A stretch of 52,802 nt of DNA from positions 1 to 52,802 of the forward strand of contig JABJHO010000051.1 in the NCBI GenBank assembly GCA_018661775.1. Direction: 5' to 3'. A program made the position numbers and the translations under genes. The notes beneath the pieces were generated by a model. The model made no database searches. It was not told the origin of the DNA and worked only from the letters and a program-made list of their open reading frames with translations. Positions 1 through 52,802 of the stretch are shown here, in pieces (the first letter of the stretch is position 1; each line of letters opens with the position of its first letter). This DNA is from Candidatus Magasanikiibacteriota bacterium. Its GTDB lineage: Bacteria > Patescibacteriota > Patescibacteriia > Magasanikbacterales > UBA922.

Positions 1-159
1 ACCTCTTATGCAATGAGTTCACAAATTTCCCCGAAGTTTTTACGACCCTTTTTTGCAATTTTTGCAATATTGTTGGATACTATAATAGTAAAGTACAAAA
101 AGAGTCAAAAATTTTGTTATCCACTTGGGTATTTATATATAATGAAAAAACAATAGCGT

Positions 160-1500
160 ATGCTTTCTAAGTTAAAAAAAATACCAAGTAGAAAAATTTT
201 AAAGTATATCTTGATAAGTTCTTTTGTTTTGTCTATCGCTTATTCTTTTTATTTTAGAATTAATCCTGTGGTGGACGCAAATGCTTATGATAGGATTGCT
301 GTAAATATAGTGGAAGGCTTTGGTTTTATAGAAGATAGAACTGTTAGCTTTGAGTATGATAAGTCAATTGTAAGGGCTGGTCCTGGTTATGAATATTTTT
401 TAGCCGGTGTATATTTTGTATTTGGGCATAATTATGAGATAGTTTGGGTTTTACAGGCTGTGTTACATGTACTGTCTGCGTATATAATTTTTTTAATCGC
501 AAAACAGTTGTTTAAAGATAGTGGAGAAAACATTGGTATTGTTTCTGCTGCTATTTTTGCGTTTAGTCCAGACTTAATAGAAATTTCTGCAATGCTAATG
601 ACAGAAACGCTGTATCTATTTTTTACGATATTAATTTTTTATTTATTTGTTAGGATTTATCAGGATGCCGGTAGTAAACCACTTACTGTGGTTACCGGTA
701 TTTCTATGGGTGCTGCAATATTAATGCGTCCGCCATTATTACTTTTTATCCCTGTATTTTTAGTTCTGTATCTTTATAGAAAACAGTATTCTTCGTCTAT
801 GTTATTTTTGGGGTCTACTGGTCTTATTATCTTACCTTGGGTTATTAGGAATTATACTATATATGATCAATTTATTTTAACCACCATGATAGCAGAATAT
901 AATTTATGGGTAGGGAATACACTATTGTCGGAAGGTGGTCAGATAGCAGGCGGTTTTAATGTTTTAGAAGATTATGTATCAAAAAATGGTTTTTTTGGAT
1001 TAAAACAAAAAGCACAAATGGAATTTTTTACTTTTATTTTTACACACCCGTTTGTATTTATAAAGCTTACGTTTATTAGATTCATTAGGTATTTTAGTTT
1101 AATCCGCCCAATGGGTTTTTGGTTTTATCAGGTTGGTATAGGGCAAATGATTATGGTAACTTCTTCTTTGTTATGGATTGCATTTTTATTTGTTACTGGT
1201 TTTTCCGGGATGGTTTCTCTGCTTTTAAAGAAAAATAAAATATTTTGCTATCTTACAGTTTTAGCACTTACTTCACCACTTGTTCTTTTGCCTACTGTTG
1301 TGCAGTCAAGATATCGGTTTCAAATTTATCCATTTTTATGTATTTTTGCTGGATATTTCTTGGTTGTTTTTATAAAAGAAAAAAAATGGTGGAAAAAGAA
1401 AGAATTTTTTATACCAACTTTATTTTTAGTGGTGGTAAGCTTGATAGATGTGTCTTTTAGCCTTGATAAGGTTCTGGAGAGAGTTGGTAGATTATTTTAA
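160..1500 (+). CDS. GT-C fold membrane glycosyltransferase (ArnT/PMT, GT39/GT83-like)
   Basis: 446-aa ORF with many hydrophobic segments. The N-terminal loop and layout look like ArnT/PMT-type enzymes ('DANAYDRIAVNIVEGFGF', 'GPGYEYFLAGVYFVFG'). Assigned by eye only. Confidence 0.6.
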   Translation: MLSKLKKIPSRKILKYILISSFVLSIAYSFYFRINPVVDANAYDRIAVNIVEGFGFIEDRTVSFEYDKSIVRAGPGYEYFLAGVYFVFGHNYEIVWVLQAVLHVLSAYIIFLIAKQLFKDSGENIGIVSAAIFAFSPDLIEISAMLMTETLYLFFTILIFYLFVRIYQDAGSKPLTVVTGISMGAAILMRPPLLLFIPVFLVLYLYRKQYSSSMLFLGSTGLIILPWVIRNYTIYDQFILTTMIAEYNLWVGNTLLSEGGQIAGGFNVLEDYVSKNGFFGLKQKAQMEFFTFIFTHPFVFIKLTFIRFIRYFSLIRPMGFWFYQVGIGQMIMVTSSLLWIAFLFVTGFSGMVSLLLKKNKIFCYLTVLALTSPLVLLPTVVQSRYRFQIYPFLCIFAGYFLVVFIKEKKWWKKKEFFIPTLFLVVVSLIDVSFSLDKVLERVGRLF

Positions 1501-1509
1501 ATTATTTTT

Positions 1510-2634
1510 ATGAAATCATTAGTATATCTTGCGAATGTTCGTATGCCTACTGAAAAAGCACACGGCATTCAAATTATGAAAACATGCGAGTCTCTGGCTG
1601 TGCGTGGTTTGAGAGTTGTCTTGGTAGTCCCTGAAAGAAAAAATTCTCACAAAGAAACTCCTTTCAATTTTTACAATGTAGAGGAGAATTTTTCTATTAT
1701 TCGAAGTTGGTGTATTGATTTTATAGGTTCACCTGTGTGTAAAAAATTTTTCTACAATCTTGAGACATACACATTCTATCATTCAGTCAAAGCTTTTACT
1801 AAAAAAGAGTCTTTTGACATTTTTTTTACCCGTGACTTATATTTAGCATTAAAATTTTCAAAATTTAATAAAAATGTTTTTTTTGAGATACATAGTTTAC
1901 CAGATAAGCCAACAAATAAATACAAGAAAACATGGAAACAGGTAAAGGGAATTGTGGTGATAAGTCAGGGTATAAAAGATGATTTAATCAAGTTTGGGGT
2001 AGACGAAAAAAAGATAACAATAGCACGTGATGCGGTTGATATTGGGAAATTTTCTGTAAAAGAGGAAAAACTTGAATCAAGAAAAAGGCTCGGGTTACCA
2101 AAAGATAAAAACATCGCTCTCTATGCGGGGCATTTGTATGGTTGGAAAGGCGCACATATCTTTGCACAGGCTGCAGATAAATTACCAAATACAGAGTTTT
2201 ATGTTGTGGGGGGTACAGAGGGTGATTTGGTGAAGTTCAAGAAAAAATATAATTACAAAAATTTGCATTACGCAGGGTGGCAGAGACATGATAAAATTCC
2301 TGTATGGTTAAATGCGGTGAATGTGTTAGTATTACCAAATTGTGGTAGTGAAAAGATTACTACACATTACACGTCTCCAATGAAGATGTTTGAGTATATG
2401 GCATCTGGAACACCTATTGTGGCATCTGATTTGCCATCAATTAGAGAAGTGTTATCTAAAAGAAATGCACTATTGGTCAAGGCAGGGGGTGTAGAAGGTC
2501 TAGCGGAAGGAATTGAAAAAATCTTGACAGACGTACCTCTATCTCATAAACTAGCAAAACAGGCCAAAAAAGATGTTACTGATTTTAGTTGGGAAGGGAG
2601 GTTAAATGAAACAATAAAACATATAATAATTTAA
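1510..2634 (+). CDS. GT4-family (GT-B) glycosyltransferase
   Basis: 374 aa. The C-terminal half has the GT4/GT1 signature 'SPMKMFEYMASGTPIVASDLPSIREVL' (EX7E-type region). ATG lies 10 nt after the upstream stop. Confidence 0.75.
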   Translation: MKSLVYLANVRMPTEKAHGIQIMKTCESLAVRGLRVVLVVPERKNSHKETPFNFYNVEENFSIIRSWCIDFIGSPVCKKFFYNLETYTFYHSVKAFTKKESFDIFFTRDLYLALKFSKFNKNVFFEIHSLPDKPTNKYKKTWKQVKGIVVISQGIKDDLIKFGVDEKKITIARDAVDIGKFSVKEEKLESRKRLGLPKDKNIALYAGHLYGWKGAHIFAQAADKLPNTEFYVVGGTEGDLVKFKKKYNYKNLHYAGWQRHDKIPVWLNAVNVLVLPNCGSEKITTHYTSPMKMFEYMASGTPIVASDLPSIREVLSKRNALLVKAGGVEGLAEGIEKILTDVPLSHKLAKQAKKDVTDFSWEGRLNETIKHIII

Positions 2635-2637
2635 GAT

Positions 2638-3363
2638 ATGATAAAGAAATTATTCTGGAAAATAAAAGAAGATTTGAAAAAAATATTTTATTATCCTGTT
2701 TGTAGTTTTGGTCCAAATTTATCACAAGATCACAAAGGATATTGGAAATTACGAAGAACGGGCGATGCTCCAGTGTTGTCTCACTGGCAAAAGCAGCGAG
2801 CTGATTTTGTGCTTGGTCTCATAAAACCGAACTCAACAGTTTTAGATATTGGCTGTGGAGATGGTGCGGTGTTACAGTATCTAAAGGATAATGCTGGGGT
2901 ATACGGAATAGGTGCGGACATAGACGATAAGTCTGTTGAGCTGGTTAGGTCACTTGGTCTTGAGGCTATTAAAATGGATGTAACAGACTTAAATAGATTG
3001 AACGAATTACCAGAAGTAGATTACATAACAGGATTTGAAGTGATAGAGCACATGCCAAATCCAGAGCAATTCATTTATCTTCTAAAAGAAAAAGCAAGAG
3101 AAGGGTTTATTTTTTCAGTCCCAAATACAGGGTATTATACTCACAGGTTGCGTATGCTTTTCGGAATGTTCCCATTGCAGTGGATTGCTCACCCGGGAGA
3201 GCATCTTAGGTTTTGGACAGTTAGGGATGTAAAGTTTTGGGTGAAGTCTGTTGGTTTTGAGATGAAGAATTTAATTTTGTATGAGGGGTTGCCCATCTTG
3301 AACAAAATCTGGCCGTCAATGTATGCACAGGGAATAATAATACACATAAAAAACAAGGACTAA
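2638..3363 (+). CDS. Class I SAM-dependent methyltransferase (MetW-like layout)
   Basis: SAM-binding motif I 'VLDIGCGDGAVLQYL', followed by 'FEVIEHMPNPEQF' and 'FSVPNTGY'. Confidence 0.7.
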   Translation: MIKKLFWKIKEDLKKIFYYPVCSFGPNLSQDHKGYWKLRRTGDAPVLSHWQKQRADFVLGLIKPNSTVLDIGCGDGAVLQYLKDNAGVYGIGADIDDKSVELVRSLGLEAIKMDVTDLNRLNELPEVDYITGFEVIEHMPNPEQFIYLLKEKAREGFIFSVPNTGYYTHRLRMLFGMFPLQWIAHPGEHLRFWTVRDVKFWVKSVGFEMKNLILYEGLPILNKIWPSMYAQGIIIHIKNKD

Positions 3364-4070
3364 ACCCCTGTTTTTCTTTTTTGCCATTTTTTTAACCTCC
3401 AGAGGTGTTTTAAGTATTGTCCAATTATCTTTCCATTCATTTTACTACGCCCAACTGAGCGATTGCGAAACATGTATGGCACTTCAATGAAATTTTTATA
3501 TTTTCCCTTTACTAGGATTTCTAAAAGTATTTTGTAGCCGATTGGGCTTAGTTTTACCCCTTCAATTACACTGCGATGGATTAAGAAAAATCCACCCATA
3601 GGATCTCGTGATTGTATTCCTAAAAATCTTACAAGCGAGGTTGCAAGCATTGATGTTAATTTTCTGTGAATTGGCCACTTTTCTGCGCCACCGCCGGGCA
3701 TATTTCTGCATGGTAGTACAATATCAAAACTTTTTGAATTTTCTATCATTGTTGGTAAAATTGATGGTGTGTGGGATAAGTCTGCATCCATGACACAAAG
3801 CAAATCTGCATCTGTTTCGTTAAAGCCCCGAATCACTGCTGTTGCTAAACCTCTTTCTTTTCTTTCAATCAATTTTATTTTAAATTTTGAGTTATTTAAG
3901 CATTCTTTAACAAAATTTTGTGTTCCATCACTTGAGTTGTCGTCTACTATTACAATTTCAACCCCCAAACATTTATTTGTTATTTTATTATGTACTTGTT
4001 TAAATTCATCAAAAAGCAGTGGTAGTGATTCACGTTCATTCAGGGTCGGTATTATTATTGCAATTTTCAT
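3360..4070 (-). CDS. GT2 polyprenol-phosphate sugar synthase (Dpm1/ArnC/GtrB-like)
   Basis: 'MKIAIIIPTLNERESL', 'VIVDDNSSDGT' and 'VMDADLSH' are typical of dolichol/undecaprenol-phosphate glycosyltransferases. The track ORF starts at a GTG (4079). I prefer the ATG at 4070, which forms an ATGA overlap with the upstream stop. Confidence 0.75.
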   Translation of the reverse strand: MKIAIIIPTLNERESLPLLFDEFKQVHNKITNKCLGVEIVIVDDNSSDGTQNFVKECLNNSKFKIKLIERKERGLATAVIRGFNETDADLLCVMDADLSHTPSILPTMIENSKSFDIVLPCRNMPGGGAEKWPIHRKLTSMLATSLVRFLGIQSRDPMGGFFLIHRSVIEGVKLSPIGYKILLEILVKGKYKNFIEVPYMFRNRSVGRSKMNGKIIGQYLKHLWRLKKWQKRKTGV

Positions 4071-5500
4071 AAATGACACATTTGTTTTATTTGGTAGAAT
4101 TCATAACTTCCTATTTTTTCCTTTAATTCGTAAAATTCCATATTCTGATAAAGAGGGTTAAGTTCATTATCTCGTAGTATTATTTTATTATACATGTTTT
4201 GTTTGGTAAATTCTAACTGTTCTTTTCCTAGCTTTATTTTTTGGTTTATTTCTAGGTATTGATAATAATGGTGACTGTTAAGCCGAGCTGTTAATTCAGG
4301 CGTGTTTACTAGAAGTACATTATCTTTTTCTTCCACCCAATCATTCATAAATTTTGTTCCATGATCAATACTGCTTTCATGGCAACTCATGTCAGTTTTG
4401 AAAAGATGAAAGCCTTGTATGGTTATTAAAACTAACACTGCTCCGGTAGAAAATTTATATGCGTTTTGTTTATGTTTTGTTTGTAATAATGTGTCTAAAC
4501 TGTGAACAAAGGTAAAAATTAACCATATATGCGCCATAAAAAAATAACGATACCAGCCAGGCGTCCGTAAGTAGGATAAAAAAGTAAATACAATAAAAAA
4601 ATATATTATTATCTTTGTTCCACTTATTTTTTTGTATTGTTTAAAGTGTAATATGACTGCAGCAATTAAAAAAAGTAAAAGAATTGTAAAATGGATTGGA
4701 GTTGATTCTGTAAAAAAACGAAATAAATTTTGTATGATTAATTCTGATATATTGTCTTTTGCATATGGGTTGCTATAGTGTGCTAAGGCGCTCCTGAAAG
4801 CATTAATTGAGTTGAATTGGGTATAAAACCACCAGAAGAAAGGAATTAGTCCGGATACTATAAATAAGGAGACCTGACTTATCTTCTTTTTTATTTTTTT
4901 CTTAGAAATAAATAGAGTTAGCAGGATGCCGCCACCTAAGACTAAAAAATTTGGCTTTGTGGCTGCAGCCAGACCGAAGTTTAATCCAGCTAAGATTGCA
5001 TGTTTTTTGTGCTGGAAATTTTCTTTTTCCCAATAAAAAAATGATAATAGTCCGGCTGTCATAAAGAATAACCCTGGAATATCACCTAATAAGTTTCTTC
5101 CATTACCATATAGTGGTGCAAAAAATATTAATAAAAAAGTAGAAAGGGTGGCAATTTTTTTATTATACAGAGACTTGTTAAGAAAAAAGAAGGTGATTAT
5201 AAACAGTAAGAGGAAAAATACAGCAACATATCTTGCCTGAATGAATCCAACACCAAGCACTTTGTAAAAAACAGCTGTGGTGTAGAAAACAGGGTAGCCA
5301 ACACTTATAATAGTAAGTGGCTCAAAAACCCCCGGTGCAGTTTGGACTGCCATTTTGTTTTGTGCTGCAAAATTATTAGCTATTTGTATATATATACCCT
5401 CATCAAACCAACTGGATGGATTGTGTTGTAGACAGTACGTTGTTAAATATATCCCTAATAAAATTAGTAGTAATGTGGGCAATATTTTTATTTTTTGCAT
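4067..5500 (-). CDS. GT-C fold membrane glycosyltransferase (ArnT/PMT-like), second copy
   Basis: 477 aa and highly hydrophobic. It has an acidic first-loop motif 'WFDEGIYIQIANNF' like the DE/DxD loop of GT-C enzymes, and a soluble C-terminal ~130 aa. Confidence 0.6.
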   Translation of the reverse strand: MQKIKILPTLLLILLGIYLTTYCLQHNPSSWFDEGIYIQIANNFAAQNKMAVQTAPGVFEPLTIISVGYPVFYTTAVFYKVLGVGFIQARYVAVFFLLLFIITFFFLNKSLYNKKIATLSTFLLIFFAPLYGNGRNLLGDIPGLFFMTAGLLSFFYWEKENFQHKKHAILAGLNFGLAAATKPNFLVLGGGILLTLFISKKKIKKKISQVSLFIVSGLIPFFWWFYTQFNSINAFRSALAHYSNPYAKDNISELIIQNLFRFFTESTPIHFTILLLFLIAAVILHFKQYKKISGTKIIIYFFIVFTFLSYLRTPGWYRYFFMAHIWLIFTFVHSLDTLLQTKHKQNAYKFSTGAVLVLITIQGFHLFKTDMSCHESSIDHGTKFMNDWVEEKDNVLLVNTPELTARLNSHHYYQYLEINQKIKLGKEQLEFTKQNMYNKIILRDNELNPLYQNMEFYELKEKIGSYEFYQIKQMCHL

Positions 5501-5502
5501 AC

Positions 5503-6999
5503 CTATTCCTGTAATTTTTGATAAACTAGAGCAGCAAAATCCTTTATTCCTTGATCATTTTTTACTTTTTCAAAATCTTCGTACCAAAGCTTAAAATGTT
5601 TAAATTCAAATGAATCATCAAGTACTGCTTCTACAAATTTTATCATTTCTTTTTTATCATATACAAATTCGTTAAGCTGTTGTTTTACTATTGTAGGTAA
5701 ATTTTCTATATTTTTTATTCTTATAACAGATGAAAGGTTGTTAAAAAAGACTTCACCAAAAGTTATTACTGGTTTACCTAACAAGCAGGCTTCCCAGCCT
5801 AGAGTTCCTGTTATTGTGGTTACAAGTTTAGCATTTTTAACAATTTCATGACTTTTAGTACCAAAGCCAATTAATTTTACATTAGGTATTTTTGTTAATT
5901 CTTTATAAAATGATATTGGTCTTTTATTTTTCATTGAGGGGTGTTCGTTTACGTATAGTTTGTAATGTAACGGAAGCGACCTCGCAATTTGCCTAATTAA
6001 AGCAATTTGATCAAAATAAAAAGGAGATAATAAAAGCAGGGCTAATTCAGGCTCATAATGAAGTGGGAAGAATACGTAATCTTCATTGTAGTTTGGTTTA
6101 CTACATAATTTAGAAATACCTTTTATTCCACGGTATTTTCTTTTTAATTGATAAAGAATAAATAATAAGGGGTTTTGGTCAGTTTCGCCGTAAGTAAAAA
6201 AAATTTTATTTTTAGAATAATTTGAATATAGAATCTTTAAATATTTTATTGATCTTATTATATTTTTGATTTTAAAAAGATTGTGCAACTTAGGTTGTAT
6301 TTTTTTATTTAATTCATGATATTCCAGTTGTAGAGACCCTGTTTTTTTATAATTGTCAATAAATTCTATAGCTTCTTCTTTTAATTTGCTATCACCTTCA
6401 TTTTTAAGTTGTTCAAATTTTTTTATAACCCCTGTCAATGTATTGTAATTTTCAGATATACATACTTGACTGCCAATTCTAGGATAATCAACATTGTATG
6501 TCTTTATCCCTAATTTTTTTGCAACATGATATATTATCAAGTGCCCAAGGGTTCCGATTGCAAAAAAAATAATAAAATCCGGCTTACTTTCTTTTAGCAT
6601 TTTTTCTATAGATTTAGCACGGACTTGGAATATTAATAGTAGTGTTTCGTGATCGTGCATAGGGTCTATTTCTGCTGTTGTTTCTTCCTTTGGCCCTATG
6701 GACATCATTAGTTTTCTGTCTGTGTACAAATAAGACCATAGGTGCGGCTCTGAATATTCATCTTCAAATCTTCTTATATATTCAAGATCAATATCTTCTT
6801 TTTTGTAATTTTCATGAAGCTCGTGATCCACTAAAACAGGGTCATATTTTATATCATCTTGTGATTGGATAAATTCTTTTGCTCCTGGTGAAAAAATATA
6901 TGCACAAAATTTGCTCACACCATGTTTTTTCTTTAACTCAAGTGCAATTGCGTGACCAAATTTGGCATATTGATTTTGAAGCACTATACACCCTTTCAT
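5503..6999 (-). CDS. Capsule_synth (KpsC/KpsS)-like glycosyltransferase; candidate CMP-ulosonate transferase
   Basis: 498 aa, soluble. 'YVFFPLHYEPELALL', 'LYVNEHPSMKNKRP' (HP motif) and 'TITGTLGWEACLLGKPVITFG' resemble the KpsS/KpsC capsule family. Weak, by-eye assignment. Confidence 0.4.
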   Translation of the reverse strand: MKGCIVLQNQYAKFGHAIALELKKKHGVSKFCAYIFSPGAKEFIQSQDDIKYDPVLVDHELHENYKKEDIDLEYIRRFEDEYSEPHLWSYLYTDRKLMMSIGPKEETTAEIDPMHDHETLLLIFQVRAKSIEKMLKESKPDFIIFFAIGTLGHLIIYHVAKKLGIKTYNVDYPRIGSQVCISENYNTLTGVIKKFEQLKNEGDSKLKEEAIEFIDNYKKTGSLQLEYHELNKKIQPKLHNLFKIKNIIRSIKYLKILYSNYSKNKIFFTYGETDQNPLLFILYQLKRKYRGIKGISKLCSKPNYNEDYVFFPLHYEPELALLLLSPFYFDQIALIRQIARSLPLHYKLYVNEHPSMKNKRPISFYKELTKIPNVKLIGFGTKSHEIVKNAKLVTTITGTLGWEACLLGKPVITFGEVFFNNLSSVIRIKNIENLPTIVKQQLNEFVYDKKEMIKFVEAVLDDSFEFKHFKLWYEDFEKVKNDQGIKDFAALVYQKLQE

Positions 7000-7003
7000 A
7001 TTG

Positions 7004-8761
7004 TTATGCTTTTTTTACTAAATAATTACCAATAGCTAGGGCGTCAAGACTACTAAGTAGGAATGCTTTTATAGCTTCTTTGGGTGAGCATACTATTGGT
7101 TCTCCGTGCATATTGAAACTTGTGTTAATTAAACTTGGAAGCCCTGTTTTATTTTCATATTCCTTTAATACTTGATAATAAACTTTATTATTTTCCTCAC
7201 TTATCAACTGTGGGCGTGCTGTGCCATCAATGTGCACTGCTGCAGGCATGTTATTTTTCATATAATCTGTTACATGCAAGGCGATTGTCATAAATTGAGA
7301 CGTGTAGTAGCTTTTCTTTAAATCCTCCTCTAAGTAGCAGTCAGAGGCTCTTTCCAATAGTGTGACTGGTGCAAATGGCATAAATTCAGTTCGACCTAGT
7401 CGTTTGTTTAGCCAATTATTTACTTTAGGGTCAGTAGCAGGATAAAGGATGGATCTATTTCCCAGTGCTCGTGGACCATACTCCATTCTTCCTTGAAAGA
7501 AGGCTATAACTTTGTTTTGCGCTAAAAGATTTGCGACTGATTTTGATATATCCTCTTCTTTAGTAAACTCTAGATTGTTTTTATTTAGTTCTTTTTCTAT
7601 CTCTTCTTCAGTAAATTCAGGTCCAAAATATACATTATCCAGTTTGAAAGGTTTTAAATTAGAGTTATACTTGCTATAAGTAGATAACGCAGCCCCTAAT
7701 GCCTGCCCTACGTCGCCCATACCAGGGTGTATATATATATCTTCAATATTTAAAGAATTTGTTATTTCCATATTTAATTTTACATTTGCAGTTACTCCAC
7801 CAGCAAGAACAAGGTGTTTAATAGTCTCATTTTTTGTAAAATTATTTAATACCTCAATAATAACCTCTTCTAGTCTTTTTTGAAAAGCGGCAGCAAGATC
7901 TTCTTTGCTAAATTTTTCAAGATCTTTTGGTATTCTTTTGCCATTTTTGTGGTATTCATCTGCATATGTATAAAGTTTTGGAGATGATACTACAGATATA
8001 TTTTTAACAACAAGAAGGGGTTTAATAATTTCATAGCAGGTGTCTGGGTTGCCAAATCCAGCAAGTCCAGTGATTTTACCAGCATGGCATTTCGGATCAA
8101 ATCCCAGAAGTAGTGTTATTAACTCGTAGAAATTTCCAGCACTATGTAGAGTGGGTATCTCATGAATTTTATTCAGTTGTCCGCCGCTTCCACTCCAAAA
8201 ACTCCATGAGTTACTAAAACTAGATCCTTCAATAATTGCTACAAATGCTTCGTTATGTCCAGATGTGTAGTATGCGCTTGCTGCATGGCAAAGGTCATGG
8301 TTTACAAATTTTATTTGTCCAGTAAAATTCTTCTTATAAAAATATTTTATAATTTTCCTTATTCCATTGTTTACATATCTACTCCGTATCAATCCTGATA
8401 TTCCAGTTTGTTTAAGGAATCGACCTCTATCTTTTATTATGCCAGTTGTTAAAAAAGATTTTAAGGATTTTCCGCGTGTGTATACTATCCTTCCCATTTG
8501 ATGCCAAAAAAAGTATAACATTTTTTTTAAACCTGGTTTGAAGCCTGTAAAAGCAATAATGTCTATGTCTGAATAGTTTTTGTTTGAAATGCGCAGCACT
8601 TCTTCTATAGATTTCCATGGTATACTGCCGTCTAATTTTATTCTAGACAACCTCTCTTCATTTATGGCTGCTACAATTTTTCCATTTTCAACAAGCGCGG
8701 CCCCGCTATCGTGTGTATCTACATGAATTCCTAAAGTACATGTGTGTTTACTAAGTTTCAT
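7004..8761 (-). CDS. NodU/CmcH-family carbamoyltransferase
   Basis: 585 aa. N-terminus reads 'LGIHVDTHDSGAALVENGKIVAAINEERLSRIK' and the C-terminus 'NTSFNMHGEPIVCSPKEAIKAF'. Both are hallmark regions of the carbamoyltransferase family. Confidence 0.85.
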   Translation of the reverse strand: MKLSKHTCTLGIHVDTHDSGAALVENGKIVAAINEERLSRIKLDGSIPWKSIEEVLRISNKNYSDIDIIAFTGFKPGLKKMLYFFWHQMGRIVYTRGKSLKSFLTTGIIKDRGRFLKQTGISGLIRSRYVNNGIRKIIKYFYKKNFTGQIKFVNHDLCHAASAYYTSGHNEAFVAIIEGSSFSNSWSFWSGSGGQLNKIHEIPTLHSAGNFYELITLLLGFDPKCHAGKITGLAGFGNPDTCYEIIKPLLVVKNISVVSSPKLYTYADEYHKNGKRIPKDLEKFSKEDLAAAFQKRLEEVIIEVLNNFTKNETIKHLVLAGGVTANVKLNMEITNSLNIEDIYIHPGMGDVGQALGAALSTYSKYNSNLKPFKLDNVYFGPEFTEEEIEKELNKNNLEFTKEEDISKSVANLLAQNKVIAFFQGRMEYGPRALGNRSILYPATDPKVNNWLNKRLGRTEFMPFAPVTLLERASDCYLEEDLKKSYYTSQFMTIALHVTDYMKNNMPAAVHIDGTARPQLISEENNKVYYQVLKEYENKTGLPSLINTSFNMHGEPIVCSPKEAIKAFLLSSLDALAIGNYLVKKA

Positions 8762-8762
8762 A

Positions 8763-10220
8763 TTATTTAATATATTTTTTTAGAAGATTTAATGTTGTGT
8801 AAGGTCCTTGGTTGTACTTTTTACCAATTATGGTAATTAAGTATATGTAAGTTACTCCTAATAATAAAATTATACCTGAAAATGTGATGAGATCTGTTTT
8901 TAGTATAGTATCTTTTAATGCATATATAGGCAACCCTAATAAAAAAGATAATACAAAAGGAATAAGAAAAGATATAAAAAAATCTTTATATAGAATTCCT
9001 GTTTCTTTTACTAAATAATGAAATGATATAAAAAAGATTGGTATTGAGCCTAGTATTAAAGCAAGAGCAGAGCCATTTATTCCAAATTCCCTTGTTAGGA
9101 AGAATAAAAGTAATAGTGTTGTAGGAATTTTAATCATTTCTAATTTTACTTTTTTATCTGGTTTTCCAACTGCGTTAAACACAGCATATGTTATTTCTGT
9201 TATAAGGTTTATGGTAAAGAAAATGAACAATAGTTTAAATACATTTGACATGGGTACCCATTGCTCTCCAATAAGCATGAAAATTAATTTTTGTCCTGCA
9301 AAAATAATCAAGAAAGCTGTAGGTACTGTAAAGAAAAAGAATAAATCAAAGCTTTTTTGCACCCCACCTTTTATTTTTTTAGTTGTGTTTTTTAATTTAG
9401 AGTATGCTGGAAAACTAACAGTATTTATAGTAGAGCTTAAGAAGCCTGGTATTACAGCAGCTAAATTTTTACCCTTACTATAAAGCCCCATAGAATTCAC
9501 ATTTGTTAAATGTCCTATAAGAGTGCTTTCCATGAAACTATACATTTGAGTAAGCCAACTCTGTCCTACAATCCACTTGCTATACCCAAATAAATTTTTT
9601 AAGTTATTAAATTTAAGTGTAAGCTTTGGTCTGTATGGGTGTAATATGTATGTGGAGACTGTTTGCGTTGTGTATAGAGCTAAATTACCAATAATAAGTG
9701 CCCAGTATGATTTAAATACAAGAACCGCTGTAACTGATGTTACTACATAGGCTATTTGTTTTGATATATTTCTTATGAAAATCTTTTTAAAATCTAGGTT
9801 TTTAAATAAATACACTTCGCCAACATTTGATAGGTGTTGTATTATAATAAAAATACCCCCCATTTGAATTGCAAGTGTTGCGTGTTCAACATGAAAAAAA
9901 AGTGCTATTTTTGGTCCAGCAAATATTGTAAAAGTAAATATTATGATGGATTTAAGCACACCAATAGTCCACATAGGGTTTAAATATTGCTTAATATGGC
10001 CTTGTTTCTGGATCGCTGCTGCTGAAAAACCAGTCTCGGTGGCATTTTGTAGAAATTTTGGTACTAAAAGCACAAAGGCAACAATACCGAAATCAGCAGG
10101 GGATAATAGTTTTGCGAGTATAAAAAAAGATATTAAGCCTATTAGCTTTTCTAAAATATATCCAAAAGTTAGCCATTTTCCACTAGTAATAGATTTTCCT
10201 AGAACACCTTCTTTGTTCAT
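8763..10220 (-). CDS. Wzx-type polysaccharide flippase (MOP superfamily)
   Basis: 485 aa with many hydrophobic helices throughout. The N-terminus 'ILEKLIGLISFFILAKLLSPADFGIVAF' is typical of Polysacc_synt proteins. First gene of a minus-strand operon running 10220 to 3360 with gaps of 3 nt or less. Confidence 0.7.
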   Translation of the reverse strand: MNKEGVLGKSITSGKWLTFGYILEKLIGLISFFILAKLLSPADFGIVAFVLLVPKFLQNATETGFSAAAIQKQGHIKQYLNPMWTIGVLKSIIIFTFTIFAGPKIALFFHVEHATLAIQMGGIFIIIQHLSNVGEVYLFKNLDFKKIFIRNISKQIAYVVTSVTAVLVFKSYWALIIGNLALYTTQTVSTYILHPYRPKLTLKFNNLKNLFGYSKWIVGQSWLTQMYSFMESTLIGHLTNVNSMGLYSKGKNLAAVIPGFLSSTINTVSFPAYSKLKNTTKKIKGGVQKSFDLFFFFTVPTAFLIIFAGQKLIFMLIGEQWVPMSNVFKLLFIFFTINLITEITYAVFNAVGKPDKKVKLEMIKIPTTLLLLFFLTREFGINGSALALILGSIPIFFISFHYLVKETGILYKDFFISFLIPFVLSFLLGLPIYALKDTILKTDLITFSGIILLLGVTYIYLITIIGKKYNQGPYTTLNLLKKYIK

Positions 10221-10322
10221 ATACTTGTTTTGGAAGTATAAATAAGGTAATATTAACTTATCAGTAATATAATTTTATCCTTTTTTTAGTAAATTGTCCA
10301 GTCTTAATTAAGTATAATTGTT

Positions 10323-11465
10323 ATGAAAGTAGCGTTTTTTAGCCCATCAGCTGATAAAAAAAATGGTTGGGGGGCTGTTACATCAGAATTATGTGACGCA
10401 TATATAAAATTTTATAAAGATGTGGTTGATTTTGATTTATATTTGCCGAAAAGTGAAAAAAATAAAGAATATATAAAAAGACTAGGGTTTAATGGGAAAA
10501 TACACTTTACTTTACCAGAGTTTGCTTGGTCTTTTAGAAATCCGAAAAGATTATCAAGCTATTTAAGGGGTGGGGCTTTGACCTCTAAGCCAGATTTGAT
10601 TCATGTGTTAGATTTTCCGTATGCTTTTTCAGCTATGGTAAATTCAAAAAATAAAATACCATATATTATTACTTTGTGTGGTACATTCTATAAACCGTTT
10701 AAAAAAATTCCAGATAATTTTTTGTTTGGTAGAACATATAAAAATGCATCTAATATAAATGCAATAAGCGATTTTACACTTTCATCTGCTAAAAAAGAGT
10801 ATAAAATAAATGAAAATAAATTATCTATTGTGCATGCAGGTGTTAATTATGATAGATTTGCTGCACCTGTTGACTTTAATTTTTTAAAAAGTAAGTATGG
10901 TGATAATAAAAAAGCAATTGTTGGGGTGGGTGCGTTGAAAGGTAGAAAGGGTTTTGATATTGTTATCCGTGCCATGAAAGAGGTTTGTCTTGAGGTTCCT
11001 GATGCAATATATGTAATTATTGGTTCTGGAACTGATAAAAATTCATTAAAAAGTGTTGTAAAAGATTTAAAATTAGAAAATAATGTGTTTTTTGCGGGTC
11101 GTGTAAGTGATGATCAGTTACCAGCTTATTTTCACTTTGCAGATGTGTATTGCCACACACCTAGGTATACAGAAGGTGCCTTTGAAGGTTTTGGGATAGT
11201 TTATCTAGAGGCAGGTGCTGCTGGCAAACCTGTTGTAGGAAGTAGGTCGGGTGGAGTGCCTGATGCCATAATTGATGGAAAGACAGGTATTTTAGTGGAT
11301 GAGAATGATGTTGGCGGTACTGCAAAAGCTTTGATAAAAATCTTTAAAGATAATGAATTAGCAAAAAAAATGGGAGAAAATGGTAAAAAATATGCAGAAG
11401 AGCATAAATGGAAGAGTATTGCTAAAAAATATATAGAGCTATATGGCACTTTTGTGGTTAAGTAG
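10323..11465 (+). CDS. GT4-family glycosyltransferase
   Basis: 'EGFGIVYLEAGAAGKPVVGSRSGGVPDAIIDGKTGILV' is the classic GT4 nucleotide-sugar binding region. Confidence 0.8.
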   Translation: MKVAFFSPSADKKNGWGAVTSELCDAYIKFYKDVVDFDLYLPKSEKNKEYIKRLGFNGKIHFTLPEFAWSFRNPKRLSSYLRGGALTSKPDLIHVLDFPYAFSAMVNSKNKIPYIITLCGTFYKPFKKIPDNFLFGRTYKNASNINAISDFTLSSAKKEYKINENKLSIVHAGVNYDRFAAPVDFNFLKSKYGDNKKAIVGVGALKGRKGFDIVIRAMKEVCLEVPDAIYVIIGSGTDKNSLKSVVKDLKLENNVFFAGRVSDDQLPAYFHFADVYCHTPRYTEGAFEGFGIVYLEAGAAGKPVVGSRSGGVPDAIIDGKTGILVDENDVGGTAKALIKIFKDNELAKKMGENGKKYAEEHKWKSIAKKYIELYGTFVVK

Positions 11466-11547
11466 TGGCTACAGAACCTCTTTTTAGGTTTGCATTTTTA
11501 TGTATACATTGCTAATATAAAAGTCATTAAATATATTGATAAAATTT

Positions 11548-12549
11548 ATGTCATTTGATTTTCTAAGAGGTAAGGTGGTTTTAATTACAGGTGGGACTGG
11601 ATCTTTCGGTCAACAATTTGTAAAGACATTGCTTGAAAAAACTGAAGCTAAAAAAATTATTATATTTAGTAGGGATGAATTAAAGCAATCACAGATGATG
11701 GCTACTTTTGCAGACCCGTATGAAAAATTGCGTTTTTTTATTGGAGATATACGTGATTTAGATAGACTACAAAGAGCTTTTAAGGGGGTTGATTATGTTA
11801 TTCACGCAGCAGCTCTTAAGCAGGTTCCTGCACTAGAGTATAACCCTTTAGAGGCGGTTAAGACAAATATATTAGGTACGCAAAATATTATAAATGCTTC
11901 ATTAGATCTGGGTGTAAAAAAAGTACTATTAGTTTCTACTGACAAAGCAGCAAACCCTGCTAATTTGTATGGTGCGACTAAATTATGCGCTGAAAAGCTT
12001 ATAATAAGTAGTAATGTTTATTCGGGTTTTGATTCTGTAAAGTTTAGCGCTGTTAGGTACGGTAATGTTCTAGGTAGTCGTGGTAGTTTACTTCAGGTGA
12101 TTGAAAGGCAACGTGAGAAAGGTGTGATAACCTTAACACATGAAGATATGACTAGGTTTTGGATAACTCTTGATCAAGGTGTGAAACTAGTTTTGAATTC
12201 ATTAGAAAAAATGGTTGGTGGTGAAATTTTTATACCAAAGATATCTAACATGAAAGTAAAAGATTTTATAGAGCATGTTGCACCAGAATGTAGGTTAGAT
12301 GTAGTTGGTATTAGACCAGGAGAAAAGTTGCATGAGATTTTAATTACACCAGAAGAAGGAAGACACACTTTGGAATTTGATGATATTTTTGTAATTTTAC
12401 CAGAATATGATTGGTGGAATCATGACACTCATACTTCTGTTCATTATGGTGACGGAGAGTGTGTTGGTGATGATTACTGCCTTTCAAGTCAAAATGATTC
12501 TAATTGTCTTAGTAAAGAAGGGTTGGATGATCTATTAAGTAAAATATGA
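11548..12549 (+). CDS. pseB: UDP-GlcNAc 4,6-dehydratase (inverting), PseB/FlaA1/CapD type
   Basis: 'KVVLITGGTGSFGQQFVKTLL...IIIFSRDELKQ', 'DKAANPANLYGATKLCAEK' (YxxxK). The track ORF starts at TTG 11536; the ATG at 11548 is preferred. Confidence 0.85.
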   Translation: MSFDFLRGKVVLITGGTGSFGQQFVKTLLEKTEAKKIIIFSRDELKQSQMMATFADPYEKLRFFIGDIRDLDRLQRAFKGVDYVIHAAALKQVPALEYNPLEAVKTNILGTQNIINASLDLGVKKVLLVSTDKAANPANLYGATKLCAEKLIISSNVYSGFDSVKFSAVRYGNVLGSRGSLLQVIERQREKGVITLTHEDMTRFWITLDQGVKLVLNSLEKMVGGEIFIPKISNMKVKDFIEHVAPECRLDVVGIRPGEKLHEILITPEEGRHTLEFDDIFVILPEYDWWNHDTHTSVHYGDGECVGDDYCLSSQNDSNCLSKEGLDDLLSKI

Positions 12550-13670
12550 TACCTTACGGGCGCCAATCAATTAATCAAGATGATATAGACTCTGTTGTTG
12601 AGGTGTTAAGGTCTGATTATCTTACACAAGGTAAAAAAGTGTCTGAGTTTGAAGAAAATTTGGCTAGATATTGTGGTTCAAAATATGCTGTTGCTGTGTC
12701 TAATGGTACTGCTGCTCTACATACTGCTTTTAATGTTATTGGTTTAAAAGAAGGTGATGAATTTATTACTTCACCCCTTACTTTTGTAGCTACATCTAAT
12801 GCTGGTTTTTGGCAGGGTGCAAAACCAGTTTTTGTGGATATAGATCTTGATACTGGGAATATTGATGTGGATAAAATTGAAGAAAATATTACAAGTAAAA
12901 CAAAAGCTATTGTGCCTGTAGATTATACAGGAAGACCTGTGGATTTAGATAGAATTAGAGAGATAGCAAATAAACATAATTTAAGTGTAATAGAAGATGC
13001 GTGTCAGGCACTAGGTGCAGCATACAAAGGTAGTAAAATAGGTTCTATTAGTGACTTAACTGTGTTTAGTTTTCACCCTGTAAAAAATATTACAACAGGT
13101 GAAGGTGGGGCTATTTTAACTAATAGTGTGGAATACTATAAAAAAATGAAGAGGTTTATTACTCATGGAATTACAAAAGAAGGTCTAGATGAAAAACTTG
13201 GTCCTTGGTATTTTGACATGGTTGATTTGGGTGTTAATTACAGGTTAACAGATATGTCCTGTGCTCTTGGTGTCAGTCAGCTTAAAAGATTAGACTCTTT
13301 TGTGGAGAAAAGGTTTGAAATTGCAAAAAGATATAACAAGGCGTTTAAAGATTTTGGAAATATAATTACACCAAAATTAGACACTGATGATATACAATCT
13401 GCTTGGCATTTATATGTAATTAGATTAAAAAAGGGTGTTTCAGAAAAAAGATTAGAAATTTTCAAAAAATTAAGGGAGTCTGGTGTAGGTGTTCATGTGC
13501 ATCACATACCTGTGCACATGCATAATTACTATAAAAATTTGGGGTATAGTTCTGTTGGTTTAGAGAATGCTGAAGATTTTTATAATTCTATTATTTCATT
13601 GCCTTTATATCCAGATTTAAGCCTGGAAGATCAGGATTTTGTGATAGATTCTATAAAAAATATTATATGA
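12546..13670 (+). CDS. pseC: DegT/DnrJ/EryC1 aminotransferase, PseC type
   Basis: 'IPYGRQSINQDDIDSVVEVLRSDYLTQGKKVSEFEENLA' and 'SFHPVKNITTGEGGAI' (PLP lysine). ATGA overlap with pseB. Confidence 0.85.
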   Translation: MIPYGRQSINQDDIDSVVEVLRSDYLTQGKKVSEFEENLARYCGSKYAVAVSNGTAALHTAFNVIGLKEGDEFITSPLTFVATSNAGFWQGAKPVFVDIDLDTGNIDVDKIEENITSKTKAIVPVDYTGRPVDLDRIREIANKHNLSVIEDACQALGAAYKGSKIGSISDLTVFSFHPVKNITTGEGGAILTNSVEYYKKMKRFITHGITKEGLDEKLGPWYFDMVDLGVNYRLTDMSCALGVSQLKRLDSFVEKRFEIAKRYNKAFKDFGNIITPKLDTDDIQSAWHLYVIRLKKGVSEKRLEIFKKLRESGVGVHVHHIPVHMHNYYKNLGYSSVGLENAEDFYNSIISLPLYPDLSLEDQDFVIDSIKNII

Positions 13671-14203
13671 ATTTAATTAAAAAGAAAGATTTAATTGAGG
13701 GTAATAATTTATTTTTATCAGTCTTACTTGAGGAACATGCTACAGATAGATATGCAGGGTGGCTTAATGATAGTTATGTAAATAACTACCTAGAAACAAG
13801 AGAAGTTTCAAAAACAGATTTAGTGAATTATATAAATGAAAAATTTTTAAGCGACAACTCTTTATTTTTTGGTATTTTTTTTAAGGAAAATAGTAAACAT
13901 ATTGGGAATATAAAATTAGAACCAATTGATTTTGATAAAGAACAGGCAACATTAGGAATTATTATAGGTGAAAAAGAGTATTGGGGAAGAGGTCTTGCGA
14001 CAGAGGCAACAAACTTGCTTGTTGATTACGCTTTCAGTGTGTTGGGTCTAAAAGAAGTTCGGCTAGGTGTTGTTTCTGAAAATAAAGCTGCAATAAAAGT
14101 TTATGCAAAGTGTGGATTTAAGGTTTTTGAGATAAAGGAAAAAGCGATTGATCATAATGGAGAAAAATTTGATCAAGTGTTTATGCGTAAATTAAATTAT
14201 TAA
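13667..14203 (+). CDS. GNAT N-acetyltransferase (PseH candidate)
   Basis: 178 aa. 'IGEKEYWGRGLATEATNLLVDYAF' is a GNAT acetyl-CoA motif. It sits directly after pseC with an ATGA overlap. Confidence 0.55.
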   Translation: MNLIKKKDLIEGNNLFLSVLLEEHATDRYAGWLNDSYVNNYLETREVSKTDLVNYINEKFLSDNSLFFGIFFKENSKHIGNIKLEPIDFDKEQATLGIIIGEKEYWGRGLATEATNLLVDYAFSVLGLKEVRLGVVSENKAAIKVYAKCGFKVFEIKEKAIDHNGEKFDQVFMRKLNY

Positions 14204-14212
14204 CTTTGAAAT

Positions 14213-15376
14213 ATGTCTGAAAGAATTATTAGTAACCCAAAAGATCTTGTTAGGTGTGCTAAATGTGTTATGCCAGAGACACAGGAGTCAATTATGTTTA
14301 ATGGTGACGGTGTGTGTAACATTTGTAGAAATGTTGAATTTAAAGATGATAAGATTGACTGGGTGGCTAAAAAAAATGAATTTTTGGATTTAATTAGTAA
14401 ATACAAAGGTAAGTATGAGTATGATTGCATAGTTCCTTTTTCAGGGGGTAAAGATAGTACATATACTTTGTATTCTTTGGTTGTGGATTACGGTCTGAAG
14501 CCATTAGTCGTTTCTTATGATCATCATATGTACAGACCTCAGACTGTAAAAAATAGAGAAAAAACTTTAAAAAAATTAGGTGTAGATTTTGTATCTTATA
14601 GAACAAATTGGCATTTGGTAAAAGATTTAATGAGAGTAGGTTTAGAAAGGAAAGGTAATATATATTGGTATGAAGAGACTGGTATTTTTGCATATCCTAT
14701 GCATATGGCGATTAAATTTAATGTGCCGTTTGTAATTTGGGGGGAACCTTCAGCAGAGTATTCTGCATATTATGATTATGATGATAGTGAAGAGGTTGAT
14801 GAGACAAGGTTTAATATGTTTGTAAATATGGGCATAACAGCCCAGGATATGGTTGGTTTTTTAGACAATAAAGATTTTACATTAAATGACTTGAAATTTC
14901 ATATTTATCCAGATAGAGGTGATTTAAAAAAAATAGGATGTAGGTCTGTGTGTCTTGGTAGTTATCAGCCATGGGATGTAAAAAGACAGGTAGAAGTAAT
15001 TAAAAAAGAAATTGGCTGGGAAGGTGATCATGTTGAGGGTGTATCTCCAGAATATAATTACGAGAAAGTGGAAGATATGTTACAGGGTGTGCAGGATTAT
15101 TTAAAATATATAAAGCGTGGCTATGGTAGAATGAGTCATTTGTTGTCAATTGATATTCGTAATGGTAGATTAACAAGAGAAAAAGCTCTTGAGATGTTGG
15201 ATAAATGGGAGGGGTTGCGCCCTGCAAGCCTAGATGTCTTGTTAGGTTGGCTAGGTATTGATGAGGAAAAGTTTTATGAAATTACAAAACGCCATACTGT
15301 TAAACCTTGGTCTCATAATCCAGAAAATACTAAAAAAGGTGAACCGCTTCCTGATATGAAATATTGGGTAAAATAA
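14213..15376 (+). CDS. N-acetyl sugar amidotransferase (PP-loop; WbuX/WbpG/PseA-like)
   Basis: N-terminal Zn-ribbon 'CAKCVMPETQ...GVCNICRN' followed by the PP-loop 'PFSGGKDSTYTLY'. Confidence 0.8.
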   Translation: MSERIISNPKDLVRCAKCVMPETQESIMFNGDGVCNICRNVEFKDDKIDWVAKKNEFLDLISKYKGKYEYDCIVPFSGGKDSTYTLYSLVVDYGLKPLVVSYDHHMYRPQTVKNREKTLKKLGVDFVSYRTNWHLVKDLMRVGLERKGNIYWYEETGIFAYPMHMAIKFNVPFVIWGEPSAEYSAYYDYDDSEEVDETRFNMFVNMGITAQDMVGFLDNKDFTLNDLKFHIYPDRGDLKKIGCRSVCLGSYQPWDVKRQVEVIKKEIGWEGDHVEGVSPEYNYEKVEDMLQGVQDYLKYIKRGYGRMSHLLSIDIRNGRLTREKALEMLDKWEGLRPASLDVLLGWLGIDEEKFYEITKRHTVKPWSHNPENTKKGEPLPDMKYWVK

Positions 15377-15383
15377 TAAAAAT

Positions 15384-15995
15384 ATGATTGTGGTAGTTGA
15401 TTATGGTATGGGGAATTTACACTCTATTGCCAAAGCATTGGAGTGTGTGGGGGGTAATGTTTTGGTTAGTAGTAAAGGTGAGGATATTAAAAAAGCTGAT
15501 AAAATAGTCTTGCCTGGTGTTGGTGCGTTTAGAGATGGAGTTGCCAATTTAAAAAAAAGAGGATTAGATAAAATACTTATTAGTGAGGTTGAAAAGAAAA
15601 AGCCGTTACTTGGAATTTGTTTGGGAATGCAGCTTTTAGCTAATAAAAGCTATGAATTTGGAGAATATGAAGGTCTTAGTTTAATAGATTCAGAAGTAAA
15701 GAAATTTAATGAAAGTATCCAATTAAGGGTCCCTCACATGGGATGGAATAATATCGAAATATTAAAGGATCACGTTTTATTAAAGGGAGTAAAAAATAAT
15801 TCTGATTTTTATTTTGTTCATAGTTATTTTATGGAATGTAAAAATAATGAAGATGTTTTTGCTGAATGTAGTTATGGTAGTAACTTTCCAGTGATTGTGG
15901 CTAAAGACAATATATTTATTACACAATTTCACCCAGAAAAGAGTCAAAAAAATGGTTTAAAAATATTAAAAAATTTTGCTGGTTGGAATATGTAA
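15384..15995 (+). CDS. HisH-like glutamine amidotransferase subunit (WbuY-like)
   Basis: 'VVVDYGMGNLHSIAKAL', catalytic Cys in 'LLGICLGMQLL', and 'FVHSY...QFHPEKS'. Confidence 0.85.
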   Translation: MIVVVDYGMGNLHSIAKALECVGGNVLVSSKGEDIKKADKIVLPGVGAFRDGVANLKKRGLDKILISEVEKKKPLLGICLGMQLLANKSYEFGEYEGLSLIDSEVKKFNESIQLRVPHMGWNNIEILKDHVLLKGVKNNSDFYFVHSYFMECKNNEDVFAECSYGSNFPVIVAKDNIFITQFHPEKSQKNGLKILKNFAGWNM

Positions 15996-15999
15996 ACAT

Positions 16000-16758
16000 A
16001 TGCTTAAAAACAGAGTTATACCAATTCTTTTGCTAAAAGATGGTAGAGCGATAAAAACAATTCAATTTGATAAGTATAGAGATGTTGGTGATCCTGTAAC
16101 AACAGCCAGAATATATAATGCGCAACGAGCTGATGAACTTATGTTTTTGGATATATCTGCAAGCAGCGAAGGAAGGAAGACATTGTGTAATATAGTAAGG
16201 GAGGTTGCTGAGGAATGTTTTATGCCTTTATTGGTTGGTGGAGGTGTTTCAAGTATTGATGATATCAGGTTGCTTTTATGTCAAGGGGCTGATAAAGTAA
16301 TTATAAATACGGCCGCGTATGAAATACCTGGATTTATAAAAAGAGCATCTGAAAAATTTGGATCTTCTACCATTGTTGCTTCAATAGATGTTAGAAAAAA
16401 TAAAGAAAAAATGTACGAGGTTTATGTTCGTAGTGGTAATTACTCAACTGGATTGAATCCTGTTGAGTGGGCAAGGTCCTTGGTAAATGAAGGCGCTGGG
16501 GAAATAGTGATAACTTTAATTGATAGAGAGGGGGTTATGAAAGGCTTAGATATAGATCTTATAAAATCAATTACTGAATCTGTAAATGTTCCGGTAATTG
16601 CTTCGGGTGGTGTTGGTAGTTTAAAAGATTATCAACTAGGTTTTGAGGATGGTGGAGCTCAGGCAGTGGCAGCAGGTAGTATATTTCATTTTACAGACCA
16701 AAATCCAATTATGACACGAAATTATCTTTATAATAATAAGGTTAACATAAGACCATAA
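16000..16758 (+). CDS. HisF-like cyclase/synthase subunit (WbuZ-like)
   Basis: 'RVIPILLLKDGRAIKTIQF...GDPVTTARIYNAQRADELMFLDISAS' and 'VIASGGVGS'. The track starts at TTG 15976; the ATG at 16000, just after the hisH-like stop, is preferred. Confidence 0.85.
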   Translation: MLKNRVIPILLLKDGRAIKTIQFDKYRDVGDPVTTARIYNAQRADELMFLDISASSEGRKTLCNIVREVAEECFMPLLVGGGVSSIDDIRLLLCQGADKVIINTAAYEIPGFIKRASEKFGSSTIVASIDVRKNKEKMYEVYVRSGNYSTGLNPVEWARSLVNEGAGEIVITLIDREGVMKGLDIDLIKSITESVNVPVIASGGVGSLKDYQLGFEDGGAQAVAAGSIFHFTDQNPIMTRNYLYNNKVNIRP

Positions 16759-16769
16759 AAATAAAAAAT

Positions 16770-17849
16770 ATGAATACATTTACAATAAAAACACCAAAAG
16801 GAGAAAGAAAAATCGGTCCAGGGGAGCCGTGTTTTATTATTGCAGAAGTTTCTGCCAACCATAATCAGAAATTTGAGAAGGCCGTTGAGATTATAAAAAA
16901 AACAGCAGAGGCTGGTGCAGATGCAGTAAAGTTTCAAACATACACACCGGATACACTTACTATTGATTGTGATAAGCCGGCCTTTGTTTTTGAGGGAGAT
17001 GAGAATCCTTGGAAAGGGCAAAAGCTTTATGATTTGTACAAGACCGCTTATACACCTTGGGATTGGCTGCCAAAGCTTAAAGAAGAAGCAGAAAAAGTTG
17101 GGTTAGTATTTTTTTCTACAGATTACGACATAACTGCTGTCGATTTTATGGAAGAAATGGGTGTTGAATTACACAAAATTGGTTCTTACGAGGTTACACA
17201 TATACCATTATTAAAACGGGTTGCTGAGACAGGAAAGCCAGTAGTCCTATCAATCGGTTATGCATCTTTAGAAGAGGCAACTTTAGCTATATATACTCTA
17301 AAAGAAAATGGGACGAAAGATTTGGTAGTTATGCATTGTACTACAACATATACAGAGAATCCTGAGATGGATACGATGAATTTACATAATATCCAAGATA
17401 TATCAAAACGTTTTGACGTTATTTCTGGATTTTCTGAAAATGCTGGTGGGGTTGATAGTACTGTGCAGGCCGTATTGGCTGGAGCACGAGTAATAGAAAA
17501 GCATGTTATAGATACAAAAGAAGAGTCAAGTCCTGATTCAAAATTTTCAATTGATACAAATGAGCTTGCTGAGTTAGTTAAAAAAGTTAGAGAAGCAGAA
17601 GTGTCACTTGGAAAAGTAAACTATGGGCCAGCGAATGAAAAGGAAGTGTATAACATGAAGCATATGAGGAAATCTCTATTTATTGTTGAAGATGTGAGAG
17701 CAGGAGATGTTTTTACAAAAGAGAATCTTCGGGTTATCCGTCCCGGTATTGGTCTTTCTCCAAAACATATGGATGAAATTTTGGGAAAAAAAGCTTCTAG
17801 TGATGTTGAAAGGGGAGAGGCGATGACTTGGGATTTTGTTAAGAGATAG
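16770..17849 (+). CDS. pseI: NeuB-family nonulosonate synthase, PseI type, with SAF domain
   Basis: 'CFIIAEVSANHNQKFEKAVEIIKKTAEAGADAVKFQTYTPDTLT', plus a C-terminal SAF-like segment 'GDVFTKENLRVIRPGIGL'. Confidence 0.8.
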   Translation: MNTFTIKTPKGERKIGPGEPCFIIAEVSANHNQKFEKAVEIIKKTAEAGADAVKFQTYTPDTLTIDCDKPAFVFEGDENPWKGQKLYDLYKTAYTPWDWLPKLKEEAEKVGLVFFSTDYDITAVDFMEEMGVELHKIGSYEVTHIPLLKRVAETGKPVVLSIGYASLEEATLAIYTLKENGTKDLVVMHCTTTYTENPEMDTMNLHNIQDISKRFDVISGFSENAGGVDSTVQAVLAGARVIEKHVIDTKEESSPDSKFSIDTNELAELVKKVREAEVSLGKVNYGPANEKEVYNMKHMRKSLFIVEDVRAGDVFTKENLRVIRPGIGLSPKHMDEILGKKASSDVERGEAMTWDFVKR

Positions 17850-18125
17850 GTTGATTTACTTGTGTTGAAGCGATGTTTATGATGAAGGTTTTATCAATTC
17901 TGAAAGATCATTAAGCACTTCAGAAAATGATTTTATACAAATTAAACCAAAAGAACATACTTTTTTTATTACCTTTGAAGAAGAGGGGTCACCATTAGAT
18001 ATAAAAAATATAGAAATAAGGAATGCTTTTTCTGATGAGAAAATTTTACATACTACTAGAAGTCTTGATTATTCAGCAAGCCTTTGATGTCTGAAAGATT
18101 GAAAATATTTTAATTATTTTTTATT

Positions 18126-18884
18126 ATGATTAAGTACGGATTAAAATTGTGGTCAAATAATACAACCTGGTTTGAAGAAGCTGTGTCTTTGTATAAGAAG
18201 GGTGCTTATGATTTTATAGAGATCTATAGTAACAGTACAATTCCACACGATTACGCTGCCTTAGAAAAGATTAGACATCTACCTGTGTTCGGTACTCATA
18301 TTGGTCATTTAGATAAGGCAGGGTTTCATAAGTTTTTTTTGACTGACGATCAGTTTGAAGCTTGGAAGATGACTACTGACATCGCAGATTTTTTTGATGT
18401 AAAGCATATTATTGTTCATCCGGCCATTACCCATACAGCGGAAACATTTTGGGAAAATTTGGCTAAACTAAATGACGAGAGAATTTTGGTGGAAAATATG
18501 CCTGTGAATAGTCCATTTGGCGATCCAGATAGGGAATTTGGAACTAAGCTTGAAGACATTGGACATATTCGAGAAAAAAAAGAGATGTGCCTTGATGTAG
18601 AAAAAGCAGTGAAAGCATCTATTTATCATAAAGTACCTTATAAAGAATTTTTGAAAAAAGCAGTAGAAATTATGAAACCAAGCTACGTTCATATTTCTGG
18701 TGGGAATATTACAGACCCAATTGATCAGCATACAGATTTATGGGAAGCAGAATTTGATGTTGCTTGGGTTAGAGATTTACTTGAAAATCAAGAACAAGAT
18801 ATTTACCTTGTTTTTGAAACACCAAAGAACGGACAAGATTTGCAGAATGATTTAAAAAATATGGAGTATTTTAAAACTGTATGA
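18126..18884 (+). CDS. Xylose-isomerase-like TIM-barrel protein (sugar-phosphate isomerase/epimerase family?)
   Basis: 252 aa. The spaced motifs 'HIIVHPA', 'LVENMP', 'CLDVEKA' and 'YVHISGG' resemble the AP_endonuc_2/TIM-barrel family. Weak assignment. Confidence 0.4.
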   Translation: MIKYGLKLWSNNTTWFEEAVSLYKKGAYDFIEIYSNSTIPHDYAALEKIRHLPVFGTHIGHLDKAGFHKFFLTDDQFEAWKMTTDIADFFDVKHIIVHPAITHTAETFWENLAKLNDERILVENMPVNSPFGDPDREFGTKLEDIGHIREKKEMCLDVEKAVKASIYHKVPYKEFLKKAVEIMKPSYVHISGGNITDPIDQHTDLWEAEFDVAWVRDLLENQEQDIYLVFETPKNGQDLQNDLKNMEYFKTV

Positions 18885-19528
18885 TTATTACACTTTTGAT
18901 GGATAATCCTAAAAGTTGGTTTTATCCATTTGCTGAAAATTTAAAGGAAAAATTAGGTGGACTAGGTCACGAAGTTGAACTCGTTCATACTACAGACGAC
19001 ATAAAAGATGGAGAGCTAGCGTTTTTTTTGAGTTGTGAGAAAATTATAAAGCAACCAATTAGAGATAAAAATAAGCACAATCTTGTTGTACACTCTAGCC
19101 CCCTGCCTGCTGGGAAAGGTTGGTCTCCGATGACATGGACAATACTAGCTGGAGAAAATGTTATAACAAGTACGCTATTTGAAGCAGTAGACGCCGTGGA
19201 TGCTGGAGTTATATACATACAAAATTCAATTACCTTTGAGGGTGGTGAATTACTTCCAGAATTACATGCTGCCCAGGGGCAAGCAATTGTAGATATTATT
19301 ATAGAATTCTTATCAGCTTATCCTGAGGTGATAGAACGAGGAGAAGAACAAGTTAGCGAAGAAAGTTTTTATGAAAGACGACGTCCAGAGGACAGTAAAT
19401 TAGACCTAAATAAAACAATTGCTGATCAGTTTAATCTATTGCGAGTTGTAGATAATGAAAAATATCCAGCATTTTTTAATTATAAAGGTAGTAAATATAT
19501 TTTGAAAATCTATAAAGATAACAATTGA
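18881..19528 (+). CDS. Formyltransferase-family protein (Fmt N-domain-like)
   Basis: 'NLVVHSSPLPAGKGWSPMTWTILAGE...VDAVDAGVIY' parallels the 'HxSLLPxxRG...D.G' core of formyltransferases, with Lys in place of Arg. ATGA overlap with the upstream gene. Confidence 0.5.
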   Translation: MIITLLMDNPKSWFYPFAENLKEKLGGLGHEVELVHTTDDIKDGELAFFLSCEKIIKQPIRDKNKHNLVVHSSPLPAGKGWSPMTWTILAGENVITSTLFEAVDAVDAGVIYIQNSITFEGGELLPELHAAQGQAIVDIIIEFLSAYPEVIERGEEQVSEESFYERRRPEDSKLDLNKTIADQFNLLRVVDNEKYPAFFNYKGSKYILKIYKDNN

Positions 19529-19531
19529 GTT

Positions 19532-20617
19532 ATGCCATTGTTTAATGCCGACAATTTTTCAAATTCAGTTATTAGTTATAATGATGTTGATTGTGATAAA
19601 AATTTATTCAACAAGATTTTGAATAATTATTTTAGCGAATATAATATTAAGGGTGTAAGCCAGGTAAATCGCTCAGAGATATATTCAGAAAATTATAAGG
19701 TTATTTTGCAAATTGATGGAAATGATAAAAATATTTTATTGAGAAAATATAATTCTTTAGAAGAAAGTCAAATTAAGTTTTATCTGTTGTTTTTAAAAAA
19801 TTTACAACAAAAAGGTGTGCCTGTTGTAGATGTTGTGAAGACAAAAAATGATTTATTTTATGTTAATGTAGGTGGTTCTCAGTATGCGGTATTTGACTTT
19901 GTTGAGTCAGATCATTTTAAGGCTAGTGAGGAAGCTTTTATTTCAGTTGCAAGGTCGGTAGCGAAAATGCATAAAGCTTTTTCGGGTGTTGATACTGAAA
20001 TTATTAAAAAGATTGATGAATTAAGTCAAAATGGTGAGGCATATTTTAATAAAATTAAATTTTACTCAATAAAAGATTTTAATGATATAGAAAAAATTAT
20101 TAATAATAAAAAAAATCTTTCTATAGAAGATAAGTGTGTATTAGACAAATTACCTCTTTTTATAGAAACAGTTGGGTTAATTGAAAAAGAAAGTATTAAT
20201 TTAGGAAAATTAAATAAAGGTTTAATACATTCTGATCTACACCCACATAATTTATTATTAGATGGTGAGTCTGTAAAAGCAATAATTGATTTTGATGGAA
20301 TGAGGGTTAGTCAGGTGGCTCGTGATGTGGCGTTTGCAATTTATCGTTTAGGTAGGCAATTTTTTGCAAATGGTGTTTTATCAGTAGATAAGGATAAAGG
20401 TAATGATTTGGTAAAACTATTCGTTGGTGAGTATGAAAAAATAAATTTAATTAGTAAAGAAGAGAAGCGATTAATGCCATTGTTAGTTAAGGATGAGTTT
20501 ATTAGAAAGATATTATTTGTATTGAATGGGGTGTATAAAGAGGATAATCACACTTGGGCAAAAGATTTGCCTAAGTTTCTTGTATCTATTGGTGAGATAA
20601 ATTATTTTTGGAATTAG
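19532..20617 (+). CDS. APH/choline-kinase-family small-molecule kinase
   Basis: Brenner motif 'LIHSDLHPHNLLLD' followed by 'IIDFDGM'. Confidence 0.65.
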   Translation: MPLFNADNFSNSVISYNDVDCDKNLFNKILNNYFSEYNIKGVSQVNRSEIYSENYKVILQIDGNDKNILLRKYNSLEESQIKFYLLFLKNLQQKGVPVVDVVKTKNDLFYVNVGGSQYAVFDFVESDHFKASEEAFISVARSVAKMHKAFSGVDTEIIKKIDELSQNGEAYFNKIKFYSIKDFNDIEKIINNKKNLSIEDKCVLDKLPLFIETVGLIEKESINLGKLNKGLIHSDLHPHNLLLDGESVKAIIDFDGMRVSQVARDVAFAIYRLGRQFFANGVLSVDKDKGNDLVKLFVGEYEKINLISKEEKRLMPLLVKDEFIRKILFVLNGVYKEDNHTWAKDLPKFLVSIGEINYFWN

Positions 20618-20629
20618 TTGTAACATATT

Positions 20630-21901
20630 ATGAATAAAAAAGATTCTTTAAAAGAAATATTAAATTACACACCTTCTGGTGCGCAGACATTAAGTAAAAA
20701 TCCTACCCAGTATGTGGTTGGTGTAACACCTTTAACTATTGATAGGGCTGAGGGTGTGTATCTTTGGGATGCTGAAGGTAATAAATATTTAGATACTTTA
20801 CTCGCTTTGGGTCCAATGATTTTTGGTTATGCAAATAAAAGGATTAATAAAGTTGTTATAGATCAGATCGATAAGGGCGCGATATATTCTTTGCCATCTA
20901 AGTATGAATTACAATTAGCTAAACTGTTAAAGAGTGTTGTGCCTTGTGCAGAAATGAGTAAATTTGTTTTAGATGGAAATGATGCTACAACTGGAGCTGT
21001 GCGTTTGGCTAGGCATATTACTGGGCAAGATCATGTTGCTAAATGTGGTTATCATGGTTACCAAGACTGGAGTATCTGTACAAAGGAAGGTAGAAATAAT
21101 GGAGTTCCTGAAATAACAAAAAGTCTAACGCATGATTTTAAGTACAATGATATTGATTCATTGGAGAAAATTTTTAAAGAATATCCAGGTAAAATATCTG
21201 CGGTAATATTGGAGCCTGTTTCAGCTGAAAAACCAAAGGATAATTTTTTACAAAGAGTAAAAGAGGTTGCCCATAAAAATGGTGCATTATTAATCTTTGA
21301 TGAAATGGTTACCGGCTTTCGATGGTCTCTTGGTGGGGCGCAAGAATATTTTGATGTTATTCCTGATTTAGCTTGTTTTAGCAAAGCTATTTCAGGTGGT
21401 TATCCAATAGCGATAATTTCAGGAAAAAAAGAATACATGTCTCGTATGGACGAGGTCTTTGTTTCCACTACTTTCTCAGGTTCGGTACTTGGTCTTGTGG
21501 CTGCAATTGAAACAATAAATATGATGAAAGAGTTTGGTGATGTGCAAAAATATATGCATGATCTTGGTGATTATTTTATAAACGAAGGTAATAAAATAGT
21601 AGAAGAAAATAATTTACCAGTTGAATTTACAGGATATGGCCCACACCCTGTAATGGTAATAAAAATTGATGATGAATATGAAAATAGATTATTTAAGTCC
21701 TTTATATATCAAGAAATGAATAAGGCTGGTATACTTTTTAGCAGTTCTTTAATGATTGGGTATGCACACAAGCAAAAGCATATTGATTTTATTTTAGAAA
21801 AATTTAGAGAAGTTTGCGTCAGTCTTTCTGCAATAAAAGATTTGAAAGATATTCAAGATTTACTTGATGGTGACGTGGTTGCGCCTCGTACAGTAAGATA
21901 A
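20630..21901 (+). CDS. Class-III PLP aminotransferase (glutamate-1-semialdehyde aminomutase-like)
   Basis: 'ALLIFDEMVTGFRWSLGGAQ', and 'CFSKAISGGYPIA' with a candidate PLP lysine. Confidence 0.8.
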   Translation: MNKKDSLKEILNYTPSGAQTLSKNPTQYVVGVTPLTIDRAEGVYLWDAEGNKYLDTLLALGPMIFGYANKRINKVVIDQIDKGAIYSLPSKYELQLAKLLKSVVPCAEMSKFVLDGNDATTGAVRLARHITGQDHVAKCGYHGYQDWSICTKEGRNNGVPEITKSLTHDFKYNDIDSLEKIFKEYPGKISAVILEPVSAEKPKDNFLQRVKEVAHKNGALLIFDEMVTGFRWSLGGAQEYFDVIPDLACFSKAISGGYPIAIISGKKEYMSRMDEVFVSTTFSGSVLGLVAAIETINMMKEFGDVQKYMHDLGDYFINEGNKIVEENNLPVEFTGYGPHPVMVIKIDDEYENRLFKSFIYQEMNKAGILFSSSLMIGYAHKQKHIDFILEKFREVCVSLSAIKDLKDIQDLLDGDVVAPRTVR

Positions 21902-21903
21902 TT

Positions 21904-22527
21904 ATGTATATGAATAATATAAAAACAATAATCTTTGATTGGGGTGGTGTTATGTGTAGTGAGGGTGAACCTTTTTCTAGTTTAGCTCTACAGAAGAAGG
22001 TTGGTAAAAAACCAGATGAAATGGTGTTGGATGTTTTAGATATATATAATGATTTTTATCGTGGGGTTTATAATGATAAAGAATTTTGGAATTTAGTGAA
22101 AAAACACTATAGATTGGAGGAAGATGATAGTATAAGTAATAGTGAATTAAACCAAGCATATCTGAAATCATATTTTTTTTGGCCAGAAATGTTAGATTTT
22201 GTAAAAAGCTTGAAAGGTAAATATAAAGTTGGTTTATTGTCTGATATGAATAAAATTATGCGTGATCATATACAAAAAAAACATACTTTGTCCGAAGTTT
22301 TTCAAGAGCAAATGTATAGTTGTGATAAAAATATTAATCTAATCAAAAATGACGGACCAAAAATATTTGAATTAATGATGAAAAAAATGGGTGAGGATAG
22401 TCCGCAATCTTGTTTATTTATTGATAATTCACAAAATAAAATAAATGTAGCAAAAAAATTTGGTATGCACACACTTTTATTTAAAGATGTTGATAGTTTT
22501 TTAGAAGATACTAAAGATTATTTGTAG
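21904..22527 (+). CDS. HAD-superfamily hydrolase/phosphatase
   Basis: Motif I variant 'IIFDWGGVM', 'VGLLSDMN', and 'CLFIDNSQNKINVAKKFGM' (motif IV region). Confidence 0.65.
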   Translation: MYMNNIKTIIFDWGGVMCSEGEPFSSLALQKKVGKKPDEMVLDVLDIYNDFYRGVYNDKEFWNLVKKHYRLEEDDSISNSELNQAYLKSYFFWPEMLDFVKSLKGKYKVGLLSDMNKIMRDHIQKKHTLSEVFQEQMYSCDKNINLIKNDGPKIFELMMKKMGEDSPQSCLFIDNSQNKINVAKKFGMHTLLFKDVDSFLEDTKDYL

Positions 22528-22528
22528 T

Positions 22529-23521
22529 ATGAAAAATATATTAGTTATAGGTGGGGGTTCTATAGGAAAACGCCATATGCGTAATCTTTTAAGTATTGGT
22601 GAGAAAAATGTTTTTGTAGTTGAGCCAAACGAGAAAAGAGCTTTGGAAGAGATTGAAAAGAAACACAATATAAAAACATTTCGCTCTTTAGAGGAGGCTT
22701 ATGATGAGATAAATTTTGACATAGCTTTTGTGTGTAGTCCATCAGTTTTTCATATTGAAAATGCAATGTTTTGTGCAGAAAAGGGGTCTGACTTATTTAT
22801 TGAAAAGCCTTTGTCCCATAATTTGGAGAAGGTTGATGAGTTGTTAAAAATAGTAAAAGATAAGAAGTTAATTACTATGATAGGTAGTAATTGGAAATTT
22901 TATCCCTTATTTAAAAAGATGAAAGAGTTAATAGATGGTAAAGCAATTGGTAAAATTTTTTCAGCTAGGTGTCAATTTGGGCAATACTTACCAGGTTGGC
23001 ATCCATGGGAAGATTATAAAAATGGTTATAGTGCTAATAAAAAATTAGGTGGTGGGGTTTTACTTGACTCTCATGAATTTGATTACCTCACATGGTTTTT
23101 AGGTGGGGTAAAAAAACTAGCGTGTTTTGCAGACAAAGTAAGTGATTTAGAAATTAATACTGAAGATGTTGCAGAAACCATCTTACAGTTTGAAAGTGGT
23201 GTGATAGCAGAAATACATGTGGATTATTTACAGAGATTTTATCAAAGAAATTTTGAGTTTTTTGGTGAGTTGGGTACAATTAAGTGGGATACGAATGAAA
23301 AGAGTGTGGAATTGTTGGTTATTAATAAAGAAAAAGAGGTCTTTAATTTAAATAAAGAGTATGATATAAATGATATGTATATTGATGAAGTAAGGCATTT
23401 TTTAGATAGTGTGCAGAAACGTCAGGATAGTTGTACAAATATTGAGCGTGGTGCGGAGGTTTTGAGATTGATATGTGCCTCAAAGGAGTCCTCGTTGAAT
23501 AACTCTGTATTTATTAATTAA
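22529..23521 (+). CDS. Gfo/Idh/MocA-family NAD(P) oxidoreductase
   Basis: Rossmann N-terminus 'ILVIGGGSIGKRHMRNL' and 'LFIEKPLSHNLEK' (EKP motif). Confidence 0.75.
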   Translation: MKNILVIGGGSIGKRHMRNLLSIGEKNVFVVEPNEKRALEEIEKKHNIKTFRSLEEAYDEINFDIAFVCSPSVFHIENAMFCAEKGSDLFIEKPLSHNLEKVDELLKIVKDKKLITMIGSNWKFYPLFKKMKELIDGKAIGKIFSARCQFGQYLPGWHPWEDYKNGYSANKKLGGGVLLDSHEFDYLTWFLGGVKKLACFADKVSDLEINTEDVAETILQFESGVIAEIHVDYLQRFYQRNFEFFGELGTIKWDTNEKSVELLVINKEKEVFNLNKEYDINDMYIDEVRHFLDSVQKRQDSCTNIERGAEVLRLICASKESSLNNSVFIN

Positions 23522-23526
23522 ATTAT

Positions 23527-24522
23527 ATGTTAATACAAAAAAATAAAGTAACCATAGTTTGTGAAATGTCACAAACTTATGAAGGAAAATTTGATGTTGC
23601 AAGTAAATTAGTAGGCGCGGCAATAGACGCAAAAGCTGATGCTATTAAGTTTCAAGTGTTCAAAGCAGATGAGCTTGGTACAAAGGATTATAAACATTAT
23701 GATCTTTTTACTTCACTAGAATTTACACCAGAGCAATGGGGTGATCTTATAAAACAAGCGCAAGACGGTGGAATATTGGCTTTTGCTGATGTGTTTGGGT
23801 TGGAGAGCGCTCAAATGCTTATTGAAAAAAATATTGATGGATTTAAAATCCACCCGACCGATATAAAAACCCCGCCCCTACTGGAATTTTTGGCAAAGTC
23901 TGGTAAACCATTGATGCTTTCAGTTGGTGGTAGTCATAGGGAGGAAATTGAAAAAGCAATTTCTATATTGAATGAAAATGGTGCAAAAGAAGTGGTGTTG
24001 ATGCATGGCTTCCAGAGTTACCCTACATTAGTGGAGCATACAAATTTAAATAAAATGAGTCTTTTTAAAGATGATTTTGGCTTACCTGTTGGATTTGCTG
24101 ATCATATAGATGGTGATCATTCTATGAGGTATGACTTATGTGCGATGGCATTGGCTATGGGTGCAAGTGTGTTAGAGAAACATATTACTCTAGATAGAAA
24201 ATTGAAAATGGAAGATTATGAGTCAGCGCTTGATCCTAACGACTTTAAGGATTTTGTTGAAAGAATGCGTGAACTTGAGGGCGCGCTTGGTGAAAAAAGC
24301 CTTAAATTAACAGAGCCAGAAATTGTTTATCGTAAAAGCACTAAAAAACACATTGTAGCTGCTGTTGATTTAACCGCTGGTACAGTTTTGAGAGAGGAAA
24401 ATATTTTTATGAAACGCACTGTGGAAGAGTATGAATTTCTAGACAGAGAGCAGATTGTTGGAAAAACTCTGATATCAGAATTAAAAAAAGATCAAGTTGT
24501 TAGGTTGGATAATCTTAAGTAA
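23527..24522 (+). CDS. Divergent NeuB-family (sialic-acid-synthase-like) enzyme with SAF domain
   Basis: NeuB-like 'AIDAKADAIKFQVF', 'GFKIHPTD', 'MLSVGGS', 'VLMHGFQSYPT', 'GFADHIDG' and 'VLEKHITLDR'. The usual N-terminal 'AE(I/V)(G/S)xNHxG' is replaced by 'VCEMSQTYEGK'. Confidence 0.7.
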   Translation: MLIQKNKVTIVCEMSQTYEGKFDVASKLVGAAIDAKADAIKFQVFKADELGTKDYKHYDLFTSLEFTPEQWGDLIKQAQDGGILAFADVFGLESAQMLIEKNIDGFKIHPTDIKTPPLLEFLAKSGKPLMLSVGGSHREEIEKAISILNENGAKEVVLMHGFQSYPTLVEHTNLNKMSLFKDDFGLPVGFADHIDGDHSMRYDLCAMALAMGASVLEKHITLDRKLKMEDYESALDPNDFKDFVERMRELEGALGEKSLKLTEPEIVYRKSTKKHIVAAVDLTAGTVLREENIFMKRTVEEYEFLDREQIVGKTLISELKKDQVVRLDNLK

Positions 24523-24523
24523 T

Positions 24524-25270
24524 ATGCGCTTAGTTTGTACCTTGGCCTGCCGTGTTCAGTCAACACGTCTGTATGGTAAGCCATTACAGTTATTGAGTAT
24601 TGAAGAAAGTCTAAGTATTATAGACTATTTATTGGACCATTTAGGGAGTGTCACTCAAATTGATGAAACTGTTTTAGCTATAAGTGATGGTAAAGAGAAT
24701 ACTCCCTTTATTCGCCTAGCTCAAAGAAGGGGGTTGCGGTATGTCATTGGTGATGAAAGGGATGTTTTGGGAAGATTAATTGCTGCCGGAAAAAAGGGTG
24801 AGGCAGATATTGTTTTTCGTGTAACAAGTGAATGCCCATTTATTTATATGGACGGTTTGAAAGAGGCTTTGCAAAAACATTTGGATAACAATGCATCTCT
24901 TACCGTGATTGAAGGTCTGCCAGAGGGTGCTTATTTTGAATTGATTAATTTAGAAGATTTAGAGGCTGAACATGAGAAAGGTGAAGATAGACACAGGAGT
25001 GAGTTGTGTACTTTGTATATAAATGAAAATCCAGATAAGTTTAAAATTCAGACACTACCTGTTCCAGACAAATCTTTAAAGCGTCCAGATATACGTATCA
25101 CAGTTGATTACCCTGAGGATTTGATAGTGGCTCGTGAATTGTATGAGGCTTTAAAGAAAGAAGGGCAATTTGTTGGTATAAAAGAAATTATTGAATATAT
25201 GGATGCACACCCTAAATTAAATGAAGTTAATAATTGGATTGATGCAGGAAAGGGGAGGATTTGGGATTAG
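24524..25270 (+). CDS. SpsF-type cytidylyltransferase (CMP-sugar synthetase family)
   Basis: 'RLVCTLACRVQSTRLYGKPLQLL' resembles the SpsF/acylneuraminate cytidylyltransferase N-terminus. The track starts at TTG 24497; the ATG at 24524, 2 nt after the upstream stop, is preferred. Confidence 0.7.
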   Translation: MRLVCTLACRVQSTRLYGKPLQLLSIEESLSIIDYLLDHLGSVTQIDETVLAISDGKENTPFIRLAQRRGLRYVIGDERDVLGRLIAAGKKGEADIVFRVTSECPFIYMDGLKEALQKHLDNNASLTVIEGLPEGAYFELINLEDLEAEHEKGEDRHRSELCTLYINENPDKFKIQTLPVPDKSLKRPDIRITVDYPEDLIVARELYEALKKEGQFVGIKEIIEYMDAHPKLNEVNNWIDAGKGRIWD

Positions 25271-25327
25271 AGAAGAATAGGTTTTTTTTGCTAATTTAAT
25301 TAAGATGGGTTTTAGATTAGATACAGT

Positions 25328-27055
25328 ATGAATAAAAAGGACAGGAAGAGAAGGGGGGAAATAAAAAGCTTACTTGTTTTTGCTTTTAGTTTTACAATTT
25401 TTATTTTTGTGACCGGTTTGAGTCTGTCTTATGTCAAGGGGGTAGATAAGTGGATTATAATTTCAAAGATACCACATTCTTTTAGAGTTGTTGGAAGAAA
25501 GGGGTTAAGATTTTTTCAGGATTTGCCATATATAAAGTATGAATTTCAAAAACATGGATTGCCTGTATATAATTTAAAAGTTGACGAAAAAGACCTTAGA
25601 TTTTTGCGTTCAAATATTCCTGATGCGTCTGAGCAAATGACAGATGAGTATAAGGTTTATGTTCCTGCAACATTTGAGTATGGTAGTAAAGAATATGGCG
25701 TGCGTATAAGAAATAGAGGTGTATCAAAGAATCACTGGCTTTGGCCAAAAAAATCAATTAGAGTTCAGTTTAATGATGATCTCTTTCAAGGAATAAAAAA
25801 TTTGAATCTAATTACCCCGACTGATAGGCTTTATTTGGTTGAAGAATTCAATCACTATAGGGCAAAGAGATTGGGGCTTTTTGTGCCTAGAAGTTTTTTT
25901 GTTGTTGTAACTACTAATAGTAAAGATTCAGCAATATACTGGGCAGTTGAACATTATGAAAAAGAAATGTTGGAGACTGCACAAATGAGTTCTGATGCAA
26001 ATTTTTATGGTGAGGGTGATGCGTATATACAGGAAACACTGTATGACTTTTTGTATAGCTCTGTGTTTAACTGGAAAAAGTATAACAATGACGTGAGATT
26101 TAGTGAAGATAATTATGCAGATATTGATTTGTTAATTAATTTGATTAACAGTGAAAATGATACAAGGTTTGCAAATAATATATTTTCTGTAGTAGATGAA
26201 GATAGTTTTTATGCTTGGAGTGTCCACAACGCTTTGGTTTTTGGGCAGCACCAGGATTGGGGTCATAATATTAGATTATATTTTGACTCATCAGTGGGTA
26301 AGTTTAAATTTGTCCCCATAGACGTTGGAATGAAAGATGTTGATAAGGACTTAAGTGGTGAAGATTTTTTTGAGGAGCATACTAATCATCTGATGAATAA
26401 AATTTTATCATTTCCAAGGTTTATGCGGGAGAGAAATAAAAGATTGTGGAATTATCTGAGTGATGATAATAATTTAAAAGAAGAGTTGGAATATTATGAT
26501 CATTTGTATGAGAGAACTAAGGTCGCTTTTTATCAAGATAAAATTAGAAGGATGAATAACCAGCATATTGATAGGCAAGTTTCAGAATATAGACGGAGAA
26601 TAGTTAACAATACAGAGAAATTAAGAAAATTATTTACAGAGGTTGAAATTAGACATTCTTTTAAGCGGGTTGGTGAAGATGTTAAAACAAAAATATACAC
26701 AAAAACTCTTTCCCCGATTATACTTAAAAGTGCGGTGGTTTCAGGTGTGAAAAGTGTTGGTGGTGATATTGCAATTATTGATGAAAATAATAAAGTTGTT
26801 TGTAGGGATGTTGATTTGGTAGAAGAGGGTAAGATCGTTTTAGAATGTGATCCCAACATGATTTTTCCAGATATTTCACAAGTGCAATTAGAGGCCCCAG
26901 ATAATGTGAGTTCAATAGCTGATAAATATTTTAAAGCTAATAAAGTTAATGAAAAAAGAACTAGTTACAGAATAATAGGTGCCAAGAGTGAAAAAATTAG
27001 ATTAGAATTTATAAATTTATATACTAACGAAGTGTCTAGTCTTGATATTAACTAA
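25328..27055 (+). CDS. CotH-family kinase-fold protein, N-terminal membrane anchor
   Basis: Basic N-terminus then one hydrophobic helix ('IKSLLVFAFSFTIFIFVTGLSL'). CotH-like regions: 'YVPATFEYGSKEYGVRIRNRGVSKNHWLWPKKSIRVQF' and 'HQDWGHNIRLYFDSSVGKFKFVPID'. Confidence 0.7.
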   Translation: MNKKDRKRRGEIKSLLVFAFSFTIFIFVTGLSLSYVKGVDKWIIISKIPHSFRVVGRKGLRFFQDLPYIKYEFQKHGLPVYNLKVDEKDLRFLRSNIPDASEQMTDEYKVYVPATFEYGSKEYGVRIRNRGVSKNHWLWPKKSIRVQFNDDLFQGIKNLNLITPTDRLYLVEEFNHYRAKRLGLFVPRSFFVVVTTNSKDSAIYWAVEHYEKEMLETAQMSSDANFYGEGDAYIQETLYDFLYSSVFNWKKYNNDVRFSEDNYADIDLLINLINSENDTRFANNIFSVVDEDSFYAWSVHNALVFGQHQDWGHNIRLYFDSSVGKFKFVPIDVGMKDVDKDLSGEDFFEEHTNHLMNKILSFPRFMRERNKRLWNYLSDDNNLKEELEYYDHLYERTKVAFYQDKIRRMNNQHIDRQVSEYRRRIVNNTEKLRKLFTEVEIRHSFKRVGEDVKTKIYTKTLSPIILKSAVVSGVKSVGGDIAIIDENNKVVCRDVDLVEEGKIVLECDPNMIFPDISQVQLEAPDNVSSIADKYFKANKVNEKRTSYRIIGAKSEKIRLEFINLYTNEVSSLDIN

Positions 27056-27095
27056 TATTGACCTGATTACATTTTTAGTATAATATACTTTTACT

Positions 27096-29984
27096 ATGAA
27101 AATTAAGGAAAAAATGAAAAAATATACAAAACTAGGTCATTTAAGTATTTTTTTTAGTTTGGCCGCTTTGTTTATTGGTAGTATTTTTTTCTATTTTTTT
27201 GCAAATAACTCTGGCAAAAAGACAGTCCAAGAAAAATTACCTAAGATTGTGGCAGAGTGTTTTGTAAGTTTAAGAAATAAAATTCAAGATTTAAAATATA
27301 TATCCCGTGATTTTTCCGAATCAAATTTACCGGTGTATGAGTTAAATATTTCTAAAGAAAATTTAAAAAAATTAGAAGACAATTTACCTAACCTAGAGGC
27401 GCGTAGACTGGAGGATGATTATGCTCTTGGGGTGGATGAGAGGATGGGGGATGGTAGTAGAATTTATGTGCCAGCAGAATTTATATTTGATAATAAAATA
27501 TATGAAGTGGAGGTGCGTTATCGTGGGAATAGTGCGCCGCATTGGTCAGAAGAAAAAAAATCAATGAGAATTAGATTTCCAAAAGATGATTTGTTTTTTG
27601 GAAAGCGTGATATAAATTTTATAATCCCTTTAGACAGGTATTATCTGGCAGAGGAATTTAATAATTATAGGGCTAGAAAAATGGGGTTAGTTGTGCCAGA
27701 TAGTAAGTTTGTTGGTATAAAAATAAACGGAAAGCAAGAGGCATTGTACTGGGAAGTTGAGCATTTTTCAAAGGAATTTTTAGAAACCCATAATTTAAGT
27801 GGAGACATGGATTTGTATGGTGAGGGTGATACATTTCAACAAAAAATATACACAGATATAAATTATTGGCAAAAATACGTTGAAGACCCTCTAAAAGCTA
27901 AAAATAATTACACTCCTTTGGAAATTTATTTATCATTTTTAAATGAGGCACCGGAAGAAGTATTTAATAAATATATTTTTGATTTGATTGATAAAGATAA
28001 TTTCTATACTTGGACAATTCATAATTTGTTATCAGGAAGTTTACATCAAGATTATTCTCATAATATAAGAATGGTATTTGATAAAAGTGTTGGGAAATTT
28101 AAAATATTTCCATGGGATTTGTATGTTTATGATTATAGTGTAAAAGTTTTGGACATAGACTCGGCTCTAGAGGCTACTAGAAATCCACTTGTAGGTCGTG
28201 TACTGAGTAATCCTGAGTTTATGCATGAGAGGAATCAGATGATGTGGGAGTATGTAGAAAATAAAGATAATTTAAAGGAGGGTCTAAAAACGTATGATGA
28301 ACTTTTTGTGTCTACCCAGAAGACTTTTTATAATGATCCAATAAGAAATCGTTCTTATAAATTTTTTGAAAATGAAGTTGGAAGGACGAGATCAAATATT
28401 GAAAAGAATTTTAATAGAATTAGAAAATTATTTACTAATGGGGAGGCAAGTTTTGTATTCTCAAACAAATTACATAATAATGAATTAGAATTATCTTTAT
28501 CTAATTTTAATTCAGTTTCCCCGGCATATTTAAGTGAGATTGAATTAACTTTTAAAGAAGAGACCTTAGTATTATTTGATGTATTATTTGATGGTAAAAA
28601 AGTTTGTGATGCTAATGAGGCAGAAATTGATGAGGATAAAAATAGGATAAAATTAAAATGTGATAGGCTAGATATTTTTCCAAGATTGACAAAATATGTT
28701 CCAGATATAAATGATATAGAATATTACGCTAAAGAAATATTTGTTGTGCAGAAGAATAAAAATCTTTTTCTCTTAATTCCAAGAGAACAAATTTTGTTGA
28801 ATGATGTGGAAAAAATTAAAATTGAAGTGCGAAATTCAAATACAGATAAAAAGTTTGATGAAGTGAGTGGGGTGTTTGTTGATAATACAGAATTTACTAA
28901 TTTTTATGATATTTCAAAAACACCACAAGAATTTACATCAGAAAATAAAAGATTTTATTTAAATGGAAATGAAATAGTGTTACCAGCTGGACTGCATATA
29001 TTTTCTGATAATTTAGTAATTCCACGTAATACAAAATTAACTATATTACCTGGAGCAACTATTAATTTAATTAATAATGCTTCTTTTGTTTCATATAGTC
29101 CGGTGATTGCCAAAGGTAATCCTAGTGACAATATTATCGTTCGTGGAGAGGGTGACGGAGTGGGTGAGAATTTTGCCGTGTTAGATAATATTGGCTTGAG
29201 TGAATTTGAATATGTGGAATTTTCTGGAGGTGGGGAGTCAACGGTAAACGGGGCTTTCTTTTCTGGCATGCTTGCAATTCATCATGCAGACAGTATTATT
29301 AAATATTGTAAATTTGAAAATGCCGCAGGGGATGACGCATTAAATATAAAATATGCTTCAAGTACTGTTGCACATAATTCATTTGTCGCAAATTCAGCTG
29401 ACGCAATTGATTATGATTTTTCTAATGGTGTAATTGAGTATAATAAGTTTATTGATAACGGTAATGATAGCATTGACACGTCAGGTTCGCCGGTTTTAAT
29501 ACAATTTAATGAAATTATAAATTCCGGCGATAAGTGTATTAGTTCAGGCGAAAAATCTACTTCAGTAATATTTAATAATATTTTACATGGCTGCTATATT
29601 GGTATTGAGGTGAAAGATTTATCAGAACCGACTATTATTAATAACGTGATTGTTCATAACGATATAGGTATAAATGAATATCAGAAAAAAGAGATATTCG
29701 GTGGCGGAAAAGGAAGGGTATATAACACGATAATTTGGGATAATAAGGAAAGTATTATGCTAGATAAGGTATCAACCATTGAAGTCTATAACAGTGATGT
29801 AGAGAGTGGTTATGACGGAAAAGGTAATTTTGACAAGGAACCTGTTTTTCTTGAAGGCTTTACAAATAGTGAAAAAGACGCTATCATAAAGTTCAAGACA
29901 GGTGGTAATGGCGATATTTTGAAGGAAGTGTTGGGGGTAGGTTTGGATGAAGTTCCTGTTGGTCTGGTATATGGTTTTAAATAA
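27096..29984 (+). CDS. CotH-family kinase-fold protein fused to a C-terminal right-handed beta-helix domain, membrane anchored
   Basis: Paralogue of the upstream gene ('YVPAEFIFDNKIYEVEVRYRGNSAPHWSEEKKSMRIRF', 'HQDYSHNIRMVFDKSVGKFKIFPWDL'). The C-terminal ~330 aa show periodic 'N.F..N..D(A/S)ID' / 'N.I..N' repeats typical of PbH1 parallel beta-helices. Confidence 0.7.
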   Translation: MKIKEKMKKYTKLGHLSIFFSLAALFIGSIFFYFFANNSGKKTVQEKLPKIVAECFVSLRNKIQDLKYISRDFSESNLPVYELNISKENLKKLEDNLPNLEARRLEDDYALGVDERMGDGSRIYVPAEFIFDNKIYEVEVRYRGNSAPHWSEEKKSMRIRFPKDDLFFGKRDINFIIPLDRYYLAEEFNNYRARKMGLVVPDSKFVGIKINGKQEALYWEVEHFSKEFLETHNLSGDMDLYGEGDTFQQKIYTDINYWQKYVEDPLKAKNNYTPLEIYLSFLNEAPEEVFNKYIFDLIDKDNFYTWTIHNLLSGSLHQDYSHNIRMVFDKSVGKFKIFPWDLYVYDYSVKVLDIDSALEATRNPLVGRVLSNPEFMHERNQMMWEYVENKDNLKEGLKTYDELFVSTQKTFYNDPIRNRSYKFFENEVGRTRSNIEKNFNRIRKLFTNGEASFVFSNKLHNNELELSLSNFNSVSPAYLSEIELTFKEETLVLFDVLFDGKKVCDANEAEIDEDKNRIKLKCDRLDIFPRLTKYVPDINDIEYYAKEIFVVQKNKNLFLLIPREQILLNDVEKIKIEVRNSNTDKKFDEVSGVFVDNTEFTNFYDISKTPQEFTSENKRFYLNGNEIVLPAGLHIFSDNLVIPRNTKLTILPGATINLINNASFVSYSPVIAKGNPSDNIIVRGEGDGVGENFAVLDNIGLSEFEYVEFSGGGESTVNGAFFSGMLAIHHADSIIKYCKFENAAGDDALNIKYASSTVAHNSFVANSADAIDYDFSNGVIEYNKFIDNGNDSIDTSGSPVLIQFNEIINSGDKCISSGEKSTSVIFNNILHGCYIGIEVKDLSEPTIINNVIVHNDIGINEYQKKEIFGGGKGRVYNTIIWDNKESIMLDKVSTIEVYNSDVESGYDGKGNFDKEPVFLEGFTNSEKDAIIKFKTGGNGDILKEVLGVGLDEVPVGLVYGFK

Positions 29985-30059
29985 GTTATATGAGTGCACT
30001 CAAACTGCATTCATTCAGGAATAATTTAGGGTAAGTTCTAACCATTTATTCATTTGTTT

Positions 30060-30881
30060 ATGAATCCGAAATTACATTTTCAGAGATTTGAATTTAAGTA
30101 TTTAATTACCACAGATTTAGAATTGGAAATTAAGAAAAGAATTGCACCTTACATTAAAAAAGACCCATTTGTTGCAAAAAATAAAAATGGAATGTATGAA
30201 GTGATAAGTTTGTATTATGATAGTCCAGGATTCTATTATTATAGACAAAAAATAGATGGAGTGTTAAAAAGAAAAAAAGTACGGTTAAGGGTGTATAGGA
30301 ATAATAGTGAATTCATCAAATATGCATTTTTTGAAATAAAAAGAAGGTATGACGCTGTTATTTTAAAAGATAGGTTTTTGATCAGTATAGAAGATTATGA
30401 TAAGCTTATCAAAAATGATGATTTTCACAGTACTGTTGCAATACGTGATCAGAATAGAAAAAATATTATTGAAGAATTTGAGTGGGAACAGCATTTGCGA
30501 TCGATTGGTCCTAAGGTTTTAGTTAATTATGACCGTGAACCGTATCTAGGTATATATAATGAAAATTTTAGAATAACGTTTGATAAAAATATAAAAGCAA
30601 TTCAAAATGATAATTTGTTCTATAAAGGAAATGATTTTGAAGATATCTCTGGAAATCATACTGTAATGGAAGTGAAGTTTAATGGTTCTTTACCACATTA
30701 TGTGAGTGAAATTATAAAAGAGTTTGATTTACAGAGAATTTCATATTCAAAATATTGCCATGCAATTGAATCTACAGGATGTATATCAGCCTATGATTTT
30801 CCAAAAACAAAAGGTATTGTGGATGCAAAGGAGAGTATATTAGAAAGAAGTAGAGTGTCAAATGGAAATTTTGGGTTTTAG
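30060..30881 (+). CDS. VTC-domain (polyphosphate polymerase / triphosphate-tunnel fold) protein
   Basis: 'FQRFEFKYLI', 'YEVISLYYDSPGFYYY', 'KRKKVRLRVY', 'FFEIKRR' and 'HTVMEVKF' match the alternating basic/acidic beta-strand pattern of VTC/CYTH tunnels. No hydrophobic helix. ATG 30060 preferred over TTG 30054. Confidence 0.75.
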   Translation: MNPKLHFQRFEFKYLITTDLELEIKKRIAPYIKKDPFVAKNKNGMYEVISLYYDSPGFYYYRQKIDGVLKRKKVRLRVYRNNSEFIKYAFFEIKRRYDAVILKDRFLISIEDYDKLIKNDDFHSTVAIRDQNRKNIIEEFEWEQHLRSIGPKVLVNYDREPYLGIYNENFRITFDKNIKAIQNDNLFYKGNDFEDISGNHTVMEVKFNGSLPHYVSEIIKEFDLQRISYSKYCHAIESTGCISAYDFPKTKGIVDAKESILERSRVSNGNFGF

Positions 30882-30916
30882 TATAATAGATTAATATTTA
30901 ATTAATAACATAGTAT

Positions 30917-31594
30917 ATGACAGAATTGTTTTCAGGAGGATTGATATCATATTCAATACCACAAATTGTATTGAATATAGTAGTGACATTTGTATTGTCA
31001 TTTGTTATAGCTCTTGTGTATAAAAAGACACACAAAGGTTTATCTTATTCTCAGTCGTTTGTTTTCACTCTAGTGTTAATGAGTGTGATTGTGTCTGTTG
31101 TTATGATGATAATTGGTAATAGTCTTGCGCGTGCCTTTGGTCTTTTGGGGGCTTTTTCCATTATTAGATTTCGTACTGCAGTGAAAGATACAAAAGATAC
31201 TGGGTATATCTTTTTTGCACTTGCAATTGGTATGGCCGTGGGAACCGGTAGTTATAATATAGCAGTGGTTGGAACCATATTAATCTTGTTGGTGATATTG
31301 ATTTTAGATAAAATTAATTTTGGTTCAATGAGAAAGCATGAGTATCTATTATCTTTTGTCGTTAATCATGATGAAGGTGCGGGGAACACTTTTGAGGGGG
31401 TATTTAAAAAATATTTAAAAAATATTATGCTTTTAAATATTAACTCAAAACGTGATGGTAAAGCAGCAGAAATGACATATCATGCAAGTTTTGTTGATGA
31501 GGACAAGAAAGAAGAATTTGTAAGAGAGTTATCCGGAATGAGTGGAGTGGAAAAAGTTCACCTTATTACTTCAAAGGAGGATGTAGAATATTAA
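30917..31594 (+). CDS. DUF4956-family multi-pass membrane protein
   Basis: Several hydrophobic helices, the conserved-looking 'ARAFGLLGAFSIIRFRTAVKDTKDTGYIFFALAIGMAVGTG', and a soluble ~90-aa C-terminal domain. Confidence 0.7.
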   Translation: MTELFSGGLISYSIPQIVLNIVVTFVLSFVIALVYKKTHKGLSYSQSFVFTLVLMSVIVSVVMMIIGNSLARAFGLLGAFSIIRFRTAVKDTKDTGYIFFALAIGMAVGTGSYNIAVVGTILILLVILILDKINFGSMRKHEYLLSFVVNHDEGAGNTFEGVFKKYLKNIMLLNINSKRDGKAAEMTYHASFVDEDKKEEFVRELSGMSGVEKVHLITSKEDVEY

Positions 31595-31609
31595 AAATAA
31601 TGTAATAAA

Positions 31610-31640
31610 AAATCTCAGATTAAACTGAGATTTTTTTATT
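31610..31640 (+). terminator. Rho-independent terminator ending the CotH/VTC/DUF4956 block
   Basis: Perfect 8-bp stem aatctcag / ctgagatt (31611-31618 and 31625-31632), 6-nt loop, then a T7 run. Confidence 0.7.
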
Positions 31641-31896
31641 TTCTTTTTTTGAAAATAAACAGATGATTGACATGGTTACTGGAAAAAGAATATCGCACCC
31701 AAATAAGATAGTATTTGGGAATATATTAATGAAAAAATTTTAAGCTATTATTTGCCGCACCAAGGGTTTGGTGGTTTTATTAACCCAGACAATGACAGTA
31801 ATGGGCGTGACTTATGCTTGGGTTGGTTTTTCATAACTCTCCAAAAGGGTTTGTGTAGTAAGTGATTAAGGGTATTCTGAACTAGTGTCTAACTAA

Positions 31897-31923
31897 ACAA
31901 AAAAGCATTAAATATCTAATGCT
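31897..31923 (-). terminator. Rho-independent terminator downstream of the giant minus-strand gene
   Basis: Stem agcatta / taatgct (31904-31910 and 31917-31923). On the minus strand it is followed by TTTTTTG (plus-strand A-run 31899-31904). It lies 63 nt past the stop at 31986. Confidence 0.55.
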
Positions 31924-31985
31924 TTGTGGTACTATGTAAAATAGGACTTTGTATGGGTGAGATGCTTGGTTTTTCTCACAGAGGG

Positions 31986-34900
31986 TCAAGGGAGTGGTCT
32001 GGAGAGGCGTGCTCCAATGGCGTCGTTCCGACGTGAAGGGGCTGAACTGTCGCGGCGCGCAGCACGAAGATCATCCGTACTGTTGTGCCACGCACCACCC
32101 CGACCTATCCGGCGGACGCTATTGTCTAGGCAATTTTCTAAGATACAGTATGCACTGCCATCTATCGGTGCATTGTTATAATTATTTACATATGCATCCA
32201 AAACCCACTCCCTCACGTTGCCTGCAAGGTCACAGAGTCCTTGCTCGCTATTTCCTGCCTCATAAGTGCATACCGTGCTTGTGCCCAGTCCCTCTACACA
32301 CCCCATGCTATTGTTTACGTTGTCCCAGTCTGTTCGGTTGCAGTCTGGCGCTTCGTCTCCCCATGGGTATGCGAAATCTTGGCCACCGCTCCGAGCGGCA
32401 AATTCCCACTGAGCTTCGCTTGGAAGTTCAGCACCAATCCATGCCCCAAAAACACGCATTTGCTCGAAGCTCACATAATTGACAGGGTGCTCTTCTCTTC
32501 CGTGTGTGTAATTGCAGGATAGCCACTCATAAGATTCGCTTTCGTTGTTACAGTCTGGCTCTGAACATTCTCCTGCGCTTACACAAGTTCGGTACTGAGC
32601 AACTGTCACCTCATTTCGCATCATCTCGAAGCTAGGAACATTGACCTCATGTTGAGGGTGTTCATTACTTGCCCCAACCCCTTCTGGGGATCCCATCATA
32701 AAGCTACCACCCTCGATGCGCACCCAAATTATTTCAGGGCAGTTAGGGGAGCAGGGCATGTGGTGACACTCAACCCCCTCATCAACCTCACCATCACAAT
32801 CATTATCAAGTCCATCACAAATCTCTTCGGCTGGAAGGATTTCTCCAACACATGCGCCAAATTGACCGTCAGAACAAGATCGTAATCCTGATTGGCAGAT
32901 CCCAACATTCTCTGTATCCGGGTTGCCGGTGTAACAGACAATATCATCAATACCGTTGTCGAGGGTTCCATCGCAGTCATTGTCGAGGCCGTCGCAGATT
33001 TCATTGTCGTCTGGGTCACCAGGAATGCAGACATCTTCGACACTTCCGTTGTTACACGTTCGTGCACCTTGTCTGGCACAAATACCAGTTCCGCAGATAA
33101 TCACTGTTGGGTCGAAGTAGTCGTTGTCGATTTCACCATCGCAGTTATTGTCGAGCCCATCACAACTTTCATCTGTGGCTGCGGGTGGGTGACCTGGTGT
33201 GCACGCTTCTTGGATTTCTCCATTTTCGTCGCACAGAAGTTCACCATCTCGCTGACAGACACCAACGCCACATGTGGTAGGAATTGGAGAAAATTGATCA
33301 GGATCGCAACATGTTTCATCTGCGACACCGTCACAGTTATTATCTAACTCATCGCAAATGTCTATCTCTTCGGGTTGGCCTGGAATAGCATTGCATAGTG
33401 CCTGTGTAGGGTCTTCTGGGTTACAGATTATAATACCAGGTCGACTACAGATGCCTAGACCATTATTACATAGCACGCCAAGATTAAAACCGTTGTCACG
33501 AGTACCATCACAATTGTTGTCGATTCCATCACAGAGCTCCTCTACAGGATCTCCGGGAATACAATCACGAATAGTCACACTATTTTCGCAGCGAGTTTGA
33601 GCCTCTTCCAAACATGCACCAATACCGCAGGTAATGATTTCGGACACAAAGTCTTCGTCAATTCGCATGTCACAGTCTTCGTCTAATCCATTGCAGATAT
33701 CTATATCCCCAGCTTGGCCAGGAGTACAGGTGTCAACGGGTTGACCATTGATGCAGTCTACTTCACCAGTGCTTTGGCATATACCTGCACCACATACGGT
33801 GGGCATAGCAACAAAGCCTTCGTCAGCGCGACCATCACAATCCTCGTCACTATTGTTACAGGTTGTGTCTTCTAGTATCGCTTCTCCTGGAGTGCAAGAG
33901 TCAAGAATATTTCCGTTGTTGCAAGAAGTAAGACCATCGTTTGTGCAGACACCACGACCGCAAACAGTAATAACGGGCATATATACTTCATCAGTGTTTC
34001 CGTCGCAGTCATTGTCGATATTGTTACATTGGCTATCTGGTGTTGCAAGGTCAATATTTGGTGTACAGTTATCCACTATATTCCCGTTTTCACATGAAGT
34101 GAGTCCAGTTGTAGCGCAGACACCAAATCCGCAAGTGGTTTGCTCTTGTGTTACATCCTCGTCGATTCGACCGTCACAATCTTGATCGAGTCCATCGCAG
34201 GTGTCATCTTCATTGCTCAGTGGGTCTCCAGCTTCGCAGCTATCTTCCACTTCGCCACCAACACATGATGTTTCACCTTGTCGCGCACAGACGCCGGTAC
34301 CACAAATAGTTTGGATTGAATCATAATTTCCCACAATACAACCACAGTTTTCATCTACCGATCCATCACAGTTTTCGTCTTGTTCACTATTGTCGCACAG
34401 TTCTTGTTCGCCTGGTGGAATAATTGGCGCAGTGCAGATTTCCATATTACCCATACAGATAATCTCTCCTCCTGCAGCGCAAATACCAGAAGCATTATTT
34501 GTACATGCTTGTCCCACTTGGTCTGTGTTATCCACCACCTCGTCACAGTCATTATCCAATCCATCACAGATTTCTGCTTGGGGTTGGGTTTGGTTAACAC
34601 ATGTGCTATCCCAGCCTCCGTCAGAGCATGTCTCAAAACCGTCTGTACAGATACCGGTATCACGAGTTTGTGAAGGGCCGGTATAACAAGGACGTGTAGC
34701 TCCATTCTCGCAGCTATCTGTATCGCCTTCACAAACAAAGTCTGCAGTCCAGTTGCCCTGCACACATGTTTGCACAAGAGTACCACTGTTATTTCTGCCG
34801 CATGTATTTGGAAATCGGCGCTGAGAGTCATTATTGCACTCATCAGGATCTTCACAAGGCTGGATTTCCCAGGCACCTGTAACACAGAGTTCAATTTCTC

Positions 34901-35903
34901 TTCCTCGGCTATTAACACCACAAACTTCTCCTGTGTAGCGAAATGCTTCATCACGGCATATATCAGGATCATCACATGCGGTAAACACGAGTTCGTGTTC
35001 ATAATTACAGCGCACTGTTTGAATACCTCTGTTATTGAGACCACATTGTTCGTTTCTTGGGAACTCGCTAGTTTGGTTACACTCTGCACCTTCTATGATG
35101 CAAGGGAGGTTTCTCCATTGTCCCGCTTCACACACTTGTGTCATTGTACCGTTAGTTCCACAAACAATGTCTTGTGTCTCGTCATTGGTACATACAGCAC
35201 CATCTTCGCAGGAGTATTCTCCCCAGTTTCCATCGCTCAAGCATTGTCGGCGGAGTACGCCAGTATTATTAAGTCCGCATGAATCACCAAACCCCGTAAT
35301 ACCTGCTGGTTGACACGCAACTGCACAGCCTTCATTGACGATACCATTACAGTTATCATCTTGGTTATTTGTACACTCTTCTCTTTCGAGCGCGTCTTCA
35401 TTCCAATTCACAGTACATTCACTACCATCATCTGGCATGAACTCTATAACATTGTGTTCACCGCGTATAATGTCGGTGGTGTCTGTAAATACCACGATGC
35501 AGGAATTTGTACACGACGAGTGTGCGCTATAATTGTCGCAGGCTGCCTCGGTTATTTCATTCTGAAAGAAGAATAGGGCGCTTGCTACTTGCCCTGCCAA
35601 AGAAATATTTGTTTCTGCGCTTAGGATAGGCTCTTCTCCGGTAAATGTAACAAGCGTGGTCCATTTGGAACCAGCCGCATCTTCGTGCACAAGGCATCCG
35701 GTAAGAAAGGAGTCCATGGCTATGTCAGGTTGTTGCGATCGTATACGGTTTTGACAGCTTGGTTCTTCTCGGGGAATACACATGCGTGTTTCAGTTGTGT
35801 AGTGTGTATTATAGTCGAGTAGATCAAAGTTTGGATTTTTGTCGACACACCCTTGGATGTAAAGGAAAAAAAGTGTCACGATTAAGTGAAGTGTATGTCT
35901 CAT
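31986..35903 (-). CDS. Giant secreted/lipoprotein-like Cys-rich repeat protein with C-terminal FGE-sulfatase-fold domain
   Basis: Uninterrupted 1321-codon frame. The ATG at 35903 is preferred over the GTG at 35951: it has an AGAGGA 4 nt upstream and is followed by a signal/lipobox-like 'MRHTLHLIVTLFFLYIQGC'. The frame holds about 11 'C(D/N)GxD(N/E/Q)(D/N)CDG' modules. The C-terminus reads 'IEGGSFMMGSPE...HPVNYVSF...AQWEFAARSG...GNVREWV...RGGAW', which is the FGE-sulfatase (SUMF1/EgtB/PvdO) family. Confidence 0.85.
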   Translation of the reverse strand: MRHTLHLIVTLFFLYIQGCVDKNPNFDLLDYNTHYTTETRMCIPREEPSCQNRIRSQQPDIAMDSFLTGCLVHEDAAGSKWTTLVTFTGEEPILSAETNISLAGQVASALFFFQNEITEAACDNYSAHSSCTNSCIVVFTDTTDIIRGEHNVIEFMPDDGSECTVNWNEDALEREECTNNQDDNCNGIVNEGCAVACQPAGITGFGDSCGLNNTGVLRRQCLSDGNWGEYSCEDGAVCTNDETQDIVCGTNGTMTQVCEAGQWRNLPCIIEGAECNQTSEFPRNEQCGLNNRGIQTVRCNYEHELVFTACDDPDICRDEAFRYTGEVCGVNSRGREIELCVTGAWEIQPCEDPDECNNDSQRRFPNTCGRNNSGTLVQTCVQGNWTADFVCEGDTDSCENGATRPCYTGPSQTRDTGICTDGFETCSDGGWDSTCVNQTQPQAEICDGLDNDCDEVVDNTDQVGQACTNNASGICAAGGEIICMGNMEICTAPIIPPGEQELCDNSEQDENCDGSVDENCGCIVGNYDSIQTICGTGVCARQGETSCVGGEVEDSCEAGDPLSNEDDTCDGLDQDCDGRIDEDVTQEQTTCGFGVCATTGLTSCENGNIVDNCTPNIDLATPDSQCNNIDNDCDGNTDEVYMPVITVCGRGVCTNDGLTSCNNGNILDSCTPGEAILEDTTCNNSDEDCDGRADEGFVAMPTVCGAGICQSTGEVDCINGQPVDTCTPGQAGDIDICNGLDEDCDMRIDEDFVSEIITCGIGACLEEAQTRCENSVTIRDCIPGDPVEELCDGIDNNCDGTRDNGFNLGVLCNNGLGICSRPGIIICNPEDPTQALCNAIPGQPEEIDICDELDNNCDGVADETCCDPDQFSPIPTTCGVGVCQRDGELLCDENGEIQEACTPGHPPAATDESCDGLDNNCDGEIDNDYFDPTVIICGTGICARQGARTCNNGSVEDVCIPGDPDDNEICDGLDNDCDGTLDNGIDDIVCYTGNPDTENVGICQSGLRSCSDGQFGACVGEILPAEEICDGLDNDCDGEVDEGVECHHMPCSPNCPEIIWVRIEGGSFMMGSPEGVGASNEHPQHEVNVPSFEMMRNEVTVAQYRTCVSAGECSEPDCNNESESYEWLSCNYTHGREEHPVNYVSFEQMRVFGAWIGAELPSEAQWEFAARSGGQDFAYPWGDEAPDCNRTDWDNVNNSMGCVEGLGTSTVCTYEAGNSEQGLCDLAGNVREWVLDAYVNNYNNAPIDGSAYCILENCLDNSVRRIGRGGAWHNSTDDLRAARRDSSAPSRRNDAIGARLSRPLP
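31989..32741 (-). other. FGE-sulfatase (formylglycine-generating-enzyme fold / C-type-lectin-like) domain of the giant protein
   Basis: Last ~251 residues, with the motifs listed above. The segment after 'RGGAW' ('HNSTDDLRAARRDSSAPSRRNDAIGARL') contains no cysteine. Confidence 0.85.
32772..34568 (-). repeat. Intragenic array of ~11 degenerate 54-66-aa Cys-rich modules (MopE-like acidic CDGxDNDCDG motif plus CGxGxC...C...C.PG knot)
   Basis: Motif cysteines start at protein residues 462, 519, 585, 642, 698, 753, 807, 866, 930, 986 and 1045 (numbering from the 1321-aa track ORF). Example: 32790-32819 and 32967-32996 both encode CDGLDNDCDG. Confidence 0.8.
34710..35279 (-). repeat. Second intragenic repeat type: five ~40-45-aa 'CG.N..G....C..G.W....C.D...C' modules
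   Basis: 'SCGLNNTGVLRRQCLSDGNWGEYSCEDGAVC', 'VCGTNGTMTQVCEAGQWRNLPCIIEGAEC', 'QCGLNNRGIQTVRCNYEHELVFTACDDPDIC', 'VCGVNSRGREIELCVTGAWEIQPCEDPDEC', 'TCGRNNSGTLVQTCVQGNWTADFVCEGDTDSC'. Confidence 0.6.
35847..35903 (-). other. Signal peptide with lipobox-like cleavage site of the giant protein
   Basis: 'MRHTLHLIVTLFFLYIQG|C': a basic residue, a hydrophobic core, then I-Q-G-C. Gln at position -2 is non-canonical. Confidence 0.45.
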
Positions 35904-35957
35904 ACTGTCCTCTTTTCTGTTTTTGAAAGAACGAAAAACGTGCGTTTGCACCCTTAT

Positions 35958-35986
35958 GTTTTACCATAAAAATAGCTTTTTGTCAA
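35958..35986 (-). promoter_or_regulatory. Candidate sigma70-type promoter of the giant gene
   Basis: Minus strand reads TTGACA (35986-35981), a 17-nt spacer, then TGgTAAAAC (extended -10; hexamer 35963-35958). The predicted TSS falls near the GTG at 35951, which supports the ATG at 35903 as the start. Confidence 0.4.
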
Positions 35987-36035
35987 TTAACATATAGGTG
36001 AGATGTATTGTGACCACTTCTTTTTGTAAATGTTG

Positions 36036-36064
36036 TTGACTAGGAGTGTAAAAAAGCGTAGTAT
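36036..36064 (+). promoter_or_regulatory. Candidate sigma70-type promoter of the dehydrogenase/epimerase operon
   Basis: TTGACT (36036-36041), 17-nt spacer, TAGTAT (36059-36064), about 38 nt upstream of the ATG at 36103. Confidence 0.4.
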
Positions 36065-36102
36065 ATACCTATAATAATACATATAATTATCAGGTAGGTA
36101 GT

Positions 36103-37479
36103 ATGAATATTCTCTATATCGGTGGCGGATTTGTTGGCGCGTGTTCTGCAGCAGTGTCTGCAGCCAGCGGCCACAATATCCTTGTGTTTGACATAGACAC
36201 AGAAAAAATAAAAAAACTCGGGGCAAAAGACAGAAACATCATAGAATCCTGCTTGTTTGAAAAAGGCCTAGGAGACCTTTTGGTGCAACACAGTGATCGA
36301 ATTACCTTTTCGAGCGATTACGCCGATCTAGAGGTGTTTTTGGACGCCTGTGACGTGGTATTTATGTGCTTGCCAACCCCAGAAATTGGTGAAACCGGAG
36401 AAAGCGATGTGTCATACTATGTAGGCGCAGCAGAGAAGTTGGCGTCATCGTTAATAAAACGCAATAAAGGAAAGCAAGAACGATATGTGGTAATTGTAAA
36501 CAAAAGCACCGTGCCAATAGACATGATAGACCGAACCGAAGAAATACTGGATGCAGCTGGTGTAAAGAATTATGGTGTGGTATCCAATCCAGAGTTTTTG
36601 GTAGAAGGAAAGGCGGTGCAAAATTCTCTGAAGCCAGACCGCGTCGTGGTTGGGGCAAAGACAGAAAAAGATTTTGCTGTTATGCGAGAAGTATATCAGC
36701 GGTTTTTTGATGCCACAGATATTGTGTATTTAGAAGTGAATCCAAAAGAAGCTGCTGCCGGAAAGTTGCTTGCAAATTTTTATTTGTTTAATAAACTTGG
36801 CGTGTGCTTTGATGTGGTTGGGCGGACCTGTGAAGCATTTGATGGAATTCAGTTTGAAAAAGTACGCAAAATTCTTGCAAGCGATGTGCGTATAGGAAAT
36901 TGGGGATTTTATAACAGTATGTATGCCGGAGGAAGTTGTTTTATTAAAGATGCTCGCTCACTTTCTCATCAATTACAAAAAGCTGGGAAAGCGGCCTGTT
37001 TGGTAGAAGAAACTTATTTGGCAAACAAGCGTCAGCTTACCTTATTTTTATCCCGAGCCAAGACCGAGGCAGGTATATCATGGAAAGACAAAACGGTGGC
37101 ACTTGTGGGATTAGCGTTTAAGCGTGACACCAATGATGTGCGTAATTCACCAAGTATAGATATTATGCATATGTTAGAAGAAGAGGGGGTGGGGCATGTG
37201 TACGCGTACGATCCAGCAGCCAAAGATGTCTTTGCAAAACTCTTTCCTGCTAGCCAAACACTCACATATGTTGACCATGAATATGATGCGGTTACACGGG
37301 CTGATGTGGTAATTATTGCCACAGATTGGCCACAGTTTCGTGGGCTTGGAGATATGATTATTGCACACGGATCTACACCACTTGTGATGGATGGGCGCCG
37401 TATGCTACAACACAGATATGAGGATATGATTGCGGCGGGCTGCAGCATTATTGCCGTTGGAAGCCCATATTTTTCATAA
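36103..37479 (+). CDS. ugd: UDP-glucose/GDP-mannose dehydrogenase family; UDP-glucose 6-dehydrogenase-like
   Basis: 'ILYIGGGFVGACSAAVSAASGHNILVFDID', catalytic Cys in 'GGSCFIKDARSL', and 'GLAFKRDTNDVRNSP'. Confidence 0.8.
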   Translation: MNILYIGGGFVGACSAAVSAASGHNILVFDIDTEKIKKLGAKDRNIIESCLFEKGLGDLLVQHSDRITFSSDYADLEVFLDACDVVFMCLPTPEIGETGESDVSYYVGAAEKLASSLIKRNKGKQERYVVIVNKSTVPIDMIDRTEEILDAAGVKNYGVVSNPEFLVEGKAVQNSLKPDRVVVGAKTEKDFAVMREVYQRFFDATDIVYLEVNPKEAAAGKLLANFYLFNKLGVCFDVVGRTCEAFDGIQFEKVRKILASDVRIGNWGFYNSMYAGGSCFIKDARSLSHQLQKAGKAACLVEETYLANKRQLTLFLSRAKTEAGISWKDKTVALVGLAFKRDTNDVRNSPSIDIMHMLEEEGVGHVYAYDPAAKDVFAKLFPASQTLTYVDHEYDAVTRADVVIIATDWPQFRGLGDMIIAHGSTPLVMDGRRMLQHRYEDMIAAGCSIIAVGSPYFS

Positions 37480-37488
37480 AAATGTATC

Positions 37489-38790
37489 ATGATTACTTTT
37501 GAACAATTAGAAAAAAAAGAAGAACAGATTGCCGTAGTTGGTTTGGGGTATGTTGGGTTACCACTTGCGGTGCTTTTGGCAAAACATTTTTCTGTTATTG
37601 GGTATGATGTTGACGCAAAAAAAATTGCACAACTCACCGCCGGAGAGGATAAAACCGGAGAAGTGTCGCAGGCTGAGCTAAAAGAAGCACATATTACATA
37701 CACCACAAATCCAGAAGCACTAAAAAACGCAAAATATATTATTATTTCGGTACCAACCCCAATTGATGAAAGTAATCAGCCGGATTTGCGTACACTAAAA
37801 AGTGCAACAAAAACTGTTGCACAGCATCTACAAAAAGGGAGTATTGTGGTATATGAATCAACGGTCTATCCGGGAGTTACCGAAGATATTTGTGTACCAA
37901 TTATAGAAGAGATTTCTGGTTTGGTGTGCCAAAAAGATTTTTGGGTTGGGTATTCTCCAGAGCGAGTAAATCCAGGAGACAAAGAGCATACTATAGACAA
38001 TATTACAAAAGTTGTTTCGGCAATAGATGAGATGTCTCTTGCTGTGGTATCACAGGTCTATGGCACAATTACAGAAACATTTGCAGCAACATCAATCCGC
38101 GTGGCAGAAGCCGCAAAAGCAATAGAAAATGCCCAAAGAGATGTTAATATTGCGTTTATGAACGAGCTTGCCATGTTGTTTACCAAAATGGGTATAAGTG
38201 TTCATGAGGTGTTAGACGCGGCAAAAACAAAATGGAATTTCCTTCCGTTTTCCCCAGGGCTTGTTGGTGGACATTGTATTGGTGTTGATCCATATTATTT
38301 AACCCATAAAGCAAGTGCGGTAGGGCATTATCCGGAAGTTATTTTGTCTGGCAGAAGAATTAATGACTCGATGCACAAGTTTATTGCACATGAAATGATA
38401 AAAAAGATGATTGCTAGTGGCATAGATATTTGTAATGCAACAGTAGTGTTGTATGGTATAACATTTAAAGAAAATGTGCCAGATATTCGTAATTCAAAAG
38501 TGGTAGAACTGTATAAAGAATTGGTATCTTTTGGCGTAAGTCCAATAGTGCATGACCCAATTGCTCACCCAGAAGACATGAAAAATGAATATGGTATTAC
38601 GCTTACCAAAAAAGATGATTTACCAAAAGCGGATGCGGTTATTTTTGCCGTTCCGCACAAAGAGTTTGTTGCGTATACGACAAAAGATATAATACATACA
38701 GTAAAAAGTGGTGGATTGATTGCAGACATAAAGCGCATGTGTAATAAAAAAGACATAGAAGATGCTGGCTTGCATTATTGGGGAATGTAG
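37489..38790 (+). CDS. Nucleotide-sugar dehydrogenase of the UDP-HexNAc 6-dehydrogenase type (WbpO/TviB/Cap5O-like)
   Basis: 'IAVVGLGYVGLPLAVLLAKHFSVIGYDVDAKKIAQL', 'GGHCIGVDPYYL' and 'GITFKENVPDIRNSK'. Confidence 0.85.
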   Translation: MITFEQLEKKEEQIAVVGLGYVGLPLAVLLAKHFSVIGYDVDAKKIAQLTAGEDKTGEVSQAELKEAHITYTTNPEALKNAKYIIISVPTPIDESNQPDLRTLKSATKTVAQHLQKGSIVVYESTVYPGVTEDICVPIIEEISGLVCQKDFWVGYSPERVNPGDKEHTIDNITKVVSAIDEMSLAVVSQVYGTITETFAATSIRVAEAAKAIENAQRDVNIAFMNELAMLFTKMGISVHEVLDAAKTKWNFLPFSPGLVGGHCIGVDPYYLTHKASAVGHYPEVILSGRRINDSMHKFIAHEMIKKMIASGIDICNATVVLYGITFKENVPDIRNSKVVELYKELVSFGVSPIVHDPIAHPEDMKNEYGITLTKKDDLPKADAVIFAVPHKEFVAYTTKDIIHTVKSGGLIADIKRMCNKKDIEDAGLHYWGM

Positions 38791-38829
38791 TTGTATACTT
38801 TATTCTATAAACCAATTAATTATTTTTAT

Positions 38830-39738
38830 ATGAAATATCTTGTTACCGGCGGTGCCGGTTTTATAGGAACTAATATTGTGATTCGTTTGAAAAAAGATGG
38901 ACATGATGTTGTGGTTTTAGACAATTACTGTGCCGGAAAAAAAGAAGACCATATTCAAGATGGTGTAACGTATATTGAAGGAGATATTCGTGATTTAGAC
39001 ACATGTAAAAAAGCAATGGAAGGTGTTGATGGTGTATTTCATGAAGCTGCCGTACCGCGTGTTACGTATTCGGTAGAGCATCCCGTAGAAACACATGATA
39101 ATAATGTAAATGGAACACTCAATGTACTTGTTGCGGCAAAAGATACGGGAGTAAAACGAGTAGTATTTGCCACGTCTTCTTCGGTTTTTGGGTGTGATGA
39201 GAAGATTGACCTGAAAGAAGATATGCCAAAACGACCAAAAACTCCGTATGCGCTACACAAACTGGCTGGACAAGAATATTGCCGGTTATTTTCTGAGTTG
39301 TATGGATTAGAAACGGTGTCACTGTGTTATTATAATATTTATGGACCATATCTTGATCCAAATGGGGCGTATGCACTTGTCATTGGAAAGTTTTTACAAC
39401 AGAAAAAAGAGGGAAAACCAATGACGATCTGTGGTGACGGTGAATTTTTTAGAGATTATACGCATGTGAGTGACGCTGTCGAGGCAAATATCTTGGCCAT
39501 GACAAAAGATACGGTAGGCAAGGGAGAGATGATTAATATAGGAAATAATAATCCCGTTTCGGTAAACAGACTCGTAGAACTGATTGGTGGGGAATCAGTA
39601 AACGTCGCCGAGCGACCAGGAGATCCACGATACGCCTGTGCCGACAACACAAAAGCAAAAGAATTACTCGGCTGGAGCCCAACCATAGAAATAGAAGAGG
39701 GGATACGACAAATGAAAGACTATTTTGACTTGGCGTAA
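38830..39738 (+). CDS. NAD-dependent sugar-nucleotide 4-epimerase (WbpP/TviC-like SDR)
   Basis: 'KYLVTGGAGFIGTNIV' and 'YALHKLAGQ' (YxxxK). The track starts at TTG 38791; the ATG at 38830 gives the canonical N-terminus. Confidence 0.8.
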   Translation: MKYLVTGGAGFIGTNIVIRLKKDGHDVVVLDNYCAGKKEDHIQDGVTYIEGDIRDLDTCKKAMEGVDGVFHEAAVPRVTYSVEHPVETHDNNVNGTLNVLVAAKDTGVKRVVFATSSSVFGCDEKIDLKEDMPKRPKTPYALHKLAGQEYCRLFSELYGLETVSLCYYNIYGPYLDPNGAYALVIGKFLQQKKEGKPMTICGDGEFFRDYTHVSDAVEANILAMTKDTVGKGEMINIGNNNPVSVNRLVELIGGESVNVAERPGDPRYACADNTKAKELLGWSPTIEIEEGIRQMKDYFDLA

Positions 39739-39748
39739 TTGAAGAATA

Positions 39749-39778
39749 TAAAAACAGCACATTGATGCTGTTTTTTTG
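39749..39778. terminator. Bidirectional rho-independent terminator between the convergent epimerase and folD genes
   Basis: aaaaACAGCAcattgaTGCTGTttttttt: 6-bp GC-containing stem, with an A-run on one side and a T-run on the other. Confidence 0.7.
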
Positions 39779-39779
39779 T

Positions 39780-40619
39780 CTATTTGGAGCTCTTTGCACA
39801 AACCACGGTATTGTATAACAATCTTGCCACAGTGATTGGTCCAATACCGCCAGGAGTTGGAGTAACGCGAGCACCTTTTTCATCTATTTCTTGCACGTGT
39901 ACGTCACCATACATTTTACCGTCTTCAAAATCAACACCAGTGTCAATAACAATGGCATCTTTTTTTACCATATCGCCTCGGAGTGTATCTTTTTTGCCCA
40001 CGCCAGTCACAATAATATCTGCGGCCAAACATTTTTCTTTTGTATCGCGTGTCGCGCTATTGCACGTGGTAACGCTTGCACGTTTGTTCATGAGTATAAT
40101 CGCAAGTGGTTTGCCAACCAGCGCACCAACACCAATTATCGTTACATTTTTTCCGGCAGGCTCAATATTTATTGACTCAAGCACAGACATAACCGCACCA
40201 GGAGTTGGTGGAATAATCAACTCATCTTTCATAACGAGTTTTCCTAAATTTACATTTGTTAAGCAGTCTATATCTTTTTTTGGATCAATGGCATTAAGCA
40301 CGGTGTTTGTATCTAAGTGTTTTGGAAGAGGAAGTTGCACAATAAGACCATGAAGGTGTGGGTTTGATTGAATGTCTTGTAATGTAGCAAGAAGTTCGTC
40401 TTGTGTAACATGTTCTGGAAGTTCGTAGATGGCGCAACCAATACCAACCCTCTCTGCAGCTTCTTTCTTTTTGCGTACGTATGTGTGAGATGGTTTGTCC
40501 TCACCAACAAGAATGACGGCCATTGCTGGTGCTATACCTTCTTTTTTGCATAACTCTACTTCTTGTGCGGTAGTTGCTAAAATAGACTCTGCGATCGGTT
40601 TTCCAAATAGTTTTGGCAT
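39780..40619 (-). CDS. folD: Bifunctional methylenetetrahydrofolate dehydrogenase/cyclohydrolase
   Basis: 'GIAPAMAVILVGEDKPSHTYVRKKKEAAERVGI', 'HGLIVQLPLP', 'PPTPGAVM' and 'TPTPGGIGPITVA'. Start set at the internal ATG (MPKLFGK...). Confidence 0.9.
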   Translation of the reverse strand: MPKLFGKPIAESILATTAQEVELCKKEGIAPAMAVILVGEDKPSHTYVRKKKEAAERVGIGCAIYELPEHVTQDELLATLQDIQSNPHLHGLIVQLPLPKHLDTNTVLNAIDPKKDIDCLTNVNLGKLVMKDELIIPPTPGAVMSVLESINIEPAGKNVTIIGVGALVGKPLAIILMNKRASVTTCNSATRDTKEKCLAADIIVTGVGKKDTLRGDMVKKDAIVIDTGVDFEDGKMYGDVHVQEIDEKGARVTPTPGGIGPITVARLLYNTVVCAKSSK

Positions 40620-40737
40620 AAAAAGCTGATTATTGTGGGTTATATACTTGTATAATAGCAAAAATAGCGAGTAATGCAATATTGTTTGTGTGTATTGCCT
40701 GTGTTACAATACAGTATATATATGTAGAAATAACACC

Positions 40738-42516
40738 ATGATTCCAGGAATTGGAGGACAAAAAAGTAAACTCTTTGGTGGGGTGCGTTCGCGTGACCCT
40801 CGTATTTGGTTGGTGCAGGGTATTATTGCTATTGCGGTACTTGCCATAGTTTCTCGCATCTTTTTTCTCATGATTATTCAACATGATTTTTATGTGCAAC
40901 TTGCCAACGGTTCACATGAATTATTTGAGCGACTTATTCCAAAGAGAGGTGCGGTGTATGCACAAGACACACGGAACAAAGAACTGTACCCACTCGCAAT
41001 GAACAGAGATGTGTTTTTGTTATATGCAAATACACAAGAAATTACCAATGATAATATGGCTGAGACTGTGGCAGAAACGCTTGCCGAGGTGTTTTCTTAT
41101 GATGATGAAAAGAAATTGGCTATATATTATCAACTAAACAAACGTACTGACCCATATGAGCCGCTTGAAAAGCACATAGAAGAGGGTGTAAAAAAACACC
41201 TAGAAGCAAAGGAGTTGCCAGGAATACATTTTGTACGACAATCGGTGAGGTTTTATCCAGAACAGTCTTTGGCTGCGCAAACTATTGGATTTTTGGGAAA
41301 AGATAGCGAGGGTGAACATATTGGAAGGTATGGGGTAGAAGGGTATTGGAATGCAGAACTTGCAGGAACCTCTGGTTTTGTTGAGGGGTTGCGAGGGGCA
41401 CGTGGTGGGTTAATACTTTCTGGCGGAAAGAAATTTGAACCTGCAACTGACGGTGTGGATATTTATACAACAATTGACAGAACACTGCAGTTTAAAGCAT
41501 GTAGTATATTAGAGGAGGCAAGAAAAGAATATGAGGCCACCTCGGCATCACTCGTCATTATGGATCCAAAAAGCGGGGCAATTTATGCTATGTGCAGTAC
41601 ACCCGAATTTAATCCCAACACGTATGGGCACGTTGAAGAAGTGCGTGTATATAACAATACGACTATTTTCACCCCATACGAACCAGGGTCTATTTTTAAA
41701 CCAATCACGATGGCTGCGGCTATTAATGAAGGTCGTTTGACACCGGCATCAATATACCACGATAGAGGAGTTGTTGATGATGTGTGTGAGACAAAGATAC
41801 GAAATGCAGATCAGAAAATATACAAAGACCAAACCATGACAGGTGTGCTTGAAAATTCAGTTAATACTGGTATGGTGTATGTGTCGCAGCAATTAGGAAA
41901 AGACGCATTTAAGCGATATATACACGACTTTGGTTTTGCGGCAAAGACAGGTATTGGGTTAGATAGTGAAGTGTCGGGTGTTGTTAGTAGTTTGGATAAA
42001 AACAAGGGTGACAAAATAGACTGCTATGCTGCCACCGCATCTTTTGGCCAAGGTATTACCACTACACCACTACAAATGGTGAATGCATTTAGTGTTATTG
42101 CAAACGGTGGAGTGCTTATGAAACCATTTGTTGTGGAGAGAATTGAGCATAGTGATGGGCGAGTAGAAAGGACCAAACCAAAAGAAATACGACGTGTGTT
42201 GTCACAAAGCACAGCATCGCTTGTTTCGGCAATGCTTGTGAGTGTTATTGATAGCGGGCACGCAACCGGTGCTGGTGTGAACGGGTATTATATAGGAGGA
42301 AAAACAGGTACCGCGCAAATTGCTGGGAGAGGTGGGTATACAGCAGAGACAAATCATTCTTTTGTAGGATTTGGGCCGGTAGATGATCCCAAGTTTGCCA
42401 TGATAGTGAAGTTTGAAAAACCACAGCGCAGGTTTTCGGCATCAACTGCCGCACCAACATTTGGAAAAGTGGCTCGCTTTATTATGAACTATTATGCCAT
42501 ACCACCAGCCCGCTAG
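40738..42516 (+). CDS. Class B penicillin-binding protein (PBP2/FtsI-type peptidoglycan D,D-transpeptidase)
   Basis: N-terminal anchor helix. Motifs SxxK 'GSIFKP', SxN 'ENSVNTG' and KTG 'GGKTGTA'. ATG 40738 preferred over the longer track ORF. Confidence 0.85.
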   Translation: MIPGIGGQKSKLFGGVRSRDPRIWLVQGIIAIAVLAIVSRIFFLMIIQHDFYVQLANGSHELFERLIPKRGAVYAQDTRNKELYPLAMNRDVFLLYANTQEITNDNMAETVAETLAEVFSYDDEKKLAIYYQLNKRTDPYEPLEKHIEEGVKKHLEAKELPGIHFVRQSVRFYPEQSLAAQTIGFLGKDSEGEHIGRYGVEGYWNAELAGTSGFVEGLRGARGGLILSGGKKFEPATDGVDIYTTIDRTLQFKACSILEEARKEYEATSASLVIMDPKSGAIYAMCSTPEFNPNTYGHVEEVRVYNNTTIFTPYEPGSIFKPITMAAAINEGRLTPASIYHDRGVVDDVCETKIRNADQKIYKDQTMTGVLENSVNTGMVYVSQQLGKDAFKRYIHDFGFAAKTGIGLDSEVSGVVSSLDKNKGDKIDCYAATASFGQGITTTPLQMVNAFSVIANGGVLMKPFVVERIEHSDGRVERTKPKEIRRVLSQSTASLVSAMLVSVIDSGHATGAGVNGYYIGGKTGTAQIAGRGGYTAETNHSFVGFGPVDDPKFAMIVKFEKPQRRFSASTAAPTFGKVARFIMNYYAIPPAR

Positions 42517-42524
42517 GAGTGTAT

Positions 42525-42556
42525 AAAAAAACCAAGAAAGTATCTTGGTTTTTTCT
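42525..42556. terminator. Bidirectional terminator between the PBP gene and the tRNA pair
   Basis: aaaaaaACCAAGAaagtaTCTTGGTttttt: 7-bp stem flanked by an A-run and a T-run. Confidence 0.6.
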
Positions 42557-42558
42557 TG

Positions 42559-42632
42559 TGTCAAGGGGGAGAATTGAACTCCCGACCTCCGGGTTATGAA
42601 TCCGACGCTCTAACCATCTGAGCTACCCTGAC
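42559..42632 (-). tRNA. tRNA with CAU anticodon (elongator Met, or Ile2 if lysidinylated)
   Basis: Hand-folded 74-nt cloverleaf: GTCAGGG-TA-GCTC-AGATGGTTA-GAGC-G-TCGGA-TTCATAA-CCCGG-AGGTC-GGGAG-TTCAATT-CTCCC-CCTTGAC-A. The G1:C72 pair argues against an initiator. No encoded CCA. Confidence 0.85.
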
Positions 42633-42637
42633 ATGTG

Positions 42638-42709
42638 TATCGCCTAGGGGAATCGAACCCCTGTTTCCGGGATGAGAACCCGATGTCCTAACCACTAGAC
42701 GAAGGCGAC
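42638..42709 (-). tRNA. tRNA-Glu (CUC anticodon)
   Basis: 72 nt: GTCGCCT-TC-GTCT-AGTGGTTA-GGAC-A-TCGGG-TTCTCAT-CCCGG-AAAC-AGGGG-TTCGATT-CCCCT-AGGCGAT-A. Close in sequence to classical bacterial tRNA-Glu. No encoded CCA. Confidence 0.85.
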
Positions 42710-42724
42710 ATTTCTAGTGGTAAT

Positions 42725-42753
42725 AGTATACAAGAATGACTGCTTTGTGTCAA
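42725..42753 (-). promoter_or_regulatory. Near-consensus sigma70 promoter of the tRNA-Glu/tRNA-Met pair
   Basis: Minus strand: TTGACA (42753-42748), exactly 17 nt of spacer, TATACT (42730-42725). The tRNA-Glu 5' end (42709) is 15 nt downstream of the -10. Confidence 0.65.
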
Positions 42754-42754
42754 T

Positions 42755-42788
42755 AAAAAACCAGCATGTTATGGTACTGGTTTTTTAT
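42755..42788 (-). terminator. Terminator-like hairpin downstream of the HU gene
   Basis: aaaaaACCAG...CTGGTtttttt: A/T-extended stem with a 12-nt loop and a U-run on the minus strand, immediately after the HU stop at 42793. Confidence 0.5.
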
Positions 42789-42792
42789 TGGA

Positions 42793-43128
42793 TTATATTT
42801 GATTCCAAGGTGCCTGTGTGGAAGAAATGGTTTGTTTTTTGCTGTCTCTCTTACCTTTTAGTGAATCCTTGAGTGCTTTACCTGCTTTGAATTTTGGTAC
42901 GGTTACCGGTGGAATGGTAATTTTTTCGCTTGGCTTTTGTGGATTGACCCCAATTCTACCAGCACGTGTTTTGGCGCTAAACTGACCAAAGCCGGCTATA
43001 TTGACTGTATCACCATTCTGTAGTTGGGACGTGGTGATTTCAACAAATGCACCCACCATATCTTCTGCGTCTTTTTTGGAGGCACCTGTTTTGTCTGCAA
43101 TGGCTTGTGCCAAGGCTGCTTTGTTCAT
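42793..43128 (-). CDS. hup: HU/IHF-family nucleoid protein with a short basic C-terminal tail
   Basis: 'MNKAALAQAIADKTGASKKDAEDMVGAFVEITTSQLQNGDTVNIAGFGQFSAKTRAGRIGVNPQKPSEKITIP'. Start set at the internal ATG (43128). 111 aa; the tail reads 'KGKRDSKKQTISSTQAPWNQI'. Confidence 0.85.
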   Translation of the reverse strand: MNKAALAQAIADKTGASKKDAEDMVGAFVEITTSQLQNGDTVNIAGFGQFSAKTRAGRIGVNPQKPSEKITIPPVTVPKFKAGKALKDSLKGKRDSKKQTISSTQAPWNQI

Positions 43129-43180
43129 AGAGGTATACGAGCTAAGTGAATAAAAAGGTATAGTTAGAAATAATACCTCT

Positions 43181-43209
43181 ATTGTACGATAATTAGCGCA
43201 AGGTGTCAA
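43181..43209 (-). promoter_or_regulatory. Near-consensus sigma70 promoter of the HU gene
   Basis: Minus strand: TTGACA (43209-43204), 17-nt spacer, TACAAT (43186-43181). It lies 11 nt after the rny stop. The track's longer HU ORF would begin inside the -35 element, which supports the shorter call. Confidence 0.6.
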
Positions 43210-43220
43210 TCATATCTTTT

Positions 43221-44738
43221 TTATCTTGCGTATTCGATTGTTCTATTTTCTCTAATAACATTTACCTTAATTTCTCCTGGGTATTGTAATTCACTTTCTA
43301 TTTTTCTTGCAATATCCTTTGCGAGTGTATATGATTGGTAATCATCAATATCTTTTGGATTAACAAATATACGTACTTCGCGCCCTGCTTGAATCGCGTA
43401 TACTTTATCAACGCCAGGAAAATCTTTTGCAGTACTTTCAAGTTCTTCTAGTCGTGCCACATATTGCTCAAATGTGTCCCTTCGTGCCCCAACACGAGAC
43501 GCAGAGATGGCGTCAGCAGCCATACAAAGCTTTGTTAAGAGAAGGGGTGGGTTTGTGTCGTGGTGTGTTAGTGCAACCTCAGCCGTGTCATCGTCCACAT
43601 TAAATTTCTTTAATATGGTATGACCAATCTCTGTGTGAGATCCTTGAGTTTCATGATCAATAGCTTTTCCGATATCATGGAAAAACCCAGCTTTTTTTGC
43701 CTTTGCAGGATCCATACCAACTTCTTCAGCAAGAAGCGCAGACAAGTATCCAACCTCAGTACAGTGGTTGAGTACATTTTGTCCGTAACTCGTTCGGTAT
43801 TTAAGTCTTCCAACAATTGAGACAAGTTTTGGGTCAATACCAATTATACCCATCTTGTGTAGTGTCTCTTCACCTGTTTTTCGCAAATCAATGGCAAGCT
43901 CTTTTTTGGCATTATCTATGTACTCCTCTATTTTTGCTGGCTGTATGCGACCGTCTGTAATAAGTCGTTCTAGGGTGAGCTGACAAACCCGTCTTCGAAT
44001 AGGGGAGAAGCTTGATATAATAAGCATCTCTGGAGTCTCGTCTATAATGAGTTCACATCCTGTCATTTTTTCTATTGTTTTGATGTTTCGCCCTTCTTTT
44101 CCTATAATCCTACCTTTCATTTCTTCGCTTGGAAGTTGAAACATGGTCCCTGTTGTTTCGGCGGCATGATTACATGCGGTGCGTTGCATGGCACCTATAA
44201 CGAGTGACTTTGCTTTTTCTTCTACTTCTTCTCGTGTTTTCTTATCTAGTTTTAGTGTGTGATGAAGGAGGTCCTCTTTTGACTCCTGCTCAACTTGTTC
44301 GATAAGTTTTTCTTTTGCCTCTTCTTTTGAATATCGAGAAACAATTTCTAATTGTTTTTGAGCTTTCTCTTTTACCTCATCTACGCGGACTTTAATTTCT
44401 TGGATCTCTTTAACTTTTTCCTCGAGTTTTGTTTTTCTTGAATCAAATTCTGATATTTTTTTATCAAACATAGATTCACGATCCTCAATCCGAGTGCGCA
44501 TTTTTTCTATGTCTTTTCTTCGCACCTCTTCTTCTTTTTTGGCATCATCGATAATCTTGATAGCCTGTTCTTTTGCTTTGAGCAATAGATCCTTTTCTTT
44601 ATTTTTTGCTTCAATGAGCCTATTCTCCGCTACCGCTTCTATGGAGTTTGCGTTGGCTTGCGCGGTATTTTTTCGCCAAAAATACCCACCAACAGAACCC
44701 ACAATAATTGACACGGCAGCAATAATTATTTCAATCAT
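43221..44738 (-). CDS. rny: Ribonuclease Y
   Basis: N-terminal TM helix, a long charged coiled-coil, the KH motif 'IIGKEGRNIKTIE', and the HD domain 'FFHDIGKAIDHE...ALTHHD'. Confidence 0.9.
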   Translation of the reverse strand: MIEIIIAAVSIIVGSVGGYFWRKNTAQANANSIEAVAENRLIEAKNKEKDLLLKAKEQAIKIIDDAKKEEEVRRKDIEKMRTRIEDRESMFDKKISEFDSRKTKLEEKVKEIQEIKVRVDEVKEKAQKQLEIVSRYSKEEAKEKLIEQVEQESKEDLLHHTLKLDKKTREEVEEKAKSLVIGAMQRTACNHAAETTGTMFQLPSEEMKGRIIGKEGRNIKTIEKMTGCELIIDETPEMLIISSFSPIRRRVCQLTLERLITDGRIQPAKIEEYIDNAKKELAIDLRKTGEETLHKMGIIGIDPKLVSIVGRLKYRTSYGQNVLNHCTEVGYLSALLAEEVGMDPAKAKKAGFFHDIGKAIDHETQGSHTEIGHTILKKFNVDDDTAEVALTHHDTNPPLLLTKLCMAADAISASRVGARRDTFEQYVARLEELESTAKDFPGVDKVYAIQAGREVRIFVNPKDIDDYQSYTLAKDIARKIESELQYPGEIKVNVIRENRTIEYAR

Positions 44739-45043
44739 AATAAAAACCTATAATACTACAGGTACCAGATGTTACATTGCTGTATATACTACTTTTTTCT
44801 ACACAAAAAACACGTTCTATGCACAGACGGATTCTCTAGTGTTTTTTTGGGTAGGGTTAGGTGTCATATATAAAACAAGGTGTGTATATGATAGTATGAT
44901 AATTCATTATACCATGCATATGTATAAGCCTGGTACAGCTATAATGTGTAAATTAGTACATAGTAAGTATATCCAATAATATCTCAGATGTCAATCAAGA
45001 CTTCATTGATTTTAGTACTTATTTTAGGTAGTATATATATACT

Positions 45044-46543
45044 ATGATAAAAACAGTGAGCCACAATGTAAGAAACATGACCATTGCATCGGTTGGACAA
45101 AAAATATGTGCATTTGTCTACTTTACGATACTTGCGCGTTATCTTGGGCCCGAAGATGTGGGAAAGTATGTGTTTACCCTTTCTTTCGCGGCTATTTTTG
45201 TGATTTTGATTGATCTGGGACTTACAAGTGTGTTGATACGAGAAGGCGCGCGACACAAAGAGAGATTGCAAAAATATATTTCCACTATTGTATATGTAAA
45301 AGTACCTCTTGGTGTGTTGGCATATATACTCATGTTGTGTAGCGTGGTATTTCTTGGCTATAGCAGACAGGTTGTTGCAATGGTGGGGGTGGCGGGTATT
45401 ACCATGTTCTTTGACTCTTTACATATGACATTTTTTGGTGCACTTCGCGCACATGGTGACTTACGATATGAAGCGTATGGTATGGTCGGGAGTCAGTTAG
45501 TCACAGTAATTCTAGGGCTATTGTGTGTATGGTTCAAATTACCGCTCATCTATTTGGTTGGGGTGTTTACTATTTCAAGTTTTCTTAATGTGTTATTTGC
45601 ACTTGTCGTTGTGCAAAGAATACTGCACCTTTCATTTGTACCACGTTTTGATAAAGCAACATTTGTACAGGTAAAAAAAATCGCAATTCCGTTTGCTGTG
45701 GCCGCCTGTGCCGCGCGGGTATATTCATATATTGATTCTATTATATTATCAAAGTTAGCCGGTGACATTGCTGTTGGAATTTACGCAATTCCGTATAAAA
45801 TTACATTTGCCTTTCAATTTATACCGCTAGCACTTATTGCATCACTGTATCCAATGTTTAGTAAACTCTTTCAAGAAAATAAAGAGGCGCTTGCAGAGCA
45901 TTTTGCACATGCCGTGCAATATCTTGCTATTATTGTTTTTCCGCTTGCTTTTGGGTTAGGTGTGCTTGCTGAGGAAGTTATTGTAGGGCTTTACACAATG
46001 CAGTACTATGATTCAATTATACCATTACGTATATTGCTGGTAAGTTTAATCTTTTCTTTCCTAGGTTTTCCTGTTGGGGCATTGCTTAATGCGTGCAATA
46101 GACAAGCTACGCAGACACGAATAGTATTGTGGGTAATGGTGGTAAATATCGTGTTAAACCTTGTGTTTATTACTCATTTTGGGGCCATTGCCGCTGCAAG
46201 TGCAGCACTGATTGGAAATGTACTACTCACCTGTGTAGGATATGGTGTGGTGAGACATATTATTACCATAAAACAAAAAATATTTTTCATGATGCTAGGA
46301 AAAATTATGCTGGTTGCAGGAGTCATGGGAGTGGTGGTTTGGTGTATGCATGAGCCAAGCACCCAACTCGCTTCAGCGGTGTTTGGCGGATACTGGGGAG
46401 ACAGTCTTGTTGTGGGGGTAGCGATGTTGTTACGTATAGTTTTTGGCGGTATACTATATGTGCTAGGTCTTATGTCACTTCGTGTTATAACAAAAAAAGA
46501 ATGGCAACTTGCTCTTCGTACTATTCGAGGAAAAGTTATATAA
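45044..46543 (+). CDS. Oligosaccharide/polysaccharide flippase (MOP/Wzx family)
   Basis: 499 aa and hydrophobic throughout. Its N-terminus 'VGQKICAFVYFTILARYLGPEDVGKYVF' parallels the flippase at 8763-10220. Confidence 0.7.
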   Translation: MIKTVSHNVRNMTIASVGQKICAFVYFTILARYLGPEDVGKYVFTLSFAAIFVILIDLGLTSVLIREGARHKERLQKYISTIVYVKVPLGVLAYILMLCSVVFLGYSRQVVAMVGVAGITMFFDSLHMTFFGALRAHGDLRYEAYGMVGSQLVTVILGLLCVWFKLPLIYLVGVFTISSFLNVLFALVVVQRILHLSFVPRFDKATFVQVKKIAIPFAVAACAARVYSYIDSIILSKLAGDIAVGIYAIPYKITFAFQFIPLALIASLYPMFSKLFQENKEALAEHFAHAVQYLAIIVFPLAFGLGVLAEEVIVGLYTMQYYDSIIPLRILLVSLIFSFLGFPVGALLNACNRQATQTRIVLWVMVVNIVLNLVFITHFGAIAAASAALIGNVLLTCVGYGVVRHIITIKQKIFFMMLGKIMLVAGVMGVVVWCMHEPSTQLASAVFGGYWGDSLVVGVAMLLRIVFGGILYVLGLMSLRVITKKEWQLALRTIRGKVI

Positions 46544-46558
46544 AAGAATAATTAATTT

Positions 46559-47695
46559 ATGAAAAAAATACTTATTATTACATTAGAGTTTCCACCAATA
46601 ATCGGTGGAGTTGGGGTGTACGTTGCTGACTTTGCTGCGGCTTGCCCAAAAGATCGTGTTGTTGTGCTTGCACCAAAACGAGAAAATACACAAGTAGACC
46701 ACACAGTATATCAGCATAGGCTTATACGAAAGAATATGTTTTTTCCCGCATTATTTTGGCCAAGATGGATAAAATTGTTTTTTCAGGTAAAAAAAATCAT
46801 AAAAAAAGAAAACATTACGCATATTCATGTACACCATATACTGCCTGTGGGGTATGTGGCATTATTGTGTAAAAGGTTTTTTGGTACGTCATTTACCGTA
46901 TTTTCTCACGGTACCGACGTGCATCTTGCTGCGCAACATTGGTGGAAGCGTTTGTGGGCTAAAAAAATAGTATTGGCATCGTCTCGTGTATTTGCAAATA
47001 GTGAGAATCTTACGTCAAAGATTACACAAGAGTTTCCATCTCTTGCTTCACGTGTGGAGGTGCTCTACCCGTGCCCTAATGCTGATTTTCTTGTGGCACC
47101 AAAAAAAGAGGTAGTGCAACAAGTGAAACAACAGTATGCCATAGAAGGAAAGCAAGTGCTCTTGTCGGTCAGTCGTCTGGTAGATGGAAAGGGGTTGAGT
47201 TATTTATTGAGTATCCTTCCAAAAATAGCAAAAAAAATCCCGCATTTGGTGTGGGTTATTGTTGGGGATGGAGAAAAAAAACACATGTTGATGCGTGAAG
47301 TACAAAAAAAAGGATTACAAAATATTGTGAGATTTGTGGGGAACGTGCCACACGAACAGTTGAAGGTGTTTTACTATGCGGCCGATGTCTTTGCATTACT
47401 TACTCACCCATATAGAGGAAAAGAAGAAGGACTGGGCTTGGTATTCTTAGAGGCTGCCGCTGCCGGACTTCCTGTGGTTGCTGGTAGGAGTGGGGGAGTA
47501 GGAGAGGCTGTGGTAGATAAAAAAACAGGGTTGATTATTGATGCACATGCAAATTTGGACGGTGTTGTAGATGCAATAGTGGGATTTTTATCAGACAAAG
47601 CAGTGGCAAGGCAGTTTGGGGAAGCAGGAAAGGCGCGTATCCGGAGTGAGTTTATTTGGAAAAATCAGGTGGCAAAAGCATTAGACGAGTCGTAG
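46559..47695 (+). CDS. GT4-family glycosyltransferase
   Basis: 'EGLGLVFLEAAAAGLPVVAGRSGGVGEAVVDKKTGLII'. The same motif block occurs in the low-GC GT4 at 10323-11465. Confidence 0.8.
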   Translation: MKKILIITLEFPPIIGGVGVYVADFAAACPKDRVVVLAPKRENTQVDHTVYQHRLIRKNMFFPALFWPRWIKLFFQVKKIIKKENITHIHVHHILPVGYVALLCKRFFGTSFTVFSHGTDVHLAAQHWWKRLWAKKIVLASSRVFANSENLTSKITQEFPSLASRVEVLYPCPNADFLVAPKKEVVQQVKQQYAIEGKQVLLSVSRLVDGKGLSYLLSILPKIAKKIPHLVWVIVGDGEKKHMLMREVQKKGLQNIVRFVGNVPHEQLKVFYYAADVFALLTHPYRGKEEGLGLVFLEAAAAGLPVVAGRSGGVGEAVVDKKTGLIIDAHANLDGVVDAIVGFLSDKAVARQFGEAGKARIRSEFIWKNQVAKALDES

Positions 47696-47697
47696 AT

Positions 47698-48471
47698 ATG
47701 ATACAGAAGAAAGAAACAACACCGTGGGTAAGTATTGTTATTCCTGTATACAACCATGCAGAGACACTATATTCGTGCCTCATGTCTGTAAGAAAGCAGG
47801 TGTACCAGCACATTGAGGTTATTATTGTTGATGATGGTTCTGATATACCTATTTCTTCTGACAAGCAAAAGATACAGTCTTTGGGTTTTATCAGTGTTGA
47901 AGAAAAAGGACAAGAAGAAAACGCACAGTGTTTTACCATGCGTATTGTGAGGCAAAAAAATGCTGGTGCCCCTGCCGCAAGAAATGCAGGGTTTTCTTAT
48001 GCAAAAGGTGAGTATATATTATTTCTTGATGCTGATATTATATGCCGTCCTGATATGGTGCAAAAAATGGTTGAGACATTAGAGGAAGATGCTAGCGCAA
48101 GTATTGCGTATAGTAATTTTTATTTTGGAAAGAAAAAAATGCCAGCACAGATGTTTGATACTCATACACTGAAAAAACGTAATTATATATCCACCATGTC
48201 ATTGATTCGCCATAAAGACTTTCCTGGATTTGATGCAACATTGTCACGTTTTCAGGATTGGGACCTATGGTTAACAATGGCTGAAAAAGAAAAAAGAGGG
48301 GTGTGGATTGACGCATATCTCTTTCAGGCCATTCCACATGCATTTGGTATTAGCACATGGCTTCCTAGGTGGGCGTATGACAAACCATGGAAGTATATTC
48401 CTGGGGTACGCAACAAAGTGCGTCGCTTTGAGCGAGCAAAAAAGATTATTGAAAACAAACACCACCTGTAG
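47698..48471 (+). CDS. GT2-family glycosyltransferase
   Basis: 'VSIVIPVYNHAETLYSCLMSVRKQVYQHIEVIIVDDGSD', 'NAGAPAARNAG' and 'LFLDADI'. ATG 47698 is preferred over the overlapping track start at 47656. Confidence 0.8.
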   Translation: MIQKKETTPWVSIVIPVYNHAETLYSCLMSVRKQVYQHIEVIIVDDGSDIPISSDKQKIQSLGFISVEEKGQEENAQCFTMRIVRQKNAGAPAARNAGFSYAKGEYILFLDADIICRPDMVQKMVETLEEDASASIAYSNFYFGKKKMPAQMFDTHTLKKRNYISTMSLIRHKDFPGFDATLSRFQDWDLWLTMAEKEKRGVWIDAYLFQAIPHAFGISTWLPRWAYDKPWKYIPGVRNKVRRFERAKKIIENKHHL

Positions 48472-48485
48472 GGTGGTGGTATGGT

Positions 48486-49973
48486 TTATGTAGTTCTTCT
48501 AAATAATCGATAGAAGTAGTTCACGATTATGTCGAGCGGAGTGTGTTTTTGTGTCACAAGAACACAGCAGAGTGTGAGAAAGAATATGCCAAGTACATGA
48601 GTAAAGATGGGGGTAAATATTTCTATAAATAGGAGTGAAACGAGGACTCCCAATATACCCACATAGAGGCCGTGAAATTCTTTTGTCTTTTTGATGTGAG
48701 TAACAAGCGTGTAAAGTAGGCTAGATAAAAAGAAGACAAATATACCAAGGCCGACAAAACCAAGTTCAGCTATGATTTCAAGATATCCCCAGTCAAACTG
48801 TCTTGTGGTGACTATTTTGGAAGAGTTTGGTGGTTGGAAACGAATGGTTGAGCCAAGTCCAGAGCCAAAAAATGGTGCTTGGGAGATTTTTCTTTGTATT
48901 GGGTCTAGTAGTGTGGTTCTTGTGTACGTGCTTTGTTCTGTTTCTGGGTGGAGTATGCTTGCTGCTCGGTCGAAGAATAGTGTTTGTCCAAATGACGTAC
49001 CTCCACTTGCGATAAAGTGTGTTACAAAAAAGCTGAGTATCATGGTTATGGTGACGGCAAAAACAATTCCTATGTATCGGAGCAGGTCTCTTCGGTAGTA
49101 TAGTGGTAATAGTCCAATCAGCGCACCCAGGATGTAGGCACGAGAAAGGTTGAGTACAAGGATAATACTGCTTGCCAGAATAATACCATACCACAATACA
49201 TGGTGTTTTTCTTTTTTCATAACAAGGGACGTAGATATAATCAGTGCTACGATTGCAAAAATGTGTTCTGGTAAGACAATACGAAAAAATCCTGTATACA
49301 TGTTGGTGACCTTACCCATGAGTACGTCACGAAACCACGAGTAATAGTGGTCATGTATAATGGCTGCCCCAGAGGAAAATAGTATTTCATTACACAAAGA
49401 GAAGAGTGCGGTACAGAATACACTTACAACACAAAGGCGGAGAAAAAACTCCTGCCCTTTTTTGTCTTGCATAAGGTGAAACATGGGAGGTAGTAGTGCA
49501 AAAAAGAGAAATGGCACCAGATCTTGGAGCGCTGCTACAAGAGTGTTTCCCTGGAGAACTCCGTTGGTGGTGGTAAGTACTACGTAGCAGCACATGCCTA
49601 TAATGGTGTAGAAAAGTATATGTGGAATAGAGAAGTTGTGCCACTTATTTTTTTTCGTCAGGGTATAAATTATATAGAGAAGAGAAAACACAAGAAGGAA
49701 TACCGAGCGTATAGCAAGACCACCCAACTCAAAGAGGTGACCAGACCCGCCCAAAAATAACTCGATAAGTATTAAGGAGAGTGCCCATTGAGGTTTTTTG
49801 AAAAACAGTATGCCGAGTGTCATGACAGCGCAAAAAACTATTGTTCCTTGTGCGAATGTTGATGTGAATGTGGTAAATGACAATACGCGTGCAAGAACGT
49901 ATATACCAAAAAACACCCACGTCTGCCTATGAAAAAAAATGGCTTGGTGTGTTAGGTGTTTTTTATAAAGCAT
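48486..49973 (-). CDS. O-antigen ligase/polymerase-like (Wzy_C-type) polytopic membrane protein
   Basis: 495 aa with about a dozen hydrophobic segments and one larger loop ('ASGGTSFGQTLFFDRAASILHPETEQSTYTRTTL...GSGLGS'). Family assignment is tentative. Confidence 0.5.
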   Translation of the reverse strand: MLYKKHLTHQAIFFHRQTWVFFGIYVLARVLSFTTFTSTFAQGTIVFCAVMTLGILFFKKPQWALSLILIELFLGGSGHLFELGGLAIRSVFLLVFSLLYIIYTLTKKNKWHNFSIPHILFYTIIGMCCYVVLTTTNGVLQGNTLVAALQDLVPFLFFALLPPMFHLMQDKKGQEFFLRLCVVSVFCTALFSLCNEILFSSGAAIIHDHYYSWFRDVLMGKVTNMYTGFFRIVLPEHIFAIVALIISTSLVMKKEKHHVLWYGIILASSIILVLNLSRAYILGALIGLLPLYYRRDLLRYIGIVFAVTITMILSFFVTHFIASGGTSFGQTLFFDRAASILHPETEQSTYTRTTLLDPIQRKISQAPFFGSGLGSTIRFQPPNSSKIVTTRQFDWGYLEIIAELGFVGLGIFVFFLSSLLYTLVTHIKKTKEFHGLYVGILGVLVSLLFIEIFTPIFTHVLGIFFLTLCCVLVTQKHTPLDIIVNYFYRLFRRTT

Positions 49974-49976
49974 AAT

Positions 49977-50906
49977 TTAGAGGAATTGTGTTTTGTCTAT
50001 GTTTTGGTTTCCTTGAAGAAATGCATGGGTAGTCATAACTGCTTTACCTTCTGGCTGAAGAGAGGAGATGGTGAGAGACCCTTCTTTGCATGCTATGTAC
50101 AGTATACCATCTTTTATGTGTACTGTTCCAGGCGCAAGTGGTAATGTTGCATGGTCTGGTTTTACAGTGATAAGCTTGATCCGTGTATCATTCCAAGTGG
50201 TCCAGATACCAGGCCACGGTGTAAGTCCACGGTATTGGTTGTAGATCTGTTCTGCAGTATTGAGCCAGTTCACCTTACCGTTCTCACGCGTAAGTTGTTT
50301 GCAAAGAGTTGCCTTGGAACTGTCCTGTGGTACGGGAGCCAAAGTGCCTGCGACATATGGTGGTATGGTGTGTAAAAGTAGTTCAGCGCTCACATCGGCA
50401 AGTGTATTGCTGAGTGTGACATAGGTGTCATCTGGGTCTATGGCAACCGCCTTTTGTGCGAGTATGGGCCCGGTATCAAGCCCCTTGTCCATGCACATAA
50501 TCGTTGTGCCGGTGGTGACATTTCCATCCATAATACTGTGTTGAATGGGAGATGCGCCTCGGTATTTTGGGAGGAGTGATGTGTGAACATTGAGTGTGTT
50601 GTGTTTTGGAAAATAGAGAAGAGATTCTGGAATAATATTACCGTATTGTGCCACAATGACTAGGTCAATGTCTTTTTCTACAAAAGTAAATTTTTTTAAG
50701 GTGTCTGGCTGAAGTATGTTGAGGTCATGGTTTTTTGCATATACTTTGACTGGTGATGGATGGAGAATTCTTTTTCTTCCAACAGGTCTATCTGGTTGGG
50801 TAATAACATGTGCTACTGTAACAAAAGATGCACGATTAAGTGCATCAAGAATTGTGACAGCAAACTCATGAGTACCAAAAAATACAGTGGTGAGTCGGTG
50901 TGTCAT
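49977..50906 (-). CDS. fmt: Methionyl-tRNA formyltransferase
   Basis: 'VFFGTHEFAV', 'LNVHTSLLPKYRGASPIQHSIMDG' and 'TGTTIMCMDKGLDTGPIL'. Confidence 0.9.
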   Translation of the reverse strand: MTHRLTTVFFGTHEFAVTILDALNRASFVTVAHVITQPDRPVGRKRILHPSPVKVYAKNHDLNILQPDTLKKFTFVEKDIDLVIVAQYGNIIPESLLYFPKHNTLNVHTSLLPKYRGASPIQHSIMDGNVTTGTTIMCMDKGLDTGPILAQKAVAIDPDDTYVTLSNTLADVSAELLLHTIPPYVAGTLAPVPQDSSKATLCKQLTRENGKVNWLNTAEQIYNQYRGLTPWPGIWTTWNDTRIKLITVKPDHATLPLAPGTVHIKDGILYIACKEGSLTISSLQPEGKAVMTTHAFLQGNQNIDKTQFL

Positions 50907-50914
50907 ATGTATAA

Positions 50915-51421
50915 TTATTTATTGGTAAAGACGTGTTTTGCTTTGTCTACAAAGAGGATCCCATCAAGGTGGTCTACTTCATGTTGAATAACACGAGCTA
51001 GGGTGCCAGATGTTTCTATAGTAACAGGTATGCCATCGCGGGTTAATGCTGACAATGTAATATGGGTATATCTTTTTACTTTTCCATACGTGTCTGGCAC
51101 CGATAAACACCCTTCTGTGTCCCAGTTAGTTTTTCGACTTGTTCTTTCCCAGGTTGGGTTTATAAGCACTACCGATGTTTTTGGATCAATATTTCCTTCT
51201 TTTGTAGTGTATCGTGTAAATGCGTCTTTGTCTATAACAACTATGCAAATATTATTGCCAACTTGTGGTGCGGCAATCCCTATGCCGTCATAGGTTTTCA
51301 TTGCATCAATAAGTGCGTCAATAAAAACCTGTAGATCTGGTTTCTGCAAGTCTTCTTTGGTAACAATCGTTGATTGCTTTCGTAAATTTTCGTCTGGAAG
51401 TGTCCGGATAGTAAGAGGCAT
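50915..51421 (-). CDS. def: Peptide deformylase
   Basis: All three motifs are present: 'GIGIAAPQVG', 'EGCLSVP' and 'QHEVDHLDG'. Confidence 0.9.
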   Translation of the reverse strand: MPLTIRTLPDENLRKQSTIVTKEDLQKPDLQVFIDALIDAMKTYDGIGIAAPQVGNNICIVVIDKDAFTRYTTKEGNIDPKTSVVLINPTWERTSRKTNWDTEGCLSVPDTYGKVKRYTHITLSALTRDGIPVTIETSGTLARVIQHEVDHLDGILFVDKAKHVFTNK

Positions 51422-51429
51422 AGAGAGTG

Positions 51430-52802
51430 TTATGGGCGAAAAATAGTTGTTGGGTGTGGGTCAATTTTCCACGTTCTTGGTAGTAGATTGTTGATTGCCA
51501 CAATATCTTTGTGCCATGTTTTTTTTGGCAGTTTCACGAGTAGTGCATACCAATACTTTCCTCGAAAGTATTTTGGGTGCATAGGGTAACAACTGTCAAT
51601 TATAGCGCATTTTAGGTCATTTGTCAAGAGATTCTCTAGAATCTGCCGTGCTTTTTCAGCCTCTTGTTGTGCTTTTTTTTCATCACGATCTCCATAAAAA
51701 TAGCGGACAAGGTAGGTATATGGTGGGTATTGTAATGCAAAACGCTGCTTTTCAATGTGCGTAAAAAACCCCCCTGTATCATTGAGATGAACAAAGAGCG
51801 GGTGTTCGGGGTTCATGGTTTGTATAAGAAATGACGCACCTGGCTGCATGGCATATTGTATCTCTTTTATTGTGTGCCAGACCCGTTCTTCTGCGGTATA
51901 TTCGGGGAATATAAGTTCTTGATCAAGACTGACACACACAGTGAGTCCAGTGTTTTTCCATCTAATGTGCGAGAGTGCCTTTTGTGTTCCGACAATAATT
52001 CTTGGTGTTTTTTCATCATCTGTGAATGTGTCTTCTGTTGTGCTATCTATTCTATATATCTTATGTGGAAGATTGCTAGCCAAATCTCTTACGGTCTTTT
52101 CTACCAGCTCTATCCCAGCCCCTCGGAGCTTAACAACAGATGATGCACATGATGGACATGTGAGCCCAACAGCCTCTTTCTTTTTGCAATATTCACAGGA
52201 GAGTTGATTTGTTGTCTGGTGGTAGATAAATGGTCTATCACATCCAGGACATCGGAAGGTAAATCCACAATTTAGGCAGGTAAGTGACCTAGCAAACCCC
52301 TTTCTATTTAACAAAAAAAACATGTCTGTTGTGCAGTCTAGTAGCGCATTTTCGGCTGCATGAGAAAGGACGGAGTAATTTCTATGAGATCTCTCGCTTC
52401 TAATATCAATGAGTGTGGGTTGATTGGAGTCTGATTGTATTTCTGGTATGTGTTTTGCTTGTTTGTGTGGAAGTCCAGGTGAAAATGTAGCAAAGTCTAT
52501 GTGCAGAGAAAGACACGACCGAAGAAGTAGTGCAATATCATGAACATGAAACCGTGGAGCTTGGTCAGTTTGTTTGTGTTGCTCGTGATGAGCATAGTCA
52601 ATAATAATTTTTTTGAGATTGTAGAAGGGGAGTAGTATTGCAGCACGCGTACCTACTACTATTTCTGCAGTACCATTTCGTATAGAAACCCAGCGTGCAA
52701 AAGCCTCTTTTTGTGTAATGCCGCTATACCATATACAGGGAGGAATATCTTGGTTTTGTGAAAAAAGCGAGATGGTTTTTTCAATCATATGAGCCTCTGG
52801 CA
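51430..52802 (-). CDS. priA: Primosomal protein N' (PriA) homologue, 5'-truncated by the window edge
   Basis: Four CxxC pairs ('CLNCGFTFRCPGCD...CEYCKKK...CPSCAS'), 'FFLLNRKGFA', 'IIVGTQ' and 'LIQTMNPEHPLF' line up with E. coli PriA. The frame stays open upstream of the listed Met to position 52802 ('..PEAH-M'), so the N-terminus lies outside the window. Confidence 0.8.
   Translation of the reverse strand, partial: PEAHMIEKTISLFSQNQDIPPCIWYSGITQKEAFARWVSIRNGTAEIVVGTRAAILLPFYNLKKIIIDYAHHEQHKQTDQAPRFHVHDIALLLRSCLSLHIDFATFSPGLPHKQAKHIPEIQSDSNQPTLIDIRSERSHRNYSVLSHAAENALLDCTTDMFFLLNRKGFARSLTCLNCGFTFRCPGCDRPFIYHQTTNQLSCEYCKKKEAVGLTCPSCASSVVKLRGAGIELVEKTVRDLASNLPHKIYRIDSTTEDTFTDDEKTPRIIVGTQKALSHIRWKNTGLTVCVSLDQELIFPEYTAEERVWHTIKEIQYAMQPGASFLIQTMNPEHPLFVHLNDTGGFFTHIEKQRFALQYPPYTYLVRYFYGDRDEKKAQQEAEKARQILENLLTNDLKCAIIDSCYPMHPKYFRGKYWYALLVKLPKKTWHKDIVAINNLLPRTWKIDPHPTTIFRP

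Follow-up and report, generated by a model that had tools for sequence, protein, structure and literature searches.

The eight genes g1–g8 of an uncultured CPR bacterium of Candidatus Magasanikiibacteriota (genome 981 kb) are three recombining modules, namely g1, with or without g2, g3–g6, and g7 with g8. Together they appear to serve the upstream PseB-PseC-GNAT-WbuXYZ-PseI genes and seem to complete and modify the pathway to pseudaminic acid (Pse), a bacterial sugar related in type to sialic acid. The explanation that we prefer, to which we give somewhat less than an even chance, is that the three modules and the upstream core make one CMP-activated, heavily N-substituted Pse-type sugar, possibly with a second variant. 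The analysed stretch of 52,802 nt is referred to as the window, and its coordinates are used throughout. As the preliminary description of this DNA had it, g1–g8 are eight tightly packed, co-directional ORFs; all were recovered on the + strand at 18126–25270, with junctions ranging from a 4-nt overlap up to a 12-nt gap. The features are as follows.

11536..17849, + strand: Pse core, comprising PseB, PseC, GNAT, the WbuX/HisH/WbuZ acetamidino trio and PseI
18126..18884, + strand: g1, endonuclease-IV-like metal-dependent TIM barrel of the AP_endonuc_2 superfamily
18881..19528, + strand: g2, short formyltransferase-like protein of 215 aa
19532..20617, + strand: g3, APH-fold small-molecule kinase
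20630..21901, + strand: g4, class-III (GSA-aminomutase-like) PLP aminotransferase
21904..22527, + strand: g5, HAD-IA hydrolase (phosphatase) with motif I FDWGGV
22529..23521, + strand: g6, Gfo/Idh/MocA NAD(P)-dependent sugar oxidoreductase
23527..24522, + strand: g7 (NeuB'), divergent NeuB-family synthase with a SAF domain
24497..25270, + strand: g8, SpsF-type CTP_transf_3 cytidylyltransferase

The true start of g8 is more probably the ATG at 24524, 1 base past the g7 stop, because the g8 homologues are 248 aa long.

The upstream core shares PseB, PseC and PseI with the canonical CMP-Pse route of Campylobacter jejuni and Helicobacter pylori (PseB, PseC, PseH, PseG, PseI, PseF), and a CMP-activated Pse-type end product is expected here as well. 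All three shared enzymes scored above their cut-offs (PseB, TIGR03589, 446 bits against 408; PseC, TIGR03588, 495 against 424; PseI, TIGR03586, 390 against 340). The GNAT in the PseH position (13667–14203) reached 50 bits against a TIGR03585 cut-off of 93, WbuX exceeded its cut-off with 339 bits, and WbuZ, with 294 bits, fell slightly short of 299.7. Unlike the canonical route, this genome lacks PseG and PseF, and its cytidylyltransferase is of the SpsF type. The PseG model TIGR03590 gave over the whole genome only a 21-bit match, to a 378-aa ORF outside the locus that is presumably the homologous glycosyltransferase MurG, and a local PseG HMM found no PseG in the window. The PseF model TIGR03584 had no match at E <= 1 anywhere in the genome, and no UDP-GlcNAc 2-epimerase (Epimerase_2; NeuC/LegG-type) was found in it. 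The textbook CMP-Pse route, in turn, has nothing corresponding to the seven genes g1–g7. The earlier claim that the cluster departs from the textbook routes to Neu5Ac, Pse and Leg is backed both by the absence of PseG, PseF and a NeuC/LegG-type epimerase from the genome and by the finding of 0 NCBIfam equivalogs at cut-off among g1–g8. The family assignments first given to the eight genes were upheld by profile matches, and our literature search found no paper that tests g1–g8.

A genome-wide search identified g8 as the sole cytidylyltransferase of the KdsB/NeuA type (CTP_transf_3) in the 981-kb genome; the other nucleotidyltransferase is only IspD/MobA-like and lies on contig C22. As previously described, the window has a single CTP_transf_3 gene alongside two NeuB homologues. 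Since g8 is the only CMP-nonulosonate synthetase of the genome, we infer from genome content and from the fusions described below that it would have to activate the products of both PseI and NeuB'.

To place the eight genes in context, about 60 related loci were compared. The cluster had been taken for a single eight-gene unit, but only the order of g3–g8 is kept elsewhere, in six other loci, and g1 and g2 travel separately. The set of kinase, class-III aminotransferase, HAD, Gfo/Idh/MocA and cytidylyltransferase genes occurs directly after PseI and g1, without NeuB', in L028/L029 and L038, which are the nearest syntenic relatives. The CPR genome G161 carries the same set, again without NeuB', with PseI about 7 kb downstream and no g1, and the aminotransferase adjoins PseI in G281, G312 and G053, each with a single NeuB. 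Because the g3–g6 set is found with a cytidylyltransferase and PseI in loci with no second NeuB, it probably tailors a Pse-type sugar rather than feeding NeuB'. The preferred reading of the preliminary description, in which g3–g6 prepare what the second NeuB would condense, is weakened by these loci and by the frequent aminotransferase::cytidylyltransferase fusions in one-NeuB loci. The comparative data agree better with its alternative, in which the Pse-type sugar from the upstream genes is decorated.

The weakened reading amounts to an independent second nonulosonic-acid pathway via phosphorylated sugars, which we now regard as unlikely. In such a pathway g3 would phosphorylate a free hexosamine, g6 and g4 would aminate the sugar phosphate, NeuB' would condense the aminated sugar with PEP before or after dephosphorylation by the HAD enzyme, and g8 would make the CMP-sugar, a logic resembling the animal GNE-NANS-NANP-CMAS route or that of Bacteroides Kdn-9-P. 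The six required enzyme types are indeed adjacent, in an order that recurs in the six other loci, and the kinase and HAD phosphatase are shared with the animal NANS/NANP/CMAS phospho-route. Unlike in that route, the kinase here has the APH fold, and the kinase and HAD also occur where NeuB' does not (L028, L038 and G161). The missing UDP-GlcNAc 2-epimerase would leave the pathway with no supply of ManNAc. The kinase is missing from NeuB' modules of about 50% identity, NeuB' was always accompanied by PseB/PseC/PseI-type neighbours in the loci seen, and the PseI product would be left with no activating enzyme if g8 served NeuB' alone.

NeuB' itself looks like a catalytically competent second synthase, as judged from its residues, which also speaks for a pathway of its own. 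It matches the NeuB domain (189 bits) and a SAF domain, and retains the equivalents of E25, K53, K129, H215, E234, H236 and D247, including the catalytic Glu and the metal-binding His positions, with residue roles taken from PMC8208679. Position 134 carries Asp, an E134D change that matches archaeal and eukaryotic synthases. The clade also has changes of its own (QTY, KIHPTD, HGFQ and an 8-aa insert), and the PEP-phosphate Ser positions are altered. NeuB' scored below the equivalog cut-offs (NeuB_NnaB, 220 against 400 bits; PseI, 175 against 340). The pairing of a NeuB-family synthase with an SpsF-type cytidylyltransferase is known from Bacillus subtilis SpsE/SpsF, although NeuB', unlike these and the animal enzymes, falls below every curated family cut-off. 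The partner g8 matched CTP_transf_3 with 39.5 bits, its homologues are named SpsF in the sources, and its PDB match is the Leptospira cytidylyltransferase 6oew. The g8 clade always adjoins or is fused to NeuB', the NeuB'::cytidylyltransferase fusions again being in line with a second pathway, and it is separated with 100/99 support from the cytidylyltransferases that other CPR Pse loci carry.

Gene context and profile comparisons point to g1 as a candidate non-orthologous replacement of PseG, because it lies beside PseI and almost never occurs with PseG, and this genome has no PseG. PseI was present in 25 of 27 g1-anchored loci, mostly immediately upstream of g1, and PseG in just one. PseG was found in 1 of 31 g1-containing as against 4 of 11 g1-free Pse loci (Fisher p = 0.013, for counts that are not phylogenetically independent). 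The PseG HMM recovered all five independent CPR PseG genes (5/5), none of which (0/5) shares a locus with g1. Seven Pse loci have neither PseG nor g1, and further PseG replacements must therefore exist, DUF218 in L003 being one candidate.

The g1 sequence by itself had no Pfam match; its family of 392 members belongs to AP_endonuc_2, the xylose-isomerase-like TIM barrels, with invariant H58, H98, E123, D157, H189, H202 and E231. The best sequence-profile matches were to the TIM-barrel metalloenzymes endonuclease IV (Nfo; E = 3e-14 to 1e-9 against its structures) and MJ1311 (5e-16), and the fold agrees, the AF2 model being a TIM barrel (pLDDT 92.8) for which Foldseek placed ketose 3-epimerases level with endonuclease IV. 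In the profile alignment the family and endonuclease IV share the HAP, HPG, EN, CLDxxH, HxxD, DxH and ETP motifs, which bear the ligands of the trinuclear metal site of endonuclease IV. The position equivalent to His182, a His in endonuclease IV and in most of the family, is Lys in g1, and its subfamily has ExK after CLD in place of xxH. Unlike endonuclease IV, g1 thus lacks one His in this subfamily and is always located in sugar loci, with no DNA-repair surroundings; a role in DNA metabolism is argued against because its context is exclusively that of nonulosonic-acid loci. Elsewhere, members of the family are fused to GNAT, formyltransferase, cytidylyltransferase and NeuB.

The adjacent g2 is probably an N-formyl or N-acyl transferase for a sugar amino group. 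Its match to Formyl_trans_N is weak (28 bits), and the formyltransferase part of ArnA matched with 59 bits. It has the HSSPLP..KG and DAG motifs, which hold the His and the Asp of the Asn-x-His...Asp triad of sugar N-formyltransferases, with the Asn at −4 from the His rather than at −2. The N-terminal subdomain is short: only about 44 residues lead up to a region that has about 80 ahead of it in the model. Orthologues with 64–67% identity follow PseI or g1 in G281, L031 and L034, and P0326 is a TIM::formyltransferase fusion.

The g3–g6 module combines a kinase, an aminotransferase, a phosphatase and an oxidoreductase. g3 matched APH (54 bits) and homoserine-kinase models (48–62 bits, all under cut-off), its catalytic motifs HSDLHPHN and DFD are invariant in seven orthologues, and its AF2 model (pLDDT 90.9) is nearest to the homoserine kinase 2ppq and then to N-acetylhexosamine 1-kinase. 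g5 matched Hydrolase (45 bits) and HAD-1A3 (60 bits) and, weakly, glucose-1-phosphatase (E = 4.8e-5). The resemblances of g3 to the hexosamine kinase and of g5 to the sugar phosphatase are what a second, phosphorylated-sugar pathway would call for. The best matches of g3, in sequence and in structure, are to homoserine kinases, which are consistent with another role for g3–g6: that their product is a small phosphorylated compound (an amino acid, a hydroxy acid or an amino alcohol), which is joined to the amine or carboxylate of Pse and then dephosphorylated. The serinol-phosphate amide of Campylobacter Cj1435-Cj1438 is a model for this logic. Class-III aminotransferases act mostly on small aldehydes and amines, and some relatives have an ATP-grasp ligase and a second HAD immediately 5' of the kinase. 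Such an assembly is nevertheless decidedly improbable here, since the ligase, ACP and CoA-ligase for attachment are all absent from the window, the repeated aminotransferase–cytidylyltransferase fusion points to a sugar as substrate, and more distant loci, in which an aldo-keto reductase stands in for g6, have module versions with neither kinase nor HAD.

g4 matched Aminotran_3 with 158 bits and the GSA-like PRK06209 with 320 bits (cut-off 486); in the PDB it lies near GSA aminomutases, PctV and C-6' sugar aminotransferases, and its homologues include many cytidylyltransferase::aminotransferase fusions of about 685 aa. g6 had three GFO_IDH_MocA domain matches, and models of inositol 2-dehydrogenase and UDP-GlcNAc 3-dehydrogenase matched under cut-off. 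Only g7 separates g6 from the cytidylyltransferase gene g8, and a Gfo/Idh/MocA or aldo-keto reductase gene adjacent to a cytidylyltransferase was seen repeatedly in the related loci. This neighbourhood resembles that of ElaA-ElaB-ElaC, although no named ElaA entry was among the PDB sequence matches of g6. ElaA, a Gfo/Idh/MocA protein encoded beside the cytidylyltransferase ElaB in Acinetobacter baumannii KL49 and Vibrio vulnificus, has been suggested, on the strength of structures, docking and knockouts, to oxidise the C8 hydroxyl of CMP-Leg5,7Ac2, and ElaA and ElaC epimerise C8 via a keto intermediate (PMC13656337). The conversion of a side-chain hydroxyl to a ketone on the activated sugar is likewise proposed here, whereas this locus has no SDR but a class-III aminotransferase in place of the SDR reductase ElaC, carries a kinase and a HAD phosphatase in addition, and concerns a Pse-type rather than a Leg-type backbone.

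The ElaA/ElaC precedent also raises the prospect, which we consider very improbable, of a stereochemical or deaminating remodelling in place of extra amination, in which g6 and the PLP enzyme would epimerise C8 or C7, or swap an amine for a hydroxyl, the outcome being a different isomer, for instance an 8-epi-, acinetaminic- or fusaminic-type acid. Epimerases and racemases do occur in the class-III fold (the PDB matches of g4 include GenB2 and isoleucine 2-epimerase), and carbonyl reduction is the usual activity of aldo-keto reductases. The epimerisation of a hydroxyl, however, needs no transaminase, g4 is nearest to aminomutases and transaminases rather than to racemases, and amine-capping enzymes (formyltransferase, ATP-grasp, GNAT) go along with the g3–g6 module.

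Two published findings are in line with extra amination. Flexibacter (Tenacibaculum) maritimus has an 8-amino-3,5,7,8,9-pentadeoxy-manno-nonulosonic acid (PMC3210612). In the pse islands of Aeromonas, pseC, pseF and pseG/pseI enclose genes for an aldo-keto reductase and a class-III aminotransferase, and some group I subgroups lack PseG and have a HAD-IA hydrolase (PMC7874193). The group I polar-flagellin glycosylation islands thus have an oxidoreductase and a class-III aminotransferase in common with this locus, but lack the second NeuB, the APH kinase and the endonuclease-IV-like TIM barrel, and have the aldo-keto reductase where Gfo/Idh/MocA is found here.

In the tailoring scheme that we prefer, g1, as a metallo-phosphoesterase, would most likely free the 6-deoxy-hexose from UDP (the PseG step), and g2 would formylate or acylate a sugar amine. 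By analogy with ElaA, g6 may oxidise one of the secondary hydroxyls on the nonulosonic acid, most likely at C8, and g4 could convert the resulting methyl ketone to an amine, giving a 5,7,8-triamino-type acid; whether the carbon oxidised and aminated is C8, C4 or one of the hexose is a guess. g3, which is NahK/homoserine-kinase-like, and g5 might add and later remove a transient phosphate handle, possibly anomeric. The most likely product would be a Pse-type acid with an additional amino group, comparable to the Tenacibaculum 8-amino sugar. Against this scheme, the tailoring of a CMP-sugar has no necessary step for a kinase or a phosphatase, the aldo-keto-reductase versions of the module do without both, and the second synthase is left unexplained if only one sugar is made. 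A bolder claim, that the g1 family are new UDP-sugar hydrolases of the endonuclease IV fold that replace PseG in many Pse loci (in CPR often fused to the synthase), and that the oxidoreductase/aminotransferase/cytidylyltransferase unit is the missing route to tri-amino (8-amino-8-deoxy) nonulosonic acids like that of Tenacibaculum maritimum, enlarged here with a kinase resembling NahK and a HAD resembling sugar phosphatases, with the NeuB'/cytidylyltransferase pair specialised for a variant sugar, is one that we would rather doubt than expect to hold in all its parts.

Nonulosonic acids are displayed on flagella, pili, S-layers and capsules, where they shape the recognition of the cell by hosts and phages. 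To our knowledge, several natural nonulosonic acids, the 8-amino, 8-epi-Pse and fusaminic types among them, have a biosynthesis that is not known. The present locus displays the extra nonulosonate genes as separable modules and offers cheap enzyme tests, of the endonuclease-IV-like protein for PseG activity and of the pair of Gfo/Idh/MocA oxidoreductase and class-III transaminase. The sugar locus takes up about 14 kb of the 981-kb CPR genome, which suggests that the sugar is important for an episymbiotic lifestyle. At the nucleotide level the module is 70% identical to a gammaproteobacterial MAG, suggesting that it has been traded across phyla.

All eight open reading frames listed in the preliminary description (g1 to g8) were confirmed at their coordinates on the + strand, with junctions that overlap by up to 4 nt or leave gaps of up to 12 nt, and their family calls were upheld by Pfam and NCBIfam. 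Their context is as follows.

5′ of g1-g8: GT4 glycosyltransferase, PseB, PseC, GNAT, the acetamidino trio WbuX/HisH/WbuZ, and PseI
18126-25270, + strand: g1 to g8
3′ of g1-g8: two CotH proteins, a VTC protein, and DUF4956

The upstream PseI, the synthase of the pseudaminic acid (Pse) route, scored above its NCBIfam cut-off. Within the run, g1 had no Pfam match of its own, g2 was a weak formyltransferase-like match, g3 had an APH kinase fold, g5 was a HAD-IA hydrolase, and g6 was a Gfo/Idh/MocA oxidoreductase. The class-III aminotransferase g4 had PRK06209 ("GSA aminomutase") as its top model, at 320 bits versus a cut-off of 486. The second, divergent NeuB (g7, NeuB′) carried NeuB and SAF domains and scored below both the NeuB and the PseI equivalog cut-offs, and g8 matched CTP_transf_3, with homologues that carry the JGI label SpsF. 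Since the g8 homologues are 248 aa, its true start is probably the ATG at 24524, 1 base past the g7 stop.

The view that the gene set follows no textbook route was borne out by the whole genome (981 kb, completeness estimate 100%), of which the window is contig C17: no PseG, the textbook UDP-sugar hydrolase, no PseF, the textbook cytidylyltransferase, and no NeuC/LegG-type epimerase were found in it. The single cytidylyltransferase noted for the window, g8, also proved to be the sole KdsB/NeuA-type enzyme of the genome, the other CTP_transf_3 similarity being one weak match to an IspD/MobA-like enzyme.

Contig C22, 9133-9450 (locus L004, 1135-2031, - strand): MobA/IspD-like nucleotidyltransferase, 298 aa

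A paralogue search found no paralogues of the cassette genes elsewhere in the genome.

Comparisons of related loci showed that the eight genes, described as one sub-cluster, are not conserved as such. The order kinase, aminotransferase, HAD, oxidoreductase, NeuB′, cytidylyltransferase was kept in two Magasanikbacteria MAGs (L001, L002), on three further metagenomic contigs, and in a gammaproteobacterial MAG (L003), where the block is embedded in a Pse cluster, flanked by WbuX and PseI; g1 and g2 are not part of the block. In loci with about 50% NeuB′ identity, the arrangement was PseB, DegT, class-III aminotransferase, aldo-keto reductase, NeuB′ and cytidylyltransferase, without the kinase; these loci also carry a GNAT, another NeuB of PseI type and, in most cases, a true PseG. 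The closest syntenic relatives (L028/L029 and L038) contained PseI, g1, kinase, aminotransferase, HAD, oxidoreductase and cytidylyltransferase, without NeuB′ or g2, and the cytidylyltransferase in them falls outside the g8 clade; L028/L029 run on into CotH, CotH and VTC. From these comparisons, the eight genes are best read as three reshuffled modules that would complete and tailor the upstream Pse pathway.

The kinase, aminotransferase, HAD and oxidoreductase were also found without NeuB′ in the CPR genome G161 (together with a cytidylyltransferase and a single NeuB). In G281, G312 and G053 the aminotransferase lies in the Pse locus a few kb from the sole NeuB, as a direct neighbour in G281 only, and cytidylyltransferase fusions of about 685 aa are very common among aminotransferase homologues at 44-48% identity. 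All these suggest that the four genes are not dedicated NeuB′ suppliers and would instead serve the Pse route along with its activating enzyme. The original interpretation is supported in part: the gene set is non-textbook, but would not be one self-contained second pathway. An independent phospho-sugar route is unlikely.

The nearest characterised precedent for such a tailoring module is ElaA-ElaB-ElaC, in which ElaA, a Gfo/Idh/MocA protein beside the cytidylyltransferase ElaB, was proposed to act on CMP-Leg5,7Ac2 by oxidising its C8 hydroxyl (PMC13656337); ElaA was not identifiable among the PDB sequence matches of g6. In place of the ElaC reductase, the loci here have a class-III aminotransferase, and an omega-type transaminase of this class would convert a C8 methyl ketone to an amine. 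Flexibacter (Tenacibaculum) maritimus has such an amino sugar, an 8-amino-pentadeoxy-manno-nonulosonic acid (PMC3210612). The catalytic motifs of g3 are intact, and in a fold search with its predicted structure homoserine kinase was nearest, followed by N-acetylhexosamine 1-kinase; g5 has FDWGGV as motif I and a weak glucose-1-phosphatase match. Our best guess, and the weakest part of the model, is that g3 and g5 would add and remove a transient, perhaps anomeric, phosphate handle. As further rival readings, it is doubtful that the genes serve as a side-chain factory, and a role in epimerisation or deamination is more improbable still. Aeromonas pse islands carry an aldo-keto reductase and a class-III aminotransferase (PMC7874193). 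The 376-Da Pse derivative of Aeromonas was dropped as a clue to the product, as it came from a group II strain and the reductase and aminotransferase are of group I. Literature searches on the gene combination and on CPR and pseudaminic acid found no functional work on these genes, the matches being the Aeromonas genomic survey and a Legionella comparison.

The 392-member family of g1 is an AP_endonuc_2/xylose-isomerase-like TIM barrel in which seven His, Glu and Asp positions are invariant, and the AlphaFold model of g1 is a confident TIM barrel (pLDDT 92.8). In profile searches MJ1311 was closest to the family, and structures of endonuclease IV came next (E-values of 3e-14 to 1e-9); the motifs bearing the metal ligands of endonuclease IV (Nfo) align with the family profile; Foldseek did not separate endonuclease IV from ketose 3-epimerases. 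Fusion partners of the family include GNAT, formyltransferase and cytidylyltransferase domains, and about 25 CPR genomes, none of them with PseG, encode proteins of about 630 aa in which a NeuB domain bears a g1-like Endo-IV-type TIM barrel on its C-terminus, for example:

G098:C5, 32897-34714 (L022, 6886-8766, - strand): NeuB::g1-like fusion

A metagenome scan, with an alignment of closer homologues as query, gave 56 g1 loci, 27 of them at least 7 kb. PseI was present in 25 of these 27, mostly immediately 5′ of g1, and PseG in a single locus, whose g1 is among the two most divergent homologues (25% identity). The PseG HMM, which recovered all five independent CPR PseG genes, confirmed the rarity of PseG beside g1, and none of those five loci contained g1. 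With the window and three other loci added, PseG accompanied g1 in 1/31 loci versus 4/11 g1-free Pse loci (p = 0.013, uncorrected for phylogeny). From the near-absence of PseG, the adjacency to PseI and the Endo-IV-like profile, we infer that g1 may be a phosphoesterase that cleaves the UDP-sugar, and so a candidate for non-orthologous replacement of PseG. The Rosetta-stone partner of g1 is g2: a TIM::formyltransferase fusion exists (P0326), and g2 orthologues (64-67% identity) come after PseI or g1 in G281, L031 and L034. NeuB′ was ruled out as the PseG substitute because true PseG is present in NeuB′ loci (L009, L014, L015, L016).

The NeuB′-cytidylyltransferase pair of the window occupies the slot of a type-B cytidylyltransferase in L028 and L038. 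Cytidylyltransferases adjoining or fused to NeuB′ form their own clade (100/99 support); the enzymes of other CPR Pse loci and the fusions with class-III aminotransferase or TIM barrel fall outside it. The g7 protein looks like a competent synthase, keeping the equivalents of E25, K53, K129, H215, E234, H236 and D247, with Asp at position 134; besides an insert of 8 residues, changes specific to the NeuB′ clade are QTY for xNH, KIHPTD for KIASxE and HGFQ for HCxS. More distant NeuB-like domains were also found in long frames (602-662 aa):

L069, 5042-7021: NeuB-like domain
L031, 11407-13215: NeuB-like domain, cytidylyltransferase as C-terminal part
L034, 10541-12529: NeuB-like domain, cytidylyltransferase as C-terminal part

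Their catalytic motifs are partly degenerate (in L069, for instance, K129 is Asn and E234 is Ser), and in some lineages the domain may have a non-catalytic role, so that synthase function of the NeuB′ lineage is not guaranteed everywhere. Among 400 Patescibacteria genomes scanned, close NeuB′ was found only in the window's own genome, which made the co-occurrence test uninformative; all NeuB′ homologues came from MAGs or metagenomes, and no cultured host was found.

The six-gene cassettes of the window (19532-25270) and L003 (5999-11748) share 70% nucleotide identity over 5.2 kb, with protein identities of 68-78% for g4, g6, g7 and g8, 51% for g3 and 49% for g5; this likeness reflects either transfer across phyla or misbinning in the MAG labelled Gammaproteobacteria. 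The L003 cluster also carries an IS200 transposase and a DUF218 protein (11758-12372, between the cytidylyltransferase and PseI), and lacks PseG and a g1-type TIM barrel. In relatives, a PylC-like ATP-grasp ligase and a second HAD hydrolase often lie immediately 5′ of the kinase (P0005 contig, L012, L009); the window lacks both, the slot being taken by g1 and g2.

The window PseI (16770-17849) reads GFSENAGG versus GLSDHSFG in C. jejuni PseI, so that Asn replaces the His215 equivalent, the first of the metal-binding His residues. PseI of L003, L038 and L031 shares this S(D/E)N, and such proteins could be a metal-independent or differently metallated subgroup. Along the 11.5-25.3 kb run, the sole long gap is the 276-bp non-coding stretch between PseI and g1 (17850-18125). 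A sigma-70-like site (TTGAAA-17-TATTAT) extends to 18127, within the start codon of g1, and may be a leaderless internal promoter. The GC content of the glycan island (window 1-31600) is 32.0%, versus 39.1% for the genome and 41% for the remaining window, and is below the 5th percentile of the genome's 5-kb windows.

Follow-up and report, generated by a model that had tools for sequence, protein, structure and literature searches.

The four genes at 25328-31594 of the window (the whole 52,802-nucleotide stretch analysed here) are an example of a widespread module in which three protein families, CotH, VTC and DUF4956, come together. The best explanation for them, held tentatively and with a probability of about 0.4, is that they form the last cassette of a surface-glycan locus, ~31 kb long, in a Magasanikbacteria-like CPR bacterium, in which polyP made by the VTC protein would be exported via DUF4956 and ecto-CotH enzymes would add phosphate. 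The linkage of the three families is already known, and the window contributes a further member in CPR.

The locus ahead of the block begins with two GT-C/PMT genes, GT4, GT2, methyltransferase, Capsule_synth and carbamoyltransferase genes and a Wzx flippase, followed by a nonulosonic-acid pathway with PseB/DegT/GNAT-like genes, HisH/HisF-like genes, two NeuB genes and a CMP-transferase. Its GC content is 0.30-0.36, against 0.37-0.42 past 36 kb. A chimeric window, as the GC jump at 32 kb might suggest, was ruled out by a related genome (L001) that carries the same genes on both sides; the shared downstream side encodes a UDP-glucose dehydrogenase and an epimerase, and comparison with L001 marks a high-GC 1321-aa gene as an insertion. 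The window has 49 ORFs of 150 aa or more; Pfam scans of 46 of them detected neither Pel families nor DUF4832, and the 3 remaining ORFs are nested inside longer scanned ones. The features of the block and its context are as follows.

160..25270, strand.: low-GC surface-glycan locus (context), from Pfam scans
25328..27055, + strand: CotH1, 575 aa, type-II anchored CotH-fold protein
25370..25426, + strand: CotH1 signal-anchor helix, aa 15-33, Kyte-Doolittle 19-mer score 2.37
27096..29984, + strand: CotH2, 962 aa, type-II anchored CotH domain with beta-sandwich and right-handed beta-helix
27147..27203, + strand: CotH2 signal-anchor helix, aa 18-36, hydropathy 2.25 (Kyte-Doolittle), preceded by an N-terminus of net charge +5
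28953..29795, + strand: CotH2 parallel beta-helix, about aa 620-900, from Pfam, AF2 and Foldseek
30054..30881, + strand: VTC-domain protein, 275 aa, soluble, TTG start as called
30917..31594, + strand: DUF4956 / MgtC-like membrane protein, 225 aa
31343..31570, + strand: ACT-like domain of DUF4956, aa 143-218, AF2 b-a-b-b-a-b, predicted cytoplasmic
31607..31636, + strand: intrinsic-terminator-like hairpin closing the block, 12-bp stem AAAAAATCTCAG/CTGAGATTTTTT followed by a T-run

A preliminary description of this DNA had proposed four co-oriented genes closed by a terminator, and both parts hold: the ORFs span exactly 25328-31594, all on the + strand with gaps of 35-70 nt, and the hairpin with its 12-bp stem and T-run follows at 31607-31636. 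The arrangement is not a chance one, because an equivalent four-gene block is present in a related genome and the triad recurs in 52 species-level loci.

The family assignments of that description (CotH, CotH, VTC, DUF4956) likewise stand in Pfam, where the calls CotH, CotH plus Beta_helix, VTC and DUF4956 all exceed gathering scores. CotH1 matches CotH over aa 127-431 (3e-16, 60.2 bits against a cut-off of 23.8) and CotH2 does so at 2e-20 (PF08757; 73.7 bits against 23.8). The two are indeed tandem paralogues, with 34% identity, and the C-terminal region of CotH1 aligns with the beta-sandwich of CotH2. The CotH profile matches B. cereus CotH (5jd9) at E 7e-21, and the AF2 model of CotH2 (pLDDT 82.7), whose alignment was shallow because the homologue search gave 12 proteins, matches 5jda in Foldseek at E 9e-15 with a TMt of 0.80 over 394 columns. 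Additional Pfam matches of CotH2 to Beta_helix (2e-7) and NosD (2e-4), and weak Foldseek matches of its beta-helix to GH87 glucanase, AlgG epimerase and PL6 lyases, are consistent with a putative polysaccharide-binding or -processing module. Each CotH protein has the basic N-terminus and lone hydrophobic helix originally ascribed to it, namely a net charge of +5 and a single 19-mer apiece, with 7 K/R residues ahead of the CotH1 anchor. Among CPR CotH proteins an N-terminal membrane anchor is found in 48 of 49, and 43 of these 48 obey the positive-inside rule; prediction places the CotH domains of these membrane-anchored proteins on the outside, the topology first suggested for them.

The third gene had been read as a soluble VTC-domain protein, a reading now well supported. 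The match to Pfam VTC is strong (3e-41; 141.8 bits, cut-off 23) with no CYTH match, and the 275-aa product has no TM or hydrophobic segment, no second domain and no SPX domain. Translation probably starts at the ATG at 30060 rather than the TTG at 30054, because a homologue with 83% identity is 273 aa long. A single-sequence PDB search gave no match and a 40-sequence profile was needed, which matched Vtc4 (3g3q) at E 4e-14. K15, R77, R79, K96 and Y159 correspond to Vtc4 K200, R264, R266, K281 and Y359, and R161, E206, S232 and K233 to R361, E426, S457 and K458, so that the protein retains 9/9 of the residues essential to yeast Vtc4. All nine are invariant or near-invariant in 40 homologues (K96 in at least 90%), and K233 is invariant. 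In Vtc4 the first eight of these have triphosphate- and Mn-binding roles, and K458 separates active Vtc4 from inactive Vtc2/3 (10.1101/2023.01.27.525886). Its sequence marks the protein as cytoplasmic and homologous to the tunnel domain of Vtc4, with all catalytic residues intact. Literature searches yielded no paper on the function of a bacterial VTC protein.

The yeast VTC complex (Vtc4/Vtc3 or Vtc2/Vtc1) couples a polyP polymerase to vacuolar translocation. The window protein shares with it the homologous tunnel domain (E 4e-14), the nine residues and an association with a membrane protein, but lacks both the SPX domain and the fused Vtc1-type 3-TM domain of the yeast system; the partner in the membrane is encoded separately, as an MgtC-like 5-TM/ACT protein in which no similarity to the VTC pore was detected. 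The yeast-like coupling of synthesis to translocation invoked in the preliminary description thus finds no homology on the membrane side, where DUF4956 is MgtC-like and unlike Vtc1-type pores.

That fourth gene does encode the polytopic DUF4956 protein anticipated for it (PF16316; 4e-20; 72.7 bits, cut-off 30.6), with five TM helices in the AF2 model at residues 14-38, 46-66, 70-86, 92-109 and 113-132. A weak Pfam match to MgtC (3e-5) and an NCBIfam match to PRK09977 both lie under curated cut-offs, so DUF4956 is treated as a family distinct from MgtC. Foldseek matches to ACT domains include the MgtC C-domain 2lqj, while the TM bundle has no PDB resemblance by Foldseek, only the ACT domain being matched. 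As modelled, DUF4956 is MgtC-like, with 5 TM helices and an ACT domain; the positive-inside rule predicts that domain to be cytoplasmic, and the basic, highly conserved loops are predicted on the same side. A 5 TM plus C-terminal ACT-like architecture is shared with the MgtC / SapB / YhiD family, yet DUF4956 is paired with VTC and MgtC is not. MgtC itself is described as a regulator of F1Fo ATPase and PhoR, not a transporter (cited in PMC12345266). A Vtc1-like pore homologue was also considered for DUF4956 and ruled out, there being no Foldseek match to VTC pore chains.

The co-occurrence of the three families, raised earlier as a check, lies far above chance; together with the family calls, the CotH topology and the VTC tunnel residues, this means that none of the four refuting outcomes listed in the preliminary description was observed. 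The 52 GTDB species-level loci were collected with the genome scan pattern F[QR]RFEFKY, which is specific to the CPR subfamily. Among them the gene right after VTC is DUF4956 in 45/48, and DUF4956 is inside the locus in 48/48; the median VTC-DUF4956 gap is 10 nt, and 42 of 51 pairs overlap or are at most 25 nt apart. DUF4956 is a near-obligate, tightly coupled membrane partner of VTC. CotH is directly upstream of VTC in 31/49 loci and at most 10 kb away in 43/49, with a median CotH-VTC junction of 2 nt, as tight as operon-internal junctions. The glycan context recurs at CPR loci as clusters of GT4, epimerase, methyltransferase, DegT, ABC exporter and deacetylase genes, and an EPS cluster on a Firmicute plasmid gives the module similar surroundings. 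Beyond CPR, the VTC-DUF4956 pair is present in 6/6 Firmicute/Actinobacterial records and CotH in four of the six, the Firmicute CotHs being called with Pfam after a CPR-trained CotH HMM missed annotated ones. Where CotH is lacking, the pair adjoins a PLD-like gene or a Cthe_2159 gene; in Paenibacillus the beta-helix Cthe_2159 protein replaces CotH beside the pair, and in Enterococcus and Acetoanaerobium histidine kinases adjoin it. Since VTC-DUF4956 occurs without CotH, the pair has a role independent of CotH.

The link between CotH and the VTC/DUF4956 pair, thought unreported in the preliminary description, has in fact been published. A cotH / polyP-polymerase / DUF4956 set accompanies Gram-positive Pel loci as accessory genes (Whitfield et al. 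2020, 10.1101/768473 = PMC7112168). One genetic study ties the module to biofilm polysaccharide output: in S. intermedius (SIR_1594/1593/1592), deletion of the CotH or the DUF4956 gene lowers Pel and aggregation (PMC12345266, 2025). For the triad the same 2025 paper reports no occurrence beyond the Pel locus (PMC12345266), but it is not Pel-specific, being present in the window, in the 52 CPR loci and on several plasmids. As in the window, the three Pfam families of the Pel accessory block are contiguous and co-oriented within an exopolysaccharide locus, its CotH is also predicted to be secreted or outward-facing, and its DUF4956 also has MgtC-type TM helices and an ACT domain (PMC7112168, PMC12345266). 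Pel loci differ in carrying pel genes (pelDEADAFG) and DUF4832, both absent from the window, where the block ends at the terminator inside a CPR Wzx/Wzy-type nonulosonic-acid glycan cluster. The window CotH is duplicated, with one copy fused to a beta-helix, whereas the Pel-block CotH has FN3 instead, and the catalytic loop reads H-Q-D as opposed to N-x-D in Pel-type CotH. No paper linking CotH to CPR was found in the literature searched.

Bacillus CotH, a Ser/Thr kinase of the spore coat, acts in the mother-cell cytoplasm with ATP as donor and the coat proteins CotB and CotG as substrates. The window proteins share its Pfam family, its atypical protein-kinase-like fold and its RG, KKS, E, N and PWD positions (5JD9/5JDA), but differ in being membrane-anchored and predicted outward, in their glycan-type C-terminal domains and in a Gln at the D228-aligned position. 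In B. subtilis CotH the catalytic residue is Asp228, the metal-binding residue is D251, and a D228Q change is kinase-dead (cited in PMC7821199). The CotH1 catalytic loop reads HQDWGHN at aa 308-314, with PID at aa 330-332, and Q309 of CotH1 and Q318 of CotH2 align under Asp228 in both HMMER and MAFFT. Both window paralogues have an Asp one residue after this Gln, a residue kept in 12/47 CPR relatives; most relatives lack it and have a conserved His instead. Of the 47, 2 have an Asp at the canonical spacing, and only 22 have an acidic residue of any kind 3-5 positions ahead of the Asn. The equivalents of metal-binding D251, D332 (CotH1, PID) and D341 (CotH2, PWD), are 93% conserved in the CPR clade, and the RG, KKS, N197, Y204 and E208 positions, Asn314 and Asp332/341 are highly conserved, as in B. 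cereus CotH. Because the catalytic-loop Asp is shifted by one residue and missing in most CPR relatives, kinase activity is an assumption here, and kinase chemistry is not assured. The outward CotH kinases first proposed stand as to fold and D251-equivalent Asp; at the canonical catalytic Asp the alignments place a Gln, with an Asp one residue on. H136, H308 and K325 are conserved specifically in the CPR clade. An adaptation to polyP common to all VTC-linked CotHs was ruled out for these three, as the Firmicute and Actinobacterial proteins keep the N-x-D motif and have no equivalents of them.

In the preferred reading, VTC would make polyP from ATP at the membrane, and a DUF4956 oligomer would dock VTC and pass or gate the polyP chain outward. 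Ecto-CotH enzymes would use polyP as phosphoryl donor, or graft it, placing phosphate on the glycan or glycoconjugate of the locus, which the beta-helix and beta-sandwich domains may hold during the addition; the ACT domain could regulate, in the role of the yeast SPX domains. Export of polyP to supply ecto-CotH enzymes is a reasonable, if tentative, model. CotH enzymes are not known to use polyP. The literature searched contained no study of polyP production by a bacterial VTC-domain protein and no test of polyP synthesis, export or donor use by the module. Counting against the model are the 5-TM DUF4956 monomer, not obviously a channel, the VTC-DUF4956 pairs lacking CotH, and the Gln at the Asp228 position, given the kinase-dead D228Q mutant (PMC7821199). 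A broader proposition is doubtful as a whole: that bacteria, among them CPR episymbionts, have a second polyP synthase of VTC type, that its MgtC-like 5-TM/ACT partner extrudes the polyP, and that outward CotH enzymes take polyP instead of ATP to (poly)phosphorylate surface glycans, the CPR CotH enzymes having a remodelled, His-containing catalytic loop.

An alternative, unlikely on balance, keeps the pair on the inside of the cell: VTC and DUF4956 would form a cytoplasmic regulatory module that makes or senses polyP or triphosphate on the inner membrane face, with phosphate/Mg/ATP homeostasis or glycan assembly activity as its target, and CotH would be a separate ecto-protein working on leaked ATP or a regulator acting via protein phosphorylation. 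Phosphorylation-based regulation was suggested by the authors of 10.1101/768473, and MgtC is known as a regulator, of F1Fo ATPase and PhoR (cited in PMC12345266). The MgtC architecture of DUF4956 with its ACT ligand-binding domain, the adjoining histidine kinases in Enterococcus and Acetoanaerobium and the occurrence of the pair without CotH all fit such a module. It sits poorly, however, with CotH-VTC junctions that are operon-tight (median 2 nt) in an order conserved across phyla, with an outward CotH that has no obvious ATP source, and with a beta-helix fusion that points to a glycan rather than a protein substrate.

It is quite unlikely that the CotHs of this clade are, rather than phosphotransferases, surface proteins with a degenerate kinase fold that bind or process glycans or are adhesive, for which the Mucorales CotH invasins are a comparison case; the beta-helix would then do lyase- or epimerase-type chemistry and polyP would be a surface polyanion or cation store. 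The resemblance of the beta-helix to AlgG epimerase, PL6 lyases and GH87 glucanase, the Cthe_2159 beta-helix protein in CotH's place in Paenibacillus, and the scarcity of acidic loop residues (canonical-spacing Asp in 2/47, an acidic residue 3-5 before Asn in 22/47) argue for it, as does a Gln where the D-to-Q change kills B. subtilis CotH (PMC7821199). A dead fold would nonetheless not usually keep the family-wide residues conserved, the D251-equivalent Asp332/341 among them; both window paralogues retain an Asp adjoining the canonical position, and the Firmicute and Actinobacterial VTC-linked CotHs keep N-x-D. The TTM superfamily is functionally diverse, and this diversity, together with the fact that no bacterial VTC activity was found in the literature searched, leaves some room for the VTC protein being another triphosphate-tunnel enzyme (a cyclase, or a triphosphatase of the inorganic or nucleoside type) instead of a polymerase. 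The VTC-specific match at 3e-41 with no CYTH match, and the retention of nine Vtc4 polymerase residues, including the K458 that inactive Vtc2/3 lack, make this improbable.

If true, the broader proposition on polyP extrusion and CotH glycan (poly)phosphorylation would describe an extracytoplasmic phosphoryl-donor supply system and a polyP-dependent glycan modifier with a kinase fold, each the first of its kind. Positive experiments on the module would, in addition, place a phosphate-based modification of the cell surface in organisms regarded as energy-poor. The module bears on the source of phosphoryl donors for enzymes outside the bacterial membrane and on the use by bacteria of a yeast-type polyP polymerase beside PPK1/PPK2. 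The CPR instance adds a cassette outside Pel loci and a clade whose CotH proteins carry another residue in place of the kinase catalytic Asp, which bears on the chemistry that CotH performs.

A functional outcome would annotate thousands of genes. VTC has 14,599 cluster representatives at E <= 1e-3, and streptococci, clostridia, bifidobacteria, actinomycetes and much of CPR carry the module in exopolysaccharide loci. In C. perfringens NELoc-2 and on a Planococcus plasmid the triad likewise adjoins a polysaccharide synthase, in the order VTC, DUF4956, CotH, 690-aa protein, HEAT repeat, GT2 synthase, which differs from the window in having CotH after the pair and different partner genes. The C. 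perfringens DUF4956 gene is misannotated as a 'tubulin/FtsZ GTPase'.

The four-gene block of the window extends a known, mechanistically uncharacterised module to a phylum and a glycan context that are both new for it. In streptococci, clostridia and bifidobacteria, genes for CotH, a poly-phosphate polymerase and DUF4956, with DUF4832, adjoin pelDEADAFG as a conserved accessory set, and CotH has been proposed to regulate Pel via phosphorylation (10.1101/768473 = PMC7112168). In S. intermedius, deletion of SIR_1594, encoding a secreted CotH-FN3 protein, or SIR_1592, encoding an MgtC-TM and ACT protein, lowers Pel production and aggregation; SIR_1593 is termed a polyphosphate (polyP) polymerase, and the authors reported finding no such triad beyond the Pel locus (PMC12345266). 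The same genes occur in C. perfringens NELoc-2, where DUF4956 is misannotated as a tubulin/FtsZ GTPase (PMC2879425). The linkage of CotH with VTC/DUF4956, for which the preliminary description knew of no demonstrated function, is both published beside Pel loci (10.1101/768473 = PMC7112168; PMC12345266) and common. The window shares the three families but lacks pel genes and DUF4832, none of which was detected by Pfam scans of 46 of its 49 ORFs of at least 150 aa, the other three falling within longer ORFs that were covered. A literature search found no earlier report of CotH in Patescibacteria (CPR).

The block and its end comprise the following features.

25328-27055, + strand: CotH1, 575 aa; Pfam CotH 3e-16
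27096-29984, + strand: CotH2, 962 aa; Pfam CotH 2e-20, with Beta_helix and NosD
30054-30881, + strand: VTC protein, 275 aa, TTG start; Pfam VTC 3e-41
30917-31594, + strand: DUF4956 protein, 225 aa; Pfam DUF4956 4e-20, MgtC match sub-threshold
31607-31636: terminator-like hairpin, 12-bp stem then T-run

The architecture first described holds at the positions given: four co-oriented genes closed by a terminator-like hairpin, with all four family calls above Pfam gathering scores. The CotH proteins are paralogous (34% identity), each with a basic N-terminus (net +5) and a lone hydrophobic helix (aa 15-33 and 18-36, respectively), and the VTC protein appears soluble, with no hydrophobic segment found. 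An ATG at 30060 is the likelier VTC start than the TTG at 30054, since an 83%-identical homologue has 273 aa. The public gene call for CotH2 (P0241), at 834 aa (100% identity, 87% coverage), falls short of the ORF by 128 residues. A truncation at the N-terminus would leave this call without its anchor in the membrane; homologues conserve the N-terminal region, which supports the long form.

With E 4e-14, a profile of 40 VTC homologues matches the catalytic domain of yeast Vtc4. According to a cryo-EM study of VTC, polyP synthesis requires Vtc4 K200, R264, R266, K281, R361, K458, S457 and Y359, with E426 as the Mn2+ ligand, and K458 is the sole one of these residues missing from inactive Vtc2/3 (10.1101/2023.01.27.525886). 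These align with K15, R77, R79, K96, R161, K233, S232, Y159 and E206 of the window protein; in the family each is either invariant or conserved at 90% or more. Loss of tunnel residues, which would have counted against the polyP proposal, is clearly not observed because all nine are kept, and by alignment the active site is intact. Clustered at 50% identity, the stand-alone VTC family has 14,599 representatives under a cut-off of E <= 1e-3 and 8,159 under E <= 1e-10; a literature search found no biochemical study of a bacterial VTC protein.

The AF2 model of the DUF4956 protein (pLDDT 77.6) has five TM helices, in keeping with the polytopic protein first described, and a C-terminal beta-alpha-beta-beta-alpha-beta domain. 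Foldseek matches are confined to this domain: they are ACT domains, the MgtC C-terminal domain 2lqj among them. The membrane bundle has no match, and VTC pore chains are absent from the hits. Homology to the yeast translocation channel is rejected on this ground, and the modelled fold identifies DUF4956 as an MgtC-like protein, unlike the channel of yeast VTC. The positive-inside rule predicts an N-out, C-in orientation, so the two segments with the highest conservation, YKKTHKGLSYSQ and RFRTAVKDTKD, both basic, would face the cytoplasm with the ACT domain.

The synteny analysis covered 52 loci from species representatives, all of them CPR, together with two archaeal-labelled contigs. Every one of the 48 loci that extend far enough downstream has DUF4956, an obligate pairing, and in 45 of these it directly follows VTC on the same strand. 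CotH lies directly upstream of VTC in 31/49 loci and within 10 kb in 43/49. Median gaps are operon-tight (VTC to DUF4956, 10 nt; CotH to VTC, 2 nt). This synteny excludes chance adjacency and upholds the expected co-occurrence of the three families. Recurrent neighbours in CPR include glycosyltransferases, sugar epimerases, methyltransferases, DegT aminotransferases, an ABC exporter and polysaccharide deacetylases. Several contigs with CPR-type VTC-DUF4956(-CotH) blocks (L023, L038; also L011, L015, L016, L018, L027, L032, L036, L052) carry the label Woesearchaeota/archaeon or "uncultured Gammaproteobacteria" in GTDB representative MAGs, which could reflect mislabelling, misbinning or cross-domain transfer.

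Six non-CPR records carry the VTC-DUF4956 pair. CotH accompanies it on a Pseudobutyrivibrio plasmid (CotH-VTC-DUF4956 within an EPS cluster), a Planococcus plasmid (VTC-DUF4956-CotH followed by genes for a 689-aa protein, a HEAT-repeat protein and a glycosyltransferase), an Enterococcus plasmid and in Nonomuraea. CotH is absent in Acetoanaerobium, where a PLD/cardiolipin-synthase-like gene follows (L063 9516-11072), and in Paenibacillus, where a Cthe_2159 beta-helix carbohydrate-binding protein follows (L064 9461-11359). Because pairs occur with and without CotH, VTC-DUF4956 is the core and CotH a frequent third partner. Histidine kinases adjoin the pair in Enterococcus and Acetoanaerobium. 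The Planococcus arrangement (L060 8270-12824) recurs in C. perfringens NELoc-2 as a second conserved setting of the triad: VTC-DUF4956-CotH leads a ~690-aa protein that matches no Pfam family, then a HEAT-repeat protein and a GT2 synthase, which suggests a separate, synthase-dependent system for exopolysaccharide.

A profile of CPR CotHs matches B. cereus CotH at 7e-21, and the CotH2 AF2 model (pLDDT 82.7) superposes on 5JDA (TMt 0.80). Whereas SIR_1594 fuses CotH to FN3, CotH2 continues into a beta-sandwich (aa 450-595) and then a right-handed beta-helix (~aa 620-900). Foldseek gives the helix a weak resemblance to GH87 glucanase, AlgG epimerase, PL6 lyases, NosD and phage tailspikes, which suggests a polysaccharide as the target of CotH2. 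The outward topology proposed earlier is likewise predicted from N-terminal anchors in both window proteins and in 48/49 full-length CPR CotHs.

Two catalytic residues documented for B. subtilis CotH are D228 and D251 (PMC7821199). D251 is kept as CotH1 D332 and CotH2 D341; D228 aligns with Gln in both, with Asp one residue further on (HMMER and MAFFT alignments; HQDWGHN and HQDYSHN versus FDGFVHN in B. cereus). Among 47 CPR VTC-linked CotHs, the loop-start His occurs in 44 and the loop-end Asn in 43, with Asp four before Asn, as in the window, in 12, at the canonical five in two, and any acidic residue three to five before Asn in 22. Firmicutes and Actinobacteria VTC-linked CotHs retain the canonical N-x-D motif. 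CotH1 H136, H308 and K325 (CotH2 H149, H317 and K334) are conserved in 93-100% of the CPR clade and occur neither in B. cereus CotH nor in the VTC-linked CotHs of Firmicutes and Actinobacteria; one of the three, a His, heads the catalytic loop, where the canonical Asp is mostly gone. Given the D228-aligned Gln and the loop statistics, kinase competence of the window proteins is plausible rather than established, and the CPR clade may have altered chemistry.

The surrounding locus supplies a candidate substrate. As first described, a surface-glycan cluster adjoins the block: Pfam scans place window 160-31594 in a single low-GC (0.30-0.36) locus with two PMT-type GT-C enzymes, GT4, GT2, a methyltransferase, Capsule_synth, a carbamoyltransferase and a Wzx flippase. 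Its nonulosonic-acid pathway includes PseB/DegT/GNAT-like genes, HisH/HisF-like genes, two NeuB genes, an APH-type kinase, a class-III aminotransferase, a HAD hydrolase, a GFO oxidoreductase and a cytidylyltransferase. The closest homologues are from Ca. Magasanikbacteria (VTC 83%, DUF4956 91% identity), and the close relatives are essentially all CPR/Patescibacteria. A related genome (L001) also has the CotH, CotH-beta-helix, VTC and DUF4956 block, with a NeuB/CMP-transferase gene before it and genes for UDP-glucose dehydrogenase and epimerase after it.

The best-supported model is that a Vtc4-like cytoplasmic polymerase would dock on its MgtC-like membrane partner, that the pair would pass polyP to the membrane's outer face, and that anchored CotH enzymes there, one bearing a glycan-type beta-helix, would modify the glycan of the locus. 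The data establish family membership, an intact VTC active site, the predicted topology, the obligate pairing and the glycan context; polyP synthesis, translocation and use as donor we infer. The original proposal is partly supported: it stands in its families, tunnel residues, predicted outward topology and co-occurrence, and its analogy with yeast VTC finds no homology on the membrane side. Among rival readings, VTC and DUF4956 could serve a cytoplasmic regulatory role, which the MgtC-like build with its ACT domain favours and the predicted outward topology of CotH disfavours. The VTC protein could have a non-polymerase TTM activity, a reading that the nine retained Vtc4 residues, K458 included, count against; or the CotH proteins could be non-catalytic or non-kinase, a reading favoured by the displaced Asp and disfavoured by the kept D251 equivalent. 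If true, the polyP-donor model would matter broadly, and it is testable.

The nonulosonic-acid pathway (15384-24522) is unusually elaborate, combining two NeuB synthases, a HisH/HisF-like amidotransferase pair and an APH-type kinase with a class-III aminotransferase, a HAD phosphatase and a GFO/IDH/MocA oxidoreductase, and therefore suggests a heavily decorated sugar. HisH/HisF-like amidotransferase pairs serve for acetamidino groups. GC is 0.30-0.36 over 1-32000 versus 0.37-0.42 over 36000-52802, the housekeeping part (FolD, PBP2, RNase Y, Fmt, Def); lowered GC is typical of exchangeable surface-polysaccharide islands. A 1321-aa ORF at 31986-35951 (- strand; GC 0.45-0.49, flanked by 0.30 and 0.41) encodes an FGE-sulfatase (formylglycine-generating enzyme-like) domain and four MopE-type Cu-binding repeats. 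It looks like a horizontally acquired insertion, because in the related Magasanikbacteria locus this position is occupied by just a 316-aa gene. ORFs at 14213-15376 (387 aa), 18126-18884 (252 aa) and 51430-52788 (452 aa) are without Pfam match, and two of them fall within the nonulosonic-acid pathway. The 252-aa ORF is kept in the related genome (L001 2195-2956), adjoining a formyltransferase-like gene.

Follow-up and report, generated by a model that had tools for sequence, protein, structure and literature searches.

The 1305-aa protein encoded on a contig of a marine CPR Ca. Magasanikbacteria (window of 52,802 nt) is, on balance, best explained as a surface lipoprotein whose gene is an old import sitting in a variable hotspot, and which would present a non-catalytic FGE head on an adhesin-like stalk stabilised by Ca2+ and disulfides. 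An initial annotation made from the DNA alone had described a giant Cys-rich repeat lipoprotein foreign to its genome, an interpretation that is partly supported by the analyses below.

Gene integrity and modular architecture

The gene is a real open reading frame with an ATG start, which combines all of the parts originally assigned to it, namely a lipoprotein signal, Cys-rich modules, MopE motifs and an FGE-fold C-terminus (Table 1); no strand had been named, and the gene lies on the minus strand. Its product is rich in cysteine (115 residues, 8.8%) and acidic residues (D+E 18.7%), with 1.1% His and only two lysines. Initiation at an alternative GTG (35951, 16 codons upstream) would yield 1321 aa; the ATG at 35903 has GAGGA just upstream and is matched by an ATG at the aligned position in the relative L085. 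The cluster representative, P0001, differs by one residue (D780N) and is titled 'MAG: formylglycine-generating enzyme family protein [Candidatus Magasanikbacteria bacterium]' at NCBI. Five shadow ORFs of 116–244 aa are present at the gene, as had been pointed out.

Table 1. Features of the gene and its borders (positions in the window)
Feature	Residues	Position	Strand	Remarks
Complete CDS	1–1305	31986..35903	-	stop codon 31986-31988
Signal peptide, lipobox-like end (MRHTLHLIVTLFFLYIQG before Cys)	1–19	35847..35903	-	Cys19 is the putative lipidated residue
Lineage-restricted N-terminal domain	20–175	35379..35846	-	holds both lysines of the protein
Degenerate MopE-like motif CTNNQDDNCNGIVNEGC	177–193	35325..35375	-	first in the protein
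Five ~40-aa four-Cys modules (CGxN)	205–400	34704..35291	-	CGxNxxGxxxxxCxxGxWxxxxC(x)DPDxC
'CYTGP...G.C..G...C..G.W..C' module (CYTG)	401–445	34569..34703	-	
Array of 11 MopE (DxDxDG-type acidic) motifs		32766..34568	-	Pfam PF11617, regex, DNA repeats
FGE-sulfatase-fold (C-type-lectin-like) domain	1060–1300	32004..32726	-	Pfam E=8.9e-46
Divergent intergenic region		35904..36102	.	shared with UDP-glucose dehydrogenase 1
Non-coding spacer, 391 bp		31595..31985	.	3' end of the gene

The N-terminus, MRHTLHLIVTLFFLYIQGC, resembles a signal peptide with a lipobox. The lipobox of the window allele (IQGC) departs from the usual consensus at position -2, and the counterpart of Cys19 is retained within canonical lipoboxes elsewhere: ISGC in the L085 allele, VSGC in the L102 orthologue and SGGC in the L088 analogue. 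The following domain, previously described as a unique region of ~155 aa, had no match in Pfam or the PDB and, among the matches listed from 1.84 billion representative proteins, is shared with a single other protein, P0241 (59% identity). The MopE-like motif behind it has a counterpart in the L102 orthologue, CSDNIDNNCDGRIDENC, in the corresponding position.

The five CGxN modules begin at residues 209, 248, 287, 328 and 368; the number first reported holds, but two are degenerate and only three follow the pattern strictly. Neither Pfam nor NCBIfam has a model for this module. The family is widespread: residues 20-401 matched 286 representative clusters at E<=1e-3, and among the matches listed all but P0001 and P0241 align to the CGxN region only. 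The CYTG module, which is the dominant module type of the top match P0002, recurs at residues ~990–1018 within the MopE array.

The array is recognised by PF11617 over eight stretches (125.8 bits, cutoff 27; E=6.6e-37) and comprises ten strict C(D/N)GxDNDCDG motifs and a degenerate copy at residue 503, the MopE-like copy at 177 lying apart, in good agreement with the ~11 acidic modules and knots initially proposed. In seven of the 11 a CGxGxC three-strand 'knot' comes next, completing a ~57-aa unit with six Cys; a hairpin variant takes this place after two others and the CYTG module after one. At the DNA level a 51-nt core occurs in seven copies spaced by 162–177 nt or multiples thereof, with only 61–78% identity. 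Across 47 aligned modules D-x-[DN]-C-[DN]-G-x-x-D is kept, with D9 and D17 invariant. AF2 models of MopE/knot modules reached pLDDT 80 and 87, the latter with an acidic loop preceding a three-stranded sheet. Foldseek searches returned nothing below E=0.1 and no solved structure resembles the modules, so that the proposed Ca2+ sites depend on a short motif. This motif is a DxDxDG-type cluster like those of the Ca2+-binding teneurin C-rich domain, TSP3 repeats and LA modules, in keeping with the likeness to MopE and the Ca cluster of LDL-receptor class A repeats suggested at first. The MopE-type motif has been aligned with the teneurin C-rich region (Tucker et al., PMC3278476), in whose crystal structure these acidic residues hold three Ca2+ much as in TSP3 repeats or LA modules (PMC9058538).

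A hypervariable locus

The locus is a strain-variable hotspot. The 3' spacer, which contains the terminator of a convergent DUF4956 gene (31607–31636), separates a glycan cluster of ~31% GC on the left from the gene and a ~41% core on the right. Upstream, a gene-proximal promoter-like block (TTGACA-N17-TAAAAC, ~35935–35990, minus strand) is conserved between alleles, and strain variants diverge from a breakpoint at positions 36000–36100. The best named matches of the contig's RNase Y are all Magasanikbacteria or Patescibacteria.

Both junctions of the gene recur in at least five other Ca. Magasanikbacteria assemblies (L001/L108, L105, L106, L107 and JGI 3300072015), among them two MAG contigs at NCBI, one contig from JGI and at least two marine scaffolds from ENA. 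Over 16.9 kb, 18 SNPs separate L001 from the window, indicating an independent population. In the close relative L085 the flanks are ~96% identical at the DNA level and the gene only ~65% (58% in protein); the variation between alleles affects the N-terminal half as well as the allele as a whole. L098 carries another gene at the junction and lacks the window gene there. In L102, a species whose RNase Y is 82% identical, this locus encodes a lipoprotein of 1409 aa with its modules in the same order; no FGE domain is on record for that protein. Homologues of shared architecture, which if common in relatives were to speak against a foreign gene, are therefore partly present, as the L085 allele and the L102 orthologue. 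L087–L089, from three samples, repeat the layout of low-GC glycan cluster, island and UGDH cluster, the island (GC3 0.71–0.82) carrying a smaller MopE+FGE lipoprotein at the same junction; judging by three syntenic genes at ~66% identity, they probably represent a more distant Magasanikbacteria relative.

Ancestry

Among the matches listed (the best 120 of 1466), the great majority of named relatives belong to Myxococcota, Bradymonadia, Deltaproteobacteria or Planctomycetota, and Bradymonadia and Myxococcales lead the scan of named genomes, whose best 80 include no Patescibacteria. The closest matches of the FGE domain listed (52–58% identity) are small lipoproteins, and its named relatives among them all belong to Myxococcota, Polyangia or Deltaproteobacteria. 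These named relatives outside CPR, together with the near-absence of lysine, the deviant third codon positions of the FGE domain (GC3 z=3.9) and the L102 orthologue with no such domain on record, make a foreign ancestry likely. The same locus and module order in L102 suggest that this looks like an old rather than recent import into the Magasanikbacteria clade. The claim of foreignness is thus likely to hold for ancestry and is not supported for a recent insert, the gene being fixed in several strain-level assemblies. The Myxococcota- or Planctomycetota-style character is likewise borne out by the named relatives, but not the notion that such proteins are atypical of small AT-rich genomes, since CPR genomes have been reported to encode large, strain-variable extracellular proteins that are rich in Cys and weakly similar to the Cys-rich repeats of Myxococcus (PMC4736985). 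The window protein belongs among these giants.

Vertical inheritance within a native CPR surface family, with the Myxococcota likeness reflecting ancient shared modules or reverse transfer and the composition reflecting function only, deserves some weight but is unlikely. Host-like codon usage, the positional orthologue and allele in relatives, the CPR precedent and similar MopE+knot modules on an archaeal-looking contig (P0005/L003) are consistent with it. Against this, the FGE head is closer to Myxococcota-type small lipoproteins than to the head of the putative relative L088 (only 34% identical), Patescibacteria are missing from the 80 best named genomes, and the head is GC3-deviant and not on record in the L102 orthologue. 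The K/(K+R) ratio is moreover typical of high-GC homologues, whereas low-GC members of the family do use Lys.

The FGE-fold head

The FGE domain is preceded by a conserved PCSPNCP motif and has PvdO (5hha) as its best PDB match. Both catalytic cysteines of FGE fall in gaps of the alignment to 6muj: the site of the Cys pair (RGGSYLCHDSYCNRYR) reads RGGAW-HNS-TDDLRAARR, and the nearest homologues among the matches listed have RGGxW there too, not RGGSYLC. A head without these cysteines is most likely a binding head. The fold can still be an enzyme in such cases, as PvdO bears the name of a dehydrogenase and EgtB-type domains are catalytic, and we consider it improbable, though not negligibly so, that the protein is an envelope enzyme (a PvdO-/EgtB-like oxidoreductase, or a modifier of glycans or peptides that the adjacent glycan/CotH cluster produces) whose repeats merely position the domain. 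PvdO, FGE, EgtB, SenA and CalU17 are among the best PDB and NCBIfam matches, and the gene adjoins UGDH genes in a glycan-biosynthesis neighbourhood with two CotH kinases alongside. However, all NCBIfam equivalogs score 5–25 times below cutoff, the DinB or iron-binding N-domain of EgtB or OvoA is lacking, the gene is convergent with the CotH/VTC genes and not co-transcribed with them, and the PorK/GldK ring lipoprotein and TvpA, also PDB matches, are non-catalytic uses of the fold.

Base composition

The gene has a GC content of 47.1% (N-terminal part 44%, repeats 46–47%, FGE domain 52%), which exceeds both flanks as first stated, although the right flank is not AT-rich. The high GC had been taken as a sign of foreignness; it is mostly an effect of amino-acid composition. 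Host codon usage and amino-acid composition predict 45.6%, and the excess over the right flank lies mostly at codon positions 1 and 2. In the suggested comparison of codon usage with the contig, synonymous usage matches the 41%-GC housekeeping flank, with a log-likelihood of -1.073 per codon under the right-flank model, within the range of native genes. GC3 deviates from host usage by z=-0.7 and +0.7 in the repeat regions, and is in excess in the FGE domain alone (0.479).

A recent insertion, in which the whole gene would be a still unadapted island donated by high-GC Myxococcota or Planctomycetota, is accordingly doubtful, at roughly one chance in ten. It would fit the GC contrast, the scarcity of lysine, the best named relatives listed, the GC3 of the FGE domain and the example of L087–L089, where an island of this type, high in GC and clearly recent, occupies the same junction. 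It conflicts with the ~80% of the gene that equals housekeeping neighbours in synonymous usage and GC3, the GC predicted from composition, the 58%-identical allele of a close relative and the shared locus in L102; moreover, a search for an integrase, a tRNA-adjacent att site or flanking repeats found none.

Residues 81–1305 contain no lysine, while neighbouring genes have 4–13% Lys, and K/(K+R) is 0.04 in the gene versus 0.50–0.93 in 42 of 42 neighbours. This is unexplained by the adhesin model and odd beside host-like synonymous sites.

Copper, retroelement and assembly artefact

Copper capture in the manner of MopE/CorA, to which the Pfam name (Cu-binding_MopE) and 8–11 motif copies might point, is very unlikely. 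The MopE Cu site employs two His and a Trp-derived kynurenine (PMC3423442), which contrasts with the low His content here; no sequence match to MopE was found in the PDB, and the acidic O-donor cluster suits Ca2+ rather than Cu.

Diversification by a diversity-generating retroelement (DGR) is less likely still. The FGE/CLec fold is the classic fold of DGR variable proteins and CPR are rich in DGRs; the domain weakly matches T. denticola TvpA (2y3c) and the gene is hypervariable at strain level. Yet no template-repeat copy of its 3' end and no reverse transcriptase occur within the 52.8 kb, none of the 18 SNPs to L001 falls in the FGE domain, and the variability is in the N-terminal half or the whole allele instead of a C-terminal VR.

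A chimeric or mis-binned contig joining low-GC and higher-GC genomes, as might be suggested by the 10-point jump in GC that coincides exactly with the 3' end of the gene, is effectively refuted by the junctions in independent assemblies, including L001, and by the repeated layout in L087–L089.

Proposed role

We posit that the protein is exported and anchored at the putative lipidated Cys19, and that ~18 small modules (five CGxN, two CYTG and eleven MopE motifs with their knots or hairpins), which we infer to be disulfide-bonded, would form a long acidic rod-like stalk. The MopE loops may bind Ca2+ and thereby stiffen it; Ca2+ is abundant in seawater. The building blocks, most clearly the FGE head, would have been transferred horizontally from Myxococcota-like bacteria, and long residence in the Magasanikbacteria clade would have led to the adoption of host codon usage, at a fixed site beside the UGDH glycan genes where alleles appear to diverge or be replaced far faster than the surrounding genome. 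Displayed by the stalk, the C-type-lectin-like head would most likely bind a ligand, either a glycan or a protein, carried by a host cell or a particle. The protein probably acts as an adhesin, and the surface adhesin or ligand-binding role first proposed for this small-genome, symbiont-like organism remains the best functional guess.

Genomic context and integrity of the locus

The gene of the Cys-rich putative lipoprotein is placed exactly on the step between two compositional domains of the window (Table), and the left ~32 kb has a very strong positive GC skew of 0.3-0.43. RNase Y, encoded 7 kb from the gene, has named best matches that are all Magasanikbacteria or Patescibacteria (66-82% identity), indicating that the right flank is genuine CPR chromosome. 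The cluster representative closest to the Cys-rich protein, P0001, differs from it by one residue (D780N); its NCBI record belongs to a Candidatus Magasanikbacteria MAG and bears the name 'formylglycine-generating enzyme family protein'. The habitat is sea water (TARA and other marine scaffolds). A block of two CotH genes, VTC and DUF4956 (25328-31594) is convergent with the Cys-rich gene, and one of its CotH-kinase-domain proteins has a beta-helix/NosD region. The compositional layout of the window recurs in contig L088, where a low-GC NeuB/CysDN cluster is followed by an island and then by a UGDH cluster, and seems to be conserved in this part of the chromosome.

Coordinates and content of features of the window
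Feature	Position	Strand	Description
Gene of the Cys-rich putative lipoprotein	35903 (ATG) to 31986	minus	single ORF, 1305 aa; alternative start GTG at 35951
CGxNxxG...C..G.W...C modules	34704-35291, residues 205-400	minus	five four-Cys copies: three strict, two degenerate
FGE-sulfatase domain (PF03781)	residues 1060-1300	minus	Pfam E=9e-46
Lys-free stretch	31989-35663, residues 81-1305	minus	1225 residues, zero Lys
Left cluster, glycan and nonulosonic-acid genes	1-31.6 kb		~31% GC, GC3 0.19-0.36; glycosyltransferases, PMT-like enzymes, flippase, PseB/PseC-like enzymes
Left cluster, further genes	1-31.6 kb		two NeuB, CMP-transferase, two CotH kinases, VTC, DUF4956
Right part, housekeeping genes	36-52.8 kb		~41% GC, GC3 0.28-0.40; FolD, PBP2, tRNA-Met/Glu, HU, RNase Y, Fmt, Def
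Right part, interleaved glycan genes	36-52.8 kb		two UGDH, epimerase, flippase, GT1, GT2, Wzy

An assembly chimera is ruled out, as the junctions of the gene recur in at least five other assemblies, one of them with 18 SNPs. This last contig, JABITW010000033.1 (L001), matches window positions 29045-45903 without gaps and with both junctions intact, and its 18 clustered SNPs mark it as an independent population. The same gene order is found in a second NCBI MAG (GCA_018701615.1), two ENA marine scaffolds and a 45.7-kb JGI contig. Four contigs (L085, L086, L106 and L107) break within the gene, which is expected of a repeat-rich, strain-variable gene, and the apparent length variants of 1292 aa (L107) and 550 aa (L106) are genes cut by contig ends. 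The SNPs relative to L001 include six synonymous changes within 106 bp of DUF4956 (31054-31159) and three within 13 bp of the Cys-rich gene (34779-34791); their clustering suggests short recombination tracts between co-existing strains.

Architecture of the Cys-rich protein

The ATG is the likely start of the gene, since it is preceded by a GAGGA box and the aligned position in L085, a contig carrying a divergent allele, is also ATG. A scan for promoters and terminators gave counts at chance level. The protein contains 115 Cys (8.8%) and 18.7% Asp+Glu. The initial annotation had described a lipobox-like N-terminus, a unique N-terminal region, CGxN modules, about 11 acidic modules with knots, a C-terminal FGE-fold domain and long shadow ORFs free of stop codons. 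Motif regex and Pfam searches recovered every one of these protein parts, and the shadow ORFs exist; the module count becomes 10 strict and two degenerate C(D/N)GxDNDCDGxxDE motifs (regex), with CGxGxC 'knots' after seven of them.

Bacterial lipoprotein signals combine a basic n-region, a hydrophobic h-region and a lipobox [LVI][ASTVI][GAS]C within the first ~35 residues. The N-terminus of the Cys-rich protein consists of MRH, then TLHLIVTLFFLY, then IQG-C19, which, compared with this consensus, fits at -3 and -1 and has an atypical Q at -2. The allele and the orthologues have ISGC, VSGC and SGGC at this site. Neither lgt nor lspA is among the annotated genes of the 52.8-kb window, which is only part of the genome. 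In a search of 1.84 billion representatives with the N-terminal 382 residues, the N-domain was found in P0241 (the divergent allele on L085) only, all other matches listed being to the CGxN modules, so that the N-terminal region of ~155 residues has no other relatives in this set. No Pfam or NCBIfam model was found for this domain, and a PDB sequence search with the N-terminal 426 aa gave no usable match.

The CGxN module spans ~40 aa (CG(L/V)N(G/N)RG...C..G.W...C.DPD.C) and corresponds to neither a Pfam or NCBIfam model nor a PDB entry. A query containing these modules matched 286 representative clusters, including one protein with at least 11 copies, and elsewhere the module is fused to sulfatase, PMP-repeat and receptor-L domains; judged from these matches, the module family is widespread. 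The acidic modules score 125.8 bits against Pfam PF11617 (Cu-binding_MopE; cutoff 27) in eight stretches, and the C-terminal head scores 157 bits against PF03781 (cutoff 23.3) over profile positions 5-253 of 255, that is, as a full-length member of the fold. By profile score, the protein thus belongs to the PF11617-repeat and PF03781-fold families.

Each MopE+knot unit comprises ~57 aa with six invariant Cys, which would form three disulfides. At the DNA level the MopE core recurs in seven copies spaced by 162-177 nt or multiples thereof, and because these are only 61-78% identical, the repeats are old. An alignment of 47 MopE modules (A3) gives the core D9-x-[DN]11-C-[DN]13-G-x-x-D17 with D9 and D17 invariant, and the motifs have the ligand spacing D-x-D-x-D-G-x-x-D of Ca2+-type DxDxDG/TSP3-like sites. 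The C-rich region of teneurins has been aligned with the PF11617 consensus (Tucker et al., PMC3278476), and a 1.5-A structure of this region in teneurin-4, which resembles TSP type-3 and LA modules, holds three Ca2+ on these acidic positions and shows Ca2+-dependent stability (PMC9058538). By analogy, the acidic loops of the MopE modules are predicted to bind Ca2+. The likeness to the teneurin C-rich domain, thrombospondin type-3 and LDL-receptor class A modules, in all of which D-x-D-x-D-G-x-x-D is framed by disulfides, is limited to the ~15-residue motif; the Cys pattern and the three-strand knot that follows are different, and a PDB sequence or fold match is undetectable.

In AF2 models each MopE+knot unit begins with an irregular acidic loop and continues into a three-stranded sheet (pLDDT 87 for a single unit, 80 for a four-unit model); the four-unit pTM of 0.40 fits a beads-on-a-string rod. 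Foldseek searches of the PDB with these models returned noise only (E of at least 0.2 and at least 4), and a PDB sequence search with the MopE region contained no MopE entry, its best match being the TRAP TSR (E=0.46). The structure prediction of a module proposed in the initial annotation yields a loop and a sheet, with no solved structure resembling them. A copper protein of the MopE/CorA type is ruled out. The protein shares the 30-residue PF11617 motif with these methanotroph proteins and has no homology to them beyond it; PF11617 covers only a small part of MopE (PMC6189053), the PDB search is devoid of MopE, His makes up 1.1% of residues, and the MopE Cu site of two His and a kynurenine (PMC3423442) has no counterpart.

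The head shares GNVxEW and RGG with solved FGE-fold proteins (SUMF1/FGE, PvdO, EgtB and PorK/GldK; PDB E=1e-10 to 3e-18), of which PvdO is the closest. It differs from them in three respects. Catalytic FGEs carry two active-site Cys in an RGGS(Y/F)xCHxSYCxRYR segment, whereas the head, aligned to the Streptomyces coelicolor enzyme (6muj), reads RGGAW--HNS-TDDLRAARR with gaps at both catalytic positions, which rules out a formylglycine-generating enzyme (SUMF1/FGE). The scores for the NCBIfam equivalogs PvdO, GldK/PorK, EgtB and SenA are far below their cutoffs (82/500, 71/350, 61/360 and 54/420 bits) and rule out membership of these equivalogs, and no DinB-like N-domain was found in the protein by Pfam. 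PDB matches include non-catalytic uses of the fold, namely the PorK/GldK lipoprotein and the TvpA variable protein, as well as a weak match to 5aoh, deposited as 'Spore coat protein CotH'. A target of a diversity-generating retroelement (DGR) was rejected: the window contains no copy of 31986-32300 and no RT among its annotated ORFs, and there are 0 SNPs relative to L001 within the FGE domain.

The locus in related genomes

On L085 the divergent allele P0241 occupies the same syntenic position, after HU, PBP2, FolD, epimerase, UGDH2 and UGDH1. The flanks of L085 and the window are nearly alike (proteins 95.7-98.9%, DNA ~96% identical), while the genes share only ~65% DNA and 58% protein identity. 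The drop begins in the intergenic region at ~36,000-36,100 and continues through the gene, with a gene-proximal promoter-like block and the lipobox Cys retained. Sample Ga0163108 contains the window allele (L086), but within the divergent promoter region that the gene shares with UGDH1, identity falls to 50-59% over a 100-bp block (36000-36100), compared with 92-100% on either side, which suggests mosaic recombination in the regulatory region. A second contig of this sample, L098, is 97.7% identical to the window only from 36063 rightwards; left of the breakpoint, an unrelated 285-aa ORF on the plus strand (L098:74-931) replaces the Cys-rich gene. By eye only, this ORF resembles a BKACE/DUF849-type enzyme.

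A TARA scaffold, L102, represents a different species (RNase Y 82% identical, flank DNA 73-83%) and keeps this synteny; the next gene encodes a 1409-aa lipoprotein (MKTFFALIIITLVSGC) that is ~30% identical to the window protein. Its modules come in the order seen in the window protein (unique N-domain, MopE-like motif, CGxN-like modules, a CYSG module, then MopE with hairpin/knot), and it has no FGE domain on record. The GC3 of this orthologue is 0.406, compared with 0.23-0.29 in 16 neighbouring genes. More distant contigs from three samples, L087-L089, keep the UGDH1-UGDH2-epimerase synteny (UGDH1 66% identical) and carry at the same junction, directly upstream of the UGDH1 homologue, a three-gene block (L088:4573-9361). 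Its products are a TPR protein, a 560-aa Ser/Thr kinase and a 682-aa lipoprotein in which a MopE motif is combined with an FGE domain at the C-terminus. With 56-60% GC and a GC3 of 0.71-0.82 against 0.17-0.36 in the flanks, this block is unmistakably a recent high-GC island. Its FGE domain is 34% identical to the window head and 36-40% identical to Myxococcota-type sequences, and the two domains are therefore not orthologues.

Taken together, the L085, L086/L098, L102 and L087-L089 loci show that the Cys-rich gene has long resided at a fixed site in this Magasanikbacteria clade, that alleles at this site turn over far faster than the core genome, and that the site receives high-GC foreign cassettes of the same functional type.

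Base composition, codon usage and lysine depletion

The gene has 47.1% GC; the initial annotation had taken a GC above both flanks as one sign of foreignness. Codon positions 1 and 2 account for the excess (GC1 0.56, GC2 0.47), while GC3 (0.384) is within the right-flank range. If the protein were encoded with the synonymous frequencies of the right flank, 45.6% GC and a GC3 of 0.350 would be expected, so that the excess is largely a matter of amino-acid composition and the inference does not hold. Codon-usage likelihood groups the gene (LLR +0.144) with right-flank native genes (+0.02 to +0.22; left flank -0.16 to +0.03). Against simulation, its GC3 has a z of 2.6, and the 14 right-flank genes used for calibration span -2.6 to +3.4. 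Taken part by part, the N-domain (z +2.0), the CGxN modules (-0.7) and the MopE array (+0.7) fall within this span, and the FGE domain (+3.9) lies above it. The head domain alone is compositionally odd at silent sites, and the gene as a whole does not show the silent-site deviation of a recently transferred island. A caution follows for compositional screens: a GC excess of 6-16 points can come almost wholly from extreme composition (Cys, Gly, Asp, no Lys), and without a look at synonymous sites it is not evidence for recent transfer.

Only two Lys, at positions 22 and 80, are present in the protein, whose long Lys-free stretch (Table) compares with 4-13% Lys in neighbouring proteins; K/(K+R) is 0.04, and the 42 other genes range from 0.50 to 0.93. 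Lys depletion is common to high-GC homologues, whereas low-GC homologues of the family have 5-9% Lys. Arg codons of the Lys-free stretch are 80% CGN. As the synonymous sites are host-like, a simple relic of the donor is not a fully satisfying explanation for the missing Lys, and selection against Lys in this protein is possible.

Relatives and ancestry

After P0001, the best matches to the whole protein have 27-38% identity over ~50% of the query, in the MopE region only, and those named among the matches listed are from Myxococcales, Bradymonadia, Deltaproteobacteria and Planctomycetota. Among these matches, PF11617 and PF03781 occur together in one chain, as in the window protein, in eight (P0015, P0041, P0073, P0077, P0087, P0088, P0097 and P0116). 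The 'MopE-related' or MYXO-CTERM-type proteins of Myxococcota, Bradymonadia and relatives share the PF11617 arrays (27-38% identity over 20-68% of the query), and their high-GC members are similarly acidic and K-poor. None has the N-terminal domain or the full module order; they bear MYXO-CTERM in place of an N-terminal lipobox anchor, and their hosts differ from the monoderm-like CPR host with its ~40% GC chromosome.

The FGE head alone had 1466 matches, the best being small lipoproteins with 52-58% identity over their full length, and all named ones among those listed are Myxococcota, Polyangia or Deltaproteobacteria. A group of small Myxococcota FGE-fold lipoproteins (P0121-P0143; P0125 is annotated as 'SUMF1/EgtB/PvdO family nonheme iron enzyme [Myxococcota bacterium]') is 47-59% identical over the whole head and shares its PC.PNCP lead-in, six invariant Cys and RGGxW, rather than RGGSYLC, at the catalytic-Cys site. 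These are single-domain proteins of 230-440 aa, whereas the window head is fused to a stalk of ~1050 aa. A scan of species genomes was topped by Bradymonadia (44%), Myxococcales or Myxococcota (38%) and Oligoflexales (38%), with no Patescibacteria in the best 80 of 532 named genomes. For the FGE match P0160, a location beside a Patescibacteria RNase Y was rejected, because its contig carries a sigma-54 activator and MlaD and is thus Gram-negative. The Gram-negative genome of L114 (sigma-54 activator and MlaD) encodes three tandem FGE-sulfatase paralogues (L114:3217-7416; 407, 438 and 428 aa) that are 46% identical to the window head, showing local expansion of the head's lipoprotein subfamily in putative donor lineages.

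The most similar MopE+knot modules are those of P0005, P0057 (on a Gram-negative contig) and P0023. P0005 (L003:4653-10619; 1988 aa) has 12 MopE+knot copies and a C-terminal TM anchor, and its contig carries the archaeal markers DUF1616 and an aIF5B-type IF2; such modules may thus occur in surface proteins of small archaea too. MopE-type modules are also present on 51 IMG/VR contigs (L116-L166), one of which is from the metagenome of L085 (3300008735) and encodes a 739-aa protein (L122:4050-6269). In this protein a lipoprotein-like N-terminus precedes MopE and CYTG repeats, and the C-terminal region is free of repeats. These 'viral' contigs could be a transfer vehicle, or misclassified.

With RNase Y affiliated to Magasanikbacteria, and the head and MopE array to Myxococcota, Bradymonadia and Deltaproteobacteria among the matches listed, the gene was probably acquired horizontally at some age. 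The observation made in the initial annotation is confirmed, and its interpretation survives in part: a foreign ancestry is upheld as likely, most clearly for the head, whose nearest named relatives among the matches listed are non-CPR, while a recent insertion is not, given the host-like synonymous sites and the orthologue in L102, and neither is the argument from GC.

Comparison with known CPR surface proteins

Such an architecture had been considered atypical of small AT-rich genomes, which is contradicted by the orthologues and by the CPR literature. Peribacteria encode large (mean 1655 aa), signal-peptide-bearing proteins with 7% Cys, which weakly resemble Myxococcus Cys-rich repeat proteins, vary between strains and have been proposed to act in attachment (Anantharaman et al. 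2016, PMC4736985), and a marine Gracilibacterium has a hypervariable extracellular-protein gene (bioRxiv 10.1101/595074). The window protein and those of Peribacteria have in common a CPR host, a signal peptide, more than 1000 aa, 7-9% Cys, similarity to Myxococcus Cys-rich repeats, strain variation and a proposed attachment role, a likeness in described features. They differ in phylum-level lineage, the host here being a marine member of the Magasanikbacteria, in the defined module grammar of the window gene (CGxN, MopE+knot, FGE head), and in that it is single-copy at a fixed hotspot rather than part of a 14-gene cluster. Nothing specific was found in the literature on Magasanikbacteria surface proteins. 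The gene is a new, well-resolved addition to the known Cys-rich, strain-variable extracellular proteins of CPR bacteria.

Proposed function and significance

We posit that the most likely role of the Cys-rich protein is that of an adhesin or receptor-binding protein. It would be lipid-anchored by way of its signal peptide and the conserved Cys of the lipobox, the predicted Ca2+ sites and disulfides would stiffen the modules into a rod, and the FGE/C-type-lectin-like fold may act as a binding head on this stalk. A binding rather than catalytic head is suggested by the missing FGE Cys pair, by equivalog scores far below cutoff and by the non-catalytic uses of the fold among PDB matches. Allele turnover could then reflect host-range or arms-race pressure.

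A more far-reaching scenario, which we consider rather unlikely, is a dedicated 'adhesin-swap' hotspot upstream of UGDH1 that combines cross-phylum capture of Myxococcota-type parts, grafting of specificity-setting heads and adaptive avoidance of Lys. Cys-rich lipoproteins would here be rebuilt repeatedly, with fresh high-GC cassettes arriving first, as in L087-L089, and single heads then being grafted onto the resident Ca2+/disulfide stalk; the window FGE head would be an example, because its GC3 deviates and the L102 orthologue lacks such a head. Which hosts or particles the episymbiont binds would depend on the exchangeable head, and Lys avoidance would be adaptive, for example by conferring resistance to Lys-specific proteases or Lys-directed modification, instead of being a relic of the donor.

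Attachment to other cells is the presumed way of life of CPR bacteria, and few of the molecules of contact have been identified. Read as an adhesin or receptor-binding protein, the product of the Cys-rich gene is a concrete and well-delimited candidate for such a molecule, by virtue of its putative surface anchor, stalk and binding head, as well as the strain-level allele turnover at a fixed site and the evidence that parts from unrelated high-GC bacteria are imported at the locus. It may offer a handle on the determinants of host range and on how reduced genomes renew their surface repertoire.
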